Origin: an uncultured Gemmatimonadaceae bacterium
GTDB taxonomy: Bacteria; Gemmatimonadota; Gemmatimonadetes; Gemmatimonadales; Gemmatimonadaceae
Length of the DNA stretch: 64,000 nucleotides
NCBI GenBank assembly: GCA_963761305.1
Contig: CAVXGK010000002.1
Coordinates: 3,296,001-3,360,000, forward strand
Direction of reading: 5' to 3'
Of the stretch, positions 1 to 64,000 are shown one piece after another; the stretch's first letter is position 1, and each line of letters begins with the position of its first letter. A program made the translations under genes and the position numbers. Under the pieces are notes generated by a model, which saw only the letters and a list, made by a program, of their open reading frames with translations, was not told where the DNA came from and made no database searches.

Positions 1-1
1 G

Positions 2-217
2 GCGAGCGTCGGCGTGAGCCTTCTTGCCGCCGTCCCACCGACGTCGCGCCGAATGATTCGCGCGGACCTCGCCGTTCCAGTGACCGGCGATGCCCCCAAG
101 CACTTCGTGATCCGCGTGTACGCCGTCGACATGACGCGCCTTTTCTGGCGCGATCCGGGCGATCTCGCGCCGGTGAGAGCGGGCGCTCCGACCCGGTCGA
201 TCTTCGGATGGCAGTGA
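2..217 (+). CDS. 3' end of a hypothetical protein running in from the window edge
   Basis: Frame is open from the edge to TGA at 215-217; converges on 285..914 across a GACGGC/GCCGTC hairpin. Confidence 0.4.
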   Translation, partial: ASVGVSLLAAVPPTSRRMIRADLAVPVTGDAPKHFVIRVYAVDMTRLFWRDPGDLAPVRAGAPTRSIFGWQ

Positions 218-284
218 GCCCTGCCCGCTCGGCCGCGGCTGACGGCTGACTGTTACCCGCCGCCGTCAGCCGAGCTCTGCGCGA

Positions 285-914
285 TTACGGCTTGACCATC
301 TTGGGCGGGCCGTCGGCGAACGTGTAACCGTAGCCCGTCTTCGGGCACTTCACGGCCGAATTCGTCGCGCTGAACATGCCGTTCGGATTGTCCTTGAAAA
401 GCCAAACGTGCAGGTCCCAGTGGTGCAGCTCGGCCGGCATGATCGGGGCGTGTCCTTCCATTGGCCCCATGAGCTGGTGGCCAAGGATCGTCGGCGGCGT
501 CTTCGACACTTCCGTCGGCACGAACCACTCGGCGCCAGTGAGCACGAGCTTGTCGCCCACGGGTTCGTAGAGAAGAACCTGCGGCTTGGTCGAGTCGAGT
601 TTGGGGCTCACGTACGACATGTTGATGAAATGGACGCCCATTGCGCCCGGCTTGTATTCCATGGCGCCGTGTTCAGTGCCGCCGGTCGGGAAATCCACAC
701 AGCCGACCGTCGAGTAGTAGCCGTCGCGCACCGCGGCGATGGGATCTTTGTACTTCTCGAGCGCCTTTCGCACCGCGGTGATCGCCTGGACGTTCGTGAC
801 GGTCGAACCCTGTTGCTTCGCTTGCGCACCGAGAATCGCCGGAGCGGCGGTCGCCAGTGCGGCAATCGTCACGCACGCCGTGGCAGAGAGTGACCGCGTG
901 TGTCCATTCCGCAT
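285..914 (-). CDS. Secreted hypothetical protein with His motifs (possible metal binding)
   Basis: Signal-peptide-like N-terminus; motifs GAMGVHF, PQVLLYEP, HWDLHVWL. Confidence 0.8.
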   Translation of the reverse strand: MRNGHTRSLSATACVTIAALATAAPAILGAQAKQQGSTVTNVQAITAVRKALEKYKDPIAAVRDGYYSTVGCVDFPTGGTEHGAMEYKPGAMGVHFINMSYVSPKLDSTKPQVLLYEPVGDKLVLTGAEWFVPTEVSKTPPTILGHQLMGPMEGHAPIMPAELHHWDLHVWLFKDNPNGMFSATNSAVKCPKTGYGYTFADGPPKMVKP

Positions 915-969
915 CGAAGGACCCCTAAAAGTTTGTGAACACGGAGCATCCCGAGAATCCGGGCGTAAG

Positions 970-1968
970 TCAAGTCGTTGAGAAAAACGTTTCAGCGATC
1001 AACTCGCGAAGTTCGGCCACGATCGCGTCCGGAACGTCGTCTCGGGTCAGCAGCTCGCAGAGTGCCGGCAAATCGGCCAGCCGCGCGCGGAGAAACCAAT
1101 GGTCGGGCGCGCTCCAGCCGCCGGCCGCGAGCCCGCGCGAGAAATACGGTTCGTAGCGCGATTGGCCCGGCCGCTCGTAGCGAAGCATGTTGCCGACGTC
1201 GGCGAGCACCGACCCGGCGAACGCGAACTCCCAATCGAGAATGGCTGCGACCGCCCAACGGCCGCCCCGCTCGGCGACGAGGATGTTCGGCGAGTTGAAG
1301 TCGCCGTGCACCAACCAGACCGGATCGTTCACCGCGGGGTGCAGCGGCTCCGTCGCGCGCAGGAAGTCGTGCAAACGTCGCCGAAGTGAAGCATCCAGAC
1401 GCTCGCGAAACAGCGGCGACGCAACGAAGTGTTCGACGACGCCCGCGAGCGGGGCGCCCGTGAATGGGCCGTCGTCCACGGCAAGCTCCGGTGACAGCAG
1501 TCCAGATCTTTGAAACCGATGCCGCGCCAGTCGTGGCAGCATTTGTCCCGCGTCGGCCGTGGCCTCGGTGACACCATTCAGGTTGCCGCGCCGTCTCAAC
1601 TCTCTGAGCGAGATTCCGTCGATGAACTCGAGCAGGCAAAACGGCGGATACCCGGGCGCGCCGCCGGTCTCGGCGAAGACGACCGTTGGTACCGGCACGT
1701 CGCCGCGCACGAGCTCCAGCACCCGCACTTCCTTGGCGCACGACGCCGGCGTTCGATCGTAGAAACGAAGGACGAACCGCTCGGCCGACCCCGACAGCCG
1801 GATGCGATAGTTCCAGTTCATGATGCCGCCGGCGAGTGGCTCCGCTTCGACCACCGCGCGCCCGCCACGCCAGGCCGCGAGGAGTGCGTCCGCGCTTTCG
1901 AGCGGCAGGTGCGGAGGCGGCGACAAGACCTTCCACGTCGCCTTCTCGGCGAGATTCGGATTCGTCAA
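970..1968 (-). CDS. Aminoglycoside phosphotransferase (APH/choline kinase-like) family protein
   Basis: HGDFNSPNIL (Brenner motif) and ILDWEFA; TTGA overlap with the upstream gene. Confidence 0.88.
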   Translation of the reverse strand: MTNPNLAEKATWKVLSPPPHLPLESADALLAAWRGGRAVVEAEPLAGGIMNWNYRIRLSGSAERFVLRFYDRTPASCAKEVRVLELVRGDVPVPTVVFAETGGAPGYPPFCLLEFIDGISLRELRRRGNLNGVTEATADAGQMLPRLARHRFQRSGLLSPELAVDDGPFTGAPLAGVVEHFVASPLFRERLDASLRRRLHDFLRATEPLHPAVNDPVWLVHGDFNSPNILVAERGGRWAVAAILDWEFAFAGSVLADVGNMLRYERPGQSRYEPYFSRGLAAGGWSAPDHWFLRARLADLPALCELLTRDDVPDAIVAELRELIAETFFSTT

Positions 1969-2522
1969 GGAGGCGTGTAAGTCGCCTTGATGCGAACCGG
2001 CACGCCGACCGTTCCCCAGTGAACGCGCATCACCGCTTCATCGCGCAAGACCAACGGAAACTCGATCTCCAACGTCTCCACGTGCGACGCTGTCTCCGTC
2101 GCGACATTCACGCGAAGCACGTCGTCCGCCGAACCCGGATACGGTTTGTGAAACACGTGGGCCGCGCGATTGAAGATCACCGTCCACGGACCGTGCTCGC
2201 GCGGAACGATCCATAGCGAGTACTCGCCCGCCTTGAGCTCGTGTCCCTCGACCAGCACGTCGTGATCGAACGTGACGCGGGTCGCCGAGTCGGCGCCGGG
2301 ATGCCAGACGCTGTCCCACGGCACGAGCTGTCCGAACAGCGGCCGCCCGCGTGCGACCGGCCGTCCGTACGTCACGGCGATCGTCGTGAACGCGACGGAC
2401 TGCGTGATGCTGCCGCGCTGGCTGAACGGATAGCCCTGCGCGACCGCGTCATGGCCTCCGCCGAGTGAGAAGGTGATGCAAAGTGCGGCGCTCGTCCGGC
2501 AGCGGAGGAAGCCAGTTCGCAT
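1965..2522 (-). CDS. DUF2911 domain secreted protein
   Basis: SQRGSITQ...YGRPVARGRPLFGQLVPWDSVW and AGEYSLWIVP are typical of the family; signal peptide present. Confidence 0.85.
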   Translation of the reverse strand: MRTGFLRCRTSAALCITFSLGGGHDAVAQGYPFSQRGSITQSVAFTTIAVTYGRPVARGRPLFGQLVPWDSVWHPGADSATRVTFDHDVLVEGHELKAGEYSLWIVPREHGPWTVIFNRAAHVFHKPYPGSADDVLRVNVATETASHVETLEIEFPLVLRDEAVMRVHWGTVGVPVRIKATYTPP

Positions 2523-2549
2523 ACCGGTAGAAACTACGTGCCCAGAGGC

Positions 2550-2981
2550 TCAGCGCGCTTCGACGAACCGCTTGAGTCCGTCGAGCACCTGCTGCCAATT
2601 CGCCTTCGAGTGCTCCTTTTCTCTCTCAGTGGTGTTCTTGTCCTGCGTGAGCACGACGTGTGTGCGTCCGCCCTCCGGCGACAGCTCGATCGTCACCGTG
2701 TGGTGGTTCTCCGGCACGTCGGGAAGGCCGGCGAGCGGGCTGAAATGCGTGTACTGGAGCAGGCGCTCCGGTTTTGACTGAACGATGACGCCTCGGTCCT
2801 CGTAGCGCGTTCCTTTCATTTCCCCCGCCCAGGTGATCGGACTTCCCTCGGTCCAATCGGACGTCACCGTCGTGCCGAACATGTATGCCTTGATCGCGGC
2901 GGGAGACACGAGCGCGTTCCACACGTCGCCGGCGCGCGCGTCGATCGTCACGTCCGCTTCCGCCACCAGATTCGTTGGCAT
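2550..2981 (-). CDS. SRPBCC/AHSA1 domain protein
   Basis: IDARAGDVWNAL...SDWTEGSPITW...W-xx-VLDGLKRFVE pattern. Confidence 0.88.
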   Translation of the reverse strand: MPTNLVAEADVTIDARAGDVWNALVSPAAIKAYMFGTTVTSDWTEGSPITWAGEMKGTRYEDRGVIVQSKPERLLQYTHFSPLAGLPDVPENHHTVTIELSPEGGRTHVVLTQDKNTTEREKEHSKANWQQVLDGLKRFVEAR

Positions 2982-3047
2982 CGAACTAGCTCCTCAAAGT
3001 CGTCGTCCGGCGAGCGTGCGAGAACCGTGCTCGTGCCGCTCGCCGTC

Positions 3048-3884
3048 TCAGCGAACCGCGACGCCGCACCAGCAGCGTGCGGGCAGTGTGACGCCGTCCG
3101 CGCGGGTAAACGGAACCAACCGCTCGTCGATCGTCGCGCGGAACGCCTCGCGCTCGGCGTGGGACAGCGCGCGGACGCGCGGGCCGAGCGCCGTCAGCTC
3201 GATGAGAAAATCCCAATAGGCGTTCGCGTCGGCGAACCGCCACGCCATGTCGACGGGCTCGAGGCGCGTCGACGCGAAGCCGGCGCCGTCGAGCAACGAC
3301 TGCAATCGCGCGCGGTCGCCGAGCGCGAGGATTCCCGGCTGCCATTCGCCCGTCGGTCGCGGCAGATGGCCGGCTTCAATCAACGCGCGCGCCGGGAGGG
3401 ACGCGAACGGATTGTCCTCCGGACCCGTGAACACGGCGAACACGAAGCGCCCGCCTGACTTGAGCACACGGCGACACTCGCGCAGGGCCGCCGCGGGGTC
3501 GGGCATGAGCATGATGCCCCAGCGACAGATCACACTGTCGAACGTCGCGTCGCTCACGTCCATCGCCTGGGCGTCGAGCACGCGGTAGTCGGCGTTCGTG
3601 ATCCCGAGCTCGGCTCCTCGCTTGCGGGCCGCCTCGACCATGTCTGGCGACAAGTCCGTCGACACCAGCCGCCCGTTGCCGAGGTGCTTGGCCGCCAAGA
3701 ACCCGGTGTCGCCCGGACCGGCGGCGATCTCCAGAACGCGCTGCCCGCTCTTCGGCTCGAGGTTCCTCACGAGCCACTCGTGAATGGGTCGCGACGATGC
3801 CAGCAGCGACTCGCGCTGATCGAACCACGCCTTCGCCTGGCTGTCCCAATCCTTACGAATCTGTTCGGTTGCGCCACCGGTCAT
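3048..3884 (-). CDS. Class I SAM-dependent methyltransferase (UbiE-like)
   Basis: VLEIAAGPG motif I, DLSPDMV, FDSVIC, RRVLKSGGRF. Confidence 0.9.
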   Translation of the reverse strand: MTGGATEQIRKDWDSQAKAWFDQRESLLASSRPIHEWLVRNLEPKSGQRVLEIAAGPGDTGFLAAKHLGNGRLVSTDLSPDMVEAARKRGAELGITNADYRVLDAQAMDVSDATFDSVICRWGIMLMPDPAAALRECRRVLKSGGRFVFAVFTGPEDNPFASLPARALIEAGHLPRPTGEWQPGILALGDRARLQSLLDGAGFASTRLEPVDMAWRFADANAYWDFLIELTALGPRVRALSHAEREAFRATIDERLVPFTRADGVTLPARCWCGVAVR

Positions 3885-4071
3885 TGAGATCTCTTAATTC
3901 GCGAATGGTTCGTGTGGACGGCTTCTTAGACGTCATAGAACCTGTCGACGTCCCTCGGTCGCCCACAACGCCCGAGCGAAAACGCCCGACGGCTGGCTCG
4001 TGTTCCGGCTGAACGAGTTGCCCGCTCCCCGAGTTCCGTCACCCTCGGCAGGTCCGCTCGTCATCTAAGGT

Positions 4072-6234
4072 ATGGGTACGTCCATCCGGCTCCCCGTCCC
4101 GAGACTGCCTCAGGAACCGCTTGCCCGGTTCCGGTTCATGTCGGTGTGTTTCGCCGCAACGCTGGCGTTCTTCCACACCGTCCTGTTCACCATCGACCAA
4201 GACCTCCCAAGCTCGCTCCGGTGGGAGGAAGCCGCGGCGGCGGCGACGCTCGGCACGTGGTGGATCTACGGATACCGCCGCGGGCGATTCCCGGTCGCCG
4301 GCTGGCTGGTCGACATGACGCTCGTGCTGGTCGTGGCCGCCGTGTCGCCGATGCCGTCGGACGCGATCGCGCTCTTTTTCGGCGGCCTCCAATTCCGCTC
4401 GCTCTTCGTGCCGCGGCGACAGCTCGGGTACCTCATCGTTTCGTATTCAGTCGCTCGCGTCGGATCGACGGCGTTGTGGTACTCGAATGGACACATCACG
4501 TACAGTCCGCTCTCGCCGAATTCGCTGATCTCCGTGCTCGGACTCACGATCATCGCCGTGAGTCTCCACCTCTTCGTCGAAGCGACGCAACGACAATCGA
4601 CGATGGCGCGGGATCTCGCACGCAGCGACGAACGCTATCGGCTGGTCGCCCGCGCGACGCGCGACGTCGTGTACGATTGGCACGTCGCGACCGGCACGAT
4701 CGTGTGGACCGAGTCGATGCAGTCCGTCTTCGGTTACGCGCCCGAGGAAATCGGCGACGGCGCGTGGTGGCTCGAGCGGGTTCATCCCGCCGACCGCGAG
4801 ACGCTGCAACACGCCGTCGAAGCCGCGGTGACCGATCCCGCGACGTCCATCGGCGCCGTGCAGTACCGCGTCCGACGCGCCGACCAACATTACGCGTACG
4901 TCTCGGGAAGTCTGATCGTTCAACGCGCGGCGGACGGCACCGCCGAGCGCGTGATCGGCTCCATTCGCGACGTCACCAGCGAGCATCTCCTCGAGGAGCG
5001 CCTCCGCCAAGCGCAGAAGATGGAAGCCGTCGGACAGCTCGCCGGCGGCGTCGCCCACGACTTCAACAACCTGCTCACCGTCATCGGCGGGCACGTGTAC
5101 ATGCTCGAGCGAGCATTGGGTTCCGCCACACACGGATCCGGCGACGCATCGGCTACGGCCAAGCATGTCGCCGGCATCACCCGCGCCACTGATCGCGCCG
5201 CGTCGCTCACTCGGCAACTGCTCGCGTTCGGACGCAAACAGCTGCTCTCGCCGTCGGTGCTGGATGTGAACGCGATCGTCGACGACACGCTCCATATGAT
5301 GCGGCCGGCGCTCGGCGAACGCGTCAAGGTCATCACGCGGCTCGAGCGCGGCCTGTCGCCCGTGTACGCCGACGCGGGGCAATTGGGTCAGGTGCTCGTG
5401 AATCTCGCGCTCAACGCGCGTGACGCGATGCAGGCGACAAATGGCGGTACGCTGACCATCGAGACGGAGAACACGACGCTCGACGACGAAACCGAAGCGG
5501 CCGCCGACGACGCGAGCGCGTCCGGCGGTGGGCTGGCGGCCGGAGATTACGTGCGTCTCACGGTGCGCGATACCGGCACCGGCATGGACGCTGCGACGCT
5601 CGCGCGCGCATTCGAGCCGTTCTTCACCACCAAGCCGCACGGTCGCGGGACTGGCCTCGGACTCGCGACGGTCTACGGAATCGTCAAACAATCTTCCGGC
5701 GACATCCAGGCCGAGAGTACCCCGGGCGCCGGCTCGACGTTCGCGATCGTTCTTCCCGTCGCAACGGCGGAACGTCGCCGCTCGGCTCGCGCCGTCGACG
5801 CCGACCATGGCCCGGCCGCGATCTCGTTCCCGGATACGACATCACGCCCCGGCCACCGCGGCGTGTTGCTCGTCGAAGACAACGCCGGCGTGCGCACGTT
5901 CGCCGCCGAGGTGCTGTCGCAGGCGGGATACGACGTGCGTTCGGCTCGTCATGGTGCCGAGGCACTCGAGCTGATGCGAAAATACGAATCGTCGATCGAC
6001 GTGGTCGTGACCGACGTCGTGATGCCGGAGATGGGCGGCCGGGCGCTCGTCGATCAGCTTCGCAAGCGGCGCCCGCATCTGCCGGTTCTGTACATCACCG
6101 GCTACACCGACGACGCGTCGATGCTCGAGGAGCTCAAGTCGGCCGGCGCGCGCATGCTGGAGAAGCCGTTCACCGCCGGAGCGTTGGCCGAAGCGGTCGC
6201 CTTGCTCGGAACTCCGCTCGCCAAGGCGAGCTGA
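4072..6234 (+). CDS. Membrane hybrid sensor histidine kinase (TM-PAS-HisKA-HATPase-REC)
   Basis: N-terminal TM helices, PAS (VHPAD), H-box [10 protein letters not shown] boxes (NARDAM, DTGTGM, GTGLGL), receiver (LLVED, TDVVMP, KPF). Start uncertain. Confidence 0.92.
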
Positions 6235-6273
6235 CAGCGCCGGCTAGCCGCTGGCCGACAGTAGGCACAGCCG

Positions 6274-7116
6274 TCAGACGTGCGTCGCAGGAGTTCCAAG
6301 GATCTGCTTCGCCCGCTCGACTACCGGTCGATCCACCAGCTCGCCCCGATGGGTAAACACCGCGTCTCCCTGCCTCGCCTCCAACTCGGCGAGCACCGCG
6401 CGCGCCCACGCGACCTCTTCGTCGCTCGGCCGGAATGCGTCGTTCGTGATCGCGATCTGTTTCGGATGAATGCACAGCTTGCCGCCGAACCCGAACGCGT
6501 GACTCCGCGCGGCGTGCCGCGCGAGTAGATCCTGATCGTCGATCGCCAGCGTCACGAGGTCCACCGGCGGCGCGATCCCGGCGACGCGCGATGCGACGAC
6601 GATGCGCGTTCGTACCGGATCGAACGCGCCGTCGCGGTCGTGGATCCCTGTGTCGAGTGTGAAATCCAGCGCGCCGAAGATCACTCGTTCGACGCGCGGC
6701 GACTTCGCCACCTCGAGCACGTTCCACAGTCCCGCGGCCGTCTCGATGATCGGAACGATTGTGTGCTGCGGCGCGATCTTGGCCACGGCGCGCTCGACGT
6801 GCGCCGCGCCGTCCGCTTTCGGCAGCAGCACGCCGCGAATCGCCAGCGTGCACGCCACCGCGAGATCGTCCTCGAACCACGGCGTGAGCGCGCTGTTCAC
6901 GCGCACGTAGACGGGCACGTCGCGCGGGATCGTGGCGCCGAGCAAACCGCGCCGCGCGTCGGCCTTTTCATTCGGCGCGACCGCGTCCTCGAGATCGAGT
7001 ATCACGCGATCCGCGCCACTCGTCGCCGCTTTGGCGAATCGGTCGGGCCGTGTCGCGGGAACGAAGAGCCAAGACCGGGCCGGCGCCGCGTCGGTCCGGT
7101 GGTTGAGTTGGTTCAT
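6274..7116 (-). CDS. CitE-like CoA ester lyase (candidate citramalyl-CoA lyase)
   Basis: RSWLFVP, ILDLEDAV, YVRVN, PIIET, GKLCIHPKQ; ATG at 7116 overlaps the upstream stop (ATGA). Confidence 0.88.
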   Translation of the reverse strand: MNQLNHRTDAAPARSWLFVPATRPDRFAKAATSGADRVILDLEDAVAPNEKADARRGLLGATIPRDVPVYVRVNSALTPWFEDDLAVACTLAIRGVLLPKADGAAHVERAVAKIAPQHTIVPIIETAAGLWNVLEVAKSPRVERVIFGALDFTLDTGIHDRDGAFDPVRTRIVVASRVAGIAPPVDLVTLAIDDQDLLARHAARSHAFGFGGKLCIHPKQIAITNDAFRPSDEEVAWARAVLAELEARQGDAVFTHRGELVDRPVVERAKQILGTPATHV

Positions 7117-7604
7117 TCGGTTCGCAGAATGAACTCGTTCGACGGCGCCGCATCGATGACGCTGCCGTCGGTCGCGTACACACCCGCACGGAACCGATAT
7201 GTGCCGGCGACCTGCGGGCTGTTCCACATCGGGCCGCCAGGCCCCGCGACCGCCGCGCTGACGTCGATCTGGAACTGCCGGCTATCGCCCGGCGGGACGT
7301 TATCACCGTCATCATCGCCGGCGCTGAGCACGAAACAGGCGGGACTCCAGACGTTGGACCATCCCGTCCCCGCGTTGCCTTCGATCGACGACATGCAAAT
7401 CGTGAAGGCGACGGTCGCCCTTCCTTGATTCTCGACGGTGACGGCGAGCGGGAAGCGAAGCCAATCGACGTCGCCGGCGTGAACGATCGTTCCCACGATC
7501 GAGTTGCTCGCCACGCTCACCCGCACTTGTGCGTTCGGACCGGTCGGCTCGCCGCATCCGAGTCCGCACGCCACCGCAATCGCCAACAGAATCGATCGTT
7601 TCAT
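7113..7604 (-). CDS. Hypothetical lipoprotein
   Basis: MKRSILLAIAVACGLGC lipobox-like signal from ATG at 7604; translationally coupled to the lyase gene. Confidence 0.7.
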   Translation of the reverse strand: MKRSILLAIAVACGLGCGEPTGPNAQVRVSVASNSIVGTIVHAGDVDWLRFPLAVTVENQGRATVAFTICMSSIEGNAGTGWSNVWSPACFVLSAGDDDGDNVPPGDSRQFQIDVSAAVAGPGGPMWNSPQVAGTYRFRAGVYATDGSVIDAAPSNEFILRTE

Positions 7605-7644
7605 CGATGCCCTCCAGCCCGCGAACCCAGAGAACCGCGCGCAA

Positions 7645-8523
7645 TCATCGCGACACCCACGCCTCGGCCTCGACGGCACGCGCACCCTGGTTGTCCGTCG
7701 ACCACAACTTGAAGTGTCCGTCGTCGGGGGCAGGCGCGCCGTACACGGTGAAATCCGACGTGTCGCACGTAGGGCGCATCGCCCTGAAGTGAAACCGCTC
7801 GATCCGTTCTGCCGTCACCTGCGCCTGCGATAGATCGAGCAACAACGTGGCGATGAGCGGCCCGTGCACCACGAGTCCGGCGTATCCCTCGACGTCCATC
7901 GCGTAGCGGCGGTCGTAGTGAATGCGATGAGTGTTGAACGTCAACGCCGAATACCGAAAGAGCAGCGTCTCAGTCGGGCGAACGGTATGTCGCCACGCTG
8001 CCGCGACGTCACCCGCATCGTCTCGCGGCGCGACTCGCGCCGCGGGCGCCGTGGCTTCCCGATACACGAGATCCTGTTCCTCTTCGATCGCCACGCCGGC
8101 ATCGGTTGCGAATCGGTGGCGCACGGTCACGAAGACCAACGCCGACTCACGTCCCTTCTTCTCTTCGACCGCGATGATCTCCGAGTTGCGCTCGACGCGC
8201 TCGCCGACGCGCAGCGCCCGCCGAAACGTCACGCGGCTTCCGGCCCACAGCCGCCGCGGTAACGGCACCGGCGGAAGAAACCCGCCGCGTTTCGCGTGCC
8301 CGTCCGTCCCGAGGTCGGACTCGCGCGCGACGTGCGGCGCCAACGTCCAATGAAAACCGAGCGGCGCGGCGTCGCCTTCCTTCGGCCACCCCGCCGCGTG
8401 ATCGAGCATCGCATGCCACGCCGCCACACGGCCAGGCGTGATCCAATCAGCCGCAGTTTGCGTGCGGCCGATCCACTGCTTCCAATCGTGCTCCACCTGA
8501 ACGAATTCGATTCCTCCTGCCAC
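7645..8523 (-). CDS. MaoC/double-hotdog acyl-CoA hydratase (itaconyl-/mesaconyl-CoA hydratase-like)
   Basis: DGHAKRGGFLPPVPLPRRLWAG and LFRYSALTFNTHRIHYD...GLVVHGPL. Start uncertain. Confidence 0.88.
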   Translation of the reverse strand: MAGGIEFVQVEHDWKQWIGRTQTAADWITPGRVAAWHAMLDHAAGWPKEGDAAPLGFHWTLAPHVARESDLGTDGHAKRGGFLPPVPLPRRLWAGSRVTFRRALRVGERVERNSEIIAVEEKKGRESALVFVTVRHRFATDAGVAIEEEQDLVYREATAPAARVAPRDDAGDVAAAWRHTVRPTETLLFRYSALTFNTHRIHYDRRYAMDVEGYAGLVVHGPLIATLLLDLSQAQVTAERIERFHFRAMRPTCDTSDFTVYGAPAPDDGHFKLWSTDNQGARAVEAEAWVSR

Positions 8524-8657
8524 TCGTGGGCCTCATCGCTTGGTACACCGGGATTCTCGTTCGACAGCCTGTCGCCAGCAAGACCGACCTCGATCCGGCA
8601 TCCCGGGTCTCCCCACCGCGTGCCATATTCGTGACCAGCCGAGCACGAGGATCAACG

Positions 8658-9809
8658 TTGGCGCACGAATCTTTCAGCGAAATCAGGGAGGCAATCCGGG
8701 CCCTCTCCGCGGGTTTCCCAGGCTCATACTGGCAGAAACTCGACGCCGAGCAGCGCTACCCGGACGACTTCGTTTCGGCGCTGACCGCCGCGGGTTGGAT
8801 GGCCGCGCTCATCCCGCAGGAGTTCGAGGGTGCGGGACTCGGACTCGCCGAAGCGTCCGTCATCCTCGAGGAGATCAATCGCAACGGCGGCAACTCCGGC
8901 GCGTGCCACGGCCAACTCTACAACATGGGCACGCTGTTGCGGCACGGGTCGGAGGAACAGAAGCAACAGTACCTCCCGCCCATCGCGCGCGGCGAAGTGC
9001 GTTTGCAATCCATGGCCGTCACCGAACCGACGACCGGCACCGATACGACCAAGACCGCCACCTTCGCCGTCAAGCGCGGCGACCGCTACGTCGTCAACGG
9101 CCAGAAGGTGTGGCTCTCCCGAGCGCACCATTCGGATCTGCTCATCCTCCTCGCGCGCACGTCTCCGTACACCGCCTCCGCACGCACGCAGGGGATGTCG
9201 CTTTTTCTCGTCGACATCAAGGCGTCGCTCGGCAACGGGCTCACGTTGCGGCCGATCCGCAACATGGTGAATCACGAGACGAGCGAGGCGTTTTTTACCG
9301 ACCTCGAGATCCCAGCCGCGAATCTCATCGGCGAGGAAGGGAAGGGTTTTCGTTACATCCTCGACGGACTCAACGCCGAGCGCACGCTCATCGCCGCCGA
9401 GTGCATCGGCGATGCGCGATGGTTCGTCGACAAGGCGACCAAATACGCCAACGAGCGCGTCGTCTTCGACCGGCCGATCGGTCGCAACCAGGGCGTACAG
9501 TTTCCGATCGCCGAGTGCCACATGGAGACCGAGGCGGCCGATCTCATGCGCTGGAAGGCGTGCGCGCTGTTCGACAACCACGAGCCGTGCGGCGCCGAAG
9601 CGAACATCGCCAAGTACCTCGCTGCGAAAGCCTCGTGGGAGGCGGCGAACGTGTGCCTCCAGACGCACGGCGGGTTCGGGTTCGCCGCCGAGTACGACGT
9701 CGAGCGCAAGTTCCGCGAGACGCGCCTCTATCAGGTCGCCCCGATCTCGACGAATCTGATTCTCTCGTACGTCGCCGAGCACGTCCTCGGACTCCCGCGC
9801 TCGTTCTGA
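8658..9809 (+). CDS. Acyl-CoA dehydrogenase
   Basis: MAVTEPTTGTD, NGQKVW, FDRPIGRNQGVQF, QTHGGFGF; TTG start with GAGG upstream. Confidence 0.92.
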   Translation: MAHESFSEIREAIRALSAGFPGSYWQKLDAEQRYPDDFVSALTAAGWMAALIPQEFEGAGLGLAEASVILEEINRNGGNSGACHGQLYNMGTLLRHGSEEQKQQYLPPIARGEVRLQSMAVTEPTTGTDTTKTATFAVKRGDRYVVNGQKVWLSRAHHSDLLILLARTSPYTASARTQGMSLFLVDIKASLGNGLTLRPIRNMVNHETSEAFFTDLEIPAANLIGEEGKGFRYILDGLNAERTLIAAECIGDARWFVDKATKYANERVVFDRPIGRNQGVQFPIAECHMETEAADLMRWKACALFDNHEPCGAEANIAKYLAAKASWEAANVCLQTHGGFGFAAEYDVERKFRETRLYQVAPISTNLILSYVAEHVLGLPRSF

Positions 9810-9811
9810 CG

Positions 9812-10990
9812 ATGCGGCCGCTCGACGGCATCACCGTCGTCTCGCTCGAGCAAGCCGTGTCGGCGCCGTTCTGCACACGCCAACTCGCCGACTACGGCGC
9901 TCGCGTCATCAAGATCGAACGTCCCGGCGAGGGCGACTTCGCGCGGAAGTACGACCGCGCGGTCAAAGGGCAGTCGTCGTACTTCGTGTGGTTGAATCGA
10001 TCGAAGGAGAGCGTCACGCTCGACGTGTCGCAGCCGGCGGCGCGCGAGGTGCTCGATCGCCTGCTCGCGCACGCGGACGTGCTGGTGCAGAACCTTGGCC
10101 CCGGCGCCACGGGGCGGCTCGGTCTCGACTGGCCGTCGCTCGCCGATCGATTCCCGCGATTGATTCTCGTCGACATCTCGGGCTACGGCGACGGCGGCCC
10201 GATGTCCGATCGCAAGGCGTACGATCTGCTCGTCCAAGCCGAGACCGGGCTCCTCTCCGTGACCGGCTCGGACGACACGCCGTCACGCGCCGGCGTCTCC
10301 ATCGCCGACATCGCCGCCGGCATGTATGCGTATTCGGGAACGCTCATGGCGCTGCTCCAGCGCGGCCAGACCGGACGCGGCACGCGCGTCGCCGTGTCGA
10401 TGCTCGACGCGCTCGGCGAGTGGATGAGCCAGCCGATGTACTTCGGGAAATACTCCGGCGTCGCGCCGGCTCGCACTGGCGCGTCGCATCCGACCATCGC
10501 GCCGTACGGCCCGCACCGCGCCGGCGACGGCCACGACGTCCTATTCGGAATCCAAAACGATCGCGAGTGGACGCGTTTCTGCGCCGACGTCCTCGGCGCA
10601 CCCAAGCTGGCAAGCGACGACCGTTTCGCCGACAATCCGCGTCGGGTGGCCAACCGCGCCGACCTCACACGAGTCATCGAGCAGGCGTTCGACGGGATGA
10701 CGAGCGAAGACGTGGTGCGCCGTCTCGACGCGGCGGGCATCGCGAACGGCCGACTCAACGACGTTCATGAATTCGCCGCCCACGATCAACTTCGCGCGCG
10801 CAACCGGTGGCGATCCATCGCGACGGAGTCCGGCGATTTCGACGCCTTGCTTCCTCCGGCGACGCTCGACGGCGTTGACGCGGCGATGGGCGGCGTGCCG
10901 AGCTTGGGCCAACATACCGACGGCGTGCTGGCCGAGCTCGGCTACGACGCCGCTACAATAAATCAGATGCGGGCGACGAGGGCGATATGA
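9812..10990 (+). CDS. CaiB/BaiF family III CoA-transferase
   Basis: PLDGITVVSLEQAVSAPFCTRQLADYGARVIKIE, NRSKES, KAYDLLVQ. Confidence 0.92.
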   Translation: MRPLDGITVVSLEQAVSAPFCTRQLADYGARVIKIERPGEGDFARKYDRAVKGQSSYFVWLNRSKESVTLDVSQPAAREVLDRLLAHADVLVQNLGPGATGRLGLDWPSLADRFPRLILVDISGYGDGGPMSDRKAYDLLVQAETGLLSVTGSDDTPSRAGVSIADIAAGMYAYSGTLMALLQRGQTGRGTRVAVSMLDALGEWMSQPMYFGKYSGVAPARTGASHPTIAPYGPHRAGDGHDVLFGIQNDREWTRFCADVLGAPKLASDDRFADNPRRVANRADLTRVIEQAFDGMTSEDVVRRLDAAGIANGRLNDVHEFAAHDQLRARNRWRSIATESGDFDALLPPATLDGVDAAMGGVPSLGQHTDGVLAELGYDAATINQMRATRAI

Positions 10991-12369
10991 CCACAGTGAC
11001 AACGGCAACGATTGGCGCGACGGGGACCCGCGCTCTGGCGGAGTTCGCCGCCGAGCTCCGCTACGACGACATCCCCGCGCACGTGATCGAAGGCGCGAAG
11101 GATCTCATGGTCGATTGGCTGGGATCCGCGCTGGCGGGGAAGGGCGCGCGGCCGGTCGTCGCACTCGAACAGTTCGCCGTCGAGATGGGCCCGCGCGACG
11201 GGCCGTCGGAGATCATCCCGAGCCGCGGCGCCACGAGCCCGTTGTTCGCCGCGCTGATCAACGGCGCTGCGTCGCACGTCGCCGAGCAGGACGACGTTCA
11301 CAACGGTGCGGTGTTCCATCCAGCGACGGTCGTGTTTCCGGCGGTGCTCGCCGTCGCGCAATCCGAACGTGCATCCGGGCGCGAGCTGCTCGCCGCCGCG
11401 GTCGCCGGCTACGAGGTCGGGATTCGCGTCGGAGAGTTCCTCGGCCGCTCGCACTACAAGATCTTTCATACGACCGGCACCGCCGGCACCATCGCCTCCG
11501 CGGCCGCCGTCGCTCGCCTCCTCAACCTCGACGCCGACGCAACGCAACACGCGATCGGTTCCGCGGGCACGCAGGCCGCCGGTCTCTGGGAGTTTCTCCG
11601 CGACGCCGCCGACTCGAAGCAGCTTCACACCGCCAAGGCGGCGGCCGACGGTCTTCTCTCGGCGTATCTCGCCCGATCGGGCGTGACCGGCGCGCGGCGA
11701 ATCCTCGAGGGTGCGCAAGGCCTCGCCGCCGGCATGTCCCACGACGCCGATCCGTCCAGGCTGACCGACCAACTCGGCGTTCGCTGGGCGACGATTGAGA
11801 CTTCTTACAAGCTGCACGCATCGTGTCGGCACACCCATCCCGCCGCCGACGCGCTGCTGTCGCTGATGGAACAGGAACGTCTGTCCCACGACCAGATCGC
11901 GCGCGTCACCGCGCGCGTCCATCAGGGCGCCATCGATGTGCTCGGCCAAGTCGCCGAGCCGACGAGCGTTCATCAGGCCAAGTTCTCGATGGGCACGGTC
12001 CTTGGCCTCATCGCCGTGCGCCGGAGCGCCGGGCTCGACGACTTCGAGCATGCGCTCGACGACGCGCGAGTGTCGGCATTTCGAGATCGCGTGCGCATGG
12101 TGCTCGATGACGAAGTCGATGCCGCCTACCCGCGCCGGTGGCTCGGCCGAGTGGACGTAGAAACGACGGATGGCCGCACGCTGCGCGGGCGAGTGGACGT
12201 GCCGAAAGGTGATCCGGGAAACTCGCTGTCGCGCACAGAGCTCGAGCAGAAAGCCGTGCGCCTCGCGCGGTTCGGCGCGGCCGCGACAGAGTCCGAGGTT
12301 CGCGCGGCGATAGAGCGGATCTGGAGACTGGATTCAGTCGAGCGAGTGGAGCGTTTGGTTCGCGGCTGA
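10987..12369 (+). CDS. MmgE/PrpD family protein
   Basis: NGAASHVAEQDDVH, HPATVV, FHTTGTAG, KLHASCRHTH, PKGDP; ATGA overlap with the upstream gene. Confidence 0.92.
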   Translation: MTTVTTATIGATGTRALAEFAAELRYDDIPAHVIEGAKDLMVDWLGSALAGKGARPVVALEQFAVEMGPRDGPSEIIPSRGATSPLFAALINGAASHVAEQDDVHNGAVFHPATVVFPAVLAVAQSERASGRELLAAAVAGYEVGIRVGEFLGRSHYKIFHTTGTAGTIASAAAVARLLNLDADATQHAIGSAGTQAAGLWEFLRDAADSKQLHTAKAAADGLLSAYLARSGVTGARRILEGAQGLAAGMSHDADPSRLTDQLGVRWATIETSYKLHASCRHTHPAADALLSLMEQERLSHDQIARVTARVHQGAIDVLGQVAEPTSVHQAKFSMGTVLGLIAVRRSAGLDDFEHALDDARVSAFRDRVRMVLDDEVDAAYPRRWLGRVDVETTDGRTLRGRVDVPKGDPGNSLSRTELEQKAVRLARFGAAATESEVRAAIERIWRLDSVERVERLVRG

Positions 12370-12436
12370 AACCCCTGCCAACCCAGCCCCGTACCATGCC
12401 TCACCATCCCGTGCCCCCGTTCCCGAGCGCCTGACT

Positions 12437-14887
12437 GTGCCCTCGATCGCCAGCGACCTTCGTCTCTCCGCCCGCCGCGCACTCAAGCGCCCGGGGTTCA
12501 CCATCGTCGCGCTCCTCTCGCTCACGCTCGGCATTGGAGCGAACACGGCTGTCTTCAGCCTGGTGAACGCGATCCTCCTCCGCCACGCGCCGATTCCGCA
12601 CTCGGAGCAAATCGCTGAGGTCTTTCAGAAACAGACGGACTTCGCCTACGCGCCGTTTTCGTATCCGGACTACGTCGACTTTCGACGCGCGACGGCGGGG
12701 ACGTTCACACAGATCTCGATGTCGATGTTCACGGTCGCTGCGCACGACCTGGGCGATCACGTCGAGTCGCTGATGGGCGAGATGGTGAACGGCGACTATT
12801 TCCCGCTGCTCGGCCTTCGCCCAGCGGCGGGCCGCCTGCTCGGTCCGCAGGATGACATCACTCCCGGCGCGCATCCGGTCGTCGTGCTCTCGCACGACTA
12901 TTGGCAGCGCGCATTCGCGAGCGATCCATCGGCGGTCGGACGCACGATGCGACTCTCGGGGCGCGAGTACACGATCGTCGGCGTTGCGCCGGCGTCCTAC
13001 ACCGGGATCGTGAACGGCATCGCGCCGGCGGTGTTCGTGCCGGTCCAGATGATCAACCAGCTGCAGCCGGACACTCGCGACCAGCTCGTGCAGCGATCCA
13101 ACCACTCAGGGTTCATCAAAGCGCGACTCGCTCCCGGCGCGTCGATGGTGCAGGCGAAAGAGGTCGCCGCTCGCTTCACGGCCGACATGCTGAAGAAGTA
13201 TCCGGCGAACTGGCCGACGGGGACGGCGCTCACCGTCATTCCGATGGACAAGGTCGCGGTGAATCCGCTGATCGATCCCATCGTCGTGCCGGCGGCCGCG
13301 GCGCTGATGGTCGTCGTCGGACTCGTGCTGCTCGTCGCTTGCGCGAACCTCGCCAGCTTCCTCCTCGCGCAGGCGCGCGACCGTCGCAAGGAAGTCGCAA
13401 TCCGCTTGGCCATCGGCGCCAAGCGCAGCGTGCTCGTGCGACAGTTCCTCGTCGAATCGCTGCTGCTCTCGGCGACGGGCGGCGTGTTGGGCGTCATCGT
13501 GTCGGGCGTCGCGCTCCGCGCCGTGCTGCATGCCGACCTGCCGCTCCCGCTCCCCATCACGCTCGACGTTTCGCTGGATTGGCGCGTGCTCTCATTCGCC
13601 ATCGCCGCGTCGGCGATCGCCGGCGTGCTGTTCGGACTATTGCCGGCCCTGCAAGCGACGCGGGCGACCGTCGTCGAGACAATCAAGCACGAAAACGCCG
13701 ACGGCGGTCCGACCCGCCGCTTCACCGTTCGCAACGCGCTCGTCGTCGGTCAGGTCGCGGTGTCACTCACACTGCTCATCACCGCATCGCTCTTTTTGCG
13801 AAGCCTGCAAGCCCGCGCGACGGTGAACCCCGGTTTCGGCGCGTCGCCGGCCGGCATGCTGTGGATGGCGATTCCCGCCGACCGCTACGACTCGACGAAA
13901 CAGCGCCTCCTGCTCGCCGACATCGAGCGTCGCATGGCGCGAATTCCTGGCGTCGTCACCGTCGGCGCGATCGACAACATGCTGCTCAACGTGCTGAGCC
14001 AGCAGGGCAAACGCATTCGCGTTCCCGGCGTCACGCCGCCCAAGGGGCAAGACCGGTTCGACGTCGACTTCTCGGCCGTCGATTCGGGATTCTTCGGAGC
14101 GATCGGAATCACCATCGTGCGCGGCCGCGGCATCACCGCCACCGACGCACTCGGCGCCCCGCGAGTCGCCGTGATCAACGAGACGATGGCCAACCGCTTC
14201 TGGCCCGGCAAGGAGGCCGTCGGCCAGACGTTCAGCACAGACTCCGTGACCTACCAGGTCGTCGGCGTCGCGCACGACACGAAGGTTCGCACGCTCGGCG
14301 AGGACCCGCGCCCGTTCATCTTCACGTCGATCCTGCAGGAATTCTCGATGACGTCGATGCTCGTCGCCCGTACCAGCGGCGACGCCGACCGCACGGCGAC
14401 CGAGATGCTCGCCACGTTGCGTGCCGTCGATCCGAATCTCATGGCGATCCAGGTGAAGACGATGTCCCGCCACCTCGCCGCGATGTTGCTTCCGGCGCGA
14501 CTCGGCGCGATGGCGTTCATGCTCTTCGCCGCACTGGCGCTCGCGCTTGCCGTGCTCGGCGTCTACGGGGTCGTCGGGTACGCGGTCTCGCGCCGCTCGC
14601 GCGAAGCCGGCATCCGTTTGGCCGTCGGCGCCCAGCCGCGGGCGATCGTTCGCCTGCTCATGCGCGAAGGCGTGCTGCTGGTGTCGGTCGGTACGGGAAT
14701 CGGCCTGCTCCTCGGCCTCGGTGCCGCGCAGGTGCTGCGGACCCTGTTGTACGGCGTGGGCGCCGGCGATCCGGTCACCTTCATCGCCGCGCCCGTGATA
14801 CTGCTGGCCGTGGGAGCGATGGCGGCATTTCTGCCCGCGCGGAGAGCAGGGCGAGTGGATCCGGCGAGTGTGCTGAGGGCGGAGTGA
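12437..14887 (+). CDS. MacB/FtsX-like duplicated ABC permease (ADOP-type)
   Basis: TLGIGANTAVFS, LLVACANLA, EVAIRLAIGA, RRAGRVDPASVLRAE. Confidence 0.92.
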   Translation: MPSIASDLRLSARRALKRPGFTIVALLSLTLGIGANTAVFSLVNAILLRHAPIPHSEQIAEVFQKQTDFAYAPFSYPDYVDFRRATAGTFTQISMSMFTVAAHDLGDHVESLMGEMVNGDYFPLLGLRPAAGRLLGPQDDITPGAHPVVVLSHDYWQRAFASDPSAVGRTMRLSGREYTIVGVAPASYTGIVNGIAPAVFVPVQMINQLQPDTRDQLVQRSNHSGFIKARLAPGASMVQAKEVAARFTADMLKKYPANWPTGTALTVIPMDKVAVNPLIDPIVVPAAAALMVVVGLVLLVACANLASFLLAQARDRRKEVAIRLAIGAKRSVLVRQFLVESLLLSATGGVLGVIVSGVALRAVLHADLPLPLPITLDVSLDWRVLSFAIAASAIAGVLFGLLPALQATRATVVETIKHENADGGPTRRFTVRNALVVGQVAVSLTLLITASLFLRSLQARATVNPGFGASPAGMLWMAIPADRYDSTKQRLLLADIERRMARIPGVVTVGAIDNMLLNVLSQQGKRIRVPGVTPPKGQDRFDVDFSAVDSGFFGAIGITIVRGRGITATDALGAPRVAVINETMANRFWPGKEAVGQTFSTDSVTYQVVGVAHDTKVRTLGEDPRPFIFTSILQEFSMTSMLVARTSGDADRTATEMLATLRAVDPNLMAIQVKTMSRHLAAMLLPARLGAMAFMLFAALALALAVLGVYGVVGYAVSRRSREAGIRLAVGAQPRAIVRLLMREGVLLVSVGTGIGLLLGLGAAQVLRTLLYGVGAGDPVTFIAAPVILLAVGAMAAFLPARRAGRVDPASVLRAE

Positions 14888-15063
14888 ACTTCAACGGCAG
14901 TTGTTAGTTGACAGTTGTCAGTTGAAGCGTTCAGTCACCGACTACTCCGACTGAATACCGTCGATTGCCGACCGTCGTTGCGGCGATACCCCGCCGGCCT
15001 TGCCATTTTCGGCGGACCCTCGCAGTCTGATCCGGGTACCGGCTCGCCATCACGGAGGCCACT

Positions 15064-15816
15064 ATGCGCACTCGATCTCTTGTCGTCGCCGCATCCTTCG
15101 CGTTCCCGCTCTGTCTGGCCGCGCAAGCTCGCCCGCCGGTCCGCGTTCCTCCTCCACCGCCCCCGCCTTCAACGCGTCCGCCACAGGCTGCGCCGCAGCC
15201 CGCCGCGGTGGCGCGCCAGCTTCAGTACCGGCGGTCGCGCTGGGGTGCCGAGGCGTTCTCGATGATCACGTTGGGCCAGGTGCCGGCCGACAACGGCACG
15301 CTCACGCGATATACGAGTTTCGGCAACGGCCTGCGCGGCGACTATCGCTTCACCGACCACTGGTCGGCCACGATCGACGTGACCGCGTCGTACCTGTTTT
15401 CGCCGACGATCACCGAGTCGGGTGAGATCGGGACCCGTTACTCGCCGCTGTCGCTCGACCGCGAGCTGCGCCCCTTCCTCGTCGGGCGCCTCGGCTACAT
15501 GCACATGTACGACACCTTCCTCACGTCGGTCAGCCCATCGCTCAACGGTGGTTTCGGCGGCAACGACTACACCGACGTCGGACGATACACTCAGGGCTTC
15601 GGCGCTTCACTCGGCACCGGTGTAGAGTTTCCTCTTACACGATCGCTGCTGCTGACGAGCGAATTGTCGGCGATGCGCAACCGGATGACCACGTATCGCA
15701 TCGACGCGTCGCTGCCAGAGGATCGCAGCTTCTGGATGACGGGCTTCCGGTTCGCGGTCGGGGTCAAATTGAATCCGATGCAGACGTTGCACCTGGATCA
15801 GAAGCCCACGATGTGA
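15064..15816 (+). CDS. Secreted protein, probable outer-membrane beta-barrel with Pro-rich N-terminus
   Basis: GGAGG RBS, signal peptide, poly-Pro stretch, alternating amphipathic strands ending FRFAVGVKL. Confidence 0.7.
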   Translation: MRTRSLVVAASFAFPLCLAAQARPPVRVPPPPPPPSTRPPQAAPQPAAVARQLQYRRSRWGAEAFSMITLGQVPADNGTLTRYTSFGNGLRGDYRFTDHWSATIDVTASYLFSPTITESGEIGTRYSPLSLDRELRPFLVGRLGYMHMYDTFLTSVSPSLNGGFGGNDYTDVGRYTQGFGASLGTGVEFPLTRSLLLTSELSAMRNRMTTYRIDASLPEDRSFWMTGFRFAVGVKLNPMQTLHLDQKPTM

Positions 15817-15930
15817 GTCCGCACAACGGCAGCCGTTGTCGACGGTCTTCAGTGAGGTCGCCATGGCTGAGAACCTCCAACTGAGACCACCGACTGACAA
15901 CTGCCGTTGGACGTTCGGTCGGTACTTCCG

Positions 15931-16404
15931 TCAGAACCGAACGTCCGATCCCGAATCGGCCTTGCTCGCCGCCTTTCCACGCTTCTCCGATATCCGCTCC
16001 ACGACGATCGCGACTTCTCGATCGCTGAGTCCATTCGTGCGGTCGACCGCGCGCGCCAGATCCGCCTGGGCCACGATGCCGACGCAGTTGTCGCCGTCCA
16101 TCACCAGCACGCGTCGCACCTGATTGTCCGACATGACGCGCTGAACTTCCTTCACGTCGTCGTCGGCGCGAACGCTGCACAGCTTCTTCGTCGCGATCTC
16201 GCCGACCATCGCGGCGGAGTTCGTGCCGCTGGCCAGTCCGCGAATCACGAGGTCCCGGTCGGTGACGATGCCGACGGCGCGGCCGTTGTCCACGATCGGC
16301 ACCGCGCCGCAGTCGTGATCGCGCATCGCCTTCGCCACGTCGGCGAGAGAGTCGTTCGACGAACAGAAGCACGGATTCTTCGTCATGATGTCGGCGGCTT
16401 TCAT
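15931..16404 (-). CDS. CBS domain pair protein
   Basis: DIMTKNP, GAVPIVD, GIVTDRDL, QVRRVLV, GIVAQADL. Confidence 0.9.
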   Translation of the reverse strand: MKAADIMTKNPCFCSSNDSLADVAKAMRDHDCGAVPIVDNGRAVGIVTDRDLVIRGLASGTNSAAMVGEIATKKLCSVRADDDVKEVQRVMSDNQVRRVLVMDGDNCVGIVAQADLARAVDRTNGLSDREVAIVVERISEKRGKAASKADSGSDVRF

Positions 16405-16649
16405 TTTGACGTCTCCCGGGAGGGCGCGTGGCGGCCGGCCTCGACGCGAGGTCGGACCATTCGAGATCCCGCGAGCGAGAGCTATGCCGAAATCGCCGGG
16501 CTCGACATCAGGGTGCGACCAGCACCTCCATTGCTCCCTGAACAGTCGGATCCGCGACCCGCCCGCAATGGCGTACGTGTGGCCCACGCGCCTGGCGAGC
16601 ACGAGCCCGGTGCTCGAGTCCGCGACCGCGACGCCGGCAGGCTGGCACT

Positions 16650-16952
16650 CTAACTCCTCGCCTCGTAAGTCCCCACTGCCTCGAGCACCGTCGTCACCGG
16701 CGGCACGTCGCACCGCTCGCGAATGCCGGCCGTAAACGCCTTGAACTCGGCGAGTTGCTGAAGCGGGTTCCGATCCGGATCCGCCACCGCGGCGAGATGA
16801 ACGAACGTCACGCCGTCGTCCAATCGATATGACGTGTAGCTCAAGCCGGGCGGCGTCGTGCGTGAGAGGGCCGAGAACACGTCGCGGATGAGCCGCGCGT
16901 TCTCGTCGGCCTGGTCGGGTCGTGTGGTGTAACGAACCATGATCTGTCTCAT
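16650..16952 (-). CDS. Small hypothetical protein (dimeric alpha/beta-barrel, ABM-like)
   Basis: MVRYTTRPDQADEN...DGVTFVHL; GAGG RBS; divergent from the ECF gene. Confidence 0.75.
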   Translation of the reverse strand: MRQIMVRYTTRPDQADENARLIRDVFSALSRTTPPGLSYTSYRLDDGVTFVHLAAVADPDRNPLQQLAEFKAFTAGIRERCDVPPVTTVLEAVGTYEARS

Positions 16953-16988
16953 GTGAGCCTCGCGCTGAGTTGACCTGAAGGGCTATCT

Positions 16989-17072
16989 AGTTTGTCGCCT
17001 TGCGAAGCCAAAAGGATACGCGAGCTCGCGGTTCCCCAAGCCGACGTATCCTTTTGCCGGGTCTCTTTCGTC
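16989..17072. promoter_or_regulatory. Back-to-back ECF-type promoters (CGTATCC-N16/17-CG(T/A)C on both strands)
   Basis: Perfect 12-bp inverted repeat CAAAAGGATACG (17009-17020) / CGTATCCTTTTG (17045-17056); each half is followed at 16-17 bp by CGAC or CGTC. Confidence 0.65.
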
Positions 17073-17082
17073 GAACAAGGAA

Positions 17083-18009
17083 ATGACGTCTCTGGGTGAG
17101 AGCTCGACGGAGCTCGCGGCTACGCTCCAACAGTCGCTCGCGCCGCGAAAGGCATTCGTCGCGGCGGTCAGCGGCCTGCGTCCACGGCTGCATCGCTTCT
17201 GCGCTCGCATGTGCGGATCGACGCTCGACGGCGAGGACGTCGTCCAGGAAGTCCTCGCCGAAGCGTTCTTCAATCTCGCGTCGCTGAAGGACCCGGCTCG
17301 CTTCGAGGCGTGGATGTTCAGAATCGCCTACAACAAATGCATCGACTTCCTGCGACGCGAGCGACGCCACGACGACGTCGTTGCGTTCGACGCGGCCCAC
17401 GACCGCGCACCCGAGGTTGACGCCACGACCCCCGACGACGCGCCGATCGACGACGCGTTGGCGAAGCTGGTCGGCGGGTTGCCGCCGAAGGAGCGCGCGT
17501 CGGTTCTATTGAAGGATGTCCTCGACTACTCGCTCGCCGAGGTCGCCGACATCGCCGACACGACGCTCGGCGGCGTCAAAGCGGCGCTGCACCGAGGTCG
17601 TGCCAAGCTCCATCAGCTGAAATCCGTGCCCGCTCCGGCGGTCGCCGCGTTCGACGTCGAGCAACGAAAGCTCTTCGACGCCTACGCCGAGTGCTTCAAT
17701 CGGCGCGACTGGGAAGGCCTCAAGCATCTGGTCAGGGCCGACGCGCGCCTCGAGATCGTCGGCGCGGCCGAGGGTCGCATGTCCGACCTCGGCGTCACGT
17801 ACTCCGCCAACTACGCGGCGTTATCGCACGAGTGGAAGCTGTCCTCCGGCTCGGTCGACGGAACGCTCGCCATCATCCACTGGCGACGCGACGGATCGGC
17901 GTGGCAACCGCACACGGCGATCCGCCTCTGGTCGCAGGATGGAAGGGTCGTGCGGATTCGCGACTACATTCACGTCGACTATTTGCTCGCCGACGCGCGA
18001 ACGGAGTGA
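17083..18009 (+). CDS. ECF sigma-70 factor with C-terminal SnoaL-like extension
   Basis: EDVVQE and WMFRIAYNKCIDFLRR (region 2); LPPKERAS...VKAALHRGR (region 4); extension AYAECFNRRDW...VVRIRDY. Confidence 0.9.
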   Translation: MTSLGESSTELAATLQQSLAPRKAFVAAVSGLRPRLHRFCARMCGSTLDGEDVVQEVLAEAFFNLASLKDPARFEAWMFRIAYNKCIDFLRRERRHDDVVAFDAAHDRAPEVDATTPDDAPIDDALAKLVGGLPPKERASVLLKDVLDYSLAEVADIADTTLGGVKAALHRGRAKLHQLKSVPAPAVAAFDVEQRKLFDAYAECFNRRDWEGLKHLVRADARLEIVGAAEGRMSDLGVTYSANYAALSHEWKLSSGSVDGTLAIIHWRRDGSAWQPHTAIRLWSQDGRVVRIRDYIHVDYLLADARTE

Positions 18010-18013
18010 CCCG

Positions 18014-18388
18014 CTACTGCGTGACGACGATCGCCATCGACCCTTTCTTGGTCGAATCGGCCACGGCGCTCGCGGTAATGGTCACGCGTCCGGTTCTGAG
18101 GGCCAGAATGAAGCCCGATGTCGCATCGATGCTTGCGATGGTCGAGTCGGATGACAACCACAAGACGCCCTCGTTCGCCGACGCGGTGCATGATTGGACC
18201 TGCGCGGCGGGTTGGAAGTTCTGCCCAACCTGCATCGTGTCCAGCGACGGTGTGACGATCACCGACGCGACGGCGCAGCTGTCGCTGCTGCCGGTGCCTG
18301 GACCGATGCCGGCGAGGTTCGTGGTCAACGCCGTATCGCAGGCGGTGACGAGAATGGCAGCGAGGCTCAACAGGACGGCGGCTCTCAT
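18014..18388 (-). CDS. Lipoprotein with bacterial Ig-like (Big_2) domain
   Basis: Lipobox VTAC; VASVIVTPS...WLSSDSTIASID...GRVTITA. Confidence 0.8.
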   Translation of the reverse strand: MRAAVLLSLAAILVTACDTALTTNLAGIGPGTGSSDSCAVASVIVTPSLDTMQVGQNFQPAAQVQSCTASANEGVLWLSSDSTIASIDATSGFILALRTGRVTITASAVADSTKKGSMAIVVTQ

Positions 18389-18580
18389 GTTCTCCGAATC
18401 GTTAACGTATATACAGAGAACAAGTTTGGCGGCCTGAGCGTTTGTTTGAATGCGCCGGATCACAGATCGCTGGCAAAGAATCGTTGCAGGGTGACCGGCG
18501 AGTGCGGCTATCGGCTTGCCCGGCGATGAAGAAAAACTTCTTTGTGCACGGCGCTCGCGTGCCCTCTCGTCCCTTGGGTA

Positions 18581-18620
18581 TTGACCGCTTATATCCCCAG
18601 GATATAAGCTGGTTATATCC
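18581..18620 (+). promoter_or_regulatory. Sigma70-like promoter overlapped by a palindromic operator upstream of PadR
   Basis: TTGACC at 18581; GCTTATATCC-cca-GGATATAAGC (18587-18609); extra TTATATCC half-site at 18613-18620. Confidence 0.7.
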
Positions 18621-18649
18621 TCAGCTGGTCCGGCCCCCCTCGGGACACC

Positions 18650-19018
18650 ATGATCAAGCGCAACGAGAAACCCGCGCTCGCCCGCATCGAGCTCCTCCAG
18701 GGAACGCTCGACCTCATCGTCCTCCAGGCTCTCCGCTGGGGGCCGCGCCACGGCTACGGTCTCGTGCAGATGATCGACGCCACGACCCGCGGTGTGCTGC
18801 AAGTCGACGCCGGCGCGATCTATCCCGCGCTCCACCGGCTCGAGCGCCAAAGGCTGATTGACGCCGAGTGGACCGTCTCCGAGAACAAACAGCGCGTCCG
18901 CCTCTATCGCCTCACCGCCGCCGGCCGCAAGCGACTCGCCGCCGAGCGCTCGAAGTGGGAGCAGATGTCGAACGCGATCGCCGAATTGTTCGTGCCGCCG
19001 ACCGCCGAGGAGGGCTGA
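18650..19018 (+). CDS. PadR family transcriptional regulator
   Basis: LLQGTLDLIVL, HGYGL, IYPALHRLE, YRLTAAGRKRL. Confidence 0.93.
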   Translation: MIKRNEKPALARIELLQGTLDLIVLQALRWGPRHGYGLVQMIDATTRGVLQVDAGAIYPALHRLERQRLIDAEWTVSENKQRVRLYRLTAAGRKRLAAERSKWEQMSNAIAELFVPPTAEEG

Positions 19019-19021
19019 GAC

Positions 19022-21700
19022 ATGTTCTGGCGCAGCCGATCATCGCGCACGCGCGATCTGAACGCCGAAATGCAAACTCACCTCGACATGGCGATCCGCG
19101 ACCGGATCGCGCGCGGCGAATCGCCGGACGACGCGGCGCGAAACGCGCGACGCGGGTTCGGCGATCAAACCACCGTGCGCGAGTCGACGAGCGACATGTG
19201 GAGCAGCGACTGGCCCCATCAGATTGCCCAGGAGTTCAGGCAGGCGGCGCGCAGCCTCGCGCGCGTCCCCGTGTTCTCGCTCGCCGCGGTGCTGACCCTC
19301 GCACTCGGCATCGGCGCGAACACCGCGATCTTCAGCGTCATCAACGGCGTGGTGCTTCGGCCGCTGCCGTTCGCCAAGCCGGAACAGCTCGTCTACATCA
19401 CGAGCCAGTTCTCCAAGATGAACCTCGACCACTTCCCGCTCGACGGAGCGGAGTTCATCGAGCTGAGCGAGCGGAATCATTCGTTCAAGGACGTAGGCGC
19501 GTACTCCGTCGGCGCGGCGAACGTCGGCGCGGACGAAAGTCCCCGGCGCGTCACCTCTGCGGTCGCGTCGGCGAGTCTGTTCACCGCGATGGGCGTGCCG
19601 CCCATCTCCGGTCGCACGTTCCGGCAGGAGGAGACGCTTCCCAACGGACCCTCAGTCGTCGTGATCTCGCGCGACCTCTGGGAGAGCGCGTTCGGCGGAC
19701 GCCCCGTCGTCGGCCAGCAGATTCAGGTGGACGGCATCGCCCGCACCGTGATCGGCATCATGCCGAGCGGATTCGACGTGCACGACGAGGGCGTGCAGGT
19801 GTGGCTGCCGTTGGTGATCGATCCGGCGAACCGCAATCAATTCCGCGGCGGCCACTTCCTCACCCTCGTCGGGCGGCTCAAGGACGGAGTCTCGATCGAC
19901 CGTGCGCGCAGCGATCTCGAAACGATGATGGCGCAGTGGAACGTCCTCGACGGCGGCGATGGCCGTCCGCCGTCCGAGTGCTGCAGCCCCGGCTACGTTC
20001 ACACGCCGCACCCGAAGGAGCATCGCCTGCGCTACGACAACTTGCAGGCGGACATCGTCGGCGGCATCGGACGGACGCTGTGGCTTCTCCAGGCCGCGGT
20101 CGGGTTCGTCCTCCTCATCGCCTGCGCGAATCTCGCCAATCTGCTGCTCATCCGTGCCGAGGGTCGTCACAAGGAGCTCGCGCTTCGCGCCGCACTCGGC
20201 GCCGGGCGTGGACGATTGGTCCGGCAGTTCCTCGCCGAGAGCCTCGTGCTGTCCGTCGTCGGTGCGGCGGCCGGAGTGGCGCTGGCGCGAGTCGGGCTCA
20301 AGATCTTCGTGGCCGCCGGAGCGCAGAGCATTCCGCGCGCCGCCGCCGTCGGGATCGACGGGCGCGTGTTGGCGTTCACGCTGCTCATCGCCGTCGGCAC
20401 GGGTGTGATCTTCGGCCTCGCGCCGGCGCTGCACCTGAGCGTCGGCAATCTCGGACTCACACTACGAGAAGCGGGGAGCCGGACGACGACGGTCGGCGCG
20501 CGCAGCAGGATGCGCAACGCGCTCGTGATCGGCGAGATGGCGCTCGCCGTCACGCTGGTGATCGGCGCCGGTCTGTTGATCAAGAGCTTCGCGAACCTCA
20601 TGGCGGTGGATGCGGGCTTCGACAGAACGCATCTCACGACCTTCCGTATTGCGCTCCCGCCGCGCGTGTACCGCGACACCGTTCGACGGGTGGCGTTCTT
20701 CGACAACGTGACGCGCGAGTTGGCGGCGGTGCCGGGCGTGCGTGCGACGGCGGCGATGTCCGGCCTTCCGCCACAGCGTTTCGTGAACGCGAACGACACC
20801 GAAATCGAGGGCTACGTGCCGCCGCCGGGCGACCAGAAGATGCCCAACCTCGACTTCTACCAATTCACCACGCCGACCTACTTCACGACGATGCGCATTC
20901 CGATCGTCGCCGGTCGCGGGTTCGGGCAGCAGGACGGGCCGCTGTCGAATCCGGTCGCGCTCATCAATGAAACGACGGCGAAGCGATACTATGGAAGCGT
21001 CAGCCCGGTGGGCCGTCGCATTCGACCGAACGGCAATCCGACCTGGTTCACGATCATCGGCGTCGCCAAGGACGTGAAACAGGGCGGCGTAAACTCGAAG
21101 ACCGGCACCGAGCTGTACCTCGACTACGAGCAATTGCCGCGGCAGACGGGGTTCGTGCCGCCGAACATGTACGTCGCCGTGCGATCGGAGCTCGACAAGA
21201 CGGTGCTGGCACCGAGCATTCGTAGAGTGGTGAGCGGTCTAGATCCGTCGCTGCCGATCGTACAATTGCGGAGTATGGACGAAGTGTTCGGCGACTCCGT
21301 CGCGCAGCCGCATTTCCTCGCTCAGCTGCTCGCCGTGTTCGCGCTCGTCGCGCTCGTGCTCTCAGCCGTCGGCACGTACGGCGTCGTCGCCTACTCGATC
21401 ACCGAACGCGTGCGCGAGATCGGCATTCGTATGGCGCTCGGCGCCAGCGCCGAACGCGTACTCGGCATGGTGCTGCGACAAGGGTTCGCGCTCGGCGTCG
21501 CCGGCGTGGCGCTCGGGGTGCTCGGCGCCGCGGCCGTGACCCGGCTGATGTCGACGCTGTTGTTCGGCGTGAAGCCGGTCGACGCCACGACGTTTGGCGC
21601 GGTGGCGGTGCTGATGTTGATCGTCGCGTGTCTGGCGGCGTACGTGCCGGCGCGGAGGGCGACGCGAGTGGATCCGCTGACCGCTCTGCGAGCGGAGTGA
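19022..21700 (+). CDS. MacB/FtsX-like duplicated ABC permease (ADOP-type)
   Basis: EMQTHLDM N-terminal extension, ALGIGANTAIFS, LLIACANLANL, RRATRVDPLTALRAE. Confidence 0.93.
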   Translation: MFWRSRSSRTRDLNAEMQTHLDMAIRDRIARGESPDDAARNARRGFGDQTTVRESTSDMWSSDWPHQIAQEFRQAARSLARVPVFSLAAVLTLALGIGANTAIFSVINGVVLRPLPFAKPEQLVYITSQFSKMNLDHFPLDGAEFIELSERNHSFKDVGAYSVGAANVGADESPRRVTSAVASASLFTAMGVPPISGRTFRQEETLPNGPSVVVISRDLWESAFGGRPVVGQQIQVDGIARTVIGIMPSGFDVHDEGVQVWLPLVIDPANRNQFRGGHFLTLVGRLKDGVSIDRARSDLETMMAQWNVLDGGDGRPPSECCSPGYVHTPHPKEHRLRYDNLQADIVGGIGRTLWLLQAAVGFVLLIACANLANLLLIRAEGRHKELALRAALGAGRGRLVRQFLAESLVLSVVGAAAGVALARVGLKIFVAAGAQSIPRAAAVGIDGRVLAFTLLIAVGTGVIFGLAPALHLSVGNLGLTLREAGSRTTTVGARSRMRNALVIGEMALAVTLVIGAGLLIKSFANLMAVDAGFDRTHLTTFRIALPPRVYRDTVRRVAFFDNVTRELAAVPGVRATAAMSGLPPQRFVNANDTEIEGYVPPPGDQKMPNLDFYQFTTPTYFTTMRIPIVAGRGFGQQDGPLSNPVALINETTAKRYYGSVSPVGRRIRPNGNPTWFTIIGVAKDVKQGGVNSKTGTELYLDYEQLPRQTGFVPPNMYVAVRSELDKTVLAPSIRRVVSGLDPSLPIVQLRSMDEVFGDSVAQPHFLAQLLAVFALVALVLSAVGTYGVVAYSITERVREIGIRMALGASAERVLGMVLRQGFALGVAGVALGVLGAAAVTRLMSTLLFGVKPVDATTFGAVAVLMLIVACLAAYVPARRATRVDPLTALRAE

Positions 21701-21701
21701 G

Positions 21702-21730
21702 GACGGCCGGCGGCTAAGCCGCCAGCCGTC
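21702..21730. terminator. Hairpin between convergent genes
   Basis: GACGGC-CGGCGGC-taa-GCCGCCA-GCCGTC; no U-tract. Confidence 0.4.
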
Positions 21731-21737
21731 GGCCCGC

Positions 21738-22613
21738 TCACCCTTTGTCGTCGAACGTCACTACCTGCTGCACAGCGTCCAGCGGCCGATCCACCTTGTC
21801 GCCCATCGGCGCCACGGCCGTTCCCACGGCGAAGAACTCGATCGCGTTCGCGCCCCAACCCCAGTTCGACTCTTCGACTCGCGCCCCGACGATCCCGACG
21901 CCGCCGCGCTCGATCGCCTCGGCTTGCATCCGCTCGATCGCCAGCTCGCGCGCCGCGTACGTCGCGTCGGTGTAGACCTTCATCTCCTGATTGCGGCCGG
22001 CCTGCTTGAGCGCCTGCATGAAACTCAAATGCGCGATATGGTACACGCACGCGCCCATCGCCAGGCTCACCGGCCGATACCCGCCGCGCACGAGCTTCCA
22101 CAAATCCTGACCACTGAGATCCGACGTGAACGGGCGGTTGTCCTTTGTGCGAAAGCTGCCCTTTCGTTCGCGATGCCGAATGCCCGTGCCGACCGCCTGA
22201 AATTCGAGCACGCCCTCGTCCATCGCGTATTCCTTGAAGATGAGACGCACGCCCACGACGCCGTCGGCGCCGAGCAGGTCGGCCTCCTCTTCCATGCGCG
22301 TCATCGCAAGCTCGCGCGCGTCGAACATCGCTTTGGTCAACACGCCGAGCTCCTGACTCACGCTCCACTTCTGCCACTGAAATCCGACGTGGTAGATCGA
22401 CGAGCCCATGACCAGTCCGAGCGCTTCGAAGCCGGCTTGCTCGACGAGCAGAAACTCGTCCACCGTGAGATCGCTCGTGAAGAAGGCAGGTCGGTCGCCG
22501 GCGCCGCGCATCGCGCGCAGACGCTCGGCGGCCCCGCTCGGAAGATTGGCCGTCGACCCCGGGACGTAGTCCGGCATGATGGCTCCCTGTCGTGAATCGT
22601 TAGAAGTGGACAT
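21738..22613 (-). CDS. Tandem YbjQ-like (UPF0145, putative heavy-metal-binding) domain protein
   Basis: Two repeats of FTSDL...ARELAxxRMxxEA...GxVGxR...EFxAVGT. Confidence 0.85.
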   Translation of the reverse strand: MSTSNDSRQGAIMPDYVPGSTANLPSGAAERLRAMRGAGDRPAFFTSDLTVDEFLLVEQAGFEALGLVMGSSIYHVGFQWQKWSVSQELGVLTKAMFDARELAMTRMEEEADLLGADGVVGVRLIFKEYAMDEGVLEFQAVGTGIRHRERKGSFRTKDNRPFTSDLSGQDLWKLVRGGYRPVSLAMGACVYHIAHLSFMQALKQAGRNQEMKVYTDATYAARELAIERMQAEAIERGGVGIVGARVEESNWGWGANAIEFFAVGTAVAPMGDKVDRPLDAVQQVVTFDDKG

Positions 22614-22626
22614 CAGTGACCGGCGA

Positions 22627-23016
22627 TCAGCTGGTGGAGCTCAACCAGGTCCGCAGCGCATCGCGTCCGCGCTCGGTTCGTTTCAGCTCGACGTCGAGCG
22701 CGAGGCCCAGCTCGGCGAGAAAGTCTTCGATCTCGAGCGACATGTTGCGCACGACGACACCGCGCACTTCCTGTTGGCGCACGGCCTCGAACGAGCCGTT
22801 CGAGCTTCGTCTGAGCGCGTAGACGAAACCACCGAGCGGGAGTCGAACGGCCGTCACGCGCCGGCGCAGCAGCGCACGCTCAACCTGAACGCCGGGGACG
22901 ACGTCGGAGAGCATCGACACGAGCTCGTCGAGCAGCGCGTCGCGGTCCTCTCGGCTTCGCTGAGCGAGGATCGCGGCAACGCTCGCGCCCTCGAACGACG
23001 GCGAGGAGTCGGACAT
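22627..23016 (-). CDS. Hypothetical protein
   Basis: Co-oriented 13 bp upstream of the YbjQ-like gene; plausible codon usage. Confidence 0.7.
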   Translation of the reverse strand: MSDSSPSFEGASVAAILAQRSREDRDALLDELVSMLSDVVPGVQVERALLRRRVTAVRLPLGGFVYALRRSSNGSFEAVRQQEVRGVVVRNMSLEIEDFLAELGLALDVELKRTERGRDALRTWLSSTS

Positions 23017-23219
23017 CGTCGAGAAGCTAGCCGGACAGCCGCGGCGCTAACAGACTCGGCTGCCGTCTACGGCTCGGCTTGCGGCCGATGGCCGAGGGGG
23101 GGGACTGGCTTGGCGGACGCGACAGAAAATGAAAGGCCCAGGGCGGCACGCCCCGCCCCGCGCGGTGTAGGACTTTGGGCCTTACCACCATCTCACAACC
23201 AGAGTTATGAGGAGTTTCG

Positions 23220-24836
23220 ATGTCAGCATTGTGGCGTAATCGATGGGGCCGCCGCTCCACCGTCGCCTTGTCGGTCATAGGAGTCGCGGTGGCAGCAGCC
23301 GTCGCCGAGCGCCCCAGCGCGGCACACGGCGCAACGTCGCCGTCCGACACCTCGAGCGTCAAGCGCGCTTCGGCAACGACCCCGGCTGTAGCAAAGTTGG
23401 AGGACCTCAGTGACGCGTTTGCGACGATCGCCGCGCGCGTGAAACCGAGCGTCGTGTACATCATTGCGACGCAGAACGGCGAGCCCGTTGCTCACCGCGG
23501 CGGCCGGCAGCGGCCCCAGCAAACACCGGGACTCGACCAGATCCCGCCTGAGTTCCGTCAATTCTTCCAGATGCCTGGTGGCGGGGGCGGACCGGAGGAG
23601 GCACCACCGCAGGGTCGCTCCGTCGCGTCCGGCTCGGGCTTCATCGTCTCGGCCGACGGGTACATCCTCACCAACAACCACGTCGTCGACGGCGCGAGTG
23701 ACGTGCGTGTACGCCTGCTCGATCGCCGTGAGTACAAGGCCAAGGTCGTTGGCCGCGATCCGAACACCGACGTGGCCGTGATCAAGATCGACGCAACCGA
23801 CCTCACGCCGGCTCCGCTCGGCGACAGCGAGGCGTCGCGCGTCGGCGAGTGGGTGCTCGCGGTCGGCAATCCGCTCGGCGAGAACCTCACGTTCACCGTG
23901 ACCCAGGGCATCATCAGCGCCAAGGGTCGCGTACTCGGCATGCCGGGCCAGTCCCAGCAGACCATTCAAGATTTCATTCAGACCGACGCGGCGATCAACC
24001 CCGGAAACTCCGGCGGACCGCTCGTGAACGTTCGTGGTGAAGTAATCGGTATCAACAGCGCGATCGAGAGCCCGACAGGCTACAACACGGGCTACGGTTT
24101 CGCCGTGCCGATCAATCTTGCGCGCGCCGTCATGAGCCAGATCATCAAGTCCGGTCACGTCGATCGCGTTGCGCTCGGCATCTCAGTGCGTGACGCGAGT
24201 GCCGATGACGCGGCCTACGTCGGCGCGAAGCAGATCGGCGGTGTGCTCGTCGAGGATTTCGCCGACAAGAACTCGGCGGCTGCGAAGGCCGGGTTGGTGG
24301 CTGGTGACGTGATCGTCGCCGTGGACGGCAAGCCGATCAGCTACGTGGCACAGCTCCAGGAGATGATCGCGTTCCGCAAGCCCGGGGACATGGTCACGCT
24401 CGACGTGGCGCGCAAAGGCGGGCAGCGGGCAACCGTTCGCGTTCCGCTCCAGCGTGCGTCAACAGGTGAAGAGTCGACGCCGTCGAACGACCATGGCGAC
24501 GCCGATAGAACGAAGGGTTCGTCCATGCATATGCTCGGAGCGAGCGGCGTGGCGGTCGACGCCCAGGCGGCGCAGGAACTTCGGCTTCCATCCGACATCC
24601 GCGGAGTCATCGTGACCGGGGTCGAAGACGGAAGTTCGGCCGAGAGCCATCTGGCGACGCCCGAAGAGGGTGGCCCCGACATCATTCTTTCCGTCGAGGG
24701 AACGCCGGTTCAGACGCCCGAGCAACTGCGGGCGGCGTTGAACAACATGAAGGCAGGCAGCATCGTGACGCTGAGCGTGTACAACGTGCCGGCGAAGTCG
24801 AAGCGGATCGAGAGAGTGCGGCTGGGCGGGCAATAA
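23220..24836 (+). CDS. HtrA/DegP-family serine protease with two PDZ domains
   Basis: GSGFIVS, TNNHVV, DVAVIK, IQTDAAINPGNSGGPL; GAGGAG RBS. Confidence 0.95.
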   Translation: MSALWRNRWGRRSTVALSVIGVAVAAAVAERPSAAHGATSPSDTSSVKRASATTPAVAKLEDLSDAFATIAARVKPSVVYIIATQNGEPVAHRGGRQRPQQTPGLDQIPPEFRQFFQMPGGGGGPEEAPPQGRSVASGSGFIVSADGYILTNNHVVDGASDVRVRLLDRREYKAKVVGRDPNTDVAVIKIDATDLTPAPLGDSEASRVGEWVLAVGNPLGENLTFTVTQGIISAKGRVLGMPGQSQQTIQDFIQTDAAINPGNSGGPLVNVRGEVIGINSAIESPTGYNTGYGFAVPINLARAVMSQIIKSGHVDRVALGISVRDASADDAAYVGAKQIGGVLVEDFADKNSAAAKAGLVAGDVIVAVDGKPISYVAQLQEMIAFRKPGDMVTLDVARKGGQRATVRVPLQRASTGEESTPSNDHGDADRTKGSSMHMLGASGVAVDAQAAQELRLPSDIRGVIVTGVEDGSSAESHLATPEEGGPDIILSVEGTPVQTPEQLRAALNNMKAGSIVTLSVYNVPAKSKRIERVRLGGQ

Positions 24837-24942
24837 AAGCTCGTCTCGCTGAATGAGATTCAACGCCGTGGCGAGTCTGCTCGCCACGGCGTTCTCTTTT
24901 TGCGGCGATCACGCGCCGAGCCGTCGTCGATGGGTGTTGCCG

Positions 24943-25350
24943 TCAGCGTCGGCTCGCAGTTGGCTCGCCGGCGAGTCGAAGCTCGCGCCATTCCACGCGC
25001 CCGTGTCGGATCGCATCGCGGATTCGTCGTTCGCGAGTGGAGAGCGCGGCATCGCCCGTCTTGATCTCGACGAAAACGATTCGGCGCAGCTCGCCTTCAT
25101 CCAGTCCGTCGAACACGACGAAGTCCACGGGCTTGCCGATGAACTGCGCGTCCTTGGGATTGAACTCGAACGACGGAAAGTACGCGGCGAATTGCTCGAA
25201 CACTTGTCCGCGCGTCACCGCTCGGCTCTGACTCACTGCGTCTCGCCGAATGTCCCGTGAGCGCCGAGCGTGCCGGAGCGCCGCGAACATCGACGCCAGC
25301 GCTCCGCCGATCACGGCGCCGAGCACGAGTCCCGCGATCAGGTTTGCCAT
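24943..25350 (-). CDS. Membrane-anchored Holliday-junction-resolvase-like PD-(D/E)XK nuclease
   Basis: N-terminal TM helix; SRAVTRGQVFEQFA, FIGKPVDFVVFDG, FVEIKTG. Confidence 0.85.
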   Translation of the reverse strand: MANLIAGLVLGAVIGGALASMFAALRHARRSRDIRRDAVSQSRAVTRGQVFEQFAAYFPSFEFNPKDAQFIGKPVDFVVFDGLDEGELRRIVFVEIKTGDAALSTRERRIRDAIRHGRVEWRELRLAGEPTASRR

Positions 25351-25456
25351 GTCTCCGCCGTTCACAGTCCACCCGTCCCGCCGTCTACCTCGGTCCAAGG
25401 TACGCCTGTCCGCTCGGGCTCGCCAAGCAAAATCGTTCGCGACGGAATAGAATGCC

Positions 25457-26488
25457 GTGATGCATCGTCCGTCTCATATCGCCTGGTCCGGCCTCATGGC
25501 CGCGGTCCTCACGTCGGCCGCCGCCTCGCAATCTCCAACGCAAGCCGCGTCTCCTTCTATAGAAAGAGAAAGCGACTCGACGCGCGCGCACCTCAACGCG
25601 GGCCGCAAGAAGCACGACTCGGTCGCGTTCGCGTCGACGGTTGCCTTCGGTCGGCACCAGATGAAAACGTGGCCCGCGGCGCCAACGCCACTCGTCGGAT
25701 CGATTCTCCCCGGCAATCGCATCGTGGCGTTCTACGGCAATCCGCTCGCGAAGCGCATGGGTGTGTTGGGCGAATACCCGACCGATCAGATGCTCGCCAA
25801 GCTCGACGACGCGGTGCGCGAGTGGCAGCGTGCCGATCCAGCGACACCCGTCAAGCCGGCGCTGCAGTTGATCGCCGTCGTCGCGCAAGGCGCTCCCGGC
25901 CGAGACGGCATGTATCGCCTTCGCATGGACTCGGCGCTGATCGAGAAGGTGTACGGCTGGGCGAAGCAGAGGAACGCGCTGCTCTTTCTCGACATCCAGG
26001 TCGGCAAGAGCACCATGCAGCGCGAGCTCCCCAGACTCATGCCATTTCTCTCACGCCCCGACGTGCACCTGGCGATGGACGCCGAGTTCTCGATGCACTA
26101 CAGCAAAGAGGGCCTGCCGCCCGGCAAGAAAGTGGGCCAGTTCGACGCGAAGGACATCAACTGGGTCTCGGAGCAGCTTCAGGCGCTCGTGACGGAAAAG
26201 CAGGTGCCGCCCAAGGTCCTCGTCGTGCACCGCTGGCTCAAGCAGATGATCTCGAACGCCGACAAGATCACCGTCGACCCGCGCGTGCAGGTCGTGATGG
26301 ACATGGACGGCTGGGGTCCGCCGTGGATGAAGTTCGAGTCGTATCGCGACTACATCGATCTCGAGCCGGTCGAGTACACGGGATTCAAGATCTTCTATCA
26401 CAATGACGTCAAGCACCACGACCCGTTGCTCGCGCCCGCCGAGGTGCTGTGGCTCAGACCGCGGCCGCTCTACATCCAGTACCAGTGA
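25457..26488 (+). CDS. Secreted conserved hypothetical protein
   Basis: Signal peptide; RIVAFYGNP, LDIQVG, VHLAMDAEF, MDGWG, GFKIFY. Confidence 0.8.
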   Translation: MMHRPSHIAWSGLMAAVLTSAAASQSPTQAASPSIERESDSTRAHLNAGRKKHDSVAFASTVAFGRHQMKTWPAAPTPLVGSILPGNRIVAFYGNPLAKRMGVLGEYPTDQMLAKLDDAVREWQRADPATPVKPALQLIAVVAQGAPGRDGMYRLRMDSALIEKVYGWAKQRNALLFLDIQVGKSTMQRELPRLMPFLSRPDVHLAMDAEFSMHYSKEGLPPGKKVGQFDAKDINWVSEQLQALVTEKQVPPKVLVVHRWLKQMISNADKITVDPRVQVVMDMDGWGPPWMKFESYRDYIDLEPVEYTGFKIFYHNDVKHHDPLLAPAEVLWLRPRPLYIQYQ

Positions 26489-26525
26489 CGTTCGCCAGCG
26501 GCCAGCGGGCGCACGCCCGCGAGCG

Positions 26526-27428
26526 TCATTTCGGCCAGATCGTGAAATCGGCCATGGCACGCCGCACGAGCGTGGGCCCCATCTGCTCGAGCGCGGCGTT
26601 CAACTCGAGCAGGTGCCCGCGCGACAGCTCGAGCACGTGTTCGTCCGGCTGGAACTTCGTGCCGATCGGATAGTCGAGAAACGGCGTGCGCGATTCCTCG
26701 ACGTGCGCCCCGAGCACGTGCGCCACGCGCAGGTCTCGCGTGAAGTCGACCAGCCGGCGCACGCTCTTCGTGAAGGCGGCTGCGTCGGCGACGTAGAGAC
26801 GGCCCGGGTACATCGTGTCGCCAGTCAGGAGAATTCCGGTCCGCCGGTCGTAGATGGCGATCGACGCGCGCTCGTGTCCAGGAATCGGAATGACGTCGAG
26901 CACGCGTCCGCCGAGGTCGAACGTCGCCGTCGAGTCAGGCCATGCTTTGATCATAAAAAAGCGCCGGACGGCCTCCGGACTCGTGCCGACGACCGTGAGG
27001 CCGGCCATCGCGCTGAGCGCCGAGTCGCCGGCGACGTGGTCGCCGTGGGCGTGCGAATGCGCGGCGACGAGACGCGGGATCGGCTTGCCATGCGCGTCGG
27101 CCCAACGCTTGAGCGCTGCGGCGATTGCGTCGGCCACTCGCGCACCCTTGGCTCCCGTGTCGACGAGGAGTGCTTGTCCGTCGCCGAAGATCAGGTAGAG
27201 AAACGGCTTCTCATAGTTCGTGCAGCCTGATTGCCGGAGGATGTAGAAGTCCGGGTTGTACTCGTGAAGACGAAAATCGGACTGTCTGGTCGCGCACGCG
27301 TCCGGTGATTCGGCCCAGCTCGCGGGCAGCGTGCCGCGCTCGAGTCCCGCGCCGTCGGGCTGTGGCGCCTGTGCGACGGCGCCCGACGCGGAGACCAGGA
27401 ATGCGGTGAACGCGAGTGTCGGACTCAC
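26526..27428 (-). CDS. Secreted MBL-fold metallo-hydrolase
   Basis: LVDTG, HSHAHGDH, PGH, TGD, GAH metal-ligand motifs. Confidence 0.9.
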   Translation of the reverse strand: MSPTLAFTAFLVSASGAVAQAPQPDGAGLERGTLPASWAESPDACATRQSDFRLHEYNPDFYILRQSGCTNYEKPFLYLIFGDGQALLVDTGAKGARVADAIAAALKRWADAHGKPIPRLVAAHSHAHGDHVAGDSALSAMAGLTVVGTSPEAVRRFFMIKAWPDSTATFDLGGRVLDVIPIPGHERASIAIYDRRTGILLTGDTMYPGRLYVADAAAFTKSVRRLVDFTRDLRVAHVLGAHVEESRTPFLDYPIGTKFQPDEHVLELSRGHLLELNAALEQMGPTLVRRAMADFTIWPK

Positions 27429-27449
27429 TGTCGCTCCCTTTCTGGTCTC

Positions 27450-28151
27450 TTAGTGCGGCGTGACTATTCTCTGCCGCACCTTCTCCCGTTCCGCCACGAC
27501 GATCGGCTCCATCGCGCCGGCTCCGAGGGCCAGCGGTTGTCTCGCGCCGTCTGCCGCGCTCTCACTCTCAGCCGCGGCCCGTCCGGCCATGACCTTGGTC
27601 ACGAACCTCTGTCCCTCCGAGATTCGTTCGACTTCGATCGCGACAGCGTCCACCGCGTGTTCGATTCGCTCCAGCCGCATCGTCATATCGGCGGGCACCG
27701 ACGGCGAAGCAGCTCTCGGCGAGCGTCCGAGAATTCGCTTCGCCATGGCGATCGAAATCGGAAGCGCCAGCATCAGCGTTACAGCCGCCGGCAGGACCAT
27801 GTCGGGATTGAACAACCGCGAGTTCACGGGAATGTTCGGCACGCCGACCGGACGTCCCTGCTTCTGCGCGATGCGTGCGTCGAGGGTGGCGATGTTTCCT
27901 TCCACCTTGGCGAGCTGCACGCCGACGTCGGCCCACTGCTGCTGCACGCCCGGTCGCGCCGGATTGGACTGCAGCATCTCGTCGAGCTGATGCCTCAAGC
28001 CATCCCACTGCGCCTTGAGTCCGGCATGTTCGACTCGCAGATCCGCGACCTGTGCTTGGAGCGACCCGAGGTCGCCGGTTTGAATCGGCGCCGGGACTGA
28101 CGGGGCTGGCGGGGCGGCAGGTGCTGGTGTCTGTGTGGGCATCGTGGGCAC
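27450..28151 (-). CDS. Hypothetical membrane-anchored coiled-coil protein
   Basis: Coiled coil, one TM helix, RLERIEHAVDAVAIEVERISEGQRFVTK; GGAGG upstream. Confidence 0.75.
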   Translation of the reverse strand: MPTMPTQTPAPAAPPAPSVPAPIQTGDLGSLQAQVADLRVEHAGLKAQWDGLRHQLDEMLQSNPARPGVQQQWADVGVQLAKVEGNIATLDARIAQKQGRPVGVPNIPVNSRLFNPDMVLPAAVTLMLALPISIAMAKRILGRSPRAASPSVPADMTMRLERIEHAVDAVAIEVERISEGQRFVTKVMAGRAAAESESAADGARQPLALGAGAMEPIVVAEREKVRQRIVTPH

Positions 28152-28178
28152 TCGCGGGTTGATGAGGCCTCCTAAGTC

Positions 28179-28205
28179 TACGGGTCGGACGAGCCGGCGG
28201 TTACA
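28179..28205 (-). promoter_or_regulatory. Candidate ECF (SigW-like) promoter TGTAACC-N16-CGTA
   Basis: Read on the minus strand just upstream of the RBS of 27450..28151. Confidence 0.5.
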
Positions 28206-28290
28206 GCCAGCCTGCGTCCCAGGCCCCCAATCTTGCGGCCTCCGCCGACCGCAGCCCTCGCCGCCGGAACCGCAGCGCCCCCCGGCGCAC

Positions 28291-29184
28291 CTACTTTCTC
28301 GCGGTCGCGACCAGCGCCCGCAAGGCCCGGTAGACCGCCGGCCAGCTCGTCGACCCTGGATCGATCATCTCGAAATGACCCGACGCCGACAGCTTAATGA
28401 TTCGCGCCGACGTGTCGCCGATCGCTTGGGGGCGCGCGAAGTATGCTCGGCCGCCCGGACCGAACGCTTGGTCCTTGGCGCCGATCACGAGTGTTTGTGG
28501 AACCCCGACCGGCGCGAGTCGCATCGCTGACGCGGCCGCGTATCGATCGGCGTGCGCCGACGGCGCGCCGCCCATCAGTCTGTCGATGACGCCGCCGCAG
28601 ACTTGGACCTGTTCGACTTGCTCGAGGTCGGGCGCCGGGGCCCAACGCGAACACCGCGCGCACGCGCAGCGGGTCTTTGACGTAGAGCTCACTCGTCGCT
28701 GGAATCTTGCTTCGCGCGGCGAGCCAGAGTGCGAACGCACCGCCCGCCGAGTGCCCCGCGGCGATGACGTGATCGAGGTCCAACCCGTATTTCGACGCCA
28801 CTTGTCGCAGGTAGTCGGTGGCGAGTCCGACGTCTGCGAAGGTATTCGGCCACCCGCCCCCGTCGTCACCGACGCGTCGATACTCGATGCTCCACACGGC
28901 GAACCCGCTGTCGGCGAGCGCCTGCTCGAGCTTTCCGACGTGCGCGATGTCGAACTGCGAAAGCCAACAGCCACCATGCACGAACACGATGACCGGATGC
29001 GGCCCCGGGGAGTGCGGCAACCGAAGGTTCCAAACTGGAGTGGCGACGGACCGTAGGTGATGCGCGCCGTGGGCGGTCCGGCAGCGAGCGATCCAAGATC
29101 GTTCGGCGTCATGAGCCGCTGGGCGCCGAGCGGGCACGCGGCGAGCATCAGCGGTGCGATATGGAGGCGCGAACCCACTCTCAT
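28291..29184 (-). pseudogene. Alpha/beta hydrolase (HGGCW, GHSAGG) with two compensating frameshifts; possibly intact with sequencing errors
   Basis: N- and C-termini are in one frame and the catalytic core in another; shifts near 29028 and 28641 fall in short homopolymers. Confidence 0.75.
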
Positions 29185-29340
29185 TGAGCTTCCTCGACGG
29201 CGTGGACTTCCAGAACGCTGACTCCAAAGAGGGGTGGAAAGGCGATCAGAACAAGTCGCGTCCTTTCGGCTTTTTCCCGATGACTTTCCCAATCCCGGCG
29301 TATATGATGATGTAGTTCCCTCCCGCCTCCGCTTCTTTCA

Positions 29341-29625
29341 ATGAGCGCCCCCGGTTCACTCGATCCCGATTCGATCGTTACGCGGCGTCCCCGTCCCGCG
29401 CGTCTCGTCGACCGCCACGAGACTGGCGTCGTGCTGCTGGTCGCCGCATGGACGGCGGCATTCCTGGTCAGATCGCGGTTGGCGCAGTCCGACCGGCTGA
29501 CCGATCTCACGAACGAAGCCCTCCTGTCGCTCTTGTTCGTTGTCCCGATCATGTTCTTCGGCTGGGGCGCGCTGGTCGTCGCGGATCGGTGCTTCAAGTC
29601 GGGACGGTCTCGCGATCGTCGCTGA
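29341..29625 (+). CDS. Small hypothetical membrane protein
   Basis: Two hydrophobic segments; fills an intergenic gap. Confidence 0.4.
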   Translation: MSAPGSLDPDSIVTRRPRPARLVDRHETGVVLLVAAWTAAFLVRSRLAQSDRLTDLTNEALLSLLFVVPIMFFGWGALVVADRCFKSGRSRDRR

Positions 29626-29759
29626 TTCGCGGGAACGTCATCAGCCCAACGCTCGCGACGCGCCACACTCGCCGAGGCGTTCCTACGGCACGAAACTGGG
29701 CGTACATTTCCGCGCCAAGCAGTACGCCCACGTAGCTCCCCTCCAATAAGCCGGTCCCC

Positions 29760-32438
29760 GTGTCGAACGACGACGTTCTCACGCGACTGACGGCCTCGCT
29801 CGCCGATCGCTACCGCATCGACCGGGAGCTCGGCGCGGGTGGCATGGCGACGGTCTACCTCGCGCGCGACCTCAAGCACGACCGTGACGTCGCGATCAAG
29901 GCGCTGCATCCCGACCTCGGCGCCGCACTCGGTGGCGAGCGATTTCTCAGCGAGATCCGGACGACCGCGCGGCTGCAGCATCCGCATATCCTGCCCCTGC
30001 TCGACTCCGGAAGCGCCGACGGCCTGCTGTACTACGTGATGCCGCTCGTCACCGGGGAGACGTTGCGCGCGCGACTCGAGCGCGAAAAGCAACTGCCGGC
30101 GGACGACGCGATTCGCATCGCCGGCGAGGTCGCCGACGCGCTCGCGTACGCCCACGAGCTGGGCGTGATTCACCGCGACATCAAGCCCGAGAACGTTCTG
30201 CTGCAAGGTGGCCACGCGACCGTGGCCGACTTCGGGATCGCGCTCGCCGTACAGCAGGCGGGCGGCCATCGCATGACGCAGACGGGTCTCAGCCTCGGCA
30301 CGCCGCAGTACATGAGTCCCGAGCAGGCGATGGGCGAACGGACGATCGACGCGCGCAGCGATCTCTACGCGCTCGCCGCCGTCACGTACGAGATGCTCGT
30401 CGGCGAGCCGCCGTTCACGGGACCGACCGTGCAGGCCATCCTCGCGCGCGTGATGACGGAAGAGCCGCGTCCGATCGTCGTGCAGCGCAAGTCGATCCCG
30501 GATCACGTGGAATACGCGGTGATGCGCGGACTGGAAAAACTACCGGCCGATCGCTGGGGCTCGGCGCGCGAATTCGCGGCGGCGCTTCACGGCGGATCTT
30601 CGGCGTCGGCGGCACAAGTGCTGGCGACGTCGCGGCATCGCGCCGATGCGCGTGTTGAAAGGTCGTGGCGCGCGCGGCTGCGCGATCCGCTCGTCCTCGT
30701 GCTCGCCGCCGTCGCGGTCGCGAGCATGGCGTTCGCCGCCTGGGCGCGTACCAATGCACCGCGCCACGACGCGGACGTCGTACGATTCACGATCCCCGCG
30801 CTACAGAGTGAACAGGCGAACTCGCTGGGTTACAGCACGCTCGCGATTTCGCCGGATGGGCGGGCGGTCGTGTACATGGGGCTCGGGGACGACAAGCGGC
30901 AGCAGTTGATGTTGCGCACCCTCGACGACATCGTCGCGCGGCCGCTCCCCGAAACGAGCGACGGGGCAAATCCGGTCTTCTCCCCCGACGGCAAATCCGT
31001 CGCGTTCATCCGCAGCAACCGGATCTTCAAGGTCGCGCTCGACGGCACTCGCCCACAGTTGCTCGCCTCGGCGCCCGCCACATACGCCGGGATGACCTGG
31101 TTGGCGACGGGCGAGCTGGTCGTCTCCGGCAACGTGGCGCTCTATGCGATTCCGGAAGCTGGAGGTCAAGTCCGCGAGATCATGAAAGCGGACCACGCCG
31201 CCGGAGAGGTTTTTGTGAGCGCGCCGGTGATGGCGGGCGACGAGGGCCTTGTCCTCTATTCGTCGAACGCGAGCACGTCGATCGGCGGCGCAAAGATCGC
31301 GGTGGCGTCGCTGAAGACGGGCGAGCGCGTCATCTTCGACCTCGTCGGCGCGCAGGCACTCGGCGTCGTGAACGGTGTGCTTACGTACGTGACGGCCGGT
31401 GGTACGATCATGGGTGTTCCGATCGACATGCGGCGGAGGAAGCTCAGCGGGGCTCCGGTGCAGCTCGTGAGCGACGTCGCGATCAATACCACGACCGGGC
31501 TCGCACGGGCCTCTCTCGCGGCGAACGGGACGCTTCTGTATCAAAGCGGGACCCAGTCGTCGCAGGCGATAGCCGTAGGTCTCGACGGTAGCGCGCGCCC
31601 CTTGCTCGCCGAGTCGCGCGAGTATGCGTTTCCTCGTCTCTCTCCTGATGGCCGACGATTGGCGATCGCCGTTGGTGCGTCGGATCGTCGAGATGTGTGG
31701 CTGTTCGAACTGAATACGCAAACGATGACGCGGCTGACGAGCGAGGGCGCGTCGAACGACCGTCCGGAGTGGACGTCTGATGGCAAACGCGTGCTGTATC
31801 GCTCGGACCGGAGCAACCGCTCGGCGATCTGGACCCGTCCCGCCGATCTGAGCGCTGAGGCAACGCAGCTCGTCGGCGGCCCCAAGGTCGACATCTTCGA
31901 GGCGGTGATGTCGCCCGACATGCGCAACGTCGCCTATCAGCTCGATACGACCGGCGCGGACATTTTCTATCGCGCCGTGAGTGGCGACACGGCTCCGCAT
32001 GTCGTCTCCAACAACGACAAGGCGATCGAGACGATGCCGCGTCTGTCCCCCGACGGCCGGTGGGTCGCGTTCATCACCGATGAGTCGGGACGCAACGAGG
32101 TCGTCGTCCAACCGTTTCCCGGGCCAGGCGGTCGCGTACAAGTGTCGGCGGGAGGAGGTACAGAGCCGGTGTGGTCACGCGACGGTCGACGCCTGTTCTA
32201 CCGCGGCGACGGTCATCTGATGGCGGCGCGACTGGCACCGGGAGAGGCGTTCGCAGTTGTCGCGCGGGACACGCTGTTCGCCGACACGTACCAGTTCGCG
32301 GCGAATCCGCACGCGAATTACGATGTGATGGCGGACGGCGTGCACTTCATCTTTCTGAAAGCGGCGAGCGAAGGCAGCATGATCGTCGTCGCGAATTGGA
32401 AGGCGGTGGTGCAGTCGCGCATGGCGGCCAGCCGATGA
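29760..32438 (+). CDS. Hanks-type Ser/Thr kinase with TM and TolB/PD40 beta-propeller
   Basis: GAGGMATVY, VAIK, HRDIKPEN, DFG, GTPQYMSPEQ; multiple SPDG repeats. Confidence 0.95.
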   Translation: MSNDDVLTRLTASLADRYRIDRELGAGGMATVYLARDLKHDRDVAIKALHPDLGAALGGERFLSEIRTTARLQHPHILPLLDSGSADGLLYYVMPLVTGETLRARLEREKQLPADDAIRIAGEVADALAYAHELGVIHRDIKPENVLLQGGHATVADFGIALAVQQAGGHRMTQTGLSLGTPQYMSPEQAMGERTIDARSDLYALAAVTYEMLVGEPPFTGPTVQAILARVMTEEPRPIVVQRKSIPDHVEYAVMRGLEKLPADRWGSAREFAAALHGGSSASAAQVLATSRHRADARVERSWRARLRDPLVLVLAAVAVASMAFAAWARTNAPRHDADVVRFTIPALQSEQANSLGYSTLAISPDGRAVVYMGLGDDKRQQLMLRTLDDIVARPLPETSDGANPVFSPDGKSVAFIRSNRIFKVALDGTRPQLLASAPATYAGMTWLATGELVVSGNVALYAIPEAGGQVREIMKADHAAGEVFVSAPVMAGDEGLVLYSSNASTSIGGAKIAVASLKTGERVIFDLVGAQALGVVNGVLTYVTAGGTIMGVPIDMRRRKLSGAPVQLVSDVAINTTTGLARASLAANGTLLYQSGTQSSQAIAVGLDGSARPLLAESREYAFPRLSPDGRRLAIAVGASDRRDVWLFELNTQTMTRLTSEGASNDRPEWTSDGKRVLYRSDRSNRSAIWTRPADLSAEATQLVGGPKVDIFEAVMSPDMRNVAYQLDTTGADIFYRAVSGDTAPHVVSNNDKAIETMPRLSPDGRWVAFITDESGRNEVVVQPFPGPGGRVQVSAGGGTEPVWSRDGRRLFYRGDGHLMAARLAPGEAFAVVARDTLFADTYQFAANPHANYDVMADGVHFIFLKAASEGSMIVVANWKAVVQSRMAASR

Positions 32439-33856
32439 CCGCTCCGCTTCGCGATCCGAGACCGGCCAAGGACGATCCCACGATCGCCGCGCGGCTCCGC
32501 GCCCACCGGACACTGTCGGCGGCACCGCAGGCGGAGCTCGATTGGTTGATCGAACGCGGCACGCTCGGCCACTGGTTGCCCGGCGACCAAGTGGTGATCA
32601 AGGGCGAGCCCGTGAACTTGCTCTTCTTCGTTCTCACGGGGCGCCTGTCCGCTCTGGCCAACATCGGCGGTACGTGGCGCAAGGTGATGGACTGGCGTGA
32701 CGGCGACGCCACGGGAATGTACCCGTACTCCCGGGTCTCGATCTCGTCGGGAGGCTCCGCGGTCGACGAGCGGACCGAAGTGATGTCCATCGACCGCGCG
32801 AACGTGGATCAGATGCCTGTGGTGTGTCCGCACGTGACCGCAGCGCTCGTGCACTTGATGATCGACCGCGCGCGCACGTTCAAAGCGAGCGATCTCGAGG
32901 GCGAGAAGGTGGCCTCGTTGGGGCGCGTCGCCGCCGGTCTCGCCCATGAACTGAACAATCCGGCGTCGGCCGCGACGCGCGGGGCGAAGCTCTTTGGCGA
33001 TGCGATTGCCGACGCCGAGGGCGCGGCCCACGCCGTCGGCACGGCACGGTTCACCGAGTCCGAGCTGGCGGCTCTCGAGCGTGCGCGCGCGAGCTGCGTC
33101 CAGATTCACGCGGCGAACTCCGCCTCGCCGCTCGATCGCGCCGATCGAGAAGAGACGATCGCCGATTGGCTCGCGCAGCACGACATCGACGACCGCGGCG
33201 CCGGGACACTCGCCGAGACGGCCGTGACCACCGCGACGCTCGACGACTTGGCGCGGGTGCTCTCGAGCGACAAGCTTGGCGCCGCGGTACGGCTGATGGT
33301 GACGGGCTGCTACGCGCGCGGGTTGGCCCGCGACGTCGAGCGCGCGTCGGGACGCGTGCACGAATTGGTGAGCGCCGTGAAGCGGATGTCGTACATGGAT
33401 CGCGCGGCGACGCCGGAGCCGGTGGACTTGCGTCAGGGACTCGCCGACACGTCCGCGATATTGGCGCACAAGGCGCGGACGAAGTCGGCGTCGCTGACCG
33501 TGGACGCGCCGGACGACCTCGCGCCCGCACTCGGCATCGGCGGCGAGCTGAATCAGGTGTGGATGAACCTGATCGACAACGCGCTTGATGCAGTGGGCGA
33601 CGGCGGCCGCGTCACGGTGAGCGCGCGCGCCGAAGGTCCGAGTGTCGTCGTGCGGGTGACCGACGACGGCCCGGGAATCCCCGACGACATCAAGCGCCGC
33701 ATCTTCGATCCGTTCTTCACGACTAAGCCCGTGGGGCAGGGCACTGGCATGGGGCTCGATATCGCCCGCCGGCTGGTCGAGTCGAACAATGGACGCCTCG
33801 ATTTCGAGTCTCGGCCAGGCAACACCGAATTCAGGGTCGCGCTCCCGGTTACCTAG
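32435..33856 (+). CDS. Cytoplasmic sensor histidine kinase with cNMP-binding-like N-terminal domain
   Basis: AHELNNP, NQVWMNLIDNA, DDGPGIP, GTGMGL; ATGA overlap with the kinase stop. Confidence 0.9.
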   Translation: MTAPLRDPRPAKDDPTIAARLRAHRTLSAAPQAELDWLIERGTLGHWLPGDQVVIKGEPVNLLFFVLTGRLSALANIGGTWRKVMDWRDGDATGMYPYSRVSISSGGSAVDERTEVMSIDRANVDQMPVVCPHVTAALVHLMIDRARTFKASDLEGEKVASLGRVAAGLAHELNNPASAATRGAKLFGDAIADAEGAAHAVGTARFTESELAALERARASCVQIHAANSASPLDRADREETIADWLAQHDIDDRGAGTLAETAVTTATLDDLARVLSSDKLGAAVRLMVTGCYARGLARDVERASGRVHELVSAVKRMSYMDRAATPEPVDLRQGLADTSAILAHKARTKSASLTVDAPDDLAPALGIGGELNQVWMNLIDNALDAVGDGGRVTVSARAEGPSVVVRVTDDGPGIPDDIKRRIFDPFFTTKPVGQGTGMGLDIARRLVESNNGRLDFESRPGNTEFRVALPVT

Positions 33857-33943
33857 CGCGCACGCCGTTGCCGCCATTCCCGTGCGCCCTCATATTCGCG
33901 TTTCCCCCTCTTCGCCGACGCCGGCGCCTTCCAGCAGAATCTC

Positions 33944-36670
33944 ATGTCCGATCCAGGCTCCGGCCTCGCCGATCGCTATCGCATAGATCGCGAGATCGGC
34001 CGCGGCGGGATGGCGAGCGTGTTTCTCGCCCACGACATCCGCCACGATCGCGACGTCGCGATCAAGGTGCTGCATCCCGATCTCGCCGCCGCACTCGGCG
34101 GCGACCGTTTTCTGGCCGAGATCAAGACCACCGCGCGCCTTCAGCATCCGCACATTCTCCCGCTGCTCGACTCGGGCACGGCGCGCGCTGAAGAAAATGA
34201 CGAGTTTGCCGCGTTCGTCGGCGCCGGATCGTCCTTGTATTACGTCATGCCGTACGTCGCCGGTGAGACGTTGCGCGCTCGGCTCGACCGCGAACGTCAG
34301 CTTCCGATCGACGACGCGCTGCGCATCGCGCGCGAGGTCGCCGACGCCCTCGAGTATGCGCATCGACTCGGCGTGATTCATCGCGACATCAAGCCCGAGA
34401 ACATTCTGCTCCAGGGTGGTCACGCGCTCGTCGCCGACTTCGGCATCGCGCTCGCCGTGCAGACGGCCGGTGGCGCTCGCATGACGCAGACGGGTCTTTC
34501 ACTCGGCACGCCGCAGTACATGTCGCCCGAGCAGGCGATGGGCGAGCGCACGATCGACGCGCGGAGCGATATCTACGCGCTGGGTGCCGTCACTTACGAG
34601 ATGCTCGCCGGCGATCCACCGTTCACCGGCTCGAGCGTGCAGGCGATCGTCGCGAAGGTGATCAGCGAGAAGCCGACGTCACTGCGAACGCTGCGCGACA
34701 CCGTGCCGTTGCCCGTGGAGCACGCGGTGCTCACCGCGCTGGCGAAGCTGCCTGCCGATCGGTTTGCGACGGCCGCCGAGTTCGCGACGGCACTCACGTC
34801 GCCGACGGCCGAGCGCGCGGGGTGGTCGAGTGCGGCGCCGGCGCGAAGGTCGCCTGCTGTCGCGCCGCTCGCCGCCGCGCTCATCGTTGCGGTCGCGCTC
34901 GCGGCGTGGGGTTGGTTCCGGCCCGCGGCACAAGCCGCGCCCGTCACGCGCGTTGCGGTAGCGCTGCCGGCGGGCCAGGCGATCGAGCCGCAGTATTGGG
35001 GATTCAGCTTCGATCTCTCGCCAGACGGAAAACGACTCGCCTACGTCGGTCCGGGACCGACGAAGGGAACGAGCCAAGTCTGGATTCGTCCGTTGGACGC
35101 GCTCGACGCGACGGCCGTCGCGGGTACGACGGGCGCCATTGGTGTGCAGTGGTCGCCGGACATGCAGTCGCTCCTAGTGATGACCTCGCGACCCAACAGC
35201 CGCGTCGTGTCCGTGAACGGTGGACCGGTCGTTTCGTTACCCAACATCTGGGACGCGAGTTGGGGCCCGGATGGCCGGATCTACTCGGACTCGAAGGACG
35301 CCAACATTGTCCGACGAACGGTCGGTGGAGCGGTGGACACGCTGTTCCGTGGCGACACCGGCTTCATTCTTGGCCATCCTAGCGCGTTGCCGAACGGCAC
35401 CGGCGCGCTGTTCGCGCGCGTGACGAAGCATCAGGACGAGGCGTCGCGAAGCGAGATCGTCGGCGTCTCGTTCGCAACCGGAGAGACCACGGTGGTCGGT
35501 CTGGGGGTGTGGGCGCGCGTCCTCAAATCCGGGACGTTGGTCTACGCATCCGCCGAAGGCACGATGTTCACCGCGCGGTTCGATCAATCGTCATTCAAGG
35601 TCACTGGACCCGCGGTGCCGTTCGCGCACGTCGCGATGGGCGCCAACGCCGGGCGGTCGTACCCGGCGATCAGCGTGGCGGACGAGGGAACGTTCGTCTA
35701 TCTCGCCGGCAACCTGCAGCGCCAGCGCATCGCGTGGCTCGACCCGGCCGGGCGCCTCGTGAGTCGCCTGCCCATTGAGGGTGACGTCTGGGGCCTCGCG
35801 CTCTCGCCGGACGCCACGCGGCTCGCGTACACGCTGCGCGCCGACACCCGCGACCCTCGAGCCGCCGCGCGTGGCACCGGCGACGCCTGGGTCATGGACC
35901 TCAAGACCGGCGCGACCACTCGTCTTACGAGCGAGTGGTTCAGCCCACGGCCCAGCTGGTCGCCGGATGGCAAGTCGGTCCTGTACACGCGCGTCGGCGG
36001 CCCCGAGAACCAGGGACTCTACGAGCGCCCAGCCGATGCGTCCGACCCCGAGCGTCTGGTACTTTCGATGAAACAGTTCGGGCACTCCGTCGGCGACGGG
36101 CGCTGGCTGCCGGATCACAAGACACTCATCGTGCGCACCTATCTCGACGACGTGTGTGTAAAGTGCGGAGGCGCCGCGCCGGCGAGCTTGTCGAACCTCT
36201 ACTCGGCCACCGAAGGCGGCGCCGGCCAGCCGTTCGTCGTCAACTCGGCGACCAAGAGCGTGGCGGAGCCGTCGCCGGATGGAGCGCTCATCGCCTATCT
36301 GTCCGACGAAACCGGCATTGACGAGCTGTACGTGCAGCGCTTTCCGGGCGGCGGCGAGCGGCTGCTCGTCTCCAAGGGAGGCGGCTCGCCCGCGCGGTGG
36401 TCCCGCGATGGGCGCGCCCTGTGGTTCTTCGATCAACGTGGGATGCTGATGGTGGCGTCGATCGCGTCGCGGCCGACGTTGGCGGTGACGGCAATGCGGG
36501 AAATTCGAACCGACGTCACCCCGGTCGGCGCGCGCGGTGGCCGCGCGAACTACACGTTCGACGTCGCACCGGACGGAAGAATCATCGTCACGGAGGACGT
36601 CGAGCGAGCCTTCGATCTCGTGCTGGTGCGCAACGGAATGATCGACGTGGGGAAGGCGGCGATCAAATGA
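33944..36670 (+). CDS. Hanks-type Ser/Thr kinase with TM and TolB/PD40 beta-propeller
   Basis: All kinase motifs intact; SPDG repeats. Confidence 0.95.
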   Translation: MSDPGSGLADRYRIDREIGRGGMASVFLAHDIRHDRDVAIKVLHPDLAAALGGDRFLAEIKTTARLQHPHILPLLDSGTARAEENDEFAAFVGAGSSLYYVMPYVAGETLRARLDRERQLPIDDALRIAREVADALEYAHRLGVIHRDIKPENILLQGGHALVADFGIALAVQTAGGARMTQTGLSLGTPQYMSPEQAMGERTIDARSDIYALGAVTYEMLAGDPPFTGSSVQAIVAKVISEKPTSLRTLRDTVPLPVEHAVLTALAKLPADRFATAAEFATALTSPTAERAGWSSAAPARRSPAVAPLAAALIVAVALAAWGWFRPAAQAAPVTRVAVALPAGQAIEPQYWGFSFDLSPDGKRLAYVGPGPTKGTSQVWIRPLDALDATAVAGTTGAIGVQWSPDMQSLLVMTSRPNSRVVSVNGGPVVSLPNIWDASWGPDGRIYSDSKDANIVRRTVGGAVDTLFRGDTGFILGHPSALPNGTGALFARVTKHQDEASRSEIVGVSFATGETTVVGLGVWARVLKSGTLVYASAEGTMFTARFDQSSFKVTGPAVPFAHVAMGANAGRSYPAISVADEGTFVYLAGNLQRQRIAWLDPAGRLVSRLPIEGDVWGLALSPDATRLAYTLRADTRDPRAAARGTGDAWVMDLKTGATTRLTSEWFSPRPSWSPDGKSVLYTRVGGPENQGLYERPADASDPERLVLSMKQFGHSVGDGRWLPDHKTLIVRTYLDDVCVKCGGAAPASLSNLYSATEGGAGQPFVVNSATKSVAEPSPDGALIAYLSDETGIDELYVQRFPGGGERLLVSKGGGSPARWSRDGRALWFFDQRGMLMVASIASRPTLAVTAMREIRTDVTPVGARGGRANYTFDVAPDGRIIVTEDVERAFDLVLVRNGMIDVGKAAIK

Positions 36671-39288
36671 CCATCGCTCCGTTCTCGGCGGCCCTGGCGG
36701 ACCGCTATCGCATCGAGCGAGAGCTGGGGAGCGGCGGCATGGCGACCGTCTACCTGGCCCACGATCTCAAACACGACCGCGACGTCGCGATCAAAGTCCT
36801 GCATCCGGACCTTGGCGCCGCGCTCGGCGCCGAGCGATTCCTGAGCGAGATCAAGACGACCGCGAAACTGCAACATCCACACATTCTGCCGCTGCTCGAC
36901 TCGGGCGACGCCGGTGGACTGTTGTACTACGTCATGCCGCTCGCCAGCGGCGAGACGCTGCACGACCGTCTCACACGCGAGCGGCAGCTTCCGATCGACG
37001 ACGCGCTACGCATCGCGCGCGAAGTCGCTGACGCGCTCGGTGCCGCGCACGCCCTGGGGATCGTGCATCGCGACATCAAGCCTGAGAACATCCTGCTGCA
37101 GAGCGGACACGCGCTCGTCGCCGACTTCGGCATCGCGCTCGCCGTGCAGACGGCCAGCGGCGCGCGCATGACGCAGACGGGCCTCTCACTCGGCACGCCG
37201 CAATACATGTCGCCCGAGCAGGCGATGGGCGAACGCGCGATCGACGCGCGGAGCGACATCTATTCGCTCGGCGCCGTGACGTACGAGATGCTCACCGGCG
37301 ATCCGCCGTTCAGCGGATCGAGCGTGCAGGCGATCGTCGCGAAAGTGTTGACCGAGAAGCCCACGCCGCCGAGCGTCGTGCGCGACACAGTTGGTGCGGG
37401 CGTGGAGTACGCGGTGCTCAAGAGTCTCGCGAAACTTCCGGCCGATCGATACGCGAGCGCCGCCGAGTTTTCCGCGGCGCTCGCCGATCGTGGGGCGCCG
37501 GCGTCGTTCGGTGCAGCGGTCGACCACCGCGCGAAGCGTGCATGGTGGCAACAGCCCGCGTTCGTCGGACTTGCTCTCGTGGCCATTTCACTGGCCGTGA
37601 GCGCGGCGATGCTCGCGCGACGAGGGAGCGACGACGCGTTTCCGGTGCGGTTCGAGCTCTCGTCCGACGCGCAGAACCCAGTCGGCGAGGGCGTGCTCAC
37701 GCGCGACGGTCACATGCTCGTCTACGTCGGCCAATCGGCGAATGTGCGCGCGCTGTTCATTCACCGTCTCGATCAACTGGAGTCGAGAGAGATTTCCGGC
37801 ACCGACGGCCTCGTGCCCTTCGGAGCGCCCGCCCTTTCGCCCGACGCGAAGTGGGTCGCGTTCATTGCGAATCGACGCAAGTTGATGAAGGTGCCGATCG
37901 ACGGAGGCACGCCGACCCCGCTCGTCGACGTCGCCGATTATGGCGGCGTCGACTGGGCGCCGGACGGCGACATCGTGTTCGGCCCCGGTGTTTTGGAAGG
38001 CGGCGGAGGTCTCTTGCGCGTGAAATCGGCGGGCGGCCCGGTCGCGCCACTGACGAAGGTAGATCCTGCGCAAAAGGAGCTGAGCCATCAGTGGCCGCAG
38101 GTTCTCGCGGATGGCAAGACCGTGCTGTTCACGATCTGGTTTGGGACGCCAGAACAGGCGAAGCTCGCGGCGGTGTCGCTCGACGACGGCAAGGTGACGC
38201 GGCTCGGCATCACCGGCGGGAAAGCGCTCGGCGTCGTCGACGGCCAGCTCGTGTTTCTGAACGCCGATGGTGGCATCATGGCGATACCGTTCGATGTGAG
38301 CGCGTTGCGTGCGACTGGCAGCGCGATTCCCGTCGAAGGTCCCGTCCGCAACGAGAGCGCTGGCGCGGGCGGCGCCTTCCTCGGCCTCGATGGGAGCCTC
38401 GTTTTCTTGCACGGCGCCTCCAACCGGCGGCTCGTTTGGGTCGATCGAAGCGGCGTAGCGAAACCGGCGGTCGACGCGCAACGCGAGTTTCAGTTCGCGC
38501 GCCTGTCGCCGGACGGACGACGCGTTGCCGCGACGATTTCCACCGGAACGAAGACGGACCTCTGGACGATCGATCTCGCCGCCGGGACGCTCACGCCGCT
38601 GACCACGACGGGGCGGGTGAGAAACCCGGTGTGGTCGCCCGACGGTCGTCGCGTGCTGTACGCCTCGACGCACGGCGGTCGCGCGGCCTTTTGGTGGCAG
38701 CCGGCGGACGGCAGCGGTCCGCCGGTGCTGGCGGCCGAGCCGCCGCACAACCCGTGGAACATCGATCTGTCGCCTGACGGACGCACCGTCATCGACAACT
38801 CGCTCTACAACGGCTCGTTCAATCTCGAAGCCATCTCACTCGACTCGACGCACGCGACGCGCGAGCTCGCCGCCTCGCCCACGGCGACCGAGGGGCGCGG
38901 CTGGTTTTCTCCCGACGGGCGGTGGATCGCCTACAACTCCGACGAGTCGGGGCAAGTCGAGGTCTACGTTCGACCGTTCGCCGACTCCGGCGGCCGCGTG
39001 CAGATCTCGACCGGCGGCGGCGTGCATCCCGTGTGGTCGCCGGACGGGGATCACGTCTACTATTGGCAAGCCAGCCGCTTGATATCGGCGACGCTGGCTC
39101 GCGCACCCTCACTGCATGTCGTGTCGCGAGAGCAGCTCTTCGAGGGACGCTACCGGCCGGAGTTCGACATCTCGCACGACGGAACGCGGTTCTTGATGAT
39201 CGAGTCGCAGAGCTCTGGGCTCAAGCTCGTGGTGATTCCGAATTGGGGGACCGAGCTTCGTCGACTGACGACCAAGGGCGCACAGTAA
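36667..39288 (+). CDS. Hanks-type Ser/Thr kinase with TM and TolB/PD40 beta-propeller
   Basis: All kinase motifs intact; ATGA overlap with the previous kinase. Confidence 0.95.
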   Translation: MTIAPFSAALADRYRIERELGSGGMATVYLAHDLKHDRDVAIKVLHPDLGAALGAERFLSEIKTTAKLQHPHILPLLDSGDAGGLLYYVMPLASGETLHDRLTRERQLPIDDALRIAREVADALGAAHALGIVHRDIKPENILLQSGHALVADFGIALAVQTASGARMTQTGLSLGTPQYMSPEQAMGERAIDARSDIYSLGAVTYEMLTGDPPFSGSSVQAIVAKVLTEKPTPPSVVRDTVGAGVEYAVLKSLAKLPADRYASAAEFSAALADRGAPASFGAAVDHRAKRAWWQQPAFVGLALVAISLAVSAAMLARRGSDDAFPVRFELSSDAQNPVGEGVLTRDGHMLVYVGQSANVRALFIHRLDQLESREISGTDGLVPFGAPALSPDAKWVAFIANRRKLMKVPIDGGTPTPLVDVADYGGVDWAPDGDIVFGPGVLEGGGGLLRVKSAGGPVAPLTKVDPAQKELSHQWPQVLADGKTVLFTIWFGTPEQAKLAAVSLDDGKVTRLGITGGKALGVVDGQLVFLNADGGIMAIPFDVSALRATGSAIPVEGPVRNESAGAGGAFLGLDGSLVFLHGASNRRLVWVDRSGVAKPAVDAQREFQFARLSPDGRRVAATISTGTKTDLWTIDLAAGTLTPLTTTGRVRNPVWSPDGRRVLYASTHGGRAAFWWQPADGSGPPVLAAEPPHNPWNIDLSPDGRTVIDNSLYNGSFNLEAISLDSTHATRELAASPTATEGRGWFSPDGRWIAYNSDESGQVEVYVRPFADSGGRVQISTGGGVHPVWSPDGDHVYYWQASRLISATLARAPSLHVVSREQLFEGRYRPEFDISHDGTRFLMIESQSSGLKLVVIPNWGTELRRLTTKGAQ

Positions 39289-39305
39289 GAATCGCCCGCG
39301 CGCGA

Positions 39306-40481
39306 TTACGGCTTCGTGAGCGAGATCGTGCCCGACGCGGGCGGTCCGGACGTGAACGTGACCGTGAAGTTGAGCTGCGGCGCGGTCGAGCCGAACGTCG
39401 TGTTCGTCCACCTGCCGTTGTACGTCCCCGCGTACGGCGCCGCGTTGAATGTCGCGGTTGCCGTGCCCGTGGCCGTGAAGGTCACTGTGACCGACGATGC
39501 TGTCGCGTCGAGCATGTTGGTGCCAACCGCCGGGCCGAGCGTCCAACCACCCACCGTCGCGATGCCGTTGGCGTCCGTAGTCGACGACGCGCCGGTGACG
39601 CTGCCGCCGCCGGCCGAGACGGCGAATGTGACGGACGCGTTCGCGACGAGATTGCCGAATTGATCCGCGGCGCGCACCGTCGGTAGGATCGGCAGCGCGG
39701 TTCCAACCACGGCGGTCTGACTATCGCCGGCGACTTTCACGAGCGTCGCGACGGGGCCGGCCACGCCAAACGTCGTGAACGTCAGCGGGCTGCCGGACAA
39801 GGTGGGTGCGGTCGCCGTGAGTGTGTTCGTGCCGACGATCTGTGCGAGGGTCCAACCGCCGACGGTCGCGAGTCCGTCCACACCTGTAGTTGCTATCGGT
39901 CCGGTGACAGTGCCTCCGCCGGTCGCCACGGCGAACGTCACCGTCGCACCGCCGACCGAGTTCCCGAATGCGTCAGTGGATCTCACGGTCGGCCTCGACG
40001 CGAGCGCGACCGGAACGCCGGCAGCGCTAGTCTGCGAATCGGCGACCGCCTTCACGATCGCGGCAAGTGGTCCGGCGGACGCCGTCGCCGTGAACGTCAC
40101 CGGACCTCCCGTGGCCGAGTCCCCTGCATTGGCGTTGAGCGACTGGCCTCCCGCCACGGTGCCGAGCGTCCATGAGCCCAGGCGTGCAATGCCGTCGGCC
40201 CCGGTCGTCAGCGTTCCACCCGTCAGAGAGCCGCCGCCACTCGCGACGGTGAACGTCACCGGGACGCCCGGGTCGGGGATTCCATTCTTCGTCACGATGA
40301 CGGCGGGCGGAACGGCGACGAGTTGGTTCACCGTTCCGTTCTGCGACGTGACGCTCGACGCCGCGATGACCACAACGAAAGTCTGGGGCTCGTTGCTCCC
40401 GCCACAGCCATCGGTCGCGGCACCAATTGCCACGGCCGTCACTATAAAAACGATCCTTCCGATCCGGCGGGACATCAGCAT
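39306..40481 (-). CDS. Surface/lipoprotein with three tandem Ig-like (invasin Big_1-type) repeats
   Basis: Three copies of VTFxVxxGGGSxTG...TxxxGxAxxGxWTL; signal peptide ending in Cys. Confidence 0.85.
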   Translation of the reverse strand: MLMSRRIGRIVFIVTAVAIGAATDGCGGSNEPQTFVVVIAASSVTSQNGTVNQLVAVPPAVIVTKNGIPDPGVPVTFTVASGGGSLTGGTLTTGADGIARLGSWTLGTVAGGQSLNANAGDSATGGPVTFTATASAGPLAAIVKAVADSQTSAAGVPVALASRPTVRSTDAFGNSVGGATVTFAVATGGGTVTGPIATTGVDGLATVGGWTLAQIVGTNTLTATAPTLSGSPLTFTTFGVAGPVATLVKVAGDSQTAVVGTALPILPTVRAADQFGNLVANASVTFAVSAGGGSVTGASSTTDANGIATVGGWTLGPAVGTNMLDATASSVTVTFTATGTATATFNAAPYAGTYNGRWTNTTFGSTAPQLNFTVTFTSGPPASGTISLTKP

Positions 40482-40536
40482 GCTCGGCTCCTTGCGAGGG
40501 CCGGCGCTGGTGGGAGCGCACGGGGGCGATGTCACG

Positions 40537-40803
<267 letters not shown>

Positions 40804-40805
40804 TT

Positions 40806-41381
40806 ATGGGCATGCCTGTGTCGTCGCGGCCGCAACGCCGCTATACGCTGCAAGAGTTCGAGCGTCTTCGCGACGCCGCCCAGCCGGGGCCGCGGTACGA
40901 GTTCCTCGAAGGCGAGGTTCTCGTGACGCCGTCGCCGAACTTGGTGCATCAGCGAATCGTCCTGCGTCTCGCGATGCTGATTGGGCCATTCGTCGAGGCA
41001 AACGGCTTGGGTGAGGTCGTGATCTCGCCGTTCGACGTTCGATTTGCGGACGAGACGGTGTTCCAGCCGGACCTTCTCGTCATGACCGCGGCCGACGTTC
41101 ACTCGGGCCGACGCGACGCGGCGCGCGAGCTCTCACTGGCGGCAGAGGTCATGTCGTTCGGCTCGGCCCGACACGATCGGGTGCGGAAGCGGTCGACATA
41201 CCAGCAACACCGCGTCGATGAGCTGTGGCTCGTCGACCCCGAGAGCGAATTGGTCGAGCGGTGGAGACCGGACGACGAGCGCCCCCAGATTCTCACGGAC
41301 ACACTGGCGTGGAGTCCTGCCGGCACCAGCGAGTCTCTGGCGATCGGTCTGGTCGAATTGTTCACCGAGGCGAAACGGTAG
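40806..41381 (+). CDS. Uma2 (DUF820) family putative endonuclease
   Basis: RYEFLEG, PSPNLVHQ, QPDLLV, AEVMS, DRVRKR, WLVDP. Confidence 0.9.
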   Translation: MGMPVSSRPQRRYTLQEFERLRDAAQPGPRYEFLEGEVLVTPSPNLVHQRIVLRLAMLIGPFVEANGLGEVVISPFDVRFADETVFQPDLLVMTAADVHSGRRDAARELSLAAEVMSFGSARHDRVRKRSTYQQHRVDELWLVDPESELVERWRPDDERPQILTDTLAWSPAGTSESLAIGLVELFTEAKR

Positions 41382-41384
41382 CTC

Positions 41385-43775
41385 CTACGACTTGAGCGTC
41401 GTCCCGAGAACTCGCCGCTTCAGATCGAGGAAGCGCGGGTCGTTCTCGACGCTGCGAAACCAGGGCGAGTTCCAGCCGAGAAGCGCGCGCAGGCTGAACG
41501 TCTTTTTTCGAAACGCGGTCTCCAGCCACTGCATCGTGTGATCGGCGTCTCCCATGCCGGCATACGCAATCGCGATGAAATCCGGATCGACCCACTGCCG
41601 CCGCTCTCGGGCCTCGATGAGTCGAATCTGCTCGAGCGCTTTGGTGCGGTTGCCCATCCTGCCGTAGGTCACCGCGAGACCGGTCGACGGCTGTCCGAAC
41701 GTCTTCTCGAACGCCGAGAACGCCTTCAATGCGTCGTCGTAGCGGGCCATGTCGAGATACGCGATCCCGTCGGTTGCCTCCCAGACGACGACCATCGAAT
41801 CGAGCGACTTGGCGATCGAGTCGACTCGAAGCGCTGCCGCCGGGCGTCCACCCCAGGCGAACGCTTCGGCGGACAGCCGCTGGGCGAGCGCCGACAACGG
41901 ATCGACATGGACCAATCTGGCGGCGAGCGAGAACGCTTTCGTCGTGTCGCCGGACAGGTATGAGAACAACCCGTACATGAACAACGCGTCCGGCGAGTTC
42001 GGGTCGAGCGCCAGGCCGCGCTCCATCTCCGCGCGCCCGGCGGCGAAGTCCCAAGTCGCCGCGCCGATTTCGTATCCGTGAATCACGCGCGCTTCCGCCA
42101 ACAAACTGTCGGCCGCCACCGCGCGCTCGGCCGCGGCCAGCGCCAGCGAGTGGTACTCGTGCGACGGCATGTAGACGTCGGAGAGAATGTCGTACACGAA
42201 GGCGACGCCGGCGTGCGCCTGCGCGTAGTTCGGGTCGAGCTTGAGGGCGTCCTGGAAGTAGCCGAGCGCTCTCTGCAAAGCGTCGGGAGTGAGCTTGTTC
42301 TTCTCGAACACGCCGCGGAGATACAAGTCGTGCGCCTCGGCGTTCGTGGTCCGCCCCGCGTGCGCGACGGCGACGACCGTCGGCGAGAGCACCATGCGCA
42401 TCTCGGCCGCGATCGCGCTCGTGATGTCGTCCTGCATCGCGAAGTTGTCCTTGTTCTCGCGATCGTACGTCTGTGACCAGAGCAGTTTGCCGTCGGGACG
42501 ATTGAGTTGCATCTGCAATCGAACGCGGCCCATGCCAGGCTGCAGCTTGCCGGTCAACAGCAGGCCGACGTGCAGCTGCCTCGCGATCTCCACCGGTGCG
42601 GCGCGCGTGCCCTTGAAGCGAAAGGTCGAGAGATCGCCCGCGATCTGCATGCCCGGAATCTTCTGGAGCTCGTGCGCCAACTCGCTCGTCATGCCGTCGG
42701 CCAGGTACTGTGTGGTCGAGTCGCCGCCAAGGTTTTCGATCGGTAACACGGCGAGCGTGTTGTCGACGGGTGCCGCCCCACTGGGTTGTCTGACAAAAAG
42801 CGCGACGACGCCGACAACGACCAACGTGGCGACCGTAAGCCCGGCGGCGAACACGTGCTTCGTTCCACGGTTGGTCGTCGTCGCCGTCGACGCATTGGGG
42901 CTTGCCGCGCCCGGCGTGACGATCGCGTCGAGCGCACGGACAATTTCCTCGGCGGTCTGCGGACGATCGTCGGGCGACTTCGCGAGGCACCGCATCACCA
43001 GGTCGGCGAGCGCCGGACTCACGCCGGCACGCAGGGTTCCGACGGGCCTCGGAGTCTCGCGGATCTGCGCGGCGATCAACGCCTGCGTCGAGCGTCCGGT
43101 GAACGGCGGCGCGCCGGTGATCAATTCGTAGGCGAGAATGCCCCACGCGTACAGATCCACTCGATGATCCACCGACGGATCGGCGACTGCTTGTTCCGGC
43201 GCCATGTATGCCGGCGTCCCGATCGCGATCCCGGCCGACGTCGTTCCAAACGCGCCGCCCCTCGCCCCCCCAGGGCCGGCGGCGTCGAGCGCCTTGGCGA
43301 CCCCGAAGTCGGTGACCATCGCCGCGCCGCCCGACATGAGAATGTTGTCCGGCTTGATGTCGCGATGGATGACGTCGTGAGCGTGGGCGTACGCGAGCGC
43401 GCTCGCGACTTCTCGCAGAATGCGGATCGTCTCGTTGAGCGGCGGTGGCCCGTCGCGGACTATGCGCGCGCGCAACGATTCGCCGTCGACGAACGGCATG
43501 GTGAAGTAGGGCAGGCCGTGAAATTCGCCCGAGGAGAGAAGCGGGACGATGTGCGCGTGCTGGAGCCGCGCGGCGATCGTGATCTCACGCCTGAACCGTT
43601 CGACCGAGAGATGCCCCGCCATCTCGGCCGGCAGCACCTTCACGACGACGCGGCGGTTGAGCGCGCGCTCGACGCCGAGAAAGACCCGCGACATACCTCC
43701 GCCGCCGAGCTCACGATCGAGCGTGTAGGCGGAGCCGAGTGCTTCCTCGAGCTTGGGGCGGATGTCGGCGGACAC
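41385..43775 (-). CDS. Ser/Thr kinase with TolB-N-like and TPR domains
   Basis: GGGGMSRVF, HRDIKPDN, DFG; LAVLPIENLGGD; TPR repeats (ALKLDPNYAQAHAG). Confidence 0.93.
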   Translation of the reverse strand: MSADIRPKLEEALGSAYTLDRELGGGGMSRVFLGVERALNRRVVVKVLPAEMAGHLSVERFRREITIAARLQHAHIVPLLSSGEFHGLPYFTMPFVDGESLRARIVRDGPPPLNETIRILREVASALAYAHAHDVIHRDIKPDNILMSGGAAMVTDFGVAKALDAAGPGGARGGAFGTTSAGIAIGTPAYMAPEQAVADPSVDHRVDLYAWGILAYELITGAPPFTGRSTQALIAAQIRETPRPVGTLRAGVSPALADLVMRCLAKSPDDRPQTAEEIVRALDAIVTPGAASPNASTATTTNRGTKHVFAAGLTVATLVVVGVVALFVRQPSGAAPVDNTLAVLPIENLGGDSTTQYLADGMTSELAHELQKIPGMQIAGDLSTFRFKGTRAAPVEIARQLHVGLLLTGKLQPGMGRVRLQMQLNRPDGKLLWSQTYDRENKDNFAMQDDITSAIAAEMRMVLSPTVVAVAHAGRTTNAEAHDLYLRGVFEKNKLTPDALQRALGYFQDALKLDPNYAQAHAGVAFVYDILSDVYMPSHEYHSLALAAAERAVAADSLLAEARVIHGYEIGAATWDFAAGRAEMERGLALDPNSPDALFMYGLFSYLSGDTTKAFSLAARLVHVDPLSALAQRLSAEAFAWGGRPAAALRVDSIAKSLDSMVVVWEATDGIAYLDMARYDDALKAFSAFEKTFGQPSTGLAVTYGRMGNRTKALEQIRLIEARERRQWVDPDFIAIAYAGMGDADHTMQWLETAFRKKTFSLRALLGWNSPWFRSVENDPRFLDLKRRVLGTTLKS

Positions 43776-43857
43776 GGGCCTCCGTCGGCCGGGTCGAATC
43801 CGGGTAAGGTACAGCTCGAGCGGCCCGCTGGCACCCGCCCGAGCCTTCCTCGGCCGC

Positions 43858-44445
43858 CTAAAGCACCCGCCGCGCCGCCACGAAGTACGTCACGAACCAC
43901 TCGCCGCCCGAGTTGAGATCCGTGTAGCCAACCCCGCCGAGTGAGCTCGACGCATGGAGAATGCGCCCGTTGCCGGCGTAGATCGCGACGTGTGAGATCG
44001 CCGCGCCAGGCTCGGCGAACATCATGAGATCTCCCGGTCTCAGCGCGCGGAAGTCGGCCTCGACCGCCGTTCCCGCACGAACCTGCTCGCGCGCCGTCCT
44101 CGGCAGCGCGATGTGGTACTTCGCGAATATGTATTTCGTGAACCCCGAGCAGTCGAACCCTTCGCGCGGCGTGTTGCCTCCCCACGCGTAACGCGTGCCG
44201 ATGTACTCGCTCGCCGTGTTCAGCACTCGCGCGGCGGCGGCTGACGGCGGAGGAGAGTCGGGAATCCGTCGCCCGGTTCGCGCCGGTTGTCCGCCGCTCG
44301 TTGTCGGCGTCGGGGGAAGGCTCGCGATCACCGCGGCGAGGATGTCTCCGGGCGAGACGTTGAGCGCTGTCGTCGTGCAGCCGGCGAGTGGCAGCAGGGA
44401 TACGACGGCGATCGCGCCGACCGGGAGTCGTGCGGGCGTGATCAT
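43858..44445 (-). CDS. NlpC/P60 (C40) peptidoglycan peptidase, lipoprotein
   Basis: LAGC lipobox; YAWGG, FDCSGF, PGDL, HVAIYAG, HAS. Start uncertain. Confidence 0.92.
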   Translation of the reverse strand: MITPARLPVGAIAVVSLLPLAGCTTTALNVSPGDILAAVIASLPPTPTTSGGQPARTGRRIPDSPPPSAAAARVLNTASEYIGTRYAWGGNTPREGFDCSGFTKYIFAKYHIALPRTAREQVRAGTAVEADFRALRPGDLMMFAEPGAAISHVAIYAGNGRILHASSSLGGVGYTDLNSGGEWFVTYFVAARRVL

Positions 44446-44665
44446 ACCGCACGCGAAGGCATCATTGGCGCCCGTTGCGTGGAGCTGCGGCAACAGGTTC
44501 CGGGTCAACGTGTTAGATGACCGGGCGGGTTGAACGAGAGCAGTGGACCGTCCGCTCTCGGCGACAGATCAGTGGATGGAGTAGTGGACGAGCTCGAGCG
44601 TATTCGGATCGCGCTCTAGATCCCGGGCCGTCTCGGCGTCCGAGGGCCACCCTCGAGCCGCGCTC

Positions 44666-46810
44666 TTACAATCGCTTTTGTAACTCGACGAACCGCTGTT
44701 CTCCACGCAGGAGCGTCAAATCGCTGTCGTGCTCGAGCCACTCCCGATGCCCGAAGCCGCACTCCACTGCCTTTTCCAAGCACGCCAGCGCTTCGTCCTT
44801 CATGTCGCCGAGCGCGTACACGCACGCCACGTTGTAGAGCACCATCGAGTCCGATGGATTCGAGTCGTGCGCCTTGCGCACCCAGTCGAGCGCGCGATCG
44901 CGTTGGCCCAGCTGCATCAGCGCGCCGGCGCCGAGGTAGAGCGCGCGCGGATCGTCCGGATGGAGGTCGAGGTGCCGGTCCAGGCGCTGCATGGCGCGGT
45001 GGATGTTGTCGGTCGCATCCTGCTCTCGCCCCAGCCCCTTGAGCGGGCCGGTGGCTAGCAGCATCGCCTGATAGTCCTCCGGTCTCACCTCGGCTGCCTT
45101 GGCGAAGTTTTTCGCGGCCTCGTCCAGCTTTCCTTCCTGGAGACACGCCCGGGCGAACAGGTAGTACGCCTCGAACAATTTCGGATCGAGCTGCAGGGCA
45201 CGCTCGAATTCCGGGCGCGCTTCGGAGTAGCGCCGGCTCAATGACAATGCGAAGCCGCGCGACGCGTGCGCCGCCGCAAGGTTCAGGTCGAGCTCCAACG
45301 CACGCCGGCTGGCGGCGTCGGCGCCGTCGAGGTTGGACTTGCTGCCGTCCCAATACATGTAGAGAAACGCGCAGCAGTCGGCGATGCCGGTGTAGGCGAG
45401 CGCGTACTCCGGCTCAATCTCGATCGCCCGCTCGAACATCCGCCGTGCGTACTGGATGCTCGTGCGGCTCCACTGATGGAAGTACTGGCGCCCGCGGAGA
45501 TAGTACTCGTACGCCTGCACGTTCACGATGGGCGATTTCTCGAGCGCGCGCTTCTCGTCCTCGCTCAGCACGAGGCGCAGCGCCTTGACGATGTTGCCGG
45601 CGATCTCGTCCTGGATCGCGAACACGTCCTCGAGCTGACGGTCGAAGCGCTCCGACCAGAGGTGATACCCGTCGGCCACGTTCACCAACTGCGCCGTCAC
45701 GCGGAGGCGGTCACCCGCCTTTCGCACGCTCCCCTCGAGGACCGTCGCGACCTTGAGCTTTCGCCCGATCTCGCTGATGTCCTCGCTCTTTCCCTTGAAC
45801 GCGAATGACGACGTGCGCGACGCGACGCGCAGCGCCTGCACCTTGCTCAGCGCGTTGATGATCTCCTCGGCGATTCCCTCGCAGAAGAAATCCTGATCGT
45901 GCTGCGGGCTCATGTCCGAGAACGCGAGCACGGCGATCGACTTCGTGTTCGCCTTCGTTTCCGGCGGCGTGGACGTGCCGCTGGGCCACGTGAGCGCCTG
46001 TGCGAACTGACTCGCCGTGGCGAAACGCGCCGCCGGCGTCTTGGCGAGCGACTTGGTGATCGCCTGGTCGAGAAACTCCGGGGTGTCGGGCCGCGCGTCG
46101 CGCACAGGCGGCACCTGCTCCATGAATAGTTTGGCCATGATGGCCTGCATGTTCGGGCCGGTGAACGGCGCCGACCCGGTCACCATCTCATAGAGCATCG
46201 CGCCGAGCGAGTAAACATCGGCGCGTCCGTCGATCTCGATCTCGCCGGACGCTTGCTCGGGGCTCATGTACGAGGGCGTGCCCACCGCCATCCCCGTCTG
46301 CGTGAGGCTGTTCGACGCCGCGGCGGAAATGGCCTTCGCGATCCCGAAATCCGTGACGACGGCCTCACCGTCGTGCATCATCACGTTCTCGGGCTTGATG
46401 TCGCGATGGATGACTTGCTGCCGGTGCGCGTAGTCGAGCGCCGCCGCCACGGCCCGCGCGATTTGCACGGCGTCTTCTATAGAAAGGCGGGGTTGACGCT
46501 GGAGGCGCTGTCTGAGCGATTCGCCCTCGACGAACGGCATCACGTAGTACAACAAATCGTCCGCGCGCCCCGAGTCGTACATCGGGACGATGTGTGGGTG
46601 CTGCAGCCGACCAGCGATCTGGATCTCGCGCAGGAATCGCTCGGGCCCCAGGCTCTCGGCGAGGTGCGAGTGCAGGACTTTGATGGCGACCGGACGATTG
46701 TGCCGGGTGTCGTGCGCGCGGTAGACGGTTGCCATGCCGCCGCGACCGATCTCACGCTCGACTTCGTAGTGGCCGCCGAGCGCGGTGTTCAGCTTCGAGA
46801 TCGAATCCAT
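44666..46810 (-). CDS. Cytoplasmic Ser/Thr kinase with TolB-N-like and TPR domains
   Basis: GRGGMATVY, HRDIKPEN, DFG; SIAVLAFSDMS; multiple TPRs; no TM segment seen. Confidence 0.93.
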   Translation of the reverse strand: MDSISKLNTALGGHYEVEREIGRGGMATVYRAHDTRHNRPVAIKVLHSHLAESLGPERFLREIQIAGRLQHPHIVPMYDSGRADDLLYYVMPFVEGESLRQRLQRQPRLSIEDAVQIARAVAAALDYAHRQQVIHRDIKPENVMMHDGEAVVTDFGIAKAISAAASNSLTQTGMAVGTPSYMSPEQASGEIEIDGRADVYSLGAMLYEMVTGSAPFTGPNMQAIMAKLFMEQVPPVRDARPDTPEFLDQAITKSLAKTPAARFATASQFAQALTWPSGTSTPPETKANTKSIAVLAFSDMSPQHDQDFFCEGIAEEIINALSKVQALRVASRTSSFAFKGKSEDISEIGRKLKVATVLEGSVRKAGDRLRVTAQLVNVADGYHLWSERFDRQLEDVFAIQDEIAGNIVKALRLVLSEDEKRALEKSPIVNVQAYEYYLRGRQYFHQWSRTSIQYARRMFERAIEIEPEYALAYTGIADCCAFLYMYWDGSKSNLDGADAASRRALELDLNLAAAHASRGFALSLSRRYSEARPEFERALQLDPKLFEAYYLFARACLQEGKLDEAAKNFAKAAEVRPEDYQAMLLATGPLKGLGREQDATDNIHRAMQRLDRHLDLHPDDPRALYLGAGALMQLGQRDRALDWVRKAHDSNPSDSMVLYNVACVYALGDMKDEALACLEKAVECGFGHREWLEHDSDLTLLRGEQRFVELQKRL

Positions 46811-46960
46811 TGTCGCCGCACTCGTCATCGTCGACGGGGGTTGCGCCGAGGACGAAAGCCGCGGCGGGGCCAGACCAAATGTGGCCCTAACGTAGCCCAC
46901 GGGACGGATGCAAGCGAGCGCTGCTTCCGGGCGCGGGCGAGCCGCCGCCCCGAAGCCGCG

Positions 46961-49054
46961 TCAGAGCAGAATGTCGCCGCGTATCCGCTGTCTCATGGCC
47001 CACCACAGAGCGCCGAGAACGGAGGACCGTTGAATTACGACCTTTGCCTCGCCGGTTGCCGCCGCTCGCCATGCTCCCTCGGTCCGAACCGGCACCCGCG
47101 CCTCGATCGCGCCCCCGACCACGCCTCCGGCCGCCGAGACCCCGCCGATCGACGCTACGATTGCATTCCAAGGATCGGCGAGCGTCACGAGTCGCACTGT
47201 CTGCCCCGCCCGCACGCGCGTTGCTCCGGCCCCGTCGAGCGCGACGCGCGCTTCGAGAGAGTCCACCGTCGCGATGGAAAGAATCCGGTCGCCGGCGTTG
47301 ACACTGCGCCCGGCCTGCTCCTCGACCCGCGACGTCGTGATGACGCCGCTCCAACGCGCCCGAAGTGTGAGCGCATCGATTCGCGCCTGCAATCCGTCGA
47401 GCCGCGCGTTTGCGGCGGCGCGCTCATCATCAAGTCGCGCGACGATTGCCGCCTGGTTCGTCGCCCGCGCGCGGGACGCCGCGATGCTCAGCGAATCGAC
47501 CTGGCGCGCAGTCGATACCAACTCGCGCTCCAACGACCACACCACGATGCGGGCGACCGGCGCGCCGGCCGGAACGCGCGTTCCCTCGCGCACGAAGACC
47601 TCAGCGACGACTCCGCTGTCGGGCGCGACAAGGTCGAGTGTTCGCACCGGCGCGAGCGCGAATTGTCCCGACGCCGTGAGATTCCACGGGATGATCGCCA
47701 TCACGACTCCCGCAACGACCACCGCACTCGCGGCGACGATGGCTTTCCGTCTCCAGTTGCCACGTTTCCCTTTGGCGCGCCGCGTTCGCACGGCGAGCAC
47801 GAGCGTGCGTCCCCACTCGGCGATTCCATGGCGAGCGAGTGCGACGATCAGCCCGAGCGCAATCACGACTCCGATCACGCCCAGTGCCGCGCGCGCCCAG
47901 CCGAGGACCCACATCCCGACCACGGCGAACAGCAAGGCGACGTAACACACCGCGAGACTGCCGTAGATGAGAAACACACGCTTCTCTCGATCGCTCACCG
48001 ACGGCTCGGGAATCTCGAGGCGCAGCAAGTGCCGGCGGATCCACCAACCGAGGTACCCCTGTGCACGTTGGCGGAGATTCGGGATCTCCAGCCAATCGGT
48101 CAGCGCGAAGTAGCCGTCGAGCGGGATGAGTGGATTCATGTTCGTGAGAATCGTCGTCGCTCCGCCGATCAGCATCGCCGCGATCGCGATCTCCGAAATG
48201 AGCGTGCCGGGCCGCACAACGGTCCAGACGAGCGCCGCGATGCCGGCGATGACGAACTGAATCCAACTTCCGGCCGCCGTGACCCAGAGGCGCGAGCGCA
48301 CTTCAGGAAAGCTCCACGCGTCCGTCACGTTGCAGTAGAACGCGGGCTGAAAATACACGAGCATGAATCCCATCTCGTGGACTTCGCCGCCGAAGTACTT
48401 GCAGGTGAACCCGTGACCGAGTTCGTGGAGGAAGACGACACCCAGGCCGGTGAACCAGAGGACGACCGCGGCGCCGACCGTGAGATTGGTTAGTGAGTAC
48501 AGTTGAACGACGGTGTGCGAAAACTCGTCCCACCTCGCGGCGAGTACGCCGAAGTACGCGACGTACAGCAGCACCGAGACCGCGAGAAATGCCGGCGTGA
48601 AACACCAGCGAATCGCCGGAAGTACGCGGTTGAATGCCGCGTCGGGGTCGCCCATCGACCAGCGCATGCGGAGCAGCTCACCGCGAAACAACTTCGGCTG
48701 GCGTCTCCGCCGCCGCTCCGCGCGCAGTCGCTCGAGCTCGAGCGTGGTGCGCTCGACGAGCGTCCGTTCGAGCACTCCGATCGACGAGAGCTTGCGCGCG
48801 AACCCCTCTACCGCGCGCGCGGGAATGCGCAGTCCCTGCTCGGCCAGCGAACCCGCGATCTCGTCGGGCGTGCGTCGGCCGTCGAAGCAGCGCATGACGG
48901 CGATTTCCACCGCACCAAAACGGAAATACTTCCTCGTGGTGGGATCCTTTACGACGTAGCTCGTCTCGCCCTTGAACAACTGCTCGATGATGGCGAGGTC
49001 GGGTCGAAGTCGCGGAAGGAATCCCGCCGCGTCGCCAGTGAGCGCGGCACCCAC
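46961..49054 (-). CDS. RRE/PqqD-like - M50 intramembrane Zn peptidase - HlyD-type membrane-fusion protein fusion
   Basis: N-terminal YVVKDP..KYFRFG..CFDGRRTPDEI (RRE-like); HELGH, AAGS and NMNPLIPLDG M50 motifs; C-terminal APDSGVVAEVFVREG lipoyl-hairpin. Confidence 0.88.
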   Translation of the reverse strand: MGAALTGDAAGFLPRLRPDLAIIEQLFKGETSYVVKDPTTRKYFRFGAVEIAVMRCFDGRRTPDEIAGSLAEQGLRIPARAVEGFARKLSSIGVLERTLVERTTLELERLRAERRRRRQPKLFRGELLRMRWSMGDPDAAFNRVLPAIRWCFTPAFLAVSVLLYVAYFGVLAARWDEFSHTVVQLYSLTNLTVGAAVVLWFTGLGVVFLHELGHGFTCKYFGGEVHEMGFMLVYFQPAFYCNVTDAWSFPEVRSRLWVTAAGSWIQFVIAGIAALVWTVVRPGTLISEIAIAAMLIGGATTILTNMNPLIPLDGYFALTDWLEIPNLRQRAQGYLGWWIRRHLLRLEIPEPSVSDREKRVFLIYGSLAVCYVALLFAVVGMWVLGWARAALGVIGVVIALGLIVALARHGIAEWGRTLVLAVRTRRAKGKRGNWRRKAIVAASAVVVAGVVMAIIPWNLTASGQFALAPVRTLDLVAPDSGVVAEVFVREGTRVPAGAPVARIVVWSLERELVSTARQVDSLSIAASRARATNQAAIVARLDDERAAANARLDGLQARIDALTLRARWSGVITTSRVEEQAGRSVNAGDRILSIATVDSLEARVALDGAGATRVRAGQTVRLVTLADPWNAIVASIGGVSAAGGVVGGAIEARVPVRTEGAWRAAATGEAKVVIQRSSVLGALWWAMRQRIRGDILL

Positions 49055-50064
49055 TAGTCGCGCCGGGCGATCCGCTCGCCGGGTGAAAGGCCATTCACGA
49101 TCTCGACACGGCCGTCGCCGAGGTCGGCGCCAAGCGTGACGGGCCGAAGTGCCGTTCCACCATTCTCGACGACGAGCACGAATCCATCGGGTGCGACGGC
49201 GTCGCGCGGAATGGCGACGACGTGCCGCCGCTGATTACCGAGTCGAACGGTGACGCTGTTGCCGGGAATGAGCCGAGTGCCGTCCGATATGCGAAGTATC
49301 ACCTCGCGCGTTCCGCTCGCCGCATCGATGACTGAAGCGGCGCTCGTCACGACCGCGGCGGCGTTCGCTCCGTCGTCAGCCGCCACGGCCGCGTGATCGC
49401 CGACGTGCACGCTGGCCGCGCTCGACTCCGGAACACGAACGCGCACCAGCAGTGGCGCCGTCTCGGTCACGCGAAACAGCGTGTCGCCGACGTTCACATA
49501 GTGGCCGGGCCGCGCGTACCGAGCCGTGACCACGCCGCTGAACGGCGCCACGACCTTGGTGAGCTCCATGTCTCGCCGCGCCTTCCGTCGCACGAGATCC
49601 GCTTGTCGGTACTGAAGCTCGGCTTGCTCGGAATCCGCCTGGGTGATGCCGCCTGCCTTCGTCACCGCGCGGGCGCGAACGACCGCCTTGCCGAGGTTGT
49701 CGTAAGACGCTTCGGCCTGCGCGAGCGCGATTTGCTGGTCGGCGTTTTCCAACAGCGCCAACTGATTCCCACCGCTCACCCGATCGTTCAACTCCGCCAT
49801 CACTGAATCGACGTTCCCCGCCGACCGCGCCACCACGAACGCGTCGTGCTCGACATAGAGCTGCGCCGGCAACTGCAACGGCGCGCGCACGGTGGTCGTA
49901 TCGACGAGAATTCCTGCCGCCGCGGTCGCCGCCGGACGCTTCGCAGCCGCATTCGACTGCCGCCCACACGCACCGATGCCGACCAAGAACGCCGCGATCA
50001 GACGCGAACGCGCCGTTTGACCCGTCCACCTGTGCACCCGTCCACCTGTCCACCCGGCCTTCAT
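49054..50064 (-). CDS. Efflux periplasmic adaptor (MFP), lipoprotein
   Basis: GIGAC lipobox; VVAPFSGVV, VRVPE, IPRDAV, VEIVNGLSPGE; overlaps both neighbours. Confidence 0.88.
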   Translation of the reverse strand: MKAGWTGGRVHRWTGQTARSRLIAAFLVGIGACGRQSNAAAKRPAATAAAGILVDTTTVRAPLQLPAQLYVEHDAFVVARSAGNVDSVMAELNDRVSGGNQLALLENADQQIALAQAEASYDNLGKAVVRARAVTKAGGITQADSEQAELQYRQADLVRRKARRDMELTKVVAPFSGVVTARYARPGHYVNVGDTLFRVTETAPLLVRVRVPESSAASVHVGDHAAVAADDGANAAAVVTSAASVIDAASGTREVILRISDGTRLIPGNSVTVRLGNQRRHVVAIPRDAVAPDGFVLVVENGGTALRPVTLGADLGDGRVEIVNGLSPGERIARRD

Positions 50065-51836
50065 CCCCACATCCTCCACCAAATGAGCCTGATCCGCCGC
50101 CACGGTTCACGTGTCGCGCGGCCGAGCACCGACGACCGATCAGTCAGGACGCGGGCATAGGCGACCATCCCTGGACGAATGAGACCTTCATCGTTCGGAA
50201 CGAGCGCGCGCACCGGGAATCGCACAACACCCGCGCTGTCGGCGCCAAGGCTCGCGATCGCCGTGACGCGCCCGACGAACGTTCGCTGTGGAAACGCGTC
50301 CACGCGCAGTCGAAGCTCGTCGCCTACTCGCACACGACCGATGTCGCGCTGGTCGACCGCGAAATCCAGCTCGAGCGAATCCGTTCGACCGACGACGAGC
50401 AGCTCACTGCCTGCGTCCACCCACGAGCCGAGTCGCTCCTGCGGCCTCGGCGTGAGCACGACGCCAGTGACCGGGCTTCGCACGAGCGCCGCGCGCACTT
50501 GTTCGTCGAGCACGTTCGCTTCGCGGTGCAGCGCGTCGGCGCGCAACCGCTGGAGACGCTCTTCCGCCGCATCGCCTCGCGTCGATGCGGCCGTCGCCTC
50601 ACGGTCGGCGCTCACGGCGTCAGACAACGCGGCATCGCGCGCCGTGCGCTGCTCGACGTCGCGCAGTTTCGCAAGCGGATCGCCGCGTGCGACACGCGCG
50701 CCTTCTCCCACGAACACGCGTTCGACCACACCGTCCACGAGCGGACGAATGTCGGTGCGAACACTCGGCCGAAACGTCGGGGCGTTGGCGTCGACGCGCA
50801 GCGGCCACCGAATGAGCGTCAGCGCTCCGATCACCACCGCGGCGATCACGGCCCAGGTGACGCGCCGCCGCGCCGGCAGCGCGAGGAACGCTTCCTTCTT
50901 CGCGTGAATCGCGCCGAGCGTGTCGGCCAGCGGGACCTGCTGGTACAGTTGGGCGTTGCGGAGCGCGACCGTCGCCTGATTGGCCAGGATCGTCGCCAGC
51001 TCGCGCTGCCGCTGCGTCGCGAACTCCGGACGCTCGGCCTCGAAGAGCAGAATGCCGAGCACTCCTTCGTCGTCCTTGAGCGGGATGTACAACCCGCTCG
51101 CGACGCCGTCCGCCTCGAGATCCCCTTCAAAGATCTGTAAGAAGAGACGCTCGGCATCGGACGCCGCCTCGGTGCGATCGGAGAGGTAGAATGCTTCGCC
51201 GACCCCGGCCGCCCACGCGCCGCGCACCGCGAGATCCTGAAGGTCGGGATCCGCCGGGTCGAACTTCTCGACACCGGCGAGCGCGCGAATGTCGCACTTG
51301 CCGCGTTCATAGAGAGCGATCGCTCCGCGGTCGAACGCGATCGCGCGCATCGCGAGATTCACCACCGCACGCATCACGCGGTCGAGATCGAGCGTCGAGC
51401 CGATCGCTCGGCTCATCTCCATCACGAGCTCGAGATCGCGCGTGCGGTCGTTCGCCGCCACGTATTCCGCATTTCGCAGCGCGACGCCGGCGACGTCCGC
51501 CAACCGCGTGAGCGCCGCGCGCTCGGCGGCAGTGAAAGGCCCGTGAGCGGCCAGGTCGCGCGCGACCCGCACCGCTTGCGGCGCACCCGGTCCGAGCGGA
51601 GCGACGAGGACCGCCATTCCTTCCTCGTCATCCAGCGGACTCGCCTGCAACTCGGACGAGAAGATGGCGCGATCCGCATGCAGGATCGCGCGCGCGAACG
51701 TCAGGGTTTTCGCCTCGACGTCGGCGGCATCGAGGCAGCCCGCGAGCTCGACCAGCGCACCGTGAATCGGATCGTCAGCCCCGATCGCCAGCTGTTCCGT
51801 CGGCGTCGCCGTCAGCGGCAAATCGGTCAGCGTCAC
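50061..51836 (-). CDS. GAF-domain - TM - HlyD-type membrane-fusion protein
   Basis: GAF (STLDLDRVM...ILANQATVALRNAQLY) preceded by a degenerate GAF; TM helix; VDGVVERVFVGEG, VRSPVTGVV, LIRPGM. Confidence 0.88.
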   Translation of the reverse strand: MTLTDLPLTATPTEQLAIGADDPIHGALVELAGCLDAADVEAKTLTFARAILHADRAIFSSELQASPLDDEEGMAVLVAPLGPGAPQAVRVARDLAAHGPFTAAERAALTRLADVAGVALRNAEYVAANDRTRDLELVMEMSRAIGSTLDLDRVMRAVVNLAMRAIAFDRGAIALYERGKCDIRALAGVEKFDPADPDLQDLAVRGAWAAGVGEAFYLSDRTEAASDAERLFLQIFEGDLEADGVASGLYIPLKDDEGVLGILLFEAERPEFATQRQRELATILANQATVALRNAQLYQQVPLADTLGAIHAKKEAFLALPARRRVTWAVIAAVVIGALTLIRWPLRVDANAPTFRPSVRTDIRPLVDGVVERVFVGEGARVARGDPLAKLRDVEQRTARDAALSDAVSADREATAASTRGDAAEERLQRLRADALHREANVLDEQVRAALVRSPVTGVVLTPRPQERLGSWVDAGSELLVVGRTDSLELDFAVDQRDIGRVRVGDELRLRVDAFPQRTFVGRVTAIASLGADSAGVVRFPVRALVPNDEGLIRPGMVAYARVLTDRSSVLGRATREPWRRIRLIWWRMWG

Positions 51837-51949
51837 CAGAGGGAGGGGCGAAACATCGGGTCCTGACGGCCGGAGGGAGGGGCTAAGCTGGCTCTAGGTG
51901 TGCTCAGCCGCAATGGCGGTCGACGGATGGATCGGCGGACCCGGACAAC

Positions 51950-51983
51950 AAAAAACGGAGCGGGGGAGAATGCTCCCCCGCTC
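51950..51983 (-). terminator. Rho-independent terminator downstream of the peptide genes
   Basis: 11-bp perfect stem GAGCGGGGGAG/CTCCCCCGCTC with 4-nt loop, followed on the minus strand by TTTTTT. Confidence 0.88.
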
Positions 51984-52014
51984 GCCGCCTGCCGTTAAAG
52001 CCGGTTCTGTGGCT

Positions 52015-52161
52015 CTAAAGAATCCGCGTCGGGGCGATTCGCTCTTCGAGCTCGCTGACCGTCAGCTCGATCGCCTCGACGTCCTTGCCAGTCTCCTTCT
52101 TCACGACCTGCTTCTGGGTGTTCGTGAGGTCGATCCGGACGATGTCTTTTTCCTTGCTCAT
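52015..52161 (-). CDS. 48-aa precursor-like peptide 2: MSKEKDIVRIDLTNTQKQVVKKETGKDVEAIELTVSELEERIAPTRIL
   Basis: Hand-translated ATG 52161 to TAG 52015; GAAGG RBS; paralog of 52257..52403 with mostly synonymous changes. Confidence 0.9.
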   Translation of the reverse strand: MSKEKDIVRIDLTNTQKQVVKKETGKDVEAIELTVSELEERIAPTRIL

Positions 52162-52256
52162 GGAGGCACCTTCATATGGAAGTGTGGGGGGGACTGGAAT
52201 GCTGTGACCAGACGACGAATCGAGACTTCCGAGGCATTAAAGCCTGTTTTGCAGCC

Positions 52257-52403
52257 TTAAAACACCACTCTCGGGGCGATTCGCTCCTCGAGCTCGCTGA
52301 CGGTCAGTTCGATCGCTTCGGCGTCCTTCCCCGTCTCCTTCTTCACGACCTGCTTCTGGGTGTTCGTCAGGTCGATCCGGACGATCTCTTTCTCTTTGCT
52401 CAT
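52257..52403 (-). CDS. 48-aa precursor-like peptide 1: MSKEKEIVRIDLTNTQKQVVKKETGKDAEAIELTVSELEERIAPRVVF
   Basis: ATG 52403 to TAA 52257; GAAGG RBS; start fixed by alignment with its paralog. Confidence 0.9.
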   Translation of the reverse strand: MSKEKEIVRIDLTNTQKQVVKKETGKDAEAIELTVSELEERIAPRVVF

Positions 52404-52459
52404 GGTCGCACCTTCATATAGAAGACGGTGGGGATGGACTGCTTCTTTCAACGGATGAG

Positions 52460-52513
52460 ATGGTACTTCCGGTCCGTGAATGGGGCGTGAATCTTCAGGT
52501 GGCGATCGTGAAT
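52460..52513 (-). promoter_or_regulatory. SARP-type promoter: three phased ATTCACG heptamers followed by a TACCAT -10 box
   Basis: CGTGAAT on + at 52475, 52486 and 52507 (11 and 21 bp apart); TACCAT on - at 52460-52465, 9 bp after the last repeat. Confidence 0.65.
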
Positions 52514-52557
52514 TTCGTTCCCCCCAGGGGCCGTACCACCTTCTAGCCGGAGCGACT

Positions 52558-54738
52558 TTGCCCGCGCTGTCACTCACGTTGTGCGGTCGCGTCGCGGCGG
52601 CACTCGACGGGACCCAGCTGCCGGCGGCTGCGCTCAGCAACAAGAGCCTGGCACTCCTCGCCTTCCTTACACTCGAGCCAGGGCCGCACAGCCGAGACGA
52701 GGTCACGGCGCTTCTCTGGGGTGACTACCCGGACGAGAAGGCCCGCACCTCACTCCGACAGGCGCTCTCCCATCTCCGCGACATAGTCGGCGACTCCATT
52801 CACACCGACCGGACGTCGCTGGCGCTCGTGGCCGAGCCGGACAGCGACGTTCGCAGATTCCTCGCCGCCGCCGATGTCTCTCCGCGCGAAGCCGCCGAGG
52901 TCGACATCCCGCATTTCCTCGCGGGACTCCAGCTCAGACATTCGTCGGGATTCGAGGAGTGGGCGGACGAGAAGCGGCAGTCGCTGCTTCGCCGGTACAC
53001 CAGTGTGCTGGCCGCGACGATTCGCGAGTCGATCGCCGGCAGCCGGTGGCGCGACGCCGTACGCGCCGCCGAGCGTTGGGTCTCGATCGACGCGTTCTCC
53101 GCCGACGCCACGCTCGCGCTGATGGAATCACAATTCCTCTCGGGCAATCGCGCGGCGGCGTTGCAAGCGCTCGCCGACCATCGGTCGCGTCTTGCCTGCG
53201 GCGATCGTCCCGATCAACGACTCGCCGACCTCGCGCAGCGCATCGAGGACGCGCGGCTGAGCGGCGAAGTCCGGCGCCCAGCCACCGAAGCGTGGTACTC
53301 GACGTCGCCGTCGTTCTATGGAAGTCTCATCGGACGCGAGAGCGAATGGGATCGGCTCCGTGCGACGTGGCGGCAAGTCTTGCAGGGCAAGCCGCGGGTC
53401 GTTCTCATCGAGGGTGAGTCGGGCGTCGGAAAGTCCCGGCTTGCCGGCGACTTCACGCGGTGGGTGACGGCCGAAGGCGGCACGGTGCTGCGCGGGCACG
53501 GATTCGACGTGCGCGTCGGCCTTCCGTTCGGCGCGATGATCGAAGCGCTGCGTTCGGGGATCGATGCGCCGGGACTGAGCGGCACCGATCCACAATGGCT
53601 GGCCGAGATAGCGCGCGTCGTGCCGGAGCTCAAACAACGCTTTGTGGGTCTGCCCGAGATCGCCCCCGCGTCGACGGCCGACAGTTGGCGCTTGTTCGAG
53701 GGAATCGCGCAGATGCTTCTCGCGATCTCCGAAGAGACGCCGGTCACCGTGCTGATCGACGACGTGCAATGGTGCGACGCCGACAGTTGCGCGCTGCTCC
53801 ATTTTCTCGTGCGCAAACTGGAGAAGGCCGCCGTGCTCTGGTGCGTCACCTTCGCTCCCGGCGCCGTCGAGCGCGACGCGGCGGCCGCGCGATGGGTGCG
53901 CGCGCTGCGCGGCTCGCCGGCGTGCGAGGTGATCGCGCTCCGCCCGTTGACCGACGACGAAGTGTGGCAGCTCGTGCATGGACTCGGCCGAGTGAGCGCG
54001 CCGGCCGACGCCCGCCGTCTCGCGTCACGAATCTTTGAAGTGACCGCCGGCTATCCGTTCTACATCGTCGAGCTGCTCAAGACGCTCTTTGCGCAGGGTT
54101 GGCTGACGGTCGACCCGGAAACCGGAGAGTGGATCGTGCGCGCGACCGACGGGCGTGACGAGCCGTCGCTCGTGCTATCGGTTCACGAAGCGATCGCCGA
54201 GCGGATCGAGTGCCTTCCGGATGACCTCAAGGACGTGCTGATCACCGTCGCCGTGTCGACGCGAGGATGCCGCACGGACATCCTCTCACACGTCCACGGC
54301 ATCTCACGTCTGCGCGCGGCGGCGATCGGAGATGGACTGGTCGAACGACATCTGGTCGTCGAGGACAACGGCGCCTATCGCTGCGCGCACCCGGTGATCG
54401 GGCGCGTGATGGTCGACGAGCTCGGGACGTCGCGCAAGCGCGAAGTCCATCGCGGACTCGCGCTGGCGATGGAGCTCGTGGGTTCGCAGCAGCGCGAGTT
54501 CTCCGACCACGGCGAGATCGCGCGGCATGCGGAGCAAGCCGGTGAGCGAGGCATGGCCTATCGCTTTGCGATGCAAGCCGTCGAGGCGTGCGAGCGCCGA
54601 TTCGCGTTCGACGAAGCACTCGGCTGGCTCGACTTCGCGTCCGCCGTGGCGGCGACGTCCAGCGAAGCCGACGCCGTGAATCGCGCGACCGCGCAGATGT
54701 TCGAGATCTCCGACCGTCGCGAGATCTCGAGCCGCTAG
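52558..54738 (+). CDS. SARP-like (wHTH-BTAD) transcriptional regulator with AAA/STAND ATPase domain
   Basis: ALLAFL, SRDEVTALLW, SLRQALSHLR, FEEW (BTAD); IGRESE, Walker A GESGVGKS, IDDVQW, TAGYPFYIVE; TTG start with GGAG. Confidence 0.9.
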   Translation: MPALSLTLCGRVAAALDGTQLPAAALSNKSLALLAFLTLEPGPHSRDEVTALLWGDYPDEKARTSLRQALSHLRDIVGDSIHTDRTSLALVAEPDSDVRRFLAAADVSPREAAEVDIPHFLAGLQLRHSSGFEEWADEKRQSLLRRYTSVLAATIRESIAGSRWRDAVRAAERWVSIDAFSADATLALMESQFLSGNRAAALQALADHRSRLACGDRPDQRLADLAQRIEDARLSGEVRRPATEAWYSTSPSFYGSLIGRESEWDRLRATWRQVLQGKPRVVLIEGESGVGKSRLAGDFTRWVTAEGGTVLRGHGFDVRVGLPFGAMIEALRSGIDAPGLSGTDPQWLAEIARVVPELKQRFVGLPEIAPASTADSWRLFEGIAQMLLAISEETPVTVLIDDVQWCDADSCALLHFLVRKLEKAAVLWCVTFAPGAVERDAAAARWVRALRGSPACEVIALRPLTDDEVWQLVHGLGRVSAPADARRLASRIFEVTAGYPFYIVELLKTLFAQGWLTVDPETGEWIVRATDGRDEPSLVLSVHEAIAERIECLPDDLKDVLITVAVSTRGCRTDILSHVHGISRLRAAAIGDGLVERHLVVEDNGAYRCAHPVIGRVMVDELGTSRKREVHRGLALAMELVGSQQREFSDHGEIARHAEQAGERGMAYRFAMQAVEACERRFAFDEALGWLDFASAVAATSSEADAVNRATAQMFEISDRREISSR

Positions 54739-54757
54739 CGGTCGCGCGGAACGCGCC

Positions 54758-57700
54758 TTACTTCACGCCGGCCGGAACTTTGATGGTCACTCCGTATTTA
54801 GCGAGCGCCTGACTCACCGCGCTTGCCTTGCCAAGGAACGCGTTGCCATCCGCGACCGCCTTTGGCAGCGCGATCTTGACGTCGCTGTACTGACGTACCG
54901 ACGCCGCGCTCGGCGCTTCCCACACGCCGGCGAGCTGCGTCTTTAGCGTCGACGTGCGAGCGAGCACGTTCTCGGGATCCACAGCGCCACCGCGACCGCC
55001 CCCCCACCGCCGCGGCCGCCAGCGCCTGCGTTGGTCGGCACGCCGAACTTCTTGCGGATCGCATCGAACTCCTTGTTCAGGGACTCGAACTGCGTTTTCA
55101 CATTGGCGGGTATGTCGCTCTTCTCGCCCACGGATTTCGCGGCGGCCTCCATCTGCGGGTAGAGCGAGTTGAGCGCCGTCGCCATCGCGACGCCTCGACG
55201 CTGGATCGCGTGCAGATCGGTGACGATCGCGTTGTAACGCTCGTGCTCACCCGGAGCGAAGTGGACGTCCGGGTCGAATACGAGCTTGATCGGCTTCGAG
55301 TCGAGCATTTTCGCGCCTGACATCAGCGCGACAGTGTACGTGCCAGGCATCACGTACGGCGCTGGCCCGCCGAGCCCACCACCGCCGCCGAAACCGCCCC
55401 CCCCGCCCCCACCCCCGCGACCTGCCGCCGCCGAGCTGTCAGTCGGCGTCGAGCACGGATTCACCGGCAGGTATCCGGCGCTCGGCACGGGCTGCGGGAC
55501 TCCGGGCGCAGCCGGACCGCCGCGGCCTCCTCTGCCTCCACCGCCGCCGCCGCCGCCGCGTCCACCACGACCGCCACCGGCTGCTTCCGAGTCCACCGGC
55601 GCCGTGATCGGCTCGCCGCGCATGTCCCAGCACGCAGTTTGAATTCCAGGTTGTGACTTCGTGCTCGGAATCTTCACTGTGCGCACGGTCTTGCCGGCGG
55701 CGTCGTTCACGCGCAGTGAGAGATCGTCCATCGGCGACTTGAGGAAATACTGGACGACCGCCTCGTTGGGCGGGTTCTCGCCGAGGAAGTATTGGTGGCC
55801 CCAGAACTCGTCGTTCCGGTCGTCCTTCGTCTTCCATTCGAGCGCCGCCGGCACGGTGAAGAGCTTCGCGTCGGCCGACTGCGCCGCATTGTATTCCTGA
55901 ATCGGTTCGAGGTGGTCGAACATCCACAGCGCGCGGCCGTGCGTCGCGACGAGCATCGCGTTGTCGCGCGGATGCAGCGTGATCTCGTCCACGCGCACCG
56001 TGGGCAGATTCGCCTGGAGACGTGCCCAGCTTTTGCCGCGGTCGAATGAGATCAGGATTCCGGTTTCGGTGCCGAGGTAGAGCACGTCGCGATTGCGCTG
56101 ATCCTCGGTGAACGTCTTGACGACGTCGCTCTGGAGGTTGTCCGAGAGCGAATGGAACGTCGCGCCGAAGTCCGTGCTCACCCACACGTACGGCTTGAAG
56201 TCGTCGAGCCGGTGATTGTCGATCGTCACGTAAACCGTGCCGGCGTCGTACGCGGACGGGGCGACTTTGCTGACCCATCCGCCGACGGGCGCGCCCGGCA
56301 GATTCTTCGTGATGTTCTGCCAACTCTTGCCGGCGTCGCGCGACACGTACAGCAGCCCGTCGTCGCTCCCCGTGTAGTAGACGCCCCGCTGCTTCGGTGA
56401 CTCGGCGAGCGTGACGATCGCCGGCCACTGCGACACGCCGTCGTCGCGCGAGATGTGGATGTCGGAGCCCTTGAGCCCCATCGTGACGATCGTGTCGCGG
56501 TTCGCGTTCGACGTGAGATCAGGACTGATCACCGTCCACGAGTCGCCACGGTCGTGCGACACGAAGACACGATTCGCCGCGACGATCAGCTCGCCGGGAT
56601 CGTTCGGCGAGATGATCATCGGCGTGTCCCACTCCCAGCGGAACGCCTCGCCAGGCTTCGGTGCCGGCGTCACGTTGAGCGCGTTCGGACGGATCTGCTT
56701 CGACTCGCCGGTGACCGTGTGTCGCCGGATGATGTTGCCGTCCTGCGTCTCGCTGTAGATCCAGTGCGAGTCCTTCTTGTCGGGAATCGCGACGAAGCCG
56801 TCGCCGCCCTGAATCTGGATACCAGTCCGAGCTCATGATGCCGTTTGCGAACCGCGACGCGCTCGGGCCGCACCAGTCGTAGTTGTCCTGCATGCCGCCG
56901 CAGACGTTGAACGGATACGCCATGTCGTAGCCGACATGGTAGAACAGTCCGACCGGAAGGTTGGCGAAGAAGTTCCACGTCTTGGCGCCGTCGTACGACA
57001 CGCTCACGCCGCCGTCGTCGCCGATCATCATGTGATCGGAGTTATTCGGATCGAGCCAGATCGCGTGCATGTCGTCGTGCGCGACGAGGGATGCCTGGCC
57101 TTCCGTGGTTTTTCCGCCGTCGATCGTGAGCTACATCTTCACGCCGCCCTGGAAGACGCGGTCCGGATTGCTCGGATCGACGCGCACCTGGCTGAAGTAG
57201 AGCGGCCGCGGATTTGTCGAGCTCACCTTGTGCCACGTCGCGCCCCCGTCGTCAGAGCGATAGAGCCCACTTTCCCCGGCCTCCGCGGCGCCGCCGCGGC
57301 CACCGCGGCCACCCGCCGCGGCAGTCGTGTCACCAGTCTCCGGATTGACGCCGCCGCGCCCACCACGGCCGGCCGCCGGCGCCGGAGCTTCGATAGATGC
57401 GTACACGACGTTGCCGTTCTTGCGATACATGTCGAGTCCGACACGGCCCAAGGGTCCCGCTGGCAATCCATTAGCAAGGCGCGTCCAGGTGTCACCGCCG
57501 TCGATCGATTTCCAAACTCCGCTCCCCGGACCGCCGCCGTTCACACAGCACGCCGTGCGGCGCCGCTGGTACGTCGACGCGTAGATCGTCTTCGGGTCGG
57601 TGTACGACATCGCGAGGTCATTCGCGCCAGTCTCGTCGTCGACGAAGAGCACGCGCTTCCAGGTCTTACCGCCATCGGTCGTCTTGTAGACGCCACGGTC

Positions 57701-58222
57701 GCCGCCCGGTCCGAAGATCGAGCCGACCGCCGCGACGAGCACGACGTCGTCGTTGCTCGGATCGATCAGGATGCGATTGATGTGCTTCGAGTCCTTGAGC
57801 CCGACGTTCGCGAACGTCTTGCCGCCGTCGGTGGACTTCCATACGCCGTCGCCCCACGACGTCGTCTGCCGATTGTTCGCTTCGCCGCTGCCGACCCAAA
57901 TGACGTTGGGGTTCTGCTGCGACACGGTGACGTCGCCGATGGAGAGCAGACCCTTGTTCTGCAAGAGCGGCGTGAACGTGGCGCCGTTGCTCGTCGTCTT
58001 CCAAACGCCGCCGTGCGCGGTGCCCACATACCATATGGATGTGTTCTTCTCGTACACGGCGAAGTCGGAGATGCGCCCCGACATGATCGCCGGTCCGATG
58101 GACCGGAAGTGGAGCTTGTCGAACTGTTGCGCGACGGGCCCGACGGCCTGCCCAAACGCGAGATGACTTGCGACGGTGACGACGGCGGCCGGCAGTCCGA
58201 CACGGCGCACGAGGCGAAACAT
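54758..58222 (-). pseudogene. Large secreted BNR/Vps10-like beta-propeller (glycosyl hydrolase-like) protein, interrupted by one in-frame TAG and two frameshifts
   Basis: FRSIGP..GRI, many SxDGGxTW Asp-boxes, GGMQDN; TAG at 57131-57133; shifts near 56817 and in the C7 run at 54999-55005. Confidence 0.8.
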
Positions 58223-58400
58223 TGACGCTCCGGGCAACGGTTGTGAGGTGCGAGGATTCTAGCGCGCGCGACGGTCCGCGGCGAGCCGCCCTCGGAGGAA
58301 GGGTCCACTCAGAGCAGCACCAGCCAACCCATGCCTGACGACGCCCGCACGGCGACCGTACATTTTGGCTGCCGGACACTTGGCTCCCCCTCGCTCGCCT

Positions 58401-59120
58401 GTCCCCGTGATCGAACGACGACGTTCTCACGCGTCTGACATCCTCGCCGACCGCTATCGCATCGATCGCGAGTCTCGAGGCGCAATTCACGCGCGTCATC
58501 CATTAACCGCTCGGCCTTCCGCCGTCACTATGGGGCGTTTGCTACGGCTGCCGCGTAAACGGCAGCGAGCCGCTTCGCCCGCGGAGCCGGGCTAGGGGTG
58601 TCGGGGCTTCCGCCGCGAACGCCTTGCGCAATTCCACCCGAGAATGTCCGATTCACGTTCCACGATGAAGGCCGGGTTCAACGTGGTGATGCGCAAGATG
58701 GGCGGCGCCACCGTGAACATTCCACTCGTGGCGACGGTGGCGAACGAGTACGCGGCGCGCTTCTCGCCCGTCGGACACTGGCTCGCCTATACGTCGGACG
58801 AGTCGGGCCGCGCCGAAGTGTACACGCGGCCATTTCCAGCGAACGGTCCGCGCGTTCAGATCTCGACCGACGGCGGCAACCAGGCCGTCTGGTCCGGTGA
58901 TTCGCGACGAATCTTCTATCGCAATGGCTTGGCGTTCATGGCCGCTGATGTCGCGGCGTCCGGCAACTCGCTGTCTGTCACGGCGCGACGCAAGCCGTTC
59001 GAGGGGAGCTACTACGGCGCAGACCCCGCGGCGCTCCGCGCCACGTACGATGTAACGCCGGACGGACACAATTTCCTCGTCGGCCGCGCCATCGGGGAAG
59101 GCGGCGAGGAGATCATCTCG
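58401..59120 (+). pseudogene. Internally deleted relic of a Ser/Thr kinase-PD40 gene
   Basis: 58401-58472 is a degenerate copy of 29754-29828; about 58690-59120 encodes the PD40 C-terminus (FSPVGHWLAYTSDESG...YDVTPDG). Confidence 0.75.
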
Positions 59121-59456
59121 GGGTGCTCGTCGATCATTGAGAGAATAAGGCTAGCGGCTGGGACTGTTTCGCAGAGAGCCGAGGCCGTAATGCCGACCCT
59201 ATCGACAATACTGCACTCGCGGAGGATTGTCCCACCCCGGAACCTGGGTACTCCGCACTTTACCTCGTCTTGAGGTACAAGCGTCGCAGCCCGGCGACGA
59301 GGTTGGCGAGAAAGACCTCGAACGTCTCACCGCGTTCTGGCAACCAACGCGCCGCCGCGCCTGACGCCGTCGGCTAGGCCAGTACGACGCCGAAGCCCGG
59401 CGAGATGAGATCTCGCCGGACTTGGTTGGCCTTCACCTGTCAACGGGACAGCGCGG

Positions 59457-59911
59457 TTACGGTGAAGGCAGCGCGCCGGGGAGCTGGATCCAGCGGCCAG
59501 TGCCAAGATTGCCAACCTGACTAACCGGCTGTTGCTGAAGTCTCGCTAGAAGCGCGCCCAAGGCCGCGTGCGCGGCTGGCTTCAAGGGGAACTTCGGGAC
59601 GGCTCCGGTGATGCTGGCCACCTGATTGGAGGTTAGCGTCGGGTACCTTGCTCGCAGATGCCGAAGAAGTGCAAGCCCGCCGCAAGCATCTCGGGCGTCG
59701 CCGTTCGCCGACTAAGCACCACGAGATCCGGTTGTTGCGCGTGACCAGAGCGCATCGCCAGGCCGCCGGCCGCCGACGATGGAAATGCATCGACGATTGC
59801 GACCACTACGGGGCCGGACGCAGCGGTACTCTGGGAACTCAAGCGATGCGTGTTGCCGATTGTCATCAAGCTCAATGCAGCGATCAGGGCTGCGGCTCTC
59901 GCGTGCAGCAT
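59457..59911 (-). CDS. Secreted hypothetical protein, apparently frameshifted near 59675
   Basis: Signal peptide in ORF 59633..59911; an alternate frame continues open to TAA at 59457. Confidence 0.5.
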
Positions 59912-59944
59912 GAGTCGATACCTCCGGGTGAAATGGTAGAAGTG

Positions 59945-60687
59945 TTATTCTGCGAATTCTTGACACGAATAGTCATCCGAGCCGACGAAGTTGCCCTCGT
60001 CGTCGTAGTAGTCGATCCACGTGCACTCCACCCAATCACCACCATCCTCGTAGCCGTCGGATCCTCCCTGCTGTGTGCATGCGTTCTGTGAAAAATTGTT
60101 CGAGCTGGACGTGGTCTGATCGCCCCACGACGTACTGCCCCAGCTGTGCCACACGTGCCCGCTGCCCGAACCGTTGGCCGTGTACCGCAATCTCCGCTAA
60201 CGCCGAGAGTGGCACTCGCCGAAAGGGAGTTCGACCACGGGAAAAAATCACTCTCCGAGGCCGAATTGCTCTGAGACCCGACTGCGGAGTTATTGAACAC
60301 CAAGCTGAGGTTCGCCGTTGTTGACCCGTTGTTGGCGAAATAGCTCATGCTGGTCGTCGAATACGCCCCCGGCCCAGTTGCGATACCGACATCCAGATAG
60401 AACGAACTGATCGATGGTGCTTCGTCGAATTCCGATGGCGGAGTATCATTCGCCTGCGCGCCGCTCGAGGGCAGTTGTGGCCTGTTCAGACCTGCACTTG
60501 CGCCAGTCCCCCCGTGCTGGGCGGCGACAACAGTCGCCGATCGCGTTGGGTTACGGTCGAACACGCCCAGTGGCACGGTTACCCGAAGGTCGGTCGGTGC
60601 CGTTGTCGGCGGAGCGGTGGCTTCACCGCAGCCAATCAAGAGCAGAACTGACGCACCACACACGAAACCGCGAGAAATCGAACGCAT
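59945..60687 (-). CDS. Ser/Gly-rich lipoprotein with acidic Cys-containing C-terminus, frameshifted near 60183
   Basis: GGAGG RBS and LIGC lipobox; composition continues in ORF 59945..60190. Confidence 0.6.
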
Positions 60688-60729
60688 TGCGCCTCCTAGA
60701 GTTGAAGGGTTGTGGCCACTGGGGCACCG

Positions 60730-62055
60730 CTAGTCAGTCGGGGCCCTAGTGCAATCGAGGTGATAGCGAACTATCAAACTCTGAACGACCGGCCCTGTGC
60801 CTGTGCGATCGACGATGGGGCCGGCCAGCAGAAAATCGGTGACGGAGATGCGAGCAGCGATGACTGGTCCTTCAAACGGGTTCGCGGTCGCGCCAATCAT
60901 CTCAACCCCGGAAGAGTCGCGTTGATACATGCGTAGCTGGAACGTCGGAGGCGATAGAGAGACATGGGCCGCTATCCAAATCGGACCCAAATCCGACAAG
61001 ACGACCTGACTCAACTCACTGACGCTGGAGTCGATGACGATACTCTGAACCTCCGCAGCGGAATCGCGCCCGACGAATGCGCGCGCCTCCCAACGTGTAC
61101 TCCCCTGGGTAGAGACGGGCGAAATCCAGCCAGCGACAAGTTGATCGCCCCACCGATCCAGGTGTGGCCGATGCACCGGCGACGTGGAGCCCTTAACGAG
61201 TCGGTGAAACACGTTCCAGCTCGGCGGGCGATCATACAAAAAGAGACTGTTGTTGTCGCTGCCTACCGCCGTCGCCGCGCGGACCACCGCTAGCCGGAGA
61301 GTCCCGTTGAGTCCCGGTGCGACGCTGGTATAGGCAACAGACGCCGCGTGGACGGAATCGCGTTGCCAGGACCCGGTGCGGCCGCGGAAAACAATGACAT
61401 TGCTCGATGATGGATCTCGTAAGACTGGAACGGCGAACGACAGCTCATCTCCGATGCGCACCAACTCAGAGGTGGCACTCGACTGGATCCGGCCAGGGCC
61501 CGCAGGGGGCAGCGTCTCTAGAGCGTGCCAACCAAACTGGTCGACGACTCCATGCCACAGACGAACCACCGGCGGCGGATCGGGGTGCCGCGGTCCCGCG
61601 GCCAGTTCGGAGAAGACAACGTCCCACTCACGCCCGTTCGACAACGCGCGTACGTCCGCATAGGACGACACGCCGGGCGGCGGCGCAATCACAATCGCCG
61701 GCATGCCTGGTTTCAGAACGACCCCAAAGAGGCTGTCTGTCGAGGAAACCCACGCTCCGTTGCCACGCGACTTGGACCAGACATAAGTCGGCTCTCCCAC
61801 AACCAAGACGCGACCATCTGGCACCGGCGACACTGCTTGTGGCTCGACGTAAATGGCCTGTCCAGTCTCGGTCAGGGAAAGCGCTTGGCGAGATTGCTCC
61901 GCGACAGTACATGCCCGAACCCGTGAGTCCGTCGCTGAGGCCGCGGCGATCATCAATGGGAAAGCAAAGCATAGAAGGGCGAACCCCGCACGCCATCGCA
62001 CGTTTCCATCAGCTATTGGCATTGTGTTTTGGATTGAGTGATCAACAATCGGCAA
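60730..62055 (-). CDS. Secreted hypothetical protein (possible beta-propeller)
   Basis: 441-codon ORF with hydrophobic N-terminus and beta-rich composition. Start uncertain. Confidence 0.6.
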   Translation of the reverse strand: MPIVDHSIQNTMPIADGNVRWRAGFALLCFAFPLMIAAASATDSRVRACTVAEQSRQALSLTETGQAIYVEPQAVSPVPDGRVLVVGEPTYVWSKSRGNGAWVSSTDSLFGVVLKPGMPAIVIAPPPGVSSYADVRALSNGREWDVVFSELAAGPRHPDPPPVVRLWHGVVDQFGWHALETLPPAGPGRIQSSATSELVRIGDELSFAVPVLRDPSSSNVIVFRGRTGSWQRDSVHAASVAYTSVAPGLNGTLRLAVVRAATAVGSDNNSLFLYDRPPSWNVFHRLVKGSTSPVHRPHLDRWGDQLVAGWISPVSTQGSTRWEARAFVGRDSAAEVQSIVIDSSVSELSQVVLSDLGPIWIAAHVSLSPPTFQLRMYQRDSSGVEMIGATANPFEGPVIAARISVTDFLLAGPIVDRTGTGPVVQSLIVRYHLDCTRAPTD

Positions 62056-62098
62056 TCTGTGATTCTAAATGTGCACCGCCGAGTCGCCGAACCGGGTC

Positions 62099-62587
62099 TC
62101 ATCTAATCAGGCGATGCCGATGGGCCGGTGCCCGCCGCTGCTTGCAAGACCAAACCAGAACTGCGGACAGTGCTTCTGCGATGCCACCAACGCCGATCTT
62201 CTTGAACAGGTGCCGACGATGAGTGTGGGCAGTGTGAACGCTCAGGCCCATGCGCGCCGCAATGGCCTTCTCCCGTGGATCTGCGGCCGCCAAGTCGAGA
62301 TACTCGGCTTCTCTCGGAGAGAGCCGCAAAACGGTTACCAGCTCGACCCATTCGTCGCTGGTCAAACTGCCTTGCAACCTCTCTGGCCTCGCCCATGCGT
62401 GCCCGAGGAGGGCGACTTTCGTGGGCGTTGTCGCAGGTTGAATGCACAACCGACGCTGGAGATGCGGAAGACTCATCTGACTTATCGAAGAAGGGATGTC
62501 ACAAGGCATCTGGTAGCGCGCTGGAATCCATCTCTGGGGCCGGCAGCCGTTACTCGTCGAGCGCCGCGTGCAAGTTGATGGCGGCAA
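62099..62587 (-). CDS. LuxR-type HTH regulator
   Basis: LSPREAEYL...IAARMGLSVHTAHTHRRHLFKKIGV. Start uncertain. Confidence 0.75.
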   Translation of the reverse strand: MPPSTCTRRSTSNGCRPQRWIPARYQMPCDIPSSISQMSLPHLQRRLCIQPATTPTKVALLGHAWARPERLQGSLTSDEWVELVTVLRLSPREAEYLDLAAADPREKAIAARMGLSVHTAHTHRRHLFKKIGVGGIAEALSAVLVWSCKQRRAPAHRHRLIR

Positions 62588-62630
62588 GAGGAGAGGCCCT
62601 TACGTGACGTCTAGTGACCTTATGCCGTGG

Positions 62631-63248
62631 CTACCGAGCTAGTCTCTTGCGGCTCGAAATCGGCACCACCTCAGGTGAGACCCAAGCCAGCCGATAGCCG
62701 CGCCGCCGAACGGCGAGGAGTACGTTCGGAAGGCCGATGGCGCACAGCCGGCGTCGTAGTCCGCGCATGTAGGCTGAAAGGCGCCTCTCGCCGTCCGCCG
62801 CCGGCATATCGTCTCAGGGCCAAGCGTGGGCAATCAGTTCCGCGGGCGACACAGGTGTTCCGTCACCGGCAAGAAGGGCGCTCAAGAGGCGGACTTCCAC
62901 TTGCGACAGCTCCAGTCGGCGCTCTGCCGAAACGACGCCCCGCGCCCAATCGATCCAAGTCCGCGTGCCGTCCACCTTCGAAGCCGACGCGTCGTCTACT
63001 AGGAGGAGGCATCGGATCGCAAGCGATCCATCAGGGGTTGAGATGGTGCATCGAGTCACACCGCCGTCAACTGAGAAGAGCAGCGCGGTGACATCACGGC
63101 GGCGTTGTGCCACGATAGTCACGTGGCTATTCAGGCGCAGCTCGCCCTCGACAGCGGGTACGCGGCCGCGGCGTTCGACATCGCGAGAGCGCTGTCTCAA
63201 GGCAGCGCCGCGCGACATGTCTACTCGCTTCTTTCGAAAGCGCGCCAT
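62631..63248 (-). pseudogene. OmpR-type winged-helix protein with an in-frame TGA
   Basis: LSQVEVRLLSAL...ELIAHAWP*DDMP...AYMRGLRRRL...VRRRGYRL; TGA at 62814-62816 splits the domain. Confidence 0.7.
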
Positions 63249-63294
63249 GCGGCGAAACTATGCCTCGCCGGGCGCCGCCAGCCTTACTCTGCGT

Positions 63295-64000
63295 TCAGGC
63301 GAGCAGGCTTGAGTCTGCGTTCGCGGCGAGTCCAAGGCGCCGTTTCAGGGCGGCCACGACGCACTGCACGCCGCCGGACGTTCGCACATCACTGGCGCGT
63401 AAACCGCAATAACGCTTCATCGTATTCCGAAACGATACATCCGAGGCGAAGGAAAGTTCGCGAGCAATCGTCTCGATGGTACAACCCGTGGTCTCAAGAA
63501 AATGAGCGGCGAGTGCCAGGCGGGCCCACGTCAAGAACTCCTCGGGGCCGATCGACCACGCTTGCTTGCACCGATTAAAGATTGTGCCACGAGTCACTCC
63601 CGCGCTATCGGCCAACTGGGAAACTGTGGCGGCACGATCGGGCCGATAAAGTGAGATCTCAAGCATCGAGTGTAGCGACGCCGGGACGATCGGGCTCAAT
63701 GCCCGCGTCACGTTCTCGGCCGCGCAGTGGTGCCGAGCAGCCTCCAGCACCGCTCTCAGTGCGACACCAGAATCGTCGATCCCGGCGAAGAGAAATTGGT
63801 GAACTCCGGCACCCGCAAGCGCTCGGATGTCTGCAGAGTATTGCGAACCCGCGTTGCAGTAGGCCACGATCGCGACACGGGCTCGATGCGCAACGATCTC
63901 GCGCACCGTGTCGAGCGCATCGCTCCCGGTGGAGTCGCGCATTGCCAACACGATGCAGTCCACTGGCTGAAGCCGCGCTCTTAACAACGCTCTCAGTGCA
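63295..64000 (-). CDS. AraC-type HTH regulator with receiver-like N-terminus (5' end probably outside the window)
   Basis: TVSQLADSAGVTRGT...WARLALA...TIETIARELSFAS..SFRNTMKRYCG. Confidence 0.8.
   Translation of the reverse strand, partial: ALRALLRARLQPVDCIVLAMRDSTGSDALDTVREIVAHRARVAIVAYCNAGSQYSADIRALAGAGVHQFLFAGIDDSGVALRAVLEAARHHCAAENVTRALSPIVPASLHSMLEISLYRPDRAATVSQLADSAGVTRGTIFNRCKQAWSIGPEEFLTWARLALAAHFLETTGCTIETIARELSFASDVSFRNTMKRYCGLRASDVRTSGGVQCVVAALKRRLGLAANADSSLLA

Follow-up and report, generated by a model that had tools for sequence, protein, structure and literature searches.

Peptidase-containing ABC transporters, as known from double-glycine leader export and type I secretion, cut an N-terminal leader with their inner-membrane component and pass the cargo on through an MFP and TolC. 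In daptides, MpaP, an intramembrane peptidase that depends on its RRE, cleaves off a leader of the pattern E(-8)L(-7)D(-6)P(-5)M(-4)E(-3)xP(-1) (Ren et al. 2023, PMC10036551). A computational study by Kamneva, Poudel and Ward (2015, PMC4452313), cited here from part of its text, described a GAF-HlyD / Peptidase_M50-HlyD / HlyD module that lacks an ABC transporter and lies beside secondary SecA_DEAD proteins; M50 was proposed as the inner-membrane pore, and TolC was only sometimes linked. Here we compare these systems with a locus from an uncultured Gemmatimonadaceae bacterium of soil, found in a window of 64,000 nucleotides (the whole stretch of DNA analysed). All parts named in the original prediction are present in the window sequence where it placed them: on the minus strand, peptide genes 1 and 2 are followed by a terminator-like hairpin and three machine genes, and a regulator gene is divergent from these.

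44666..46810, minus strand: Ser/Thr kinase-TPR gene, directly downstream of the protease gene (domain search).
46961..49054, minus strand: fusion of RRE, site-2 (M50) protease and MFP, 697 aa (profiles, conserved catalytic residues, predicted fold, hydropathy).
49054..50064, minus strand: lipoprotein MFP with lipobox IGA/C (TIGR01730, 154.7 bits, over the cut-off).
50061..51836, minus strand: GAF domain (residues 149-294), single membrane helix (326-344) and MFP (HlyD domains), 591 aa.
51958..51983, minus strand: intrinsic-terminator-like hairpin between peptides and machine (hairpin scan and relatives).
52015..52161, minus strand: precursor peptide 2, 48 aa, with a 44-aa leader ending in ELEERIAP and the tail TRIL (open frame, homologue alignment).
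52257..52403, minus strand: precursor peptide 1, 48 aa, with a 44-aa leader ending in ELEERIAP and the tail RVVF (open frame, homologue alignment).
52460..52465, minus strand: possible -10 element TACCAT, 9 nt after the last box (read from the sequence).
52475..52512, minus strand: three phased TTCACG direct repeats, a putative SARP-type operator (sequence and relatives).
52558..54738, plus strand: wHTH-BTAD-AAA (STAND) regulator (BTAD over cut-off, AAA_16, weak Trans_reg_C).

The layout of two paralogous 48-aa genes, a terminator and three overlapping genes was predicted correctly, with one revision. The open frame of the lipoprotein MFP begins at 50103, and ribosome sites and homologues point to ATG 50064, which overlaps the stop of the GAF-MFP gene, as the probable start. 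The three genes overlap at their ends. Domain and profile searches identify three MFP domains at the locus. The lipoprotein MFP recurs in all 60 assessable loci (with a lipobox by strict pattern in 46 of 56 homologues) and the GAF-MFP in all 51, while a hairpin with a T-tract lies 3' of the last peptide gene in 28 of 44 relatives (1% in shuffled sequences). A domain search of the locus found no tailoring enzyme, ABC ATPase or TolC, again as predicted. The genome encodes approximately 15 TolC-family genes elsewhere (33 domain matches), none of them linked to the locus. Across 158 loci, TolC lies inside five, two of these being the same contig, and an ABC pattern matched three genes, none recurring. 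The downstream kinase was considered as a core part and dropped, as some kinase directly follows the protease in 16 of 56 loci and the genome holds 58 kinase paralogues.

By hydropathy, the protease fusion comprises a cytoplasmic RRE (residues ~11-97), seven predicted membrane helices and a periplasmic MFP after residue 457; it is the only RRE-M50 protein of the genome. In the structural model, the N-terminal strands (21-47) and helices (48-91) form the three-strand, three-helix PqqD-like (RRE) fold, and the domain superimposes on leader-binding RREs (6jx3, Z 10.9, rmsd 2.5 over 82; 5v1u, Z 10.2; PqqD, Z 8.5), which bears out the predicted RRE. The membrane part is modelled as a site-2 protease fold resembling RseP (Z 9.7), SpoIVFB (Z 9.0) and S2P (3b4r, Z 8.3), with zinc ligands HExxH and NPxxxxDG; proteolysis is predicted. 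The predicted M50 active site is intact, with HELGH at 210-214 and NPLIPLDG at 307-314: H210, E211, H214, D313 and G314 are invariant in 23 sequences and N307 is kept in at least 90%. Foldseek gave no match for the fusion at E <= 0.001, its top rows being S2P and RREs, and a PDB sequence search returned MacA-like adaptors only. Further domain matches were to HlyD_3 and, weakly, PF02163. The Pfam PqqD model did not match this protein, and matched one homologue weakly.

The daptide peptidase is among the closest known systems: residues 15-418 align with nearly the whole of NF041824 (the MpaP family) at 214.7 bits, under the cut-off of 300. As in MpaP/DapP, an RRE is fused to an intramembrane HExxH peptidase and several precursors occur per locus, and the two leaders share E(-8), L(-7), an acidic residue at -6 and P(-1) in the same register. 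They differ at positions -4 and -3, which are important in daptides. The present system also departs from MpaP/DapP in its fused MFP, its two further MFPs and its diderm host. The DapB/C/D/M enzymes are missing; neither the daptide DUF-RRE nor the decarboxylase, aminotransferase or methyltransferase was found in the locus, and none recurs in relatives. The tails, of 3-9 residues, lack the terminal Thr of daptides: Thr is the last residue in 4 of 94 short tails, and the two peptides here end in F and L.

A site-2 protease also matures the ribosomal peptide of the YydH/LiaK (EpeP) system, although the match to NF058609 (40.7 bits) is far below the cut-off of 225, and the radical SAM epimerase and ABC exporter of that system are missing here. 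Peptidase-containing ABC transporters, which the proposed route would resemble in its N-terminal leader, cleavage at the inner membrane and passage through MFP and TolC, use an ABC ATPase, a C39 peptidase and a double-glycine motif, whereas this locus has an RRE, a site-2 protease and three different MFPs. The module of Kamneva et al. has the same three adaptor proteins and likewise no ABC transporter; the accessible part of that article names no substrate, small peptides, RRE, leader motif or SARP regulator. The claim that the system is undescribed has to be narrowed: the adaptor trio has been described computationally (PMC4452313), and an RRE-M50 leader peptidase is known from daptides. No secondary SecA was found in this genome (93% complete), where the single SecA match falls in a 1111-aa frame at a distance from the locus. 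A non-exhaustive literature search (LEERIAP, daptides, M50/HlyD/GAF, LEPR-XLL, RRE, Gemmatimonadota RiPPs) retrieved no description of this system, and no M50 fusion appears in the accessible parts of two adaptor reviews (PMC8277102, PMC4446572).

Both peptide genes lie inside a 197-nt duplication of 84% identity, and each is preceded by an AAGG-type ribosome site. Their 44 leader codons show nine synonymous and two residue-changing differences, and by this codon comparison the leader is under purifying selection. Among homologues, the leader is fixed up to the Pro, where conservation stops and the variable tail begins. In 94 short tails, large hydrophobic residues make up 56% and Gly+Ala 4%, compared to 21% and 22% expected from DNA of 66% GC, and R or K occupies one of the first two places in 73; this bias indicates that the tails are not neutral sequence. 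Peptide 1 folded alone is predicted as strand-helix-strand-helix (pTM 0.43). Over the 5.2-Mb genome, a leader profile matched at these two places only. Pfam and NCBIfam hold no family containing the peptides; NF033737 (ammosamide/lymphostin leader; 13 bits, cut-off 30) and DUF1192 (a weak match, far below its cut-off) were rejected.

The original prediction proposed scanning the flanks of M50-fusion homologues and would have been contradicted by loci lacking such peptides; we see peptides next to the protease in all 48 assessable Gemmatimonadota loci. A second, mostly distant set of 78 loci has them in 45 by the peptide pattern, the other 33 including some short contigs or pattern misses. In the Zixibacteria/Ignavibacteria group, no peptide was found by pattern, even with full flanks. 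The smallest cassette in the distant set consists of the peptide(s) and one RRE-M50-MFP gene. Among 120 related genomes, which are kin and not independent, 20 have the protease and full peptide, two the protease only, three the peptide only and 95 neither.

The regulator scores 23.8 bits for BTAD (cut-off 22.1) and 16.8 bits, below cut-off, for Trans_reg_C, and its gene is present in 45 of 47 assessable loci. Its open frame begins at 52480; ribosome sites and homologues favour TTG 52558 over ATG 52480 as the probable start, which revises the original prediction. SARP operators are direct repeats 11 or 22 bp apart just upstream of the -10 element. Here, a wHTH and BTAD protein is accompanied by TTCACG at 52512, 52491 and 52480 (spacing 21 and 11), upstream of the putative -10. 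A sigma-70 scan returned no promoter and did not pick up TACCAT. All 41 syntenic intergenic regions contain TTCAC (shuffles: mean 5.5, maximum 14), with the 11-bp spacing seen 39 times, in agreement with the predicted SARP regulator divergent across phased repeats. The triple is unique within the genome. Paired TTCACG boxes are not enriched genome-wide (five found, 3.7 expected), so we claim no wider regulon for this genome. Elsewhere, the boxes recur at orphan peptide genes that lie far from the machine (L162, L167, L168, L170, L171).

We propose, with a probability of roughly 0.6, that leader-guided cleavage is coupled to export through the MFPs and a TolC acting in trans, yielding unmodified short signals. 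The RRE of the protease would bind the ELEERIAP leader and the zinc site would cut after the Pro; short hydrophobic tails would then travel through the adaptors, reach a TolC whose gene lies outside the locus and be released. The membrane part of the protease may replace the missing inner-membrane transporter, and the GAF domains may gate export. Acting at the TTCACG boxes, the BTAD-AAA protein would switch on the promoter of the peptide genes, and the terminator could hold expression of the machine below that of the peptides. Homology with the daptide leader and MpaP lends support to recognition and cleavage, while tail export is predicted. A peptide of four residues could get through the outer membrane with no help from TolC, which leaves the need for three adaptors unexplained. 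If the proposal is right, this would be a leader-coupled export route that needs no ABC, RND or MFS pump, and it would point to signalling by peptides in Gemmatimonadota, a phylum that is abundant in soil and has few cultured representatives. The locus is tiny, and could be tested with a single 8-kb construct and a mass spectrometer.

Three genomes, all from a single genus (G094, G096 and G100; 92-95% complete), count against leader-guided export: they have a peptide gene and adjoining regulator gene and gave no RRE-M50 or GAF-MFP match. This persistence suits a reading in which the cleaved peptides work within the cell or at its envelope: the BTAD-AAA regulator or kinase-TPR proteins would have the leader or tail as their ligand, the protease would remove this ligand by regulated proteolysis, and the MFPs would sense the envelope instead of exporting. 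Site-2 proteases are classically signalling enzymes, and the GAF domains, the kinases following in some loci, the missing pump and the rarely linked TolC point the same way. We nevertheless consider this reading unlikely, given that outside Gemmatimonadota the regulator is gone while peptide and protease-MFP are still paired, that other phyla have tails as long as 136 aa, and that the same machine adjoins giant proteins and TolC.

The tails could also be scaffolds of a modified RiPP with tailoring enzymes encoded elsewhere, as the original prediction allowed. The RRE and the daptide-like leader fit this, as do a HemK-like methyltransferase whose N-terminus resembles the leader, encoded among the peptides in three loci (L008, L019, L159), and the FemAB-like and unknown genes that recur in distant loci. 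We judge it improbable: this locus and most relatives encode no such enzyme, the genome has only two leader-bearing proteins and one RRE-M50, and the 94 short tails contain no Cys and no Ser/Thr in common. No PqqD match was found elsewhere in the genome, which is weak evidence because Pfam misses this RRE too. That the tails are so short and hypervariable, with longer ones in other phyla, might alternatively mark the peptides as stumps of once longer substrates, or as decoys tuning the machine for other cargo. This we find very improbable, as the 4568 called genes include no further protein with this leader, the tail composition is strongly biased, the leader is under apparent purifying selection, and orphan copies have multiplied, with their own boxes.

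Distant, proteobacterial homologues of the machine adjoin giant surface proteins, with TolC in three cases and without an ABC transporter. All seven giants carry [LM]ExR in their first 90 residues, compared to 4.5% of this genome's proteins, and five of the seven match NF012209 (LEPR-XLL). Like the peptides, the LEPR-XLL giants have an N-terminal LExR core in the same register, encoded next to the same kind of machine; unlike them, they carry 4,000-16,000 residues of cargo instead of four, and their motif ends in xLL or FD, not IAP. By sequence, the giants share only this LExR core with the peptides, which themselves did not match NF012209. The full 12-position leader profile was rejected as a separator, since it places the giants within the background (top 3-65%). 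For the Pectobacterium multi-repeat adhesin system, a further lead, the accessible part of PMC6963963 mentions LapG and gives no link. A broader proposal, which we hold tentatively and at a little less than an even chance, is that the locus represents, in its most reduced version, a secretion pathway not recognised before. A site-2 protease guided by its RRE would here replace the ABC transporter, read and cut an N-terminal LExR signal, and pass cargo of whatever size, be it a four-residue peptide or an adhesin of 16,000 residues, to a channel of MFP and TolC; the cargo of Gemmatimonadota would be a SARP-controlled vocabulary of short signals, some of which would copy strands of Hcp, the type VI tube protein. 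A PDB search with one Hcp-like peptide as query did not find Hcp. If true, this would name substrates and a targeting signal for a widespread adaptor module whose role the 2015 study left open, give a function to the LEPR-XLL motif of giant proteins, and reveal a leader/protease pair that apparently accepts almost any cargo. Related machines occur in many phyla, where they adjoin peptides or giant proteins with a similar tag.

All the parts named in the original prediction (peptides, terminator, three MFP genes and regulator) were found in the window, whose genome (5.2 Mb, 93% complete) has Gemmatimonadaceae as its closest named relatives. MFP denotes a membrane fusion protein (HlyD-type adaptor) and RRE a RiPP recognition element.

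52257-52403, minus strand: peptide 1, tail RVVF
52015-52161, minus strand: peptide 2, tail TRIL
51958-51983, minus strand: terminator-like hairpin
50061-51836, minus strand: GAF-MFP
49054-50064, minus strand: lipoprotein MFP
46961-49054, minus strand: RRE-M50-MFP
52558-54738, divergent: wHTH-BTAD-AAA regulator

The window also holds a BNR/Vps10-repeat gene (54758-58237) broken into four frames, probably by assembly indels, and at least five Ser/Thr kinase genes within 17 kb (29760-46810), from a genome with 58 kinase paralogues.

We favour, at a probability of roughly 0.6, regulator-controlled, leader-guided cleavage followed by adaptor/TolC export of unmodified tetrapeptide signals. The regulator would turn on the peptide operon, the RRE would dock the leader, and a zinc site close to the cytoplasmic face would cleave after Pro; the tail would then pass into the adaptor channel and out via a TolC encoded elsewhere, and the unmodified hydrophobic-basic tetrapeptides would serve as signals. 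Such a system would function in the manner of a peptidase-containing ABC exporter without being one. An ABC ATPase was sought in 158 homologous loci and none recurred, and TolC lay within five of them; roughly 15 TolC-family genes lie elsewhere in the window's genome, which has one SecA.

A protease query collected 80 loci, 66 of them Gemmatimonadota-type, and counts were limited to contigs reaching far enough. The flank scan proposed with the original prediction found peptides beside the M50-fusion homologue in 48/48 assessable Gemmatimonadota-type loci, and the lipoprotein MFP (60/60), the GAF-MFP (51/51) and the divergent regulator (45/47) were similarly constant. In a set of 120 related genomes, protease and full peptide occur together in 20; two (both about 80% complete) have the protease alone, three the peptide alone, and 95 lack both. 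Five partial matches, confined to the first half of the leader, did not count as peptides. The peptide-only genomes belong to one genus (G094, G096, G100; loci L179-L181) and are 92-95% complete. The regulator gene adjoins the peptide in all three, and searches of them for RRE-M50 and GAF-MFP gave no matches. It is chiefly these machine-less genomes that speak against an obligatory link between peptide and machine.

The RRE-M50 protein is present in one copy in the window's genome. Its residues 15-418 score 214.7 bits against the daptide intramembrane metalloprotease family, below the cut-off of 300, and H210, E211, H214, D313 and G314 are invariant across 23 aligned homologues. In the predicted model (pLDDT 81.8) the N-terminus forms three strands and three helices, a domain that matches leader-binding RREs (6jx3, Z 10.9, rmsd 2.5 over 82 residues; 5v1u, Z 10.2) and PqqD (Z 8.5). 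Seven hydrophobic helices, with a strongly basic loop before the last one, predict a cytoplasmic RRE and a periplasmic MFP; an eighth, weak segment within the MFP part was discounted. In the numbering of Ren et al. (2023, PMC10036551) the daptide leader reads E(-8), L(-7), D(-6), P(-5), M(-4), E(-3), P(-1); according to these authors the RRE-dependent intramembrane peptidase MpaP takes it off. ELEERIAP is just as long and agrees with it at E(-8), L(-7) and P(-1), with an acidic residue likewise at -6, and from this likeness cleavage after Pro is the probable event. The membrane-part model matches RseP (Z 9.7), SpoIVFB (9.0) and S2P (3b4r, 8.3). As an alternative to export, an internal regulated-proteolysis circuit appears unlikely.

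Modification in trans, as for a RiPP, seems to us less probable still. A protein search gave 262 peptide matches; among the 120 listed, the leader hardly varies as far as IAP; the tails, mostly 3-6 residues long, are nearly always different. In 94 distinct short tails, large hydrophobic residues make up 56% (21% expected from DNA of the same GC) and Gly or Ala 4% (22% expected), Arg/Lys falls within the first two positions in 73, and Cys is absent from all. Read from sequence, a fixed leader with an apparently selected, variable core is a precursor pattern. The leader codons of peptides 1 and 2 differ by nine synonymous and two non-synonymous changes, and no other leader-bearing protein occurs among the 4568 called genes; the predicted peptide fold is strand-helix-strand-helix (pTM 0.43). 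That the peptides are leftovers or decoys is the most doubtful reading.

TTCACG boxes stand at 52512, 52491 and 52480, a triple array that occurs once in the genome, and TTCAC is found in 41/41 syntenic intergenic regions (shuffle mean 5.5) at spacings of 11, 21-22 and 32. Direct repeats at such spacing directly before a -10 element are the signature of SARP activators. A terminator follows the peptides in 28/44 loci. Relatives hold up to ten peptide genes dispersed away from the machine, and a paired box occurs at five such orphans among 39 stretches examined, which suggests that orphan peptides may be controlled and processed in trans.

Longer tails also occur on this leader. Against a profile of 13 Hcp proteins (type VI tube), 6/46 Gemmatimonadota-type tails of 8-35 residues gave z > 4 to Hcp strands (single-test z, each tail against its own shuffles), the best being 12.8 and five of six falling on the same C-terminal strand region; this does not apply to RVVF or TRIL. 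The matching tails follow ELEERIAP (L159, L025, L196, L162, L171, L175), and two further tails look Hcp-like but did not pass z > 4. An Hcp gene sought in four peptide-rich genomes (84-99% complete) gave no match. A tail family ending (L/I)AxN(H/S)NETLL recurs on ELEERIAP (L017, L160, L164, L167-L170, L172, L193), frequently in orphan genes with TTCACG boxes, and eight-residue IIAVLISL-type tails (L165, L173, L175, L197) may resemble the hydrophobic N-terminus of type IV pilins.

The leader's first half appears elsewhere. HemK/PrmC-like methyltransferase genes among peptides (L019:5689-6714, L008:11062-12024, L159:5577-6326) have an N-terminus similar to it (L159 judged by eye), and in L066 and L067:12165-13584 a convergent gene adjoining GAF-MFP and M50-MFP joins it to many 8-residue basic repeats. 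L182-L188 carry 72-78-aa genes with this half only, some adjoining a short kinase, in genomes mostly without the machine.

A further scan, started from an acidobacterial homologue, added 78 loci, about eleven repeating first-set contigs, from Acidobacteriota, Verrucomicrobiota, Bacteroidota, Planctomycetota, Rokubacteria, Nitrospirota, Ignavibacteria, Zixibacteria and others. In 45/78 a short gene shares the leader end, with tails of 5 to 136 residues that are often G-, N-, P-, S- or K-rich; none was seen in the Zixibacteria/Ignavibacteria group. The smallest cassette is peptides plus one RRE-M50-MFP gene.

The system had been called undescribed, and this stands in part. Each half is already known: daptides have the RRE-peptidase, and a computational paper described the adaptor trio that lacks a pump. 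The union of these halves was found nowhere, nor were the peptide family, its leader signal or the SARP regulon, in the literature searched, a search that was not exhaustive and missed at least one relevant paper. There is a fair chance that the window system is a new secretion route. In that computational paper (Kamneva, Poudel and Ward 2015, PMC4452313), GAF-HlyD, Peptidase_M50-HlyD and HlyD genes adjoin secondary SecA_DEAD proteins, no ABC transporter was found with the module, M50 was put forward as a membrane pore, and the biological role was termed completely unknown. Variants with TolC and no annotated SecA_DEAD, together with the window locus, show on annotation that a secondary SecA does not always belong to the system.

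Nine of 86 plasmid records matching the RRE-M50 part were inspected. In seven a giant protein of 4,000-16,000 residues adjoins the machine, three of these loci also having TolC; one locus is cut by the record start, and one, from Streptomyces, is an MFP-less RRE-M50 within a thiopeptide-type cluster that also has an ABC transporter. All seven giants have [LM]ExR inside their first 90 residues (in one giant solely upstream of the annotated start), vs 4.5% of the window genome's proteins, and five match NF012209 (LEPR-XLL domain); their likeness to ELEERIAP is limited to the [LM]ExR core. E. coli and Citrobacter plasmids bear a pump-less TolC-MFP-MFP-M50/MFP operon, which on NZ_CP081687.1 (L199) stands behind a 4,459-aa Ig-like protein.

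In four acidobacterial loci (L135, L140, L153, L155) the protease-MFP is followed by an EELExKIAP peptide with 8-21 further residues and then a membrane HD-GYP/GAF/GGDEF sensor, which is a complete signalling layout; two also have a kinase-STAND or TPR protein. A 330-aa protein matching neither Pfam nor NCBIfam occurs in 14 distant loci (L113:10571-11557 and 13 others), directly 3' of the protease-MFP where inspected; Ser/Lys-rich peptides and a FemAB-like gene frequently accompany it.
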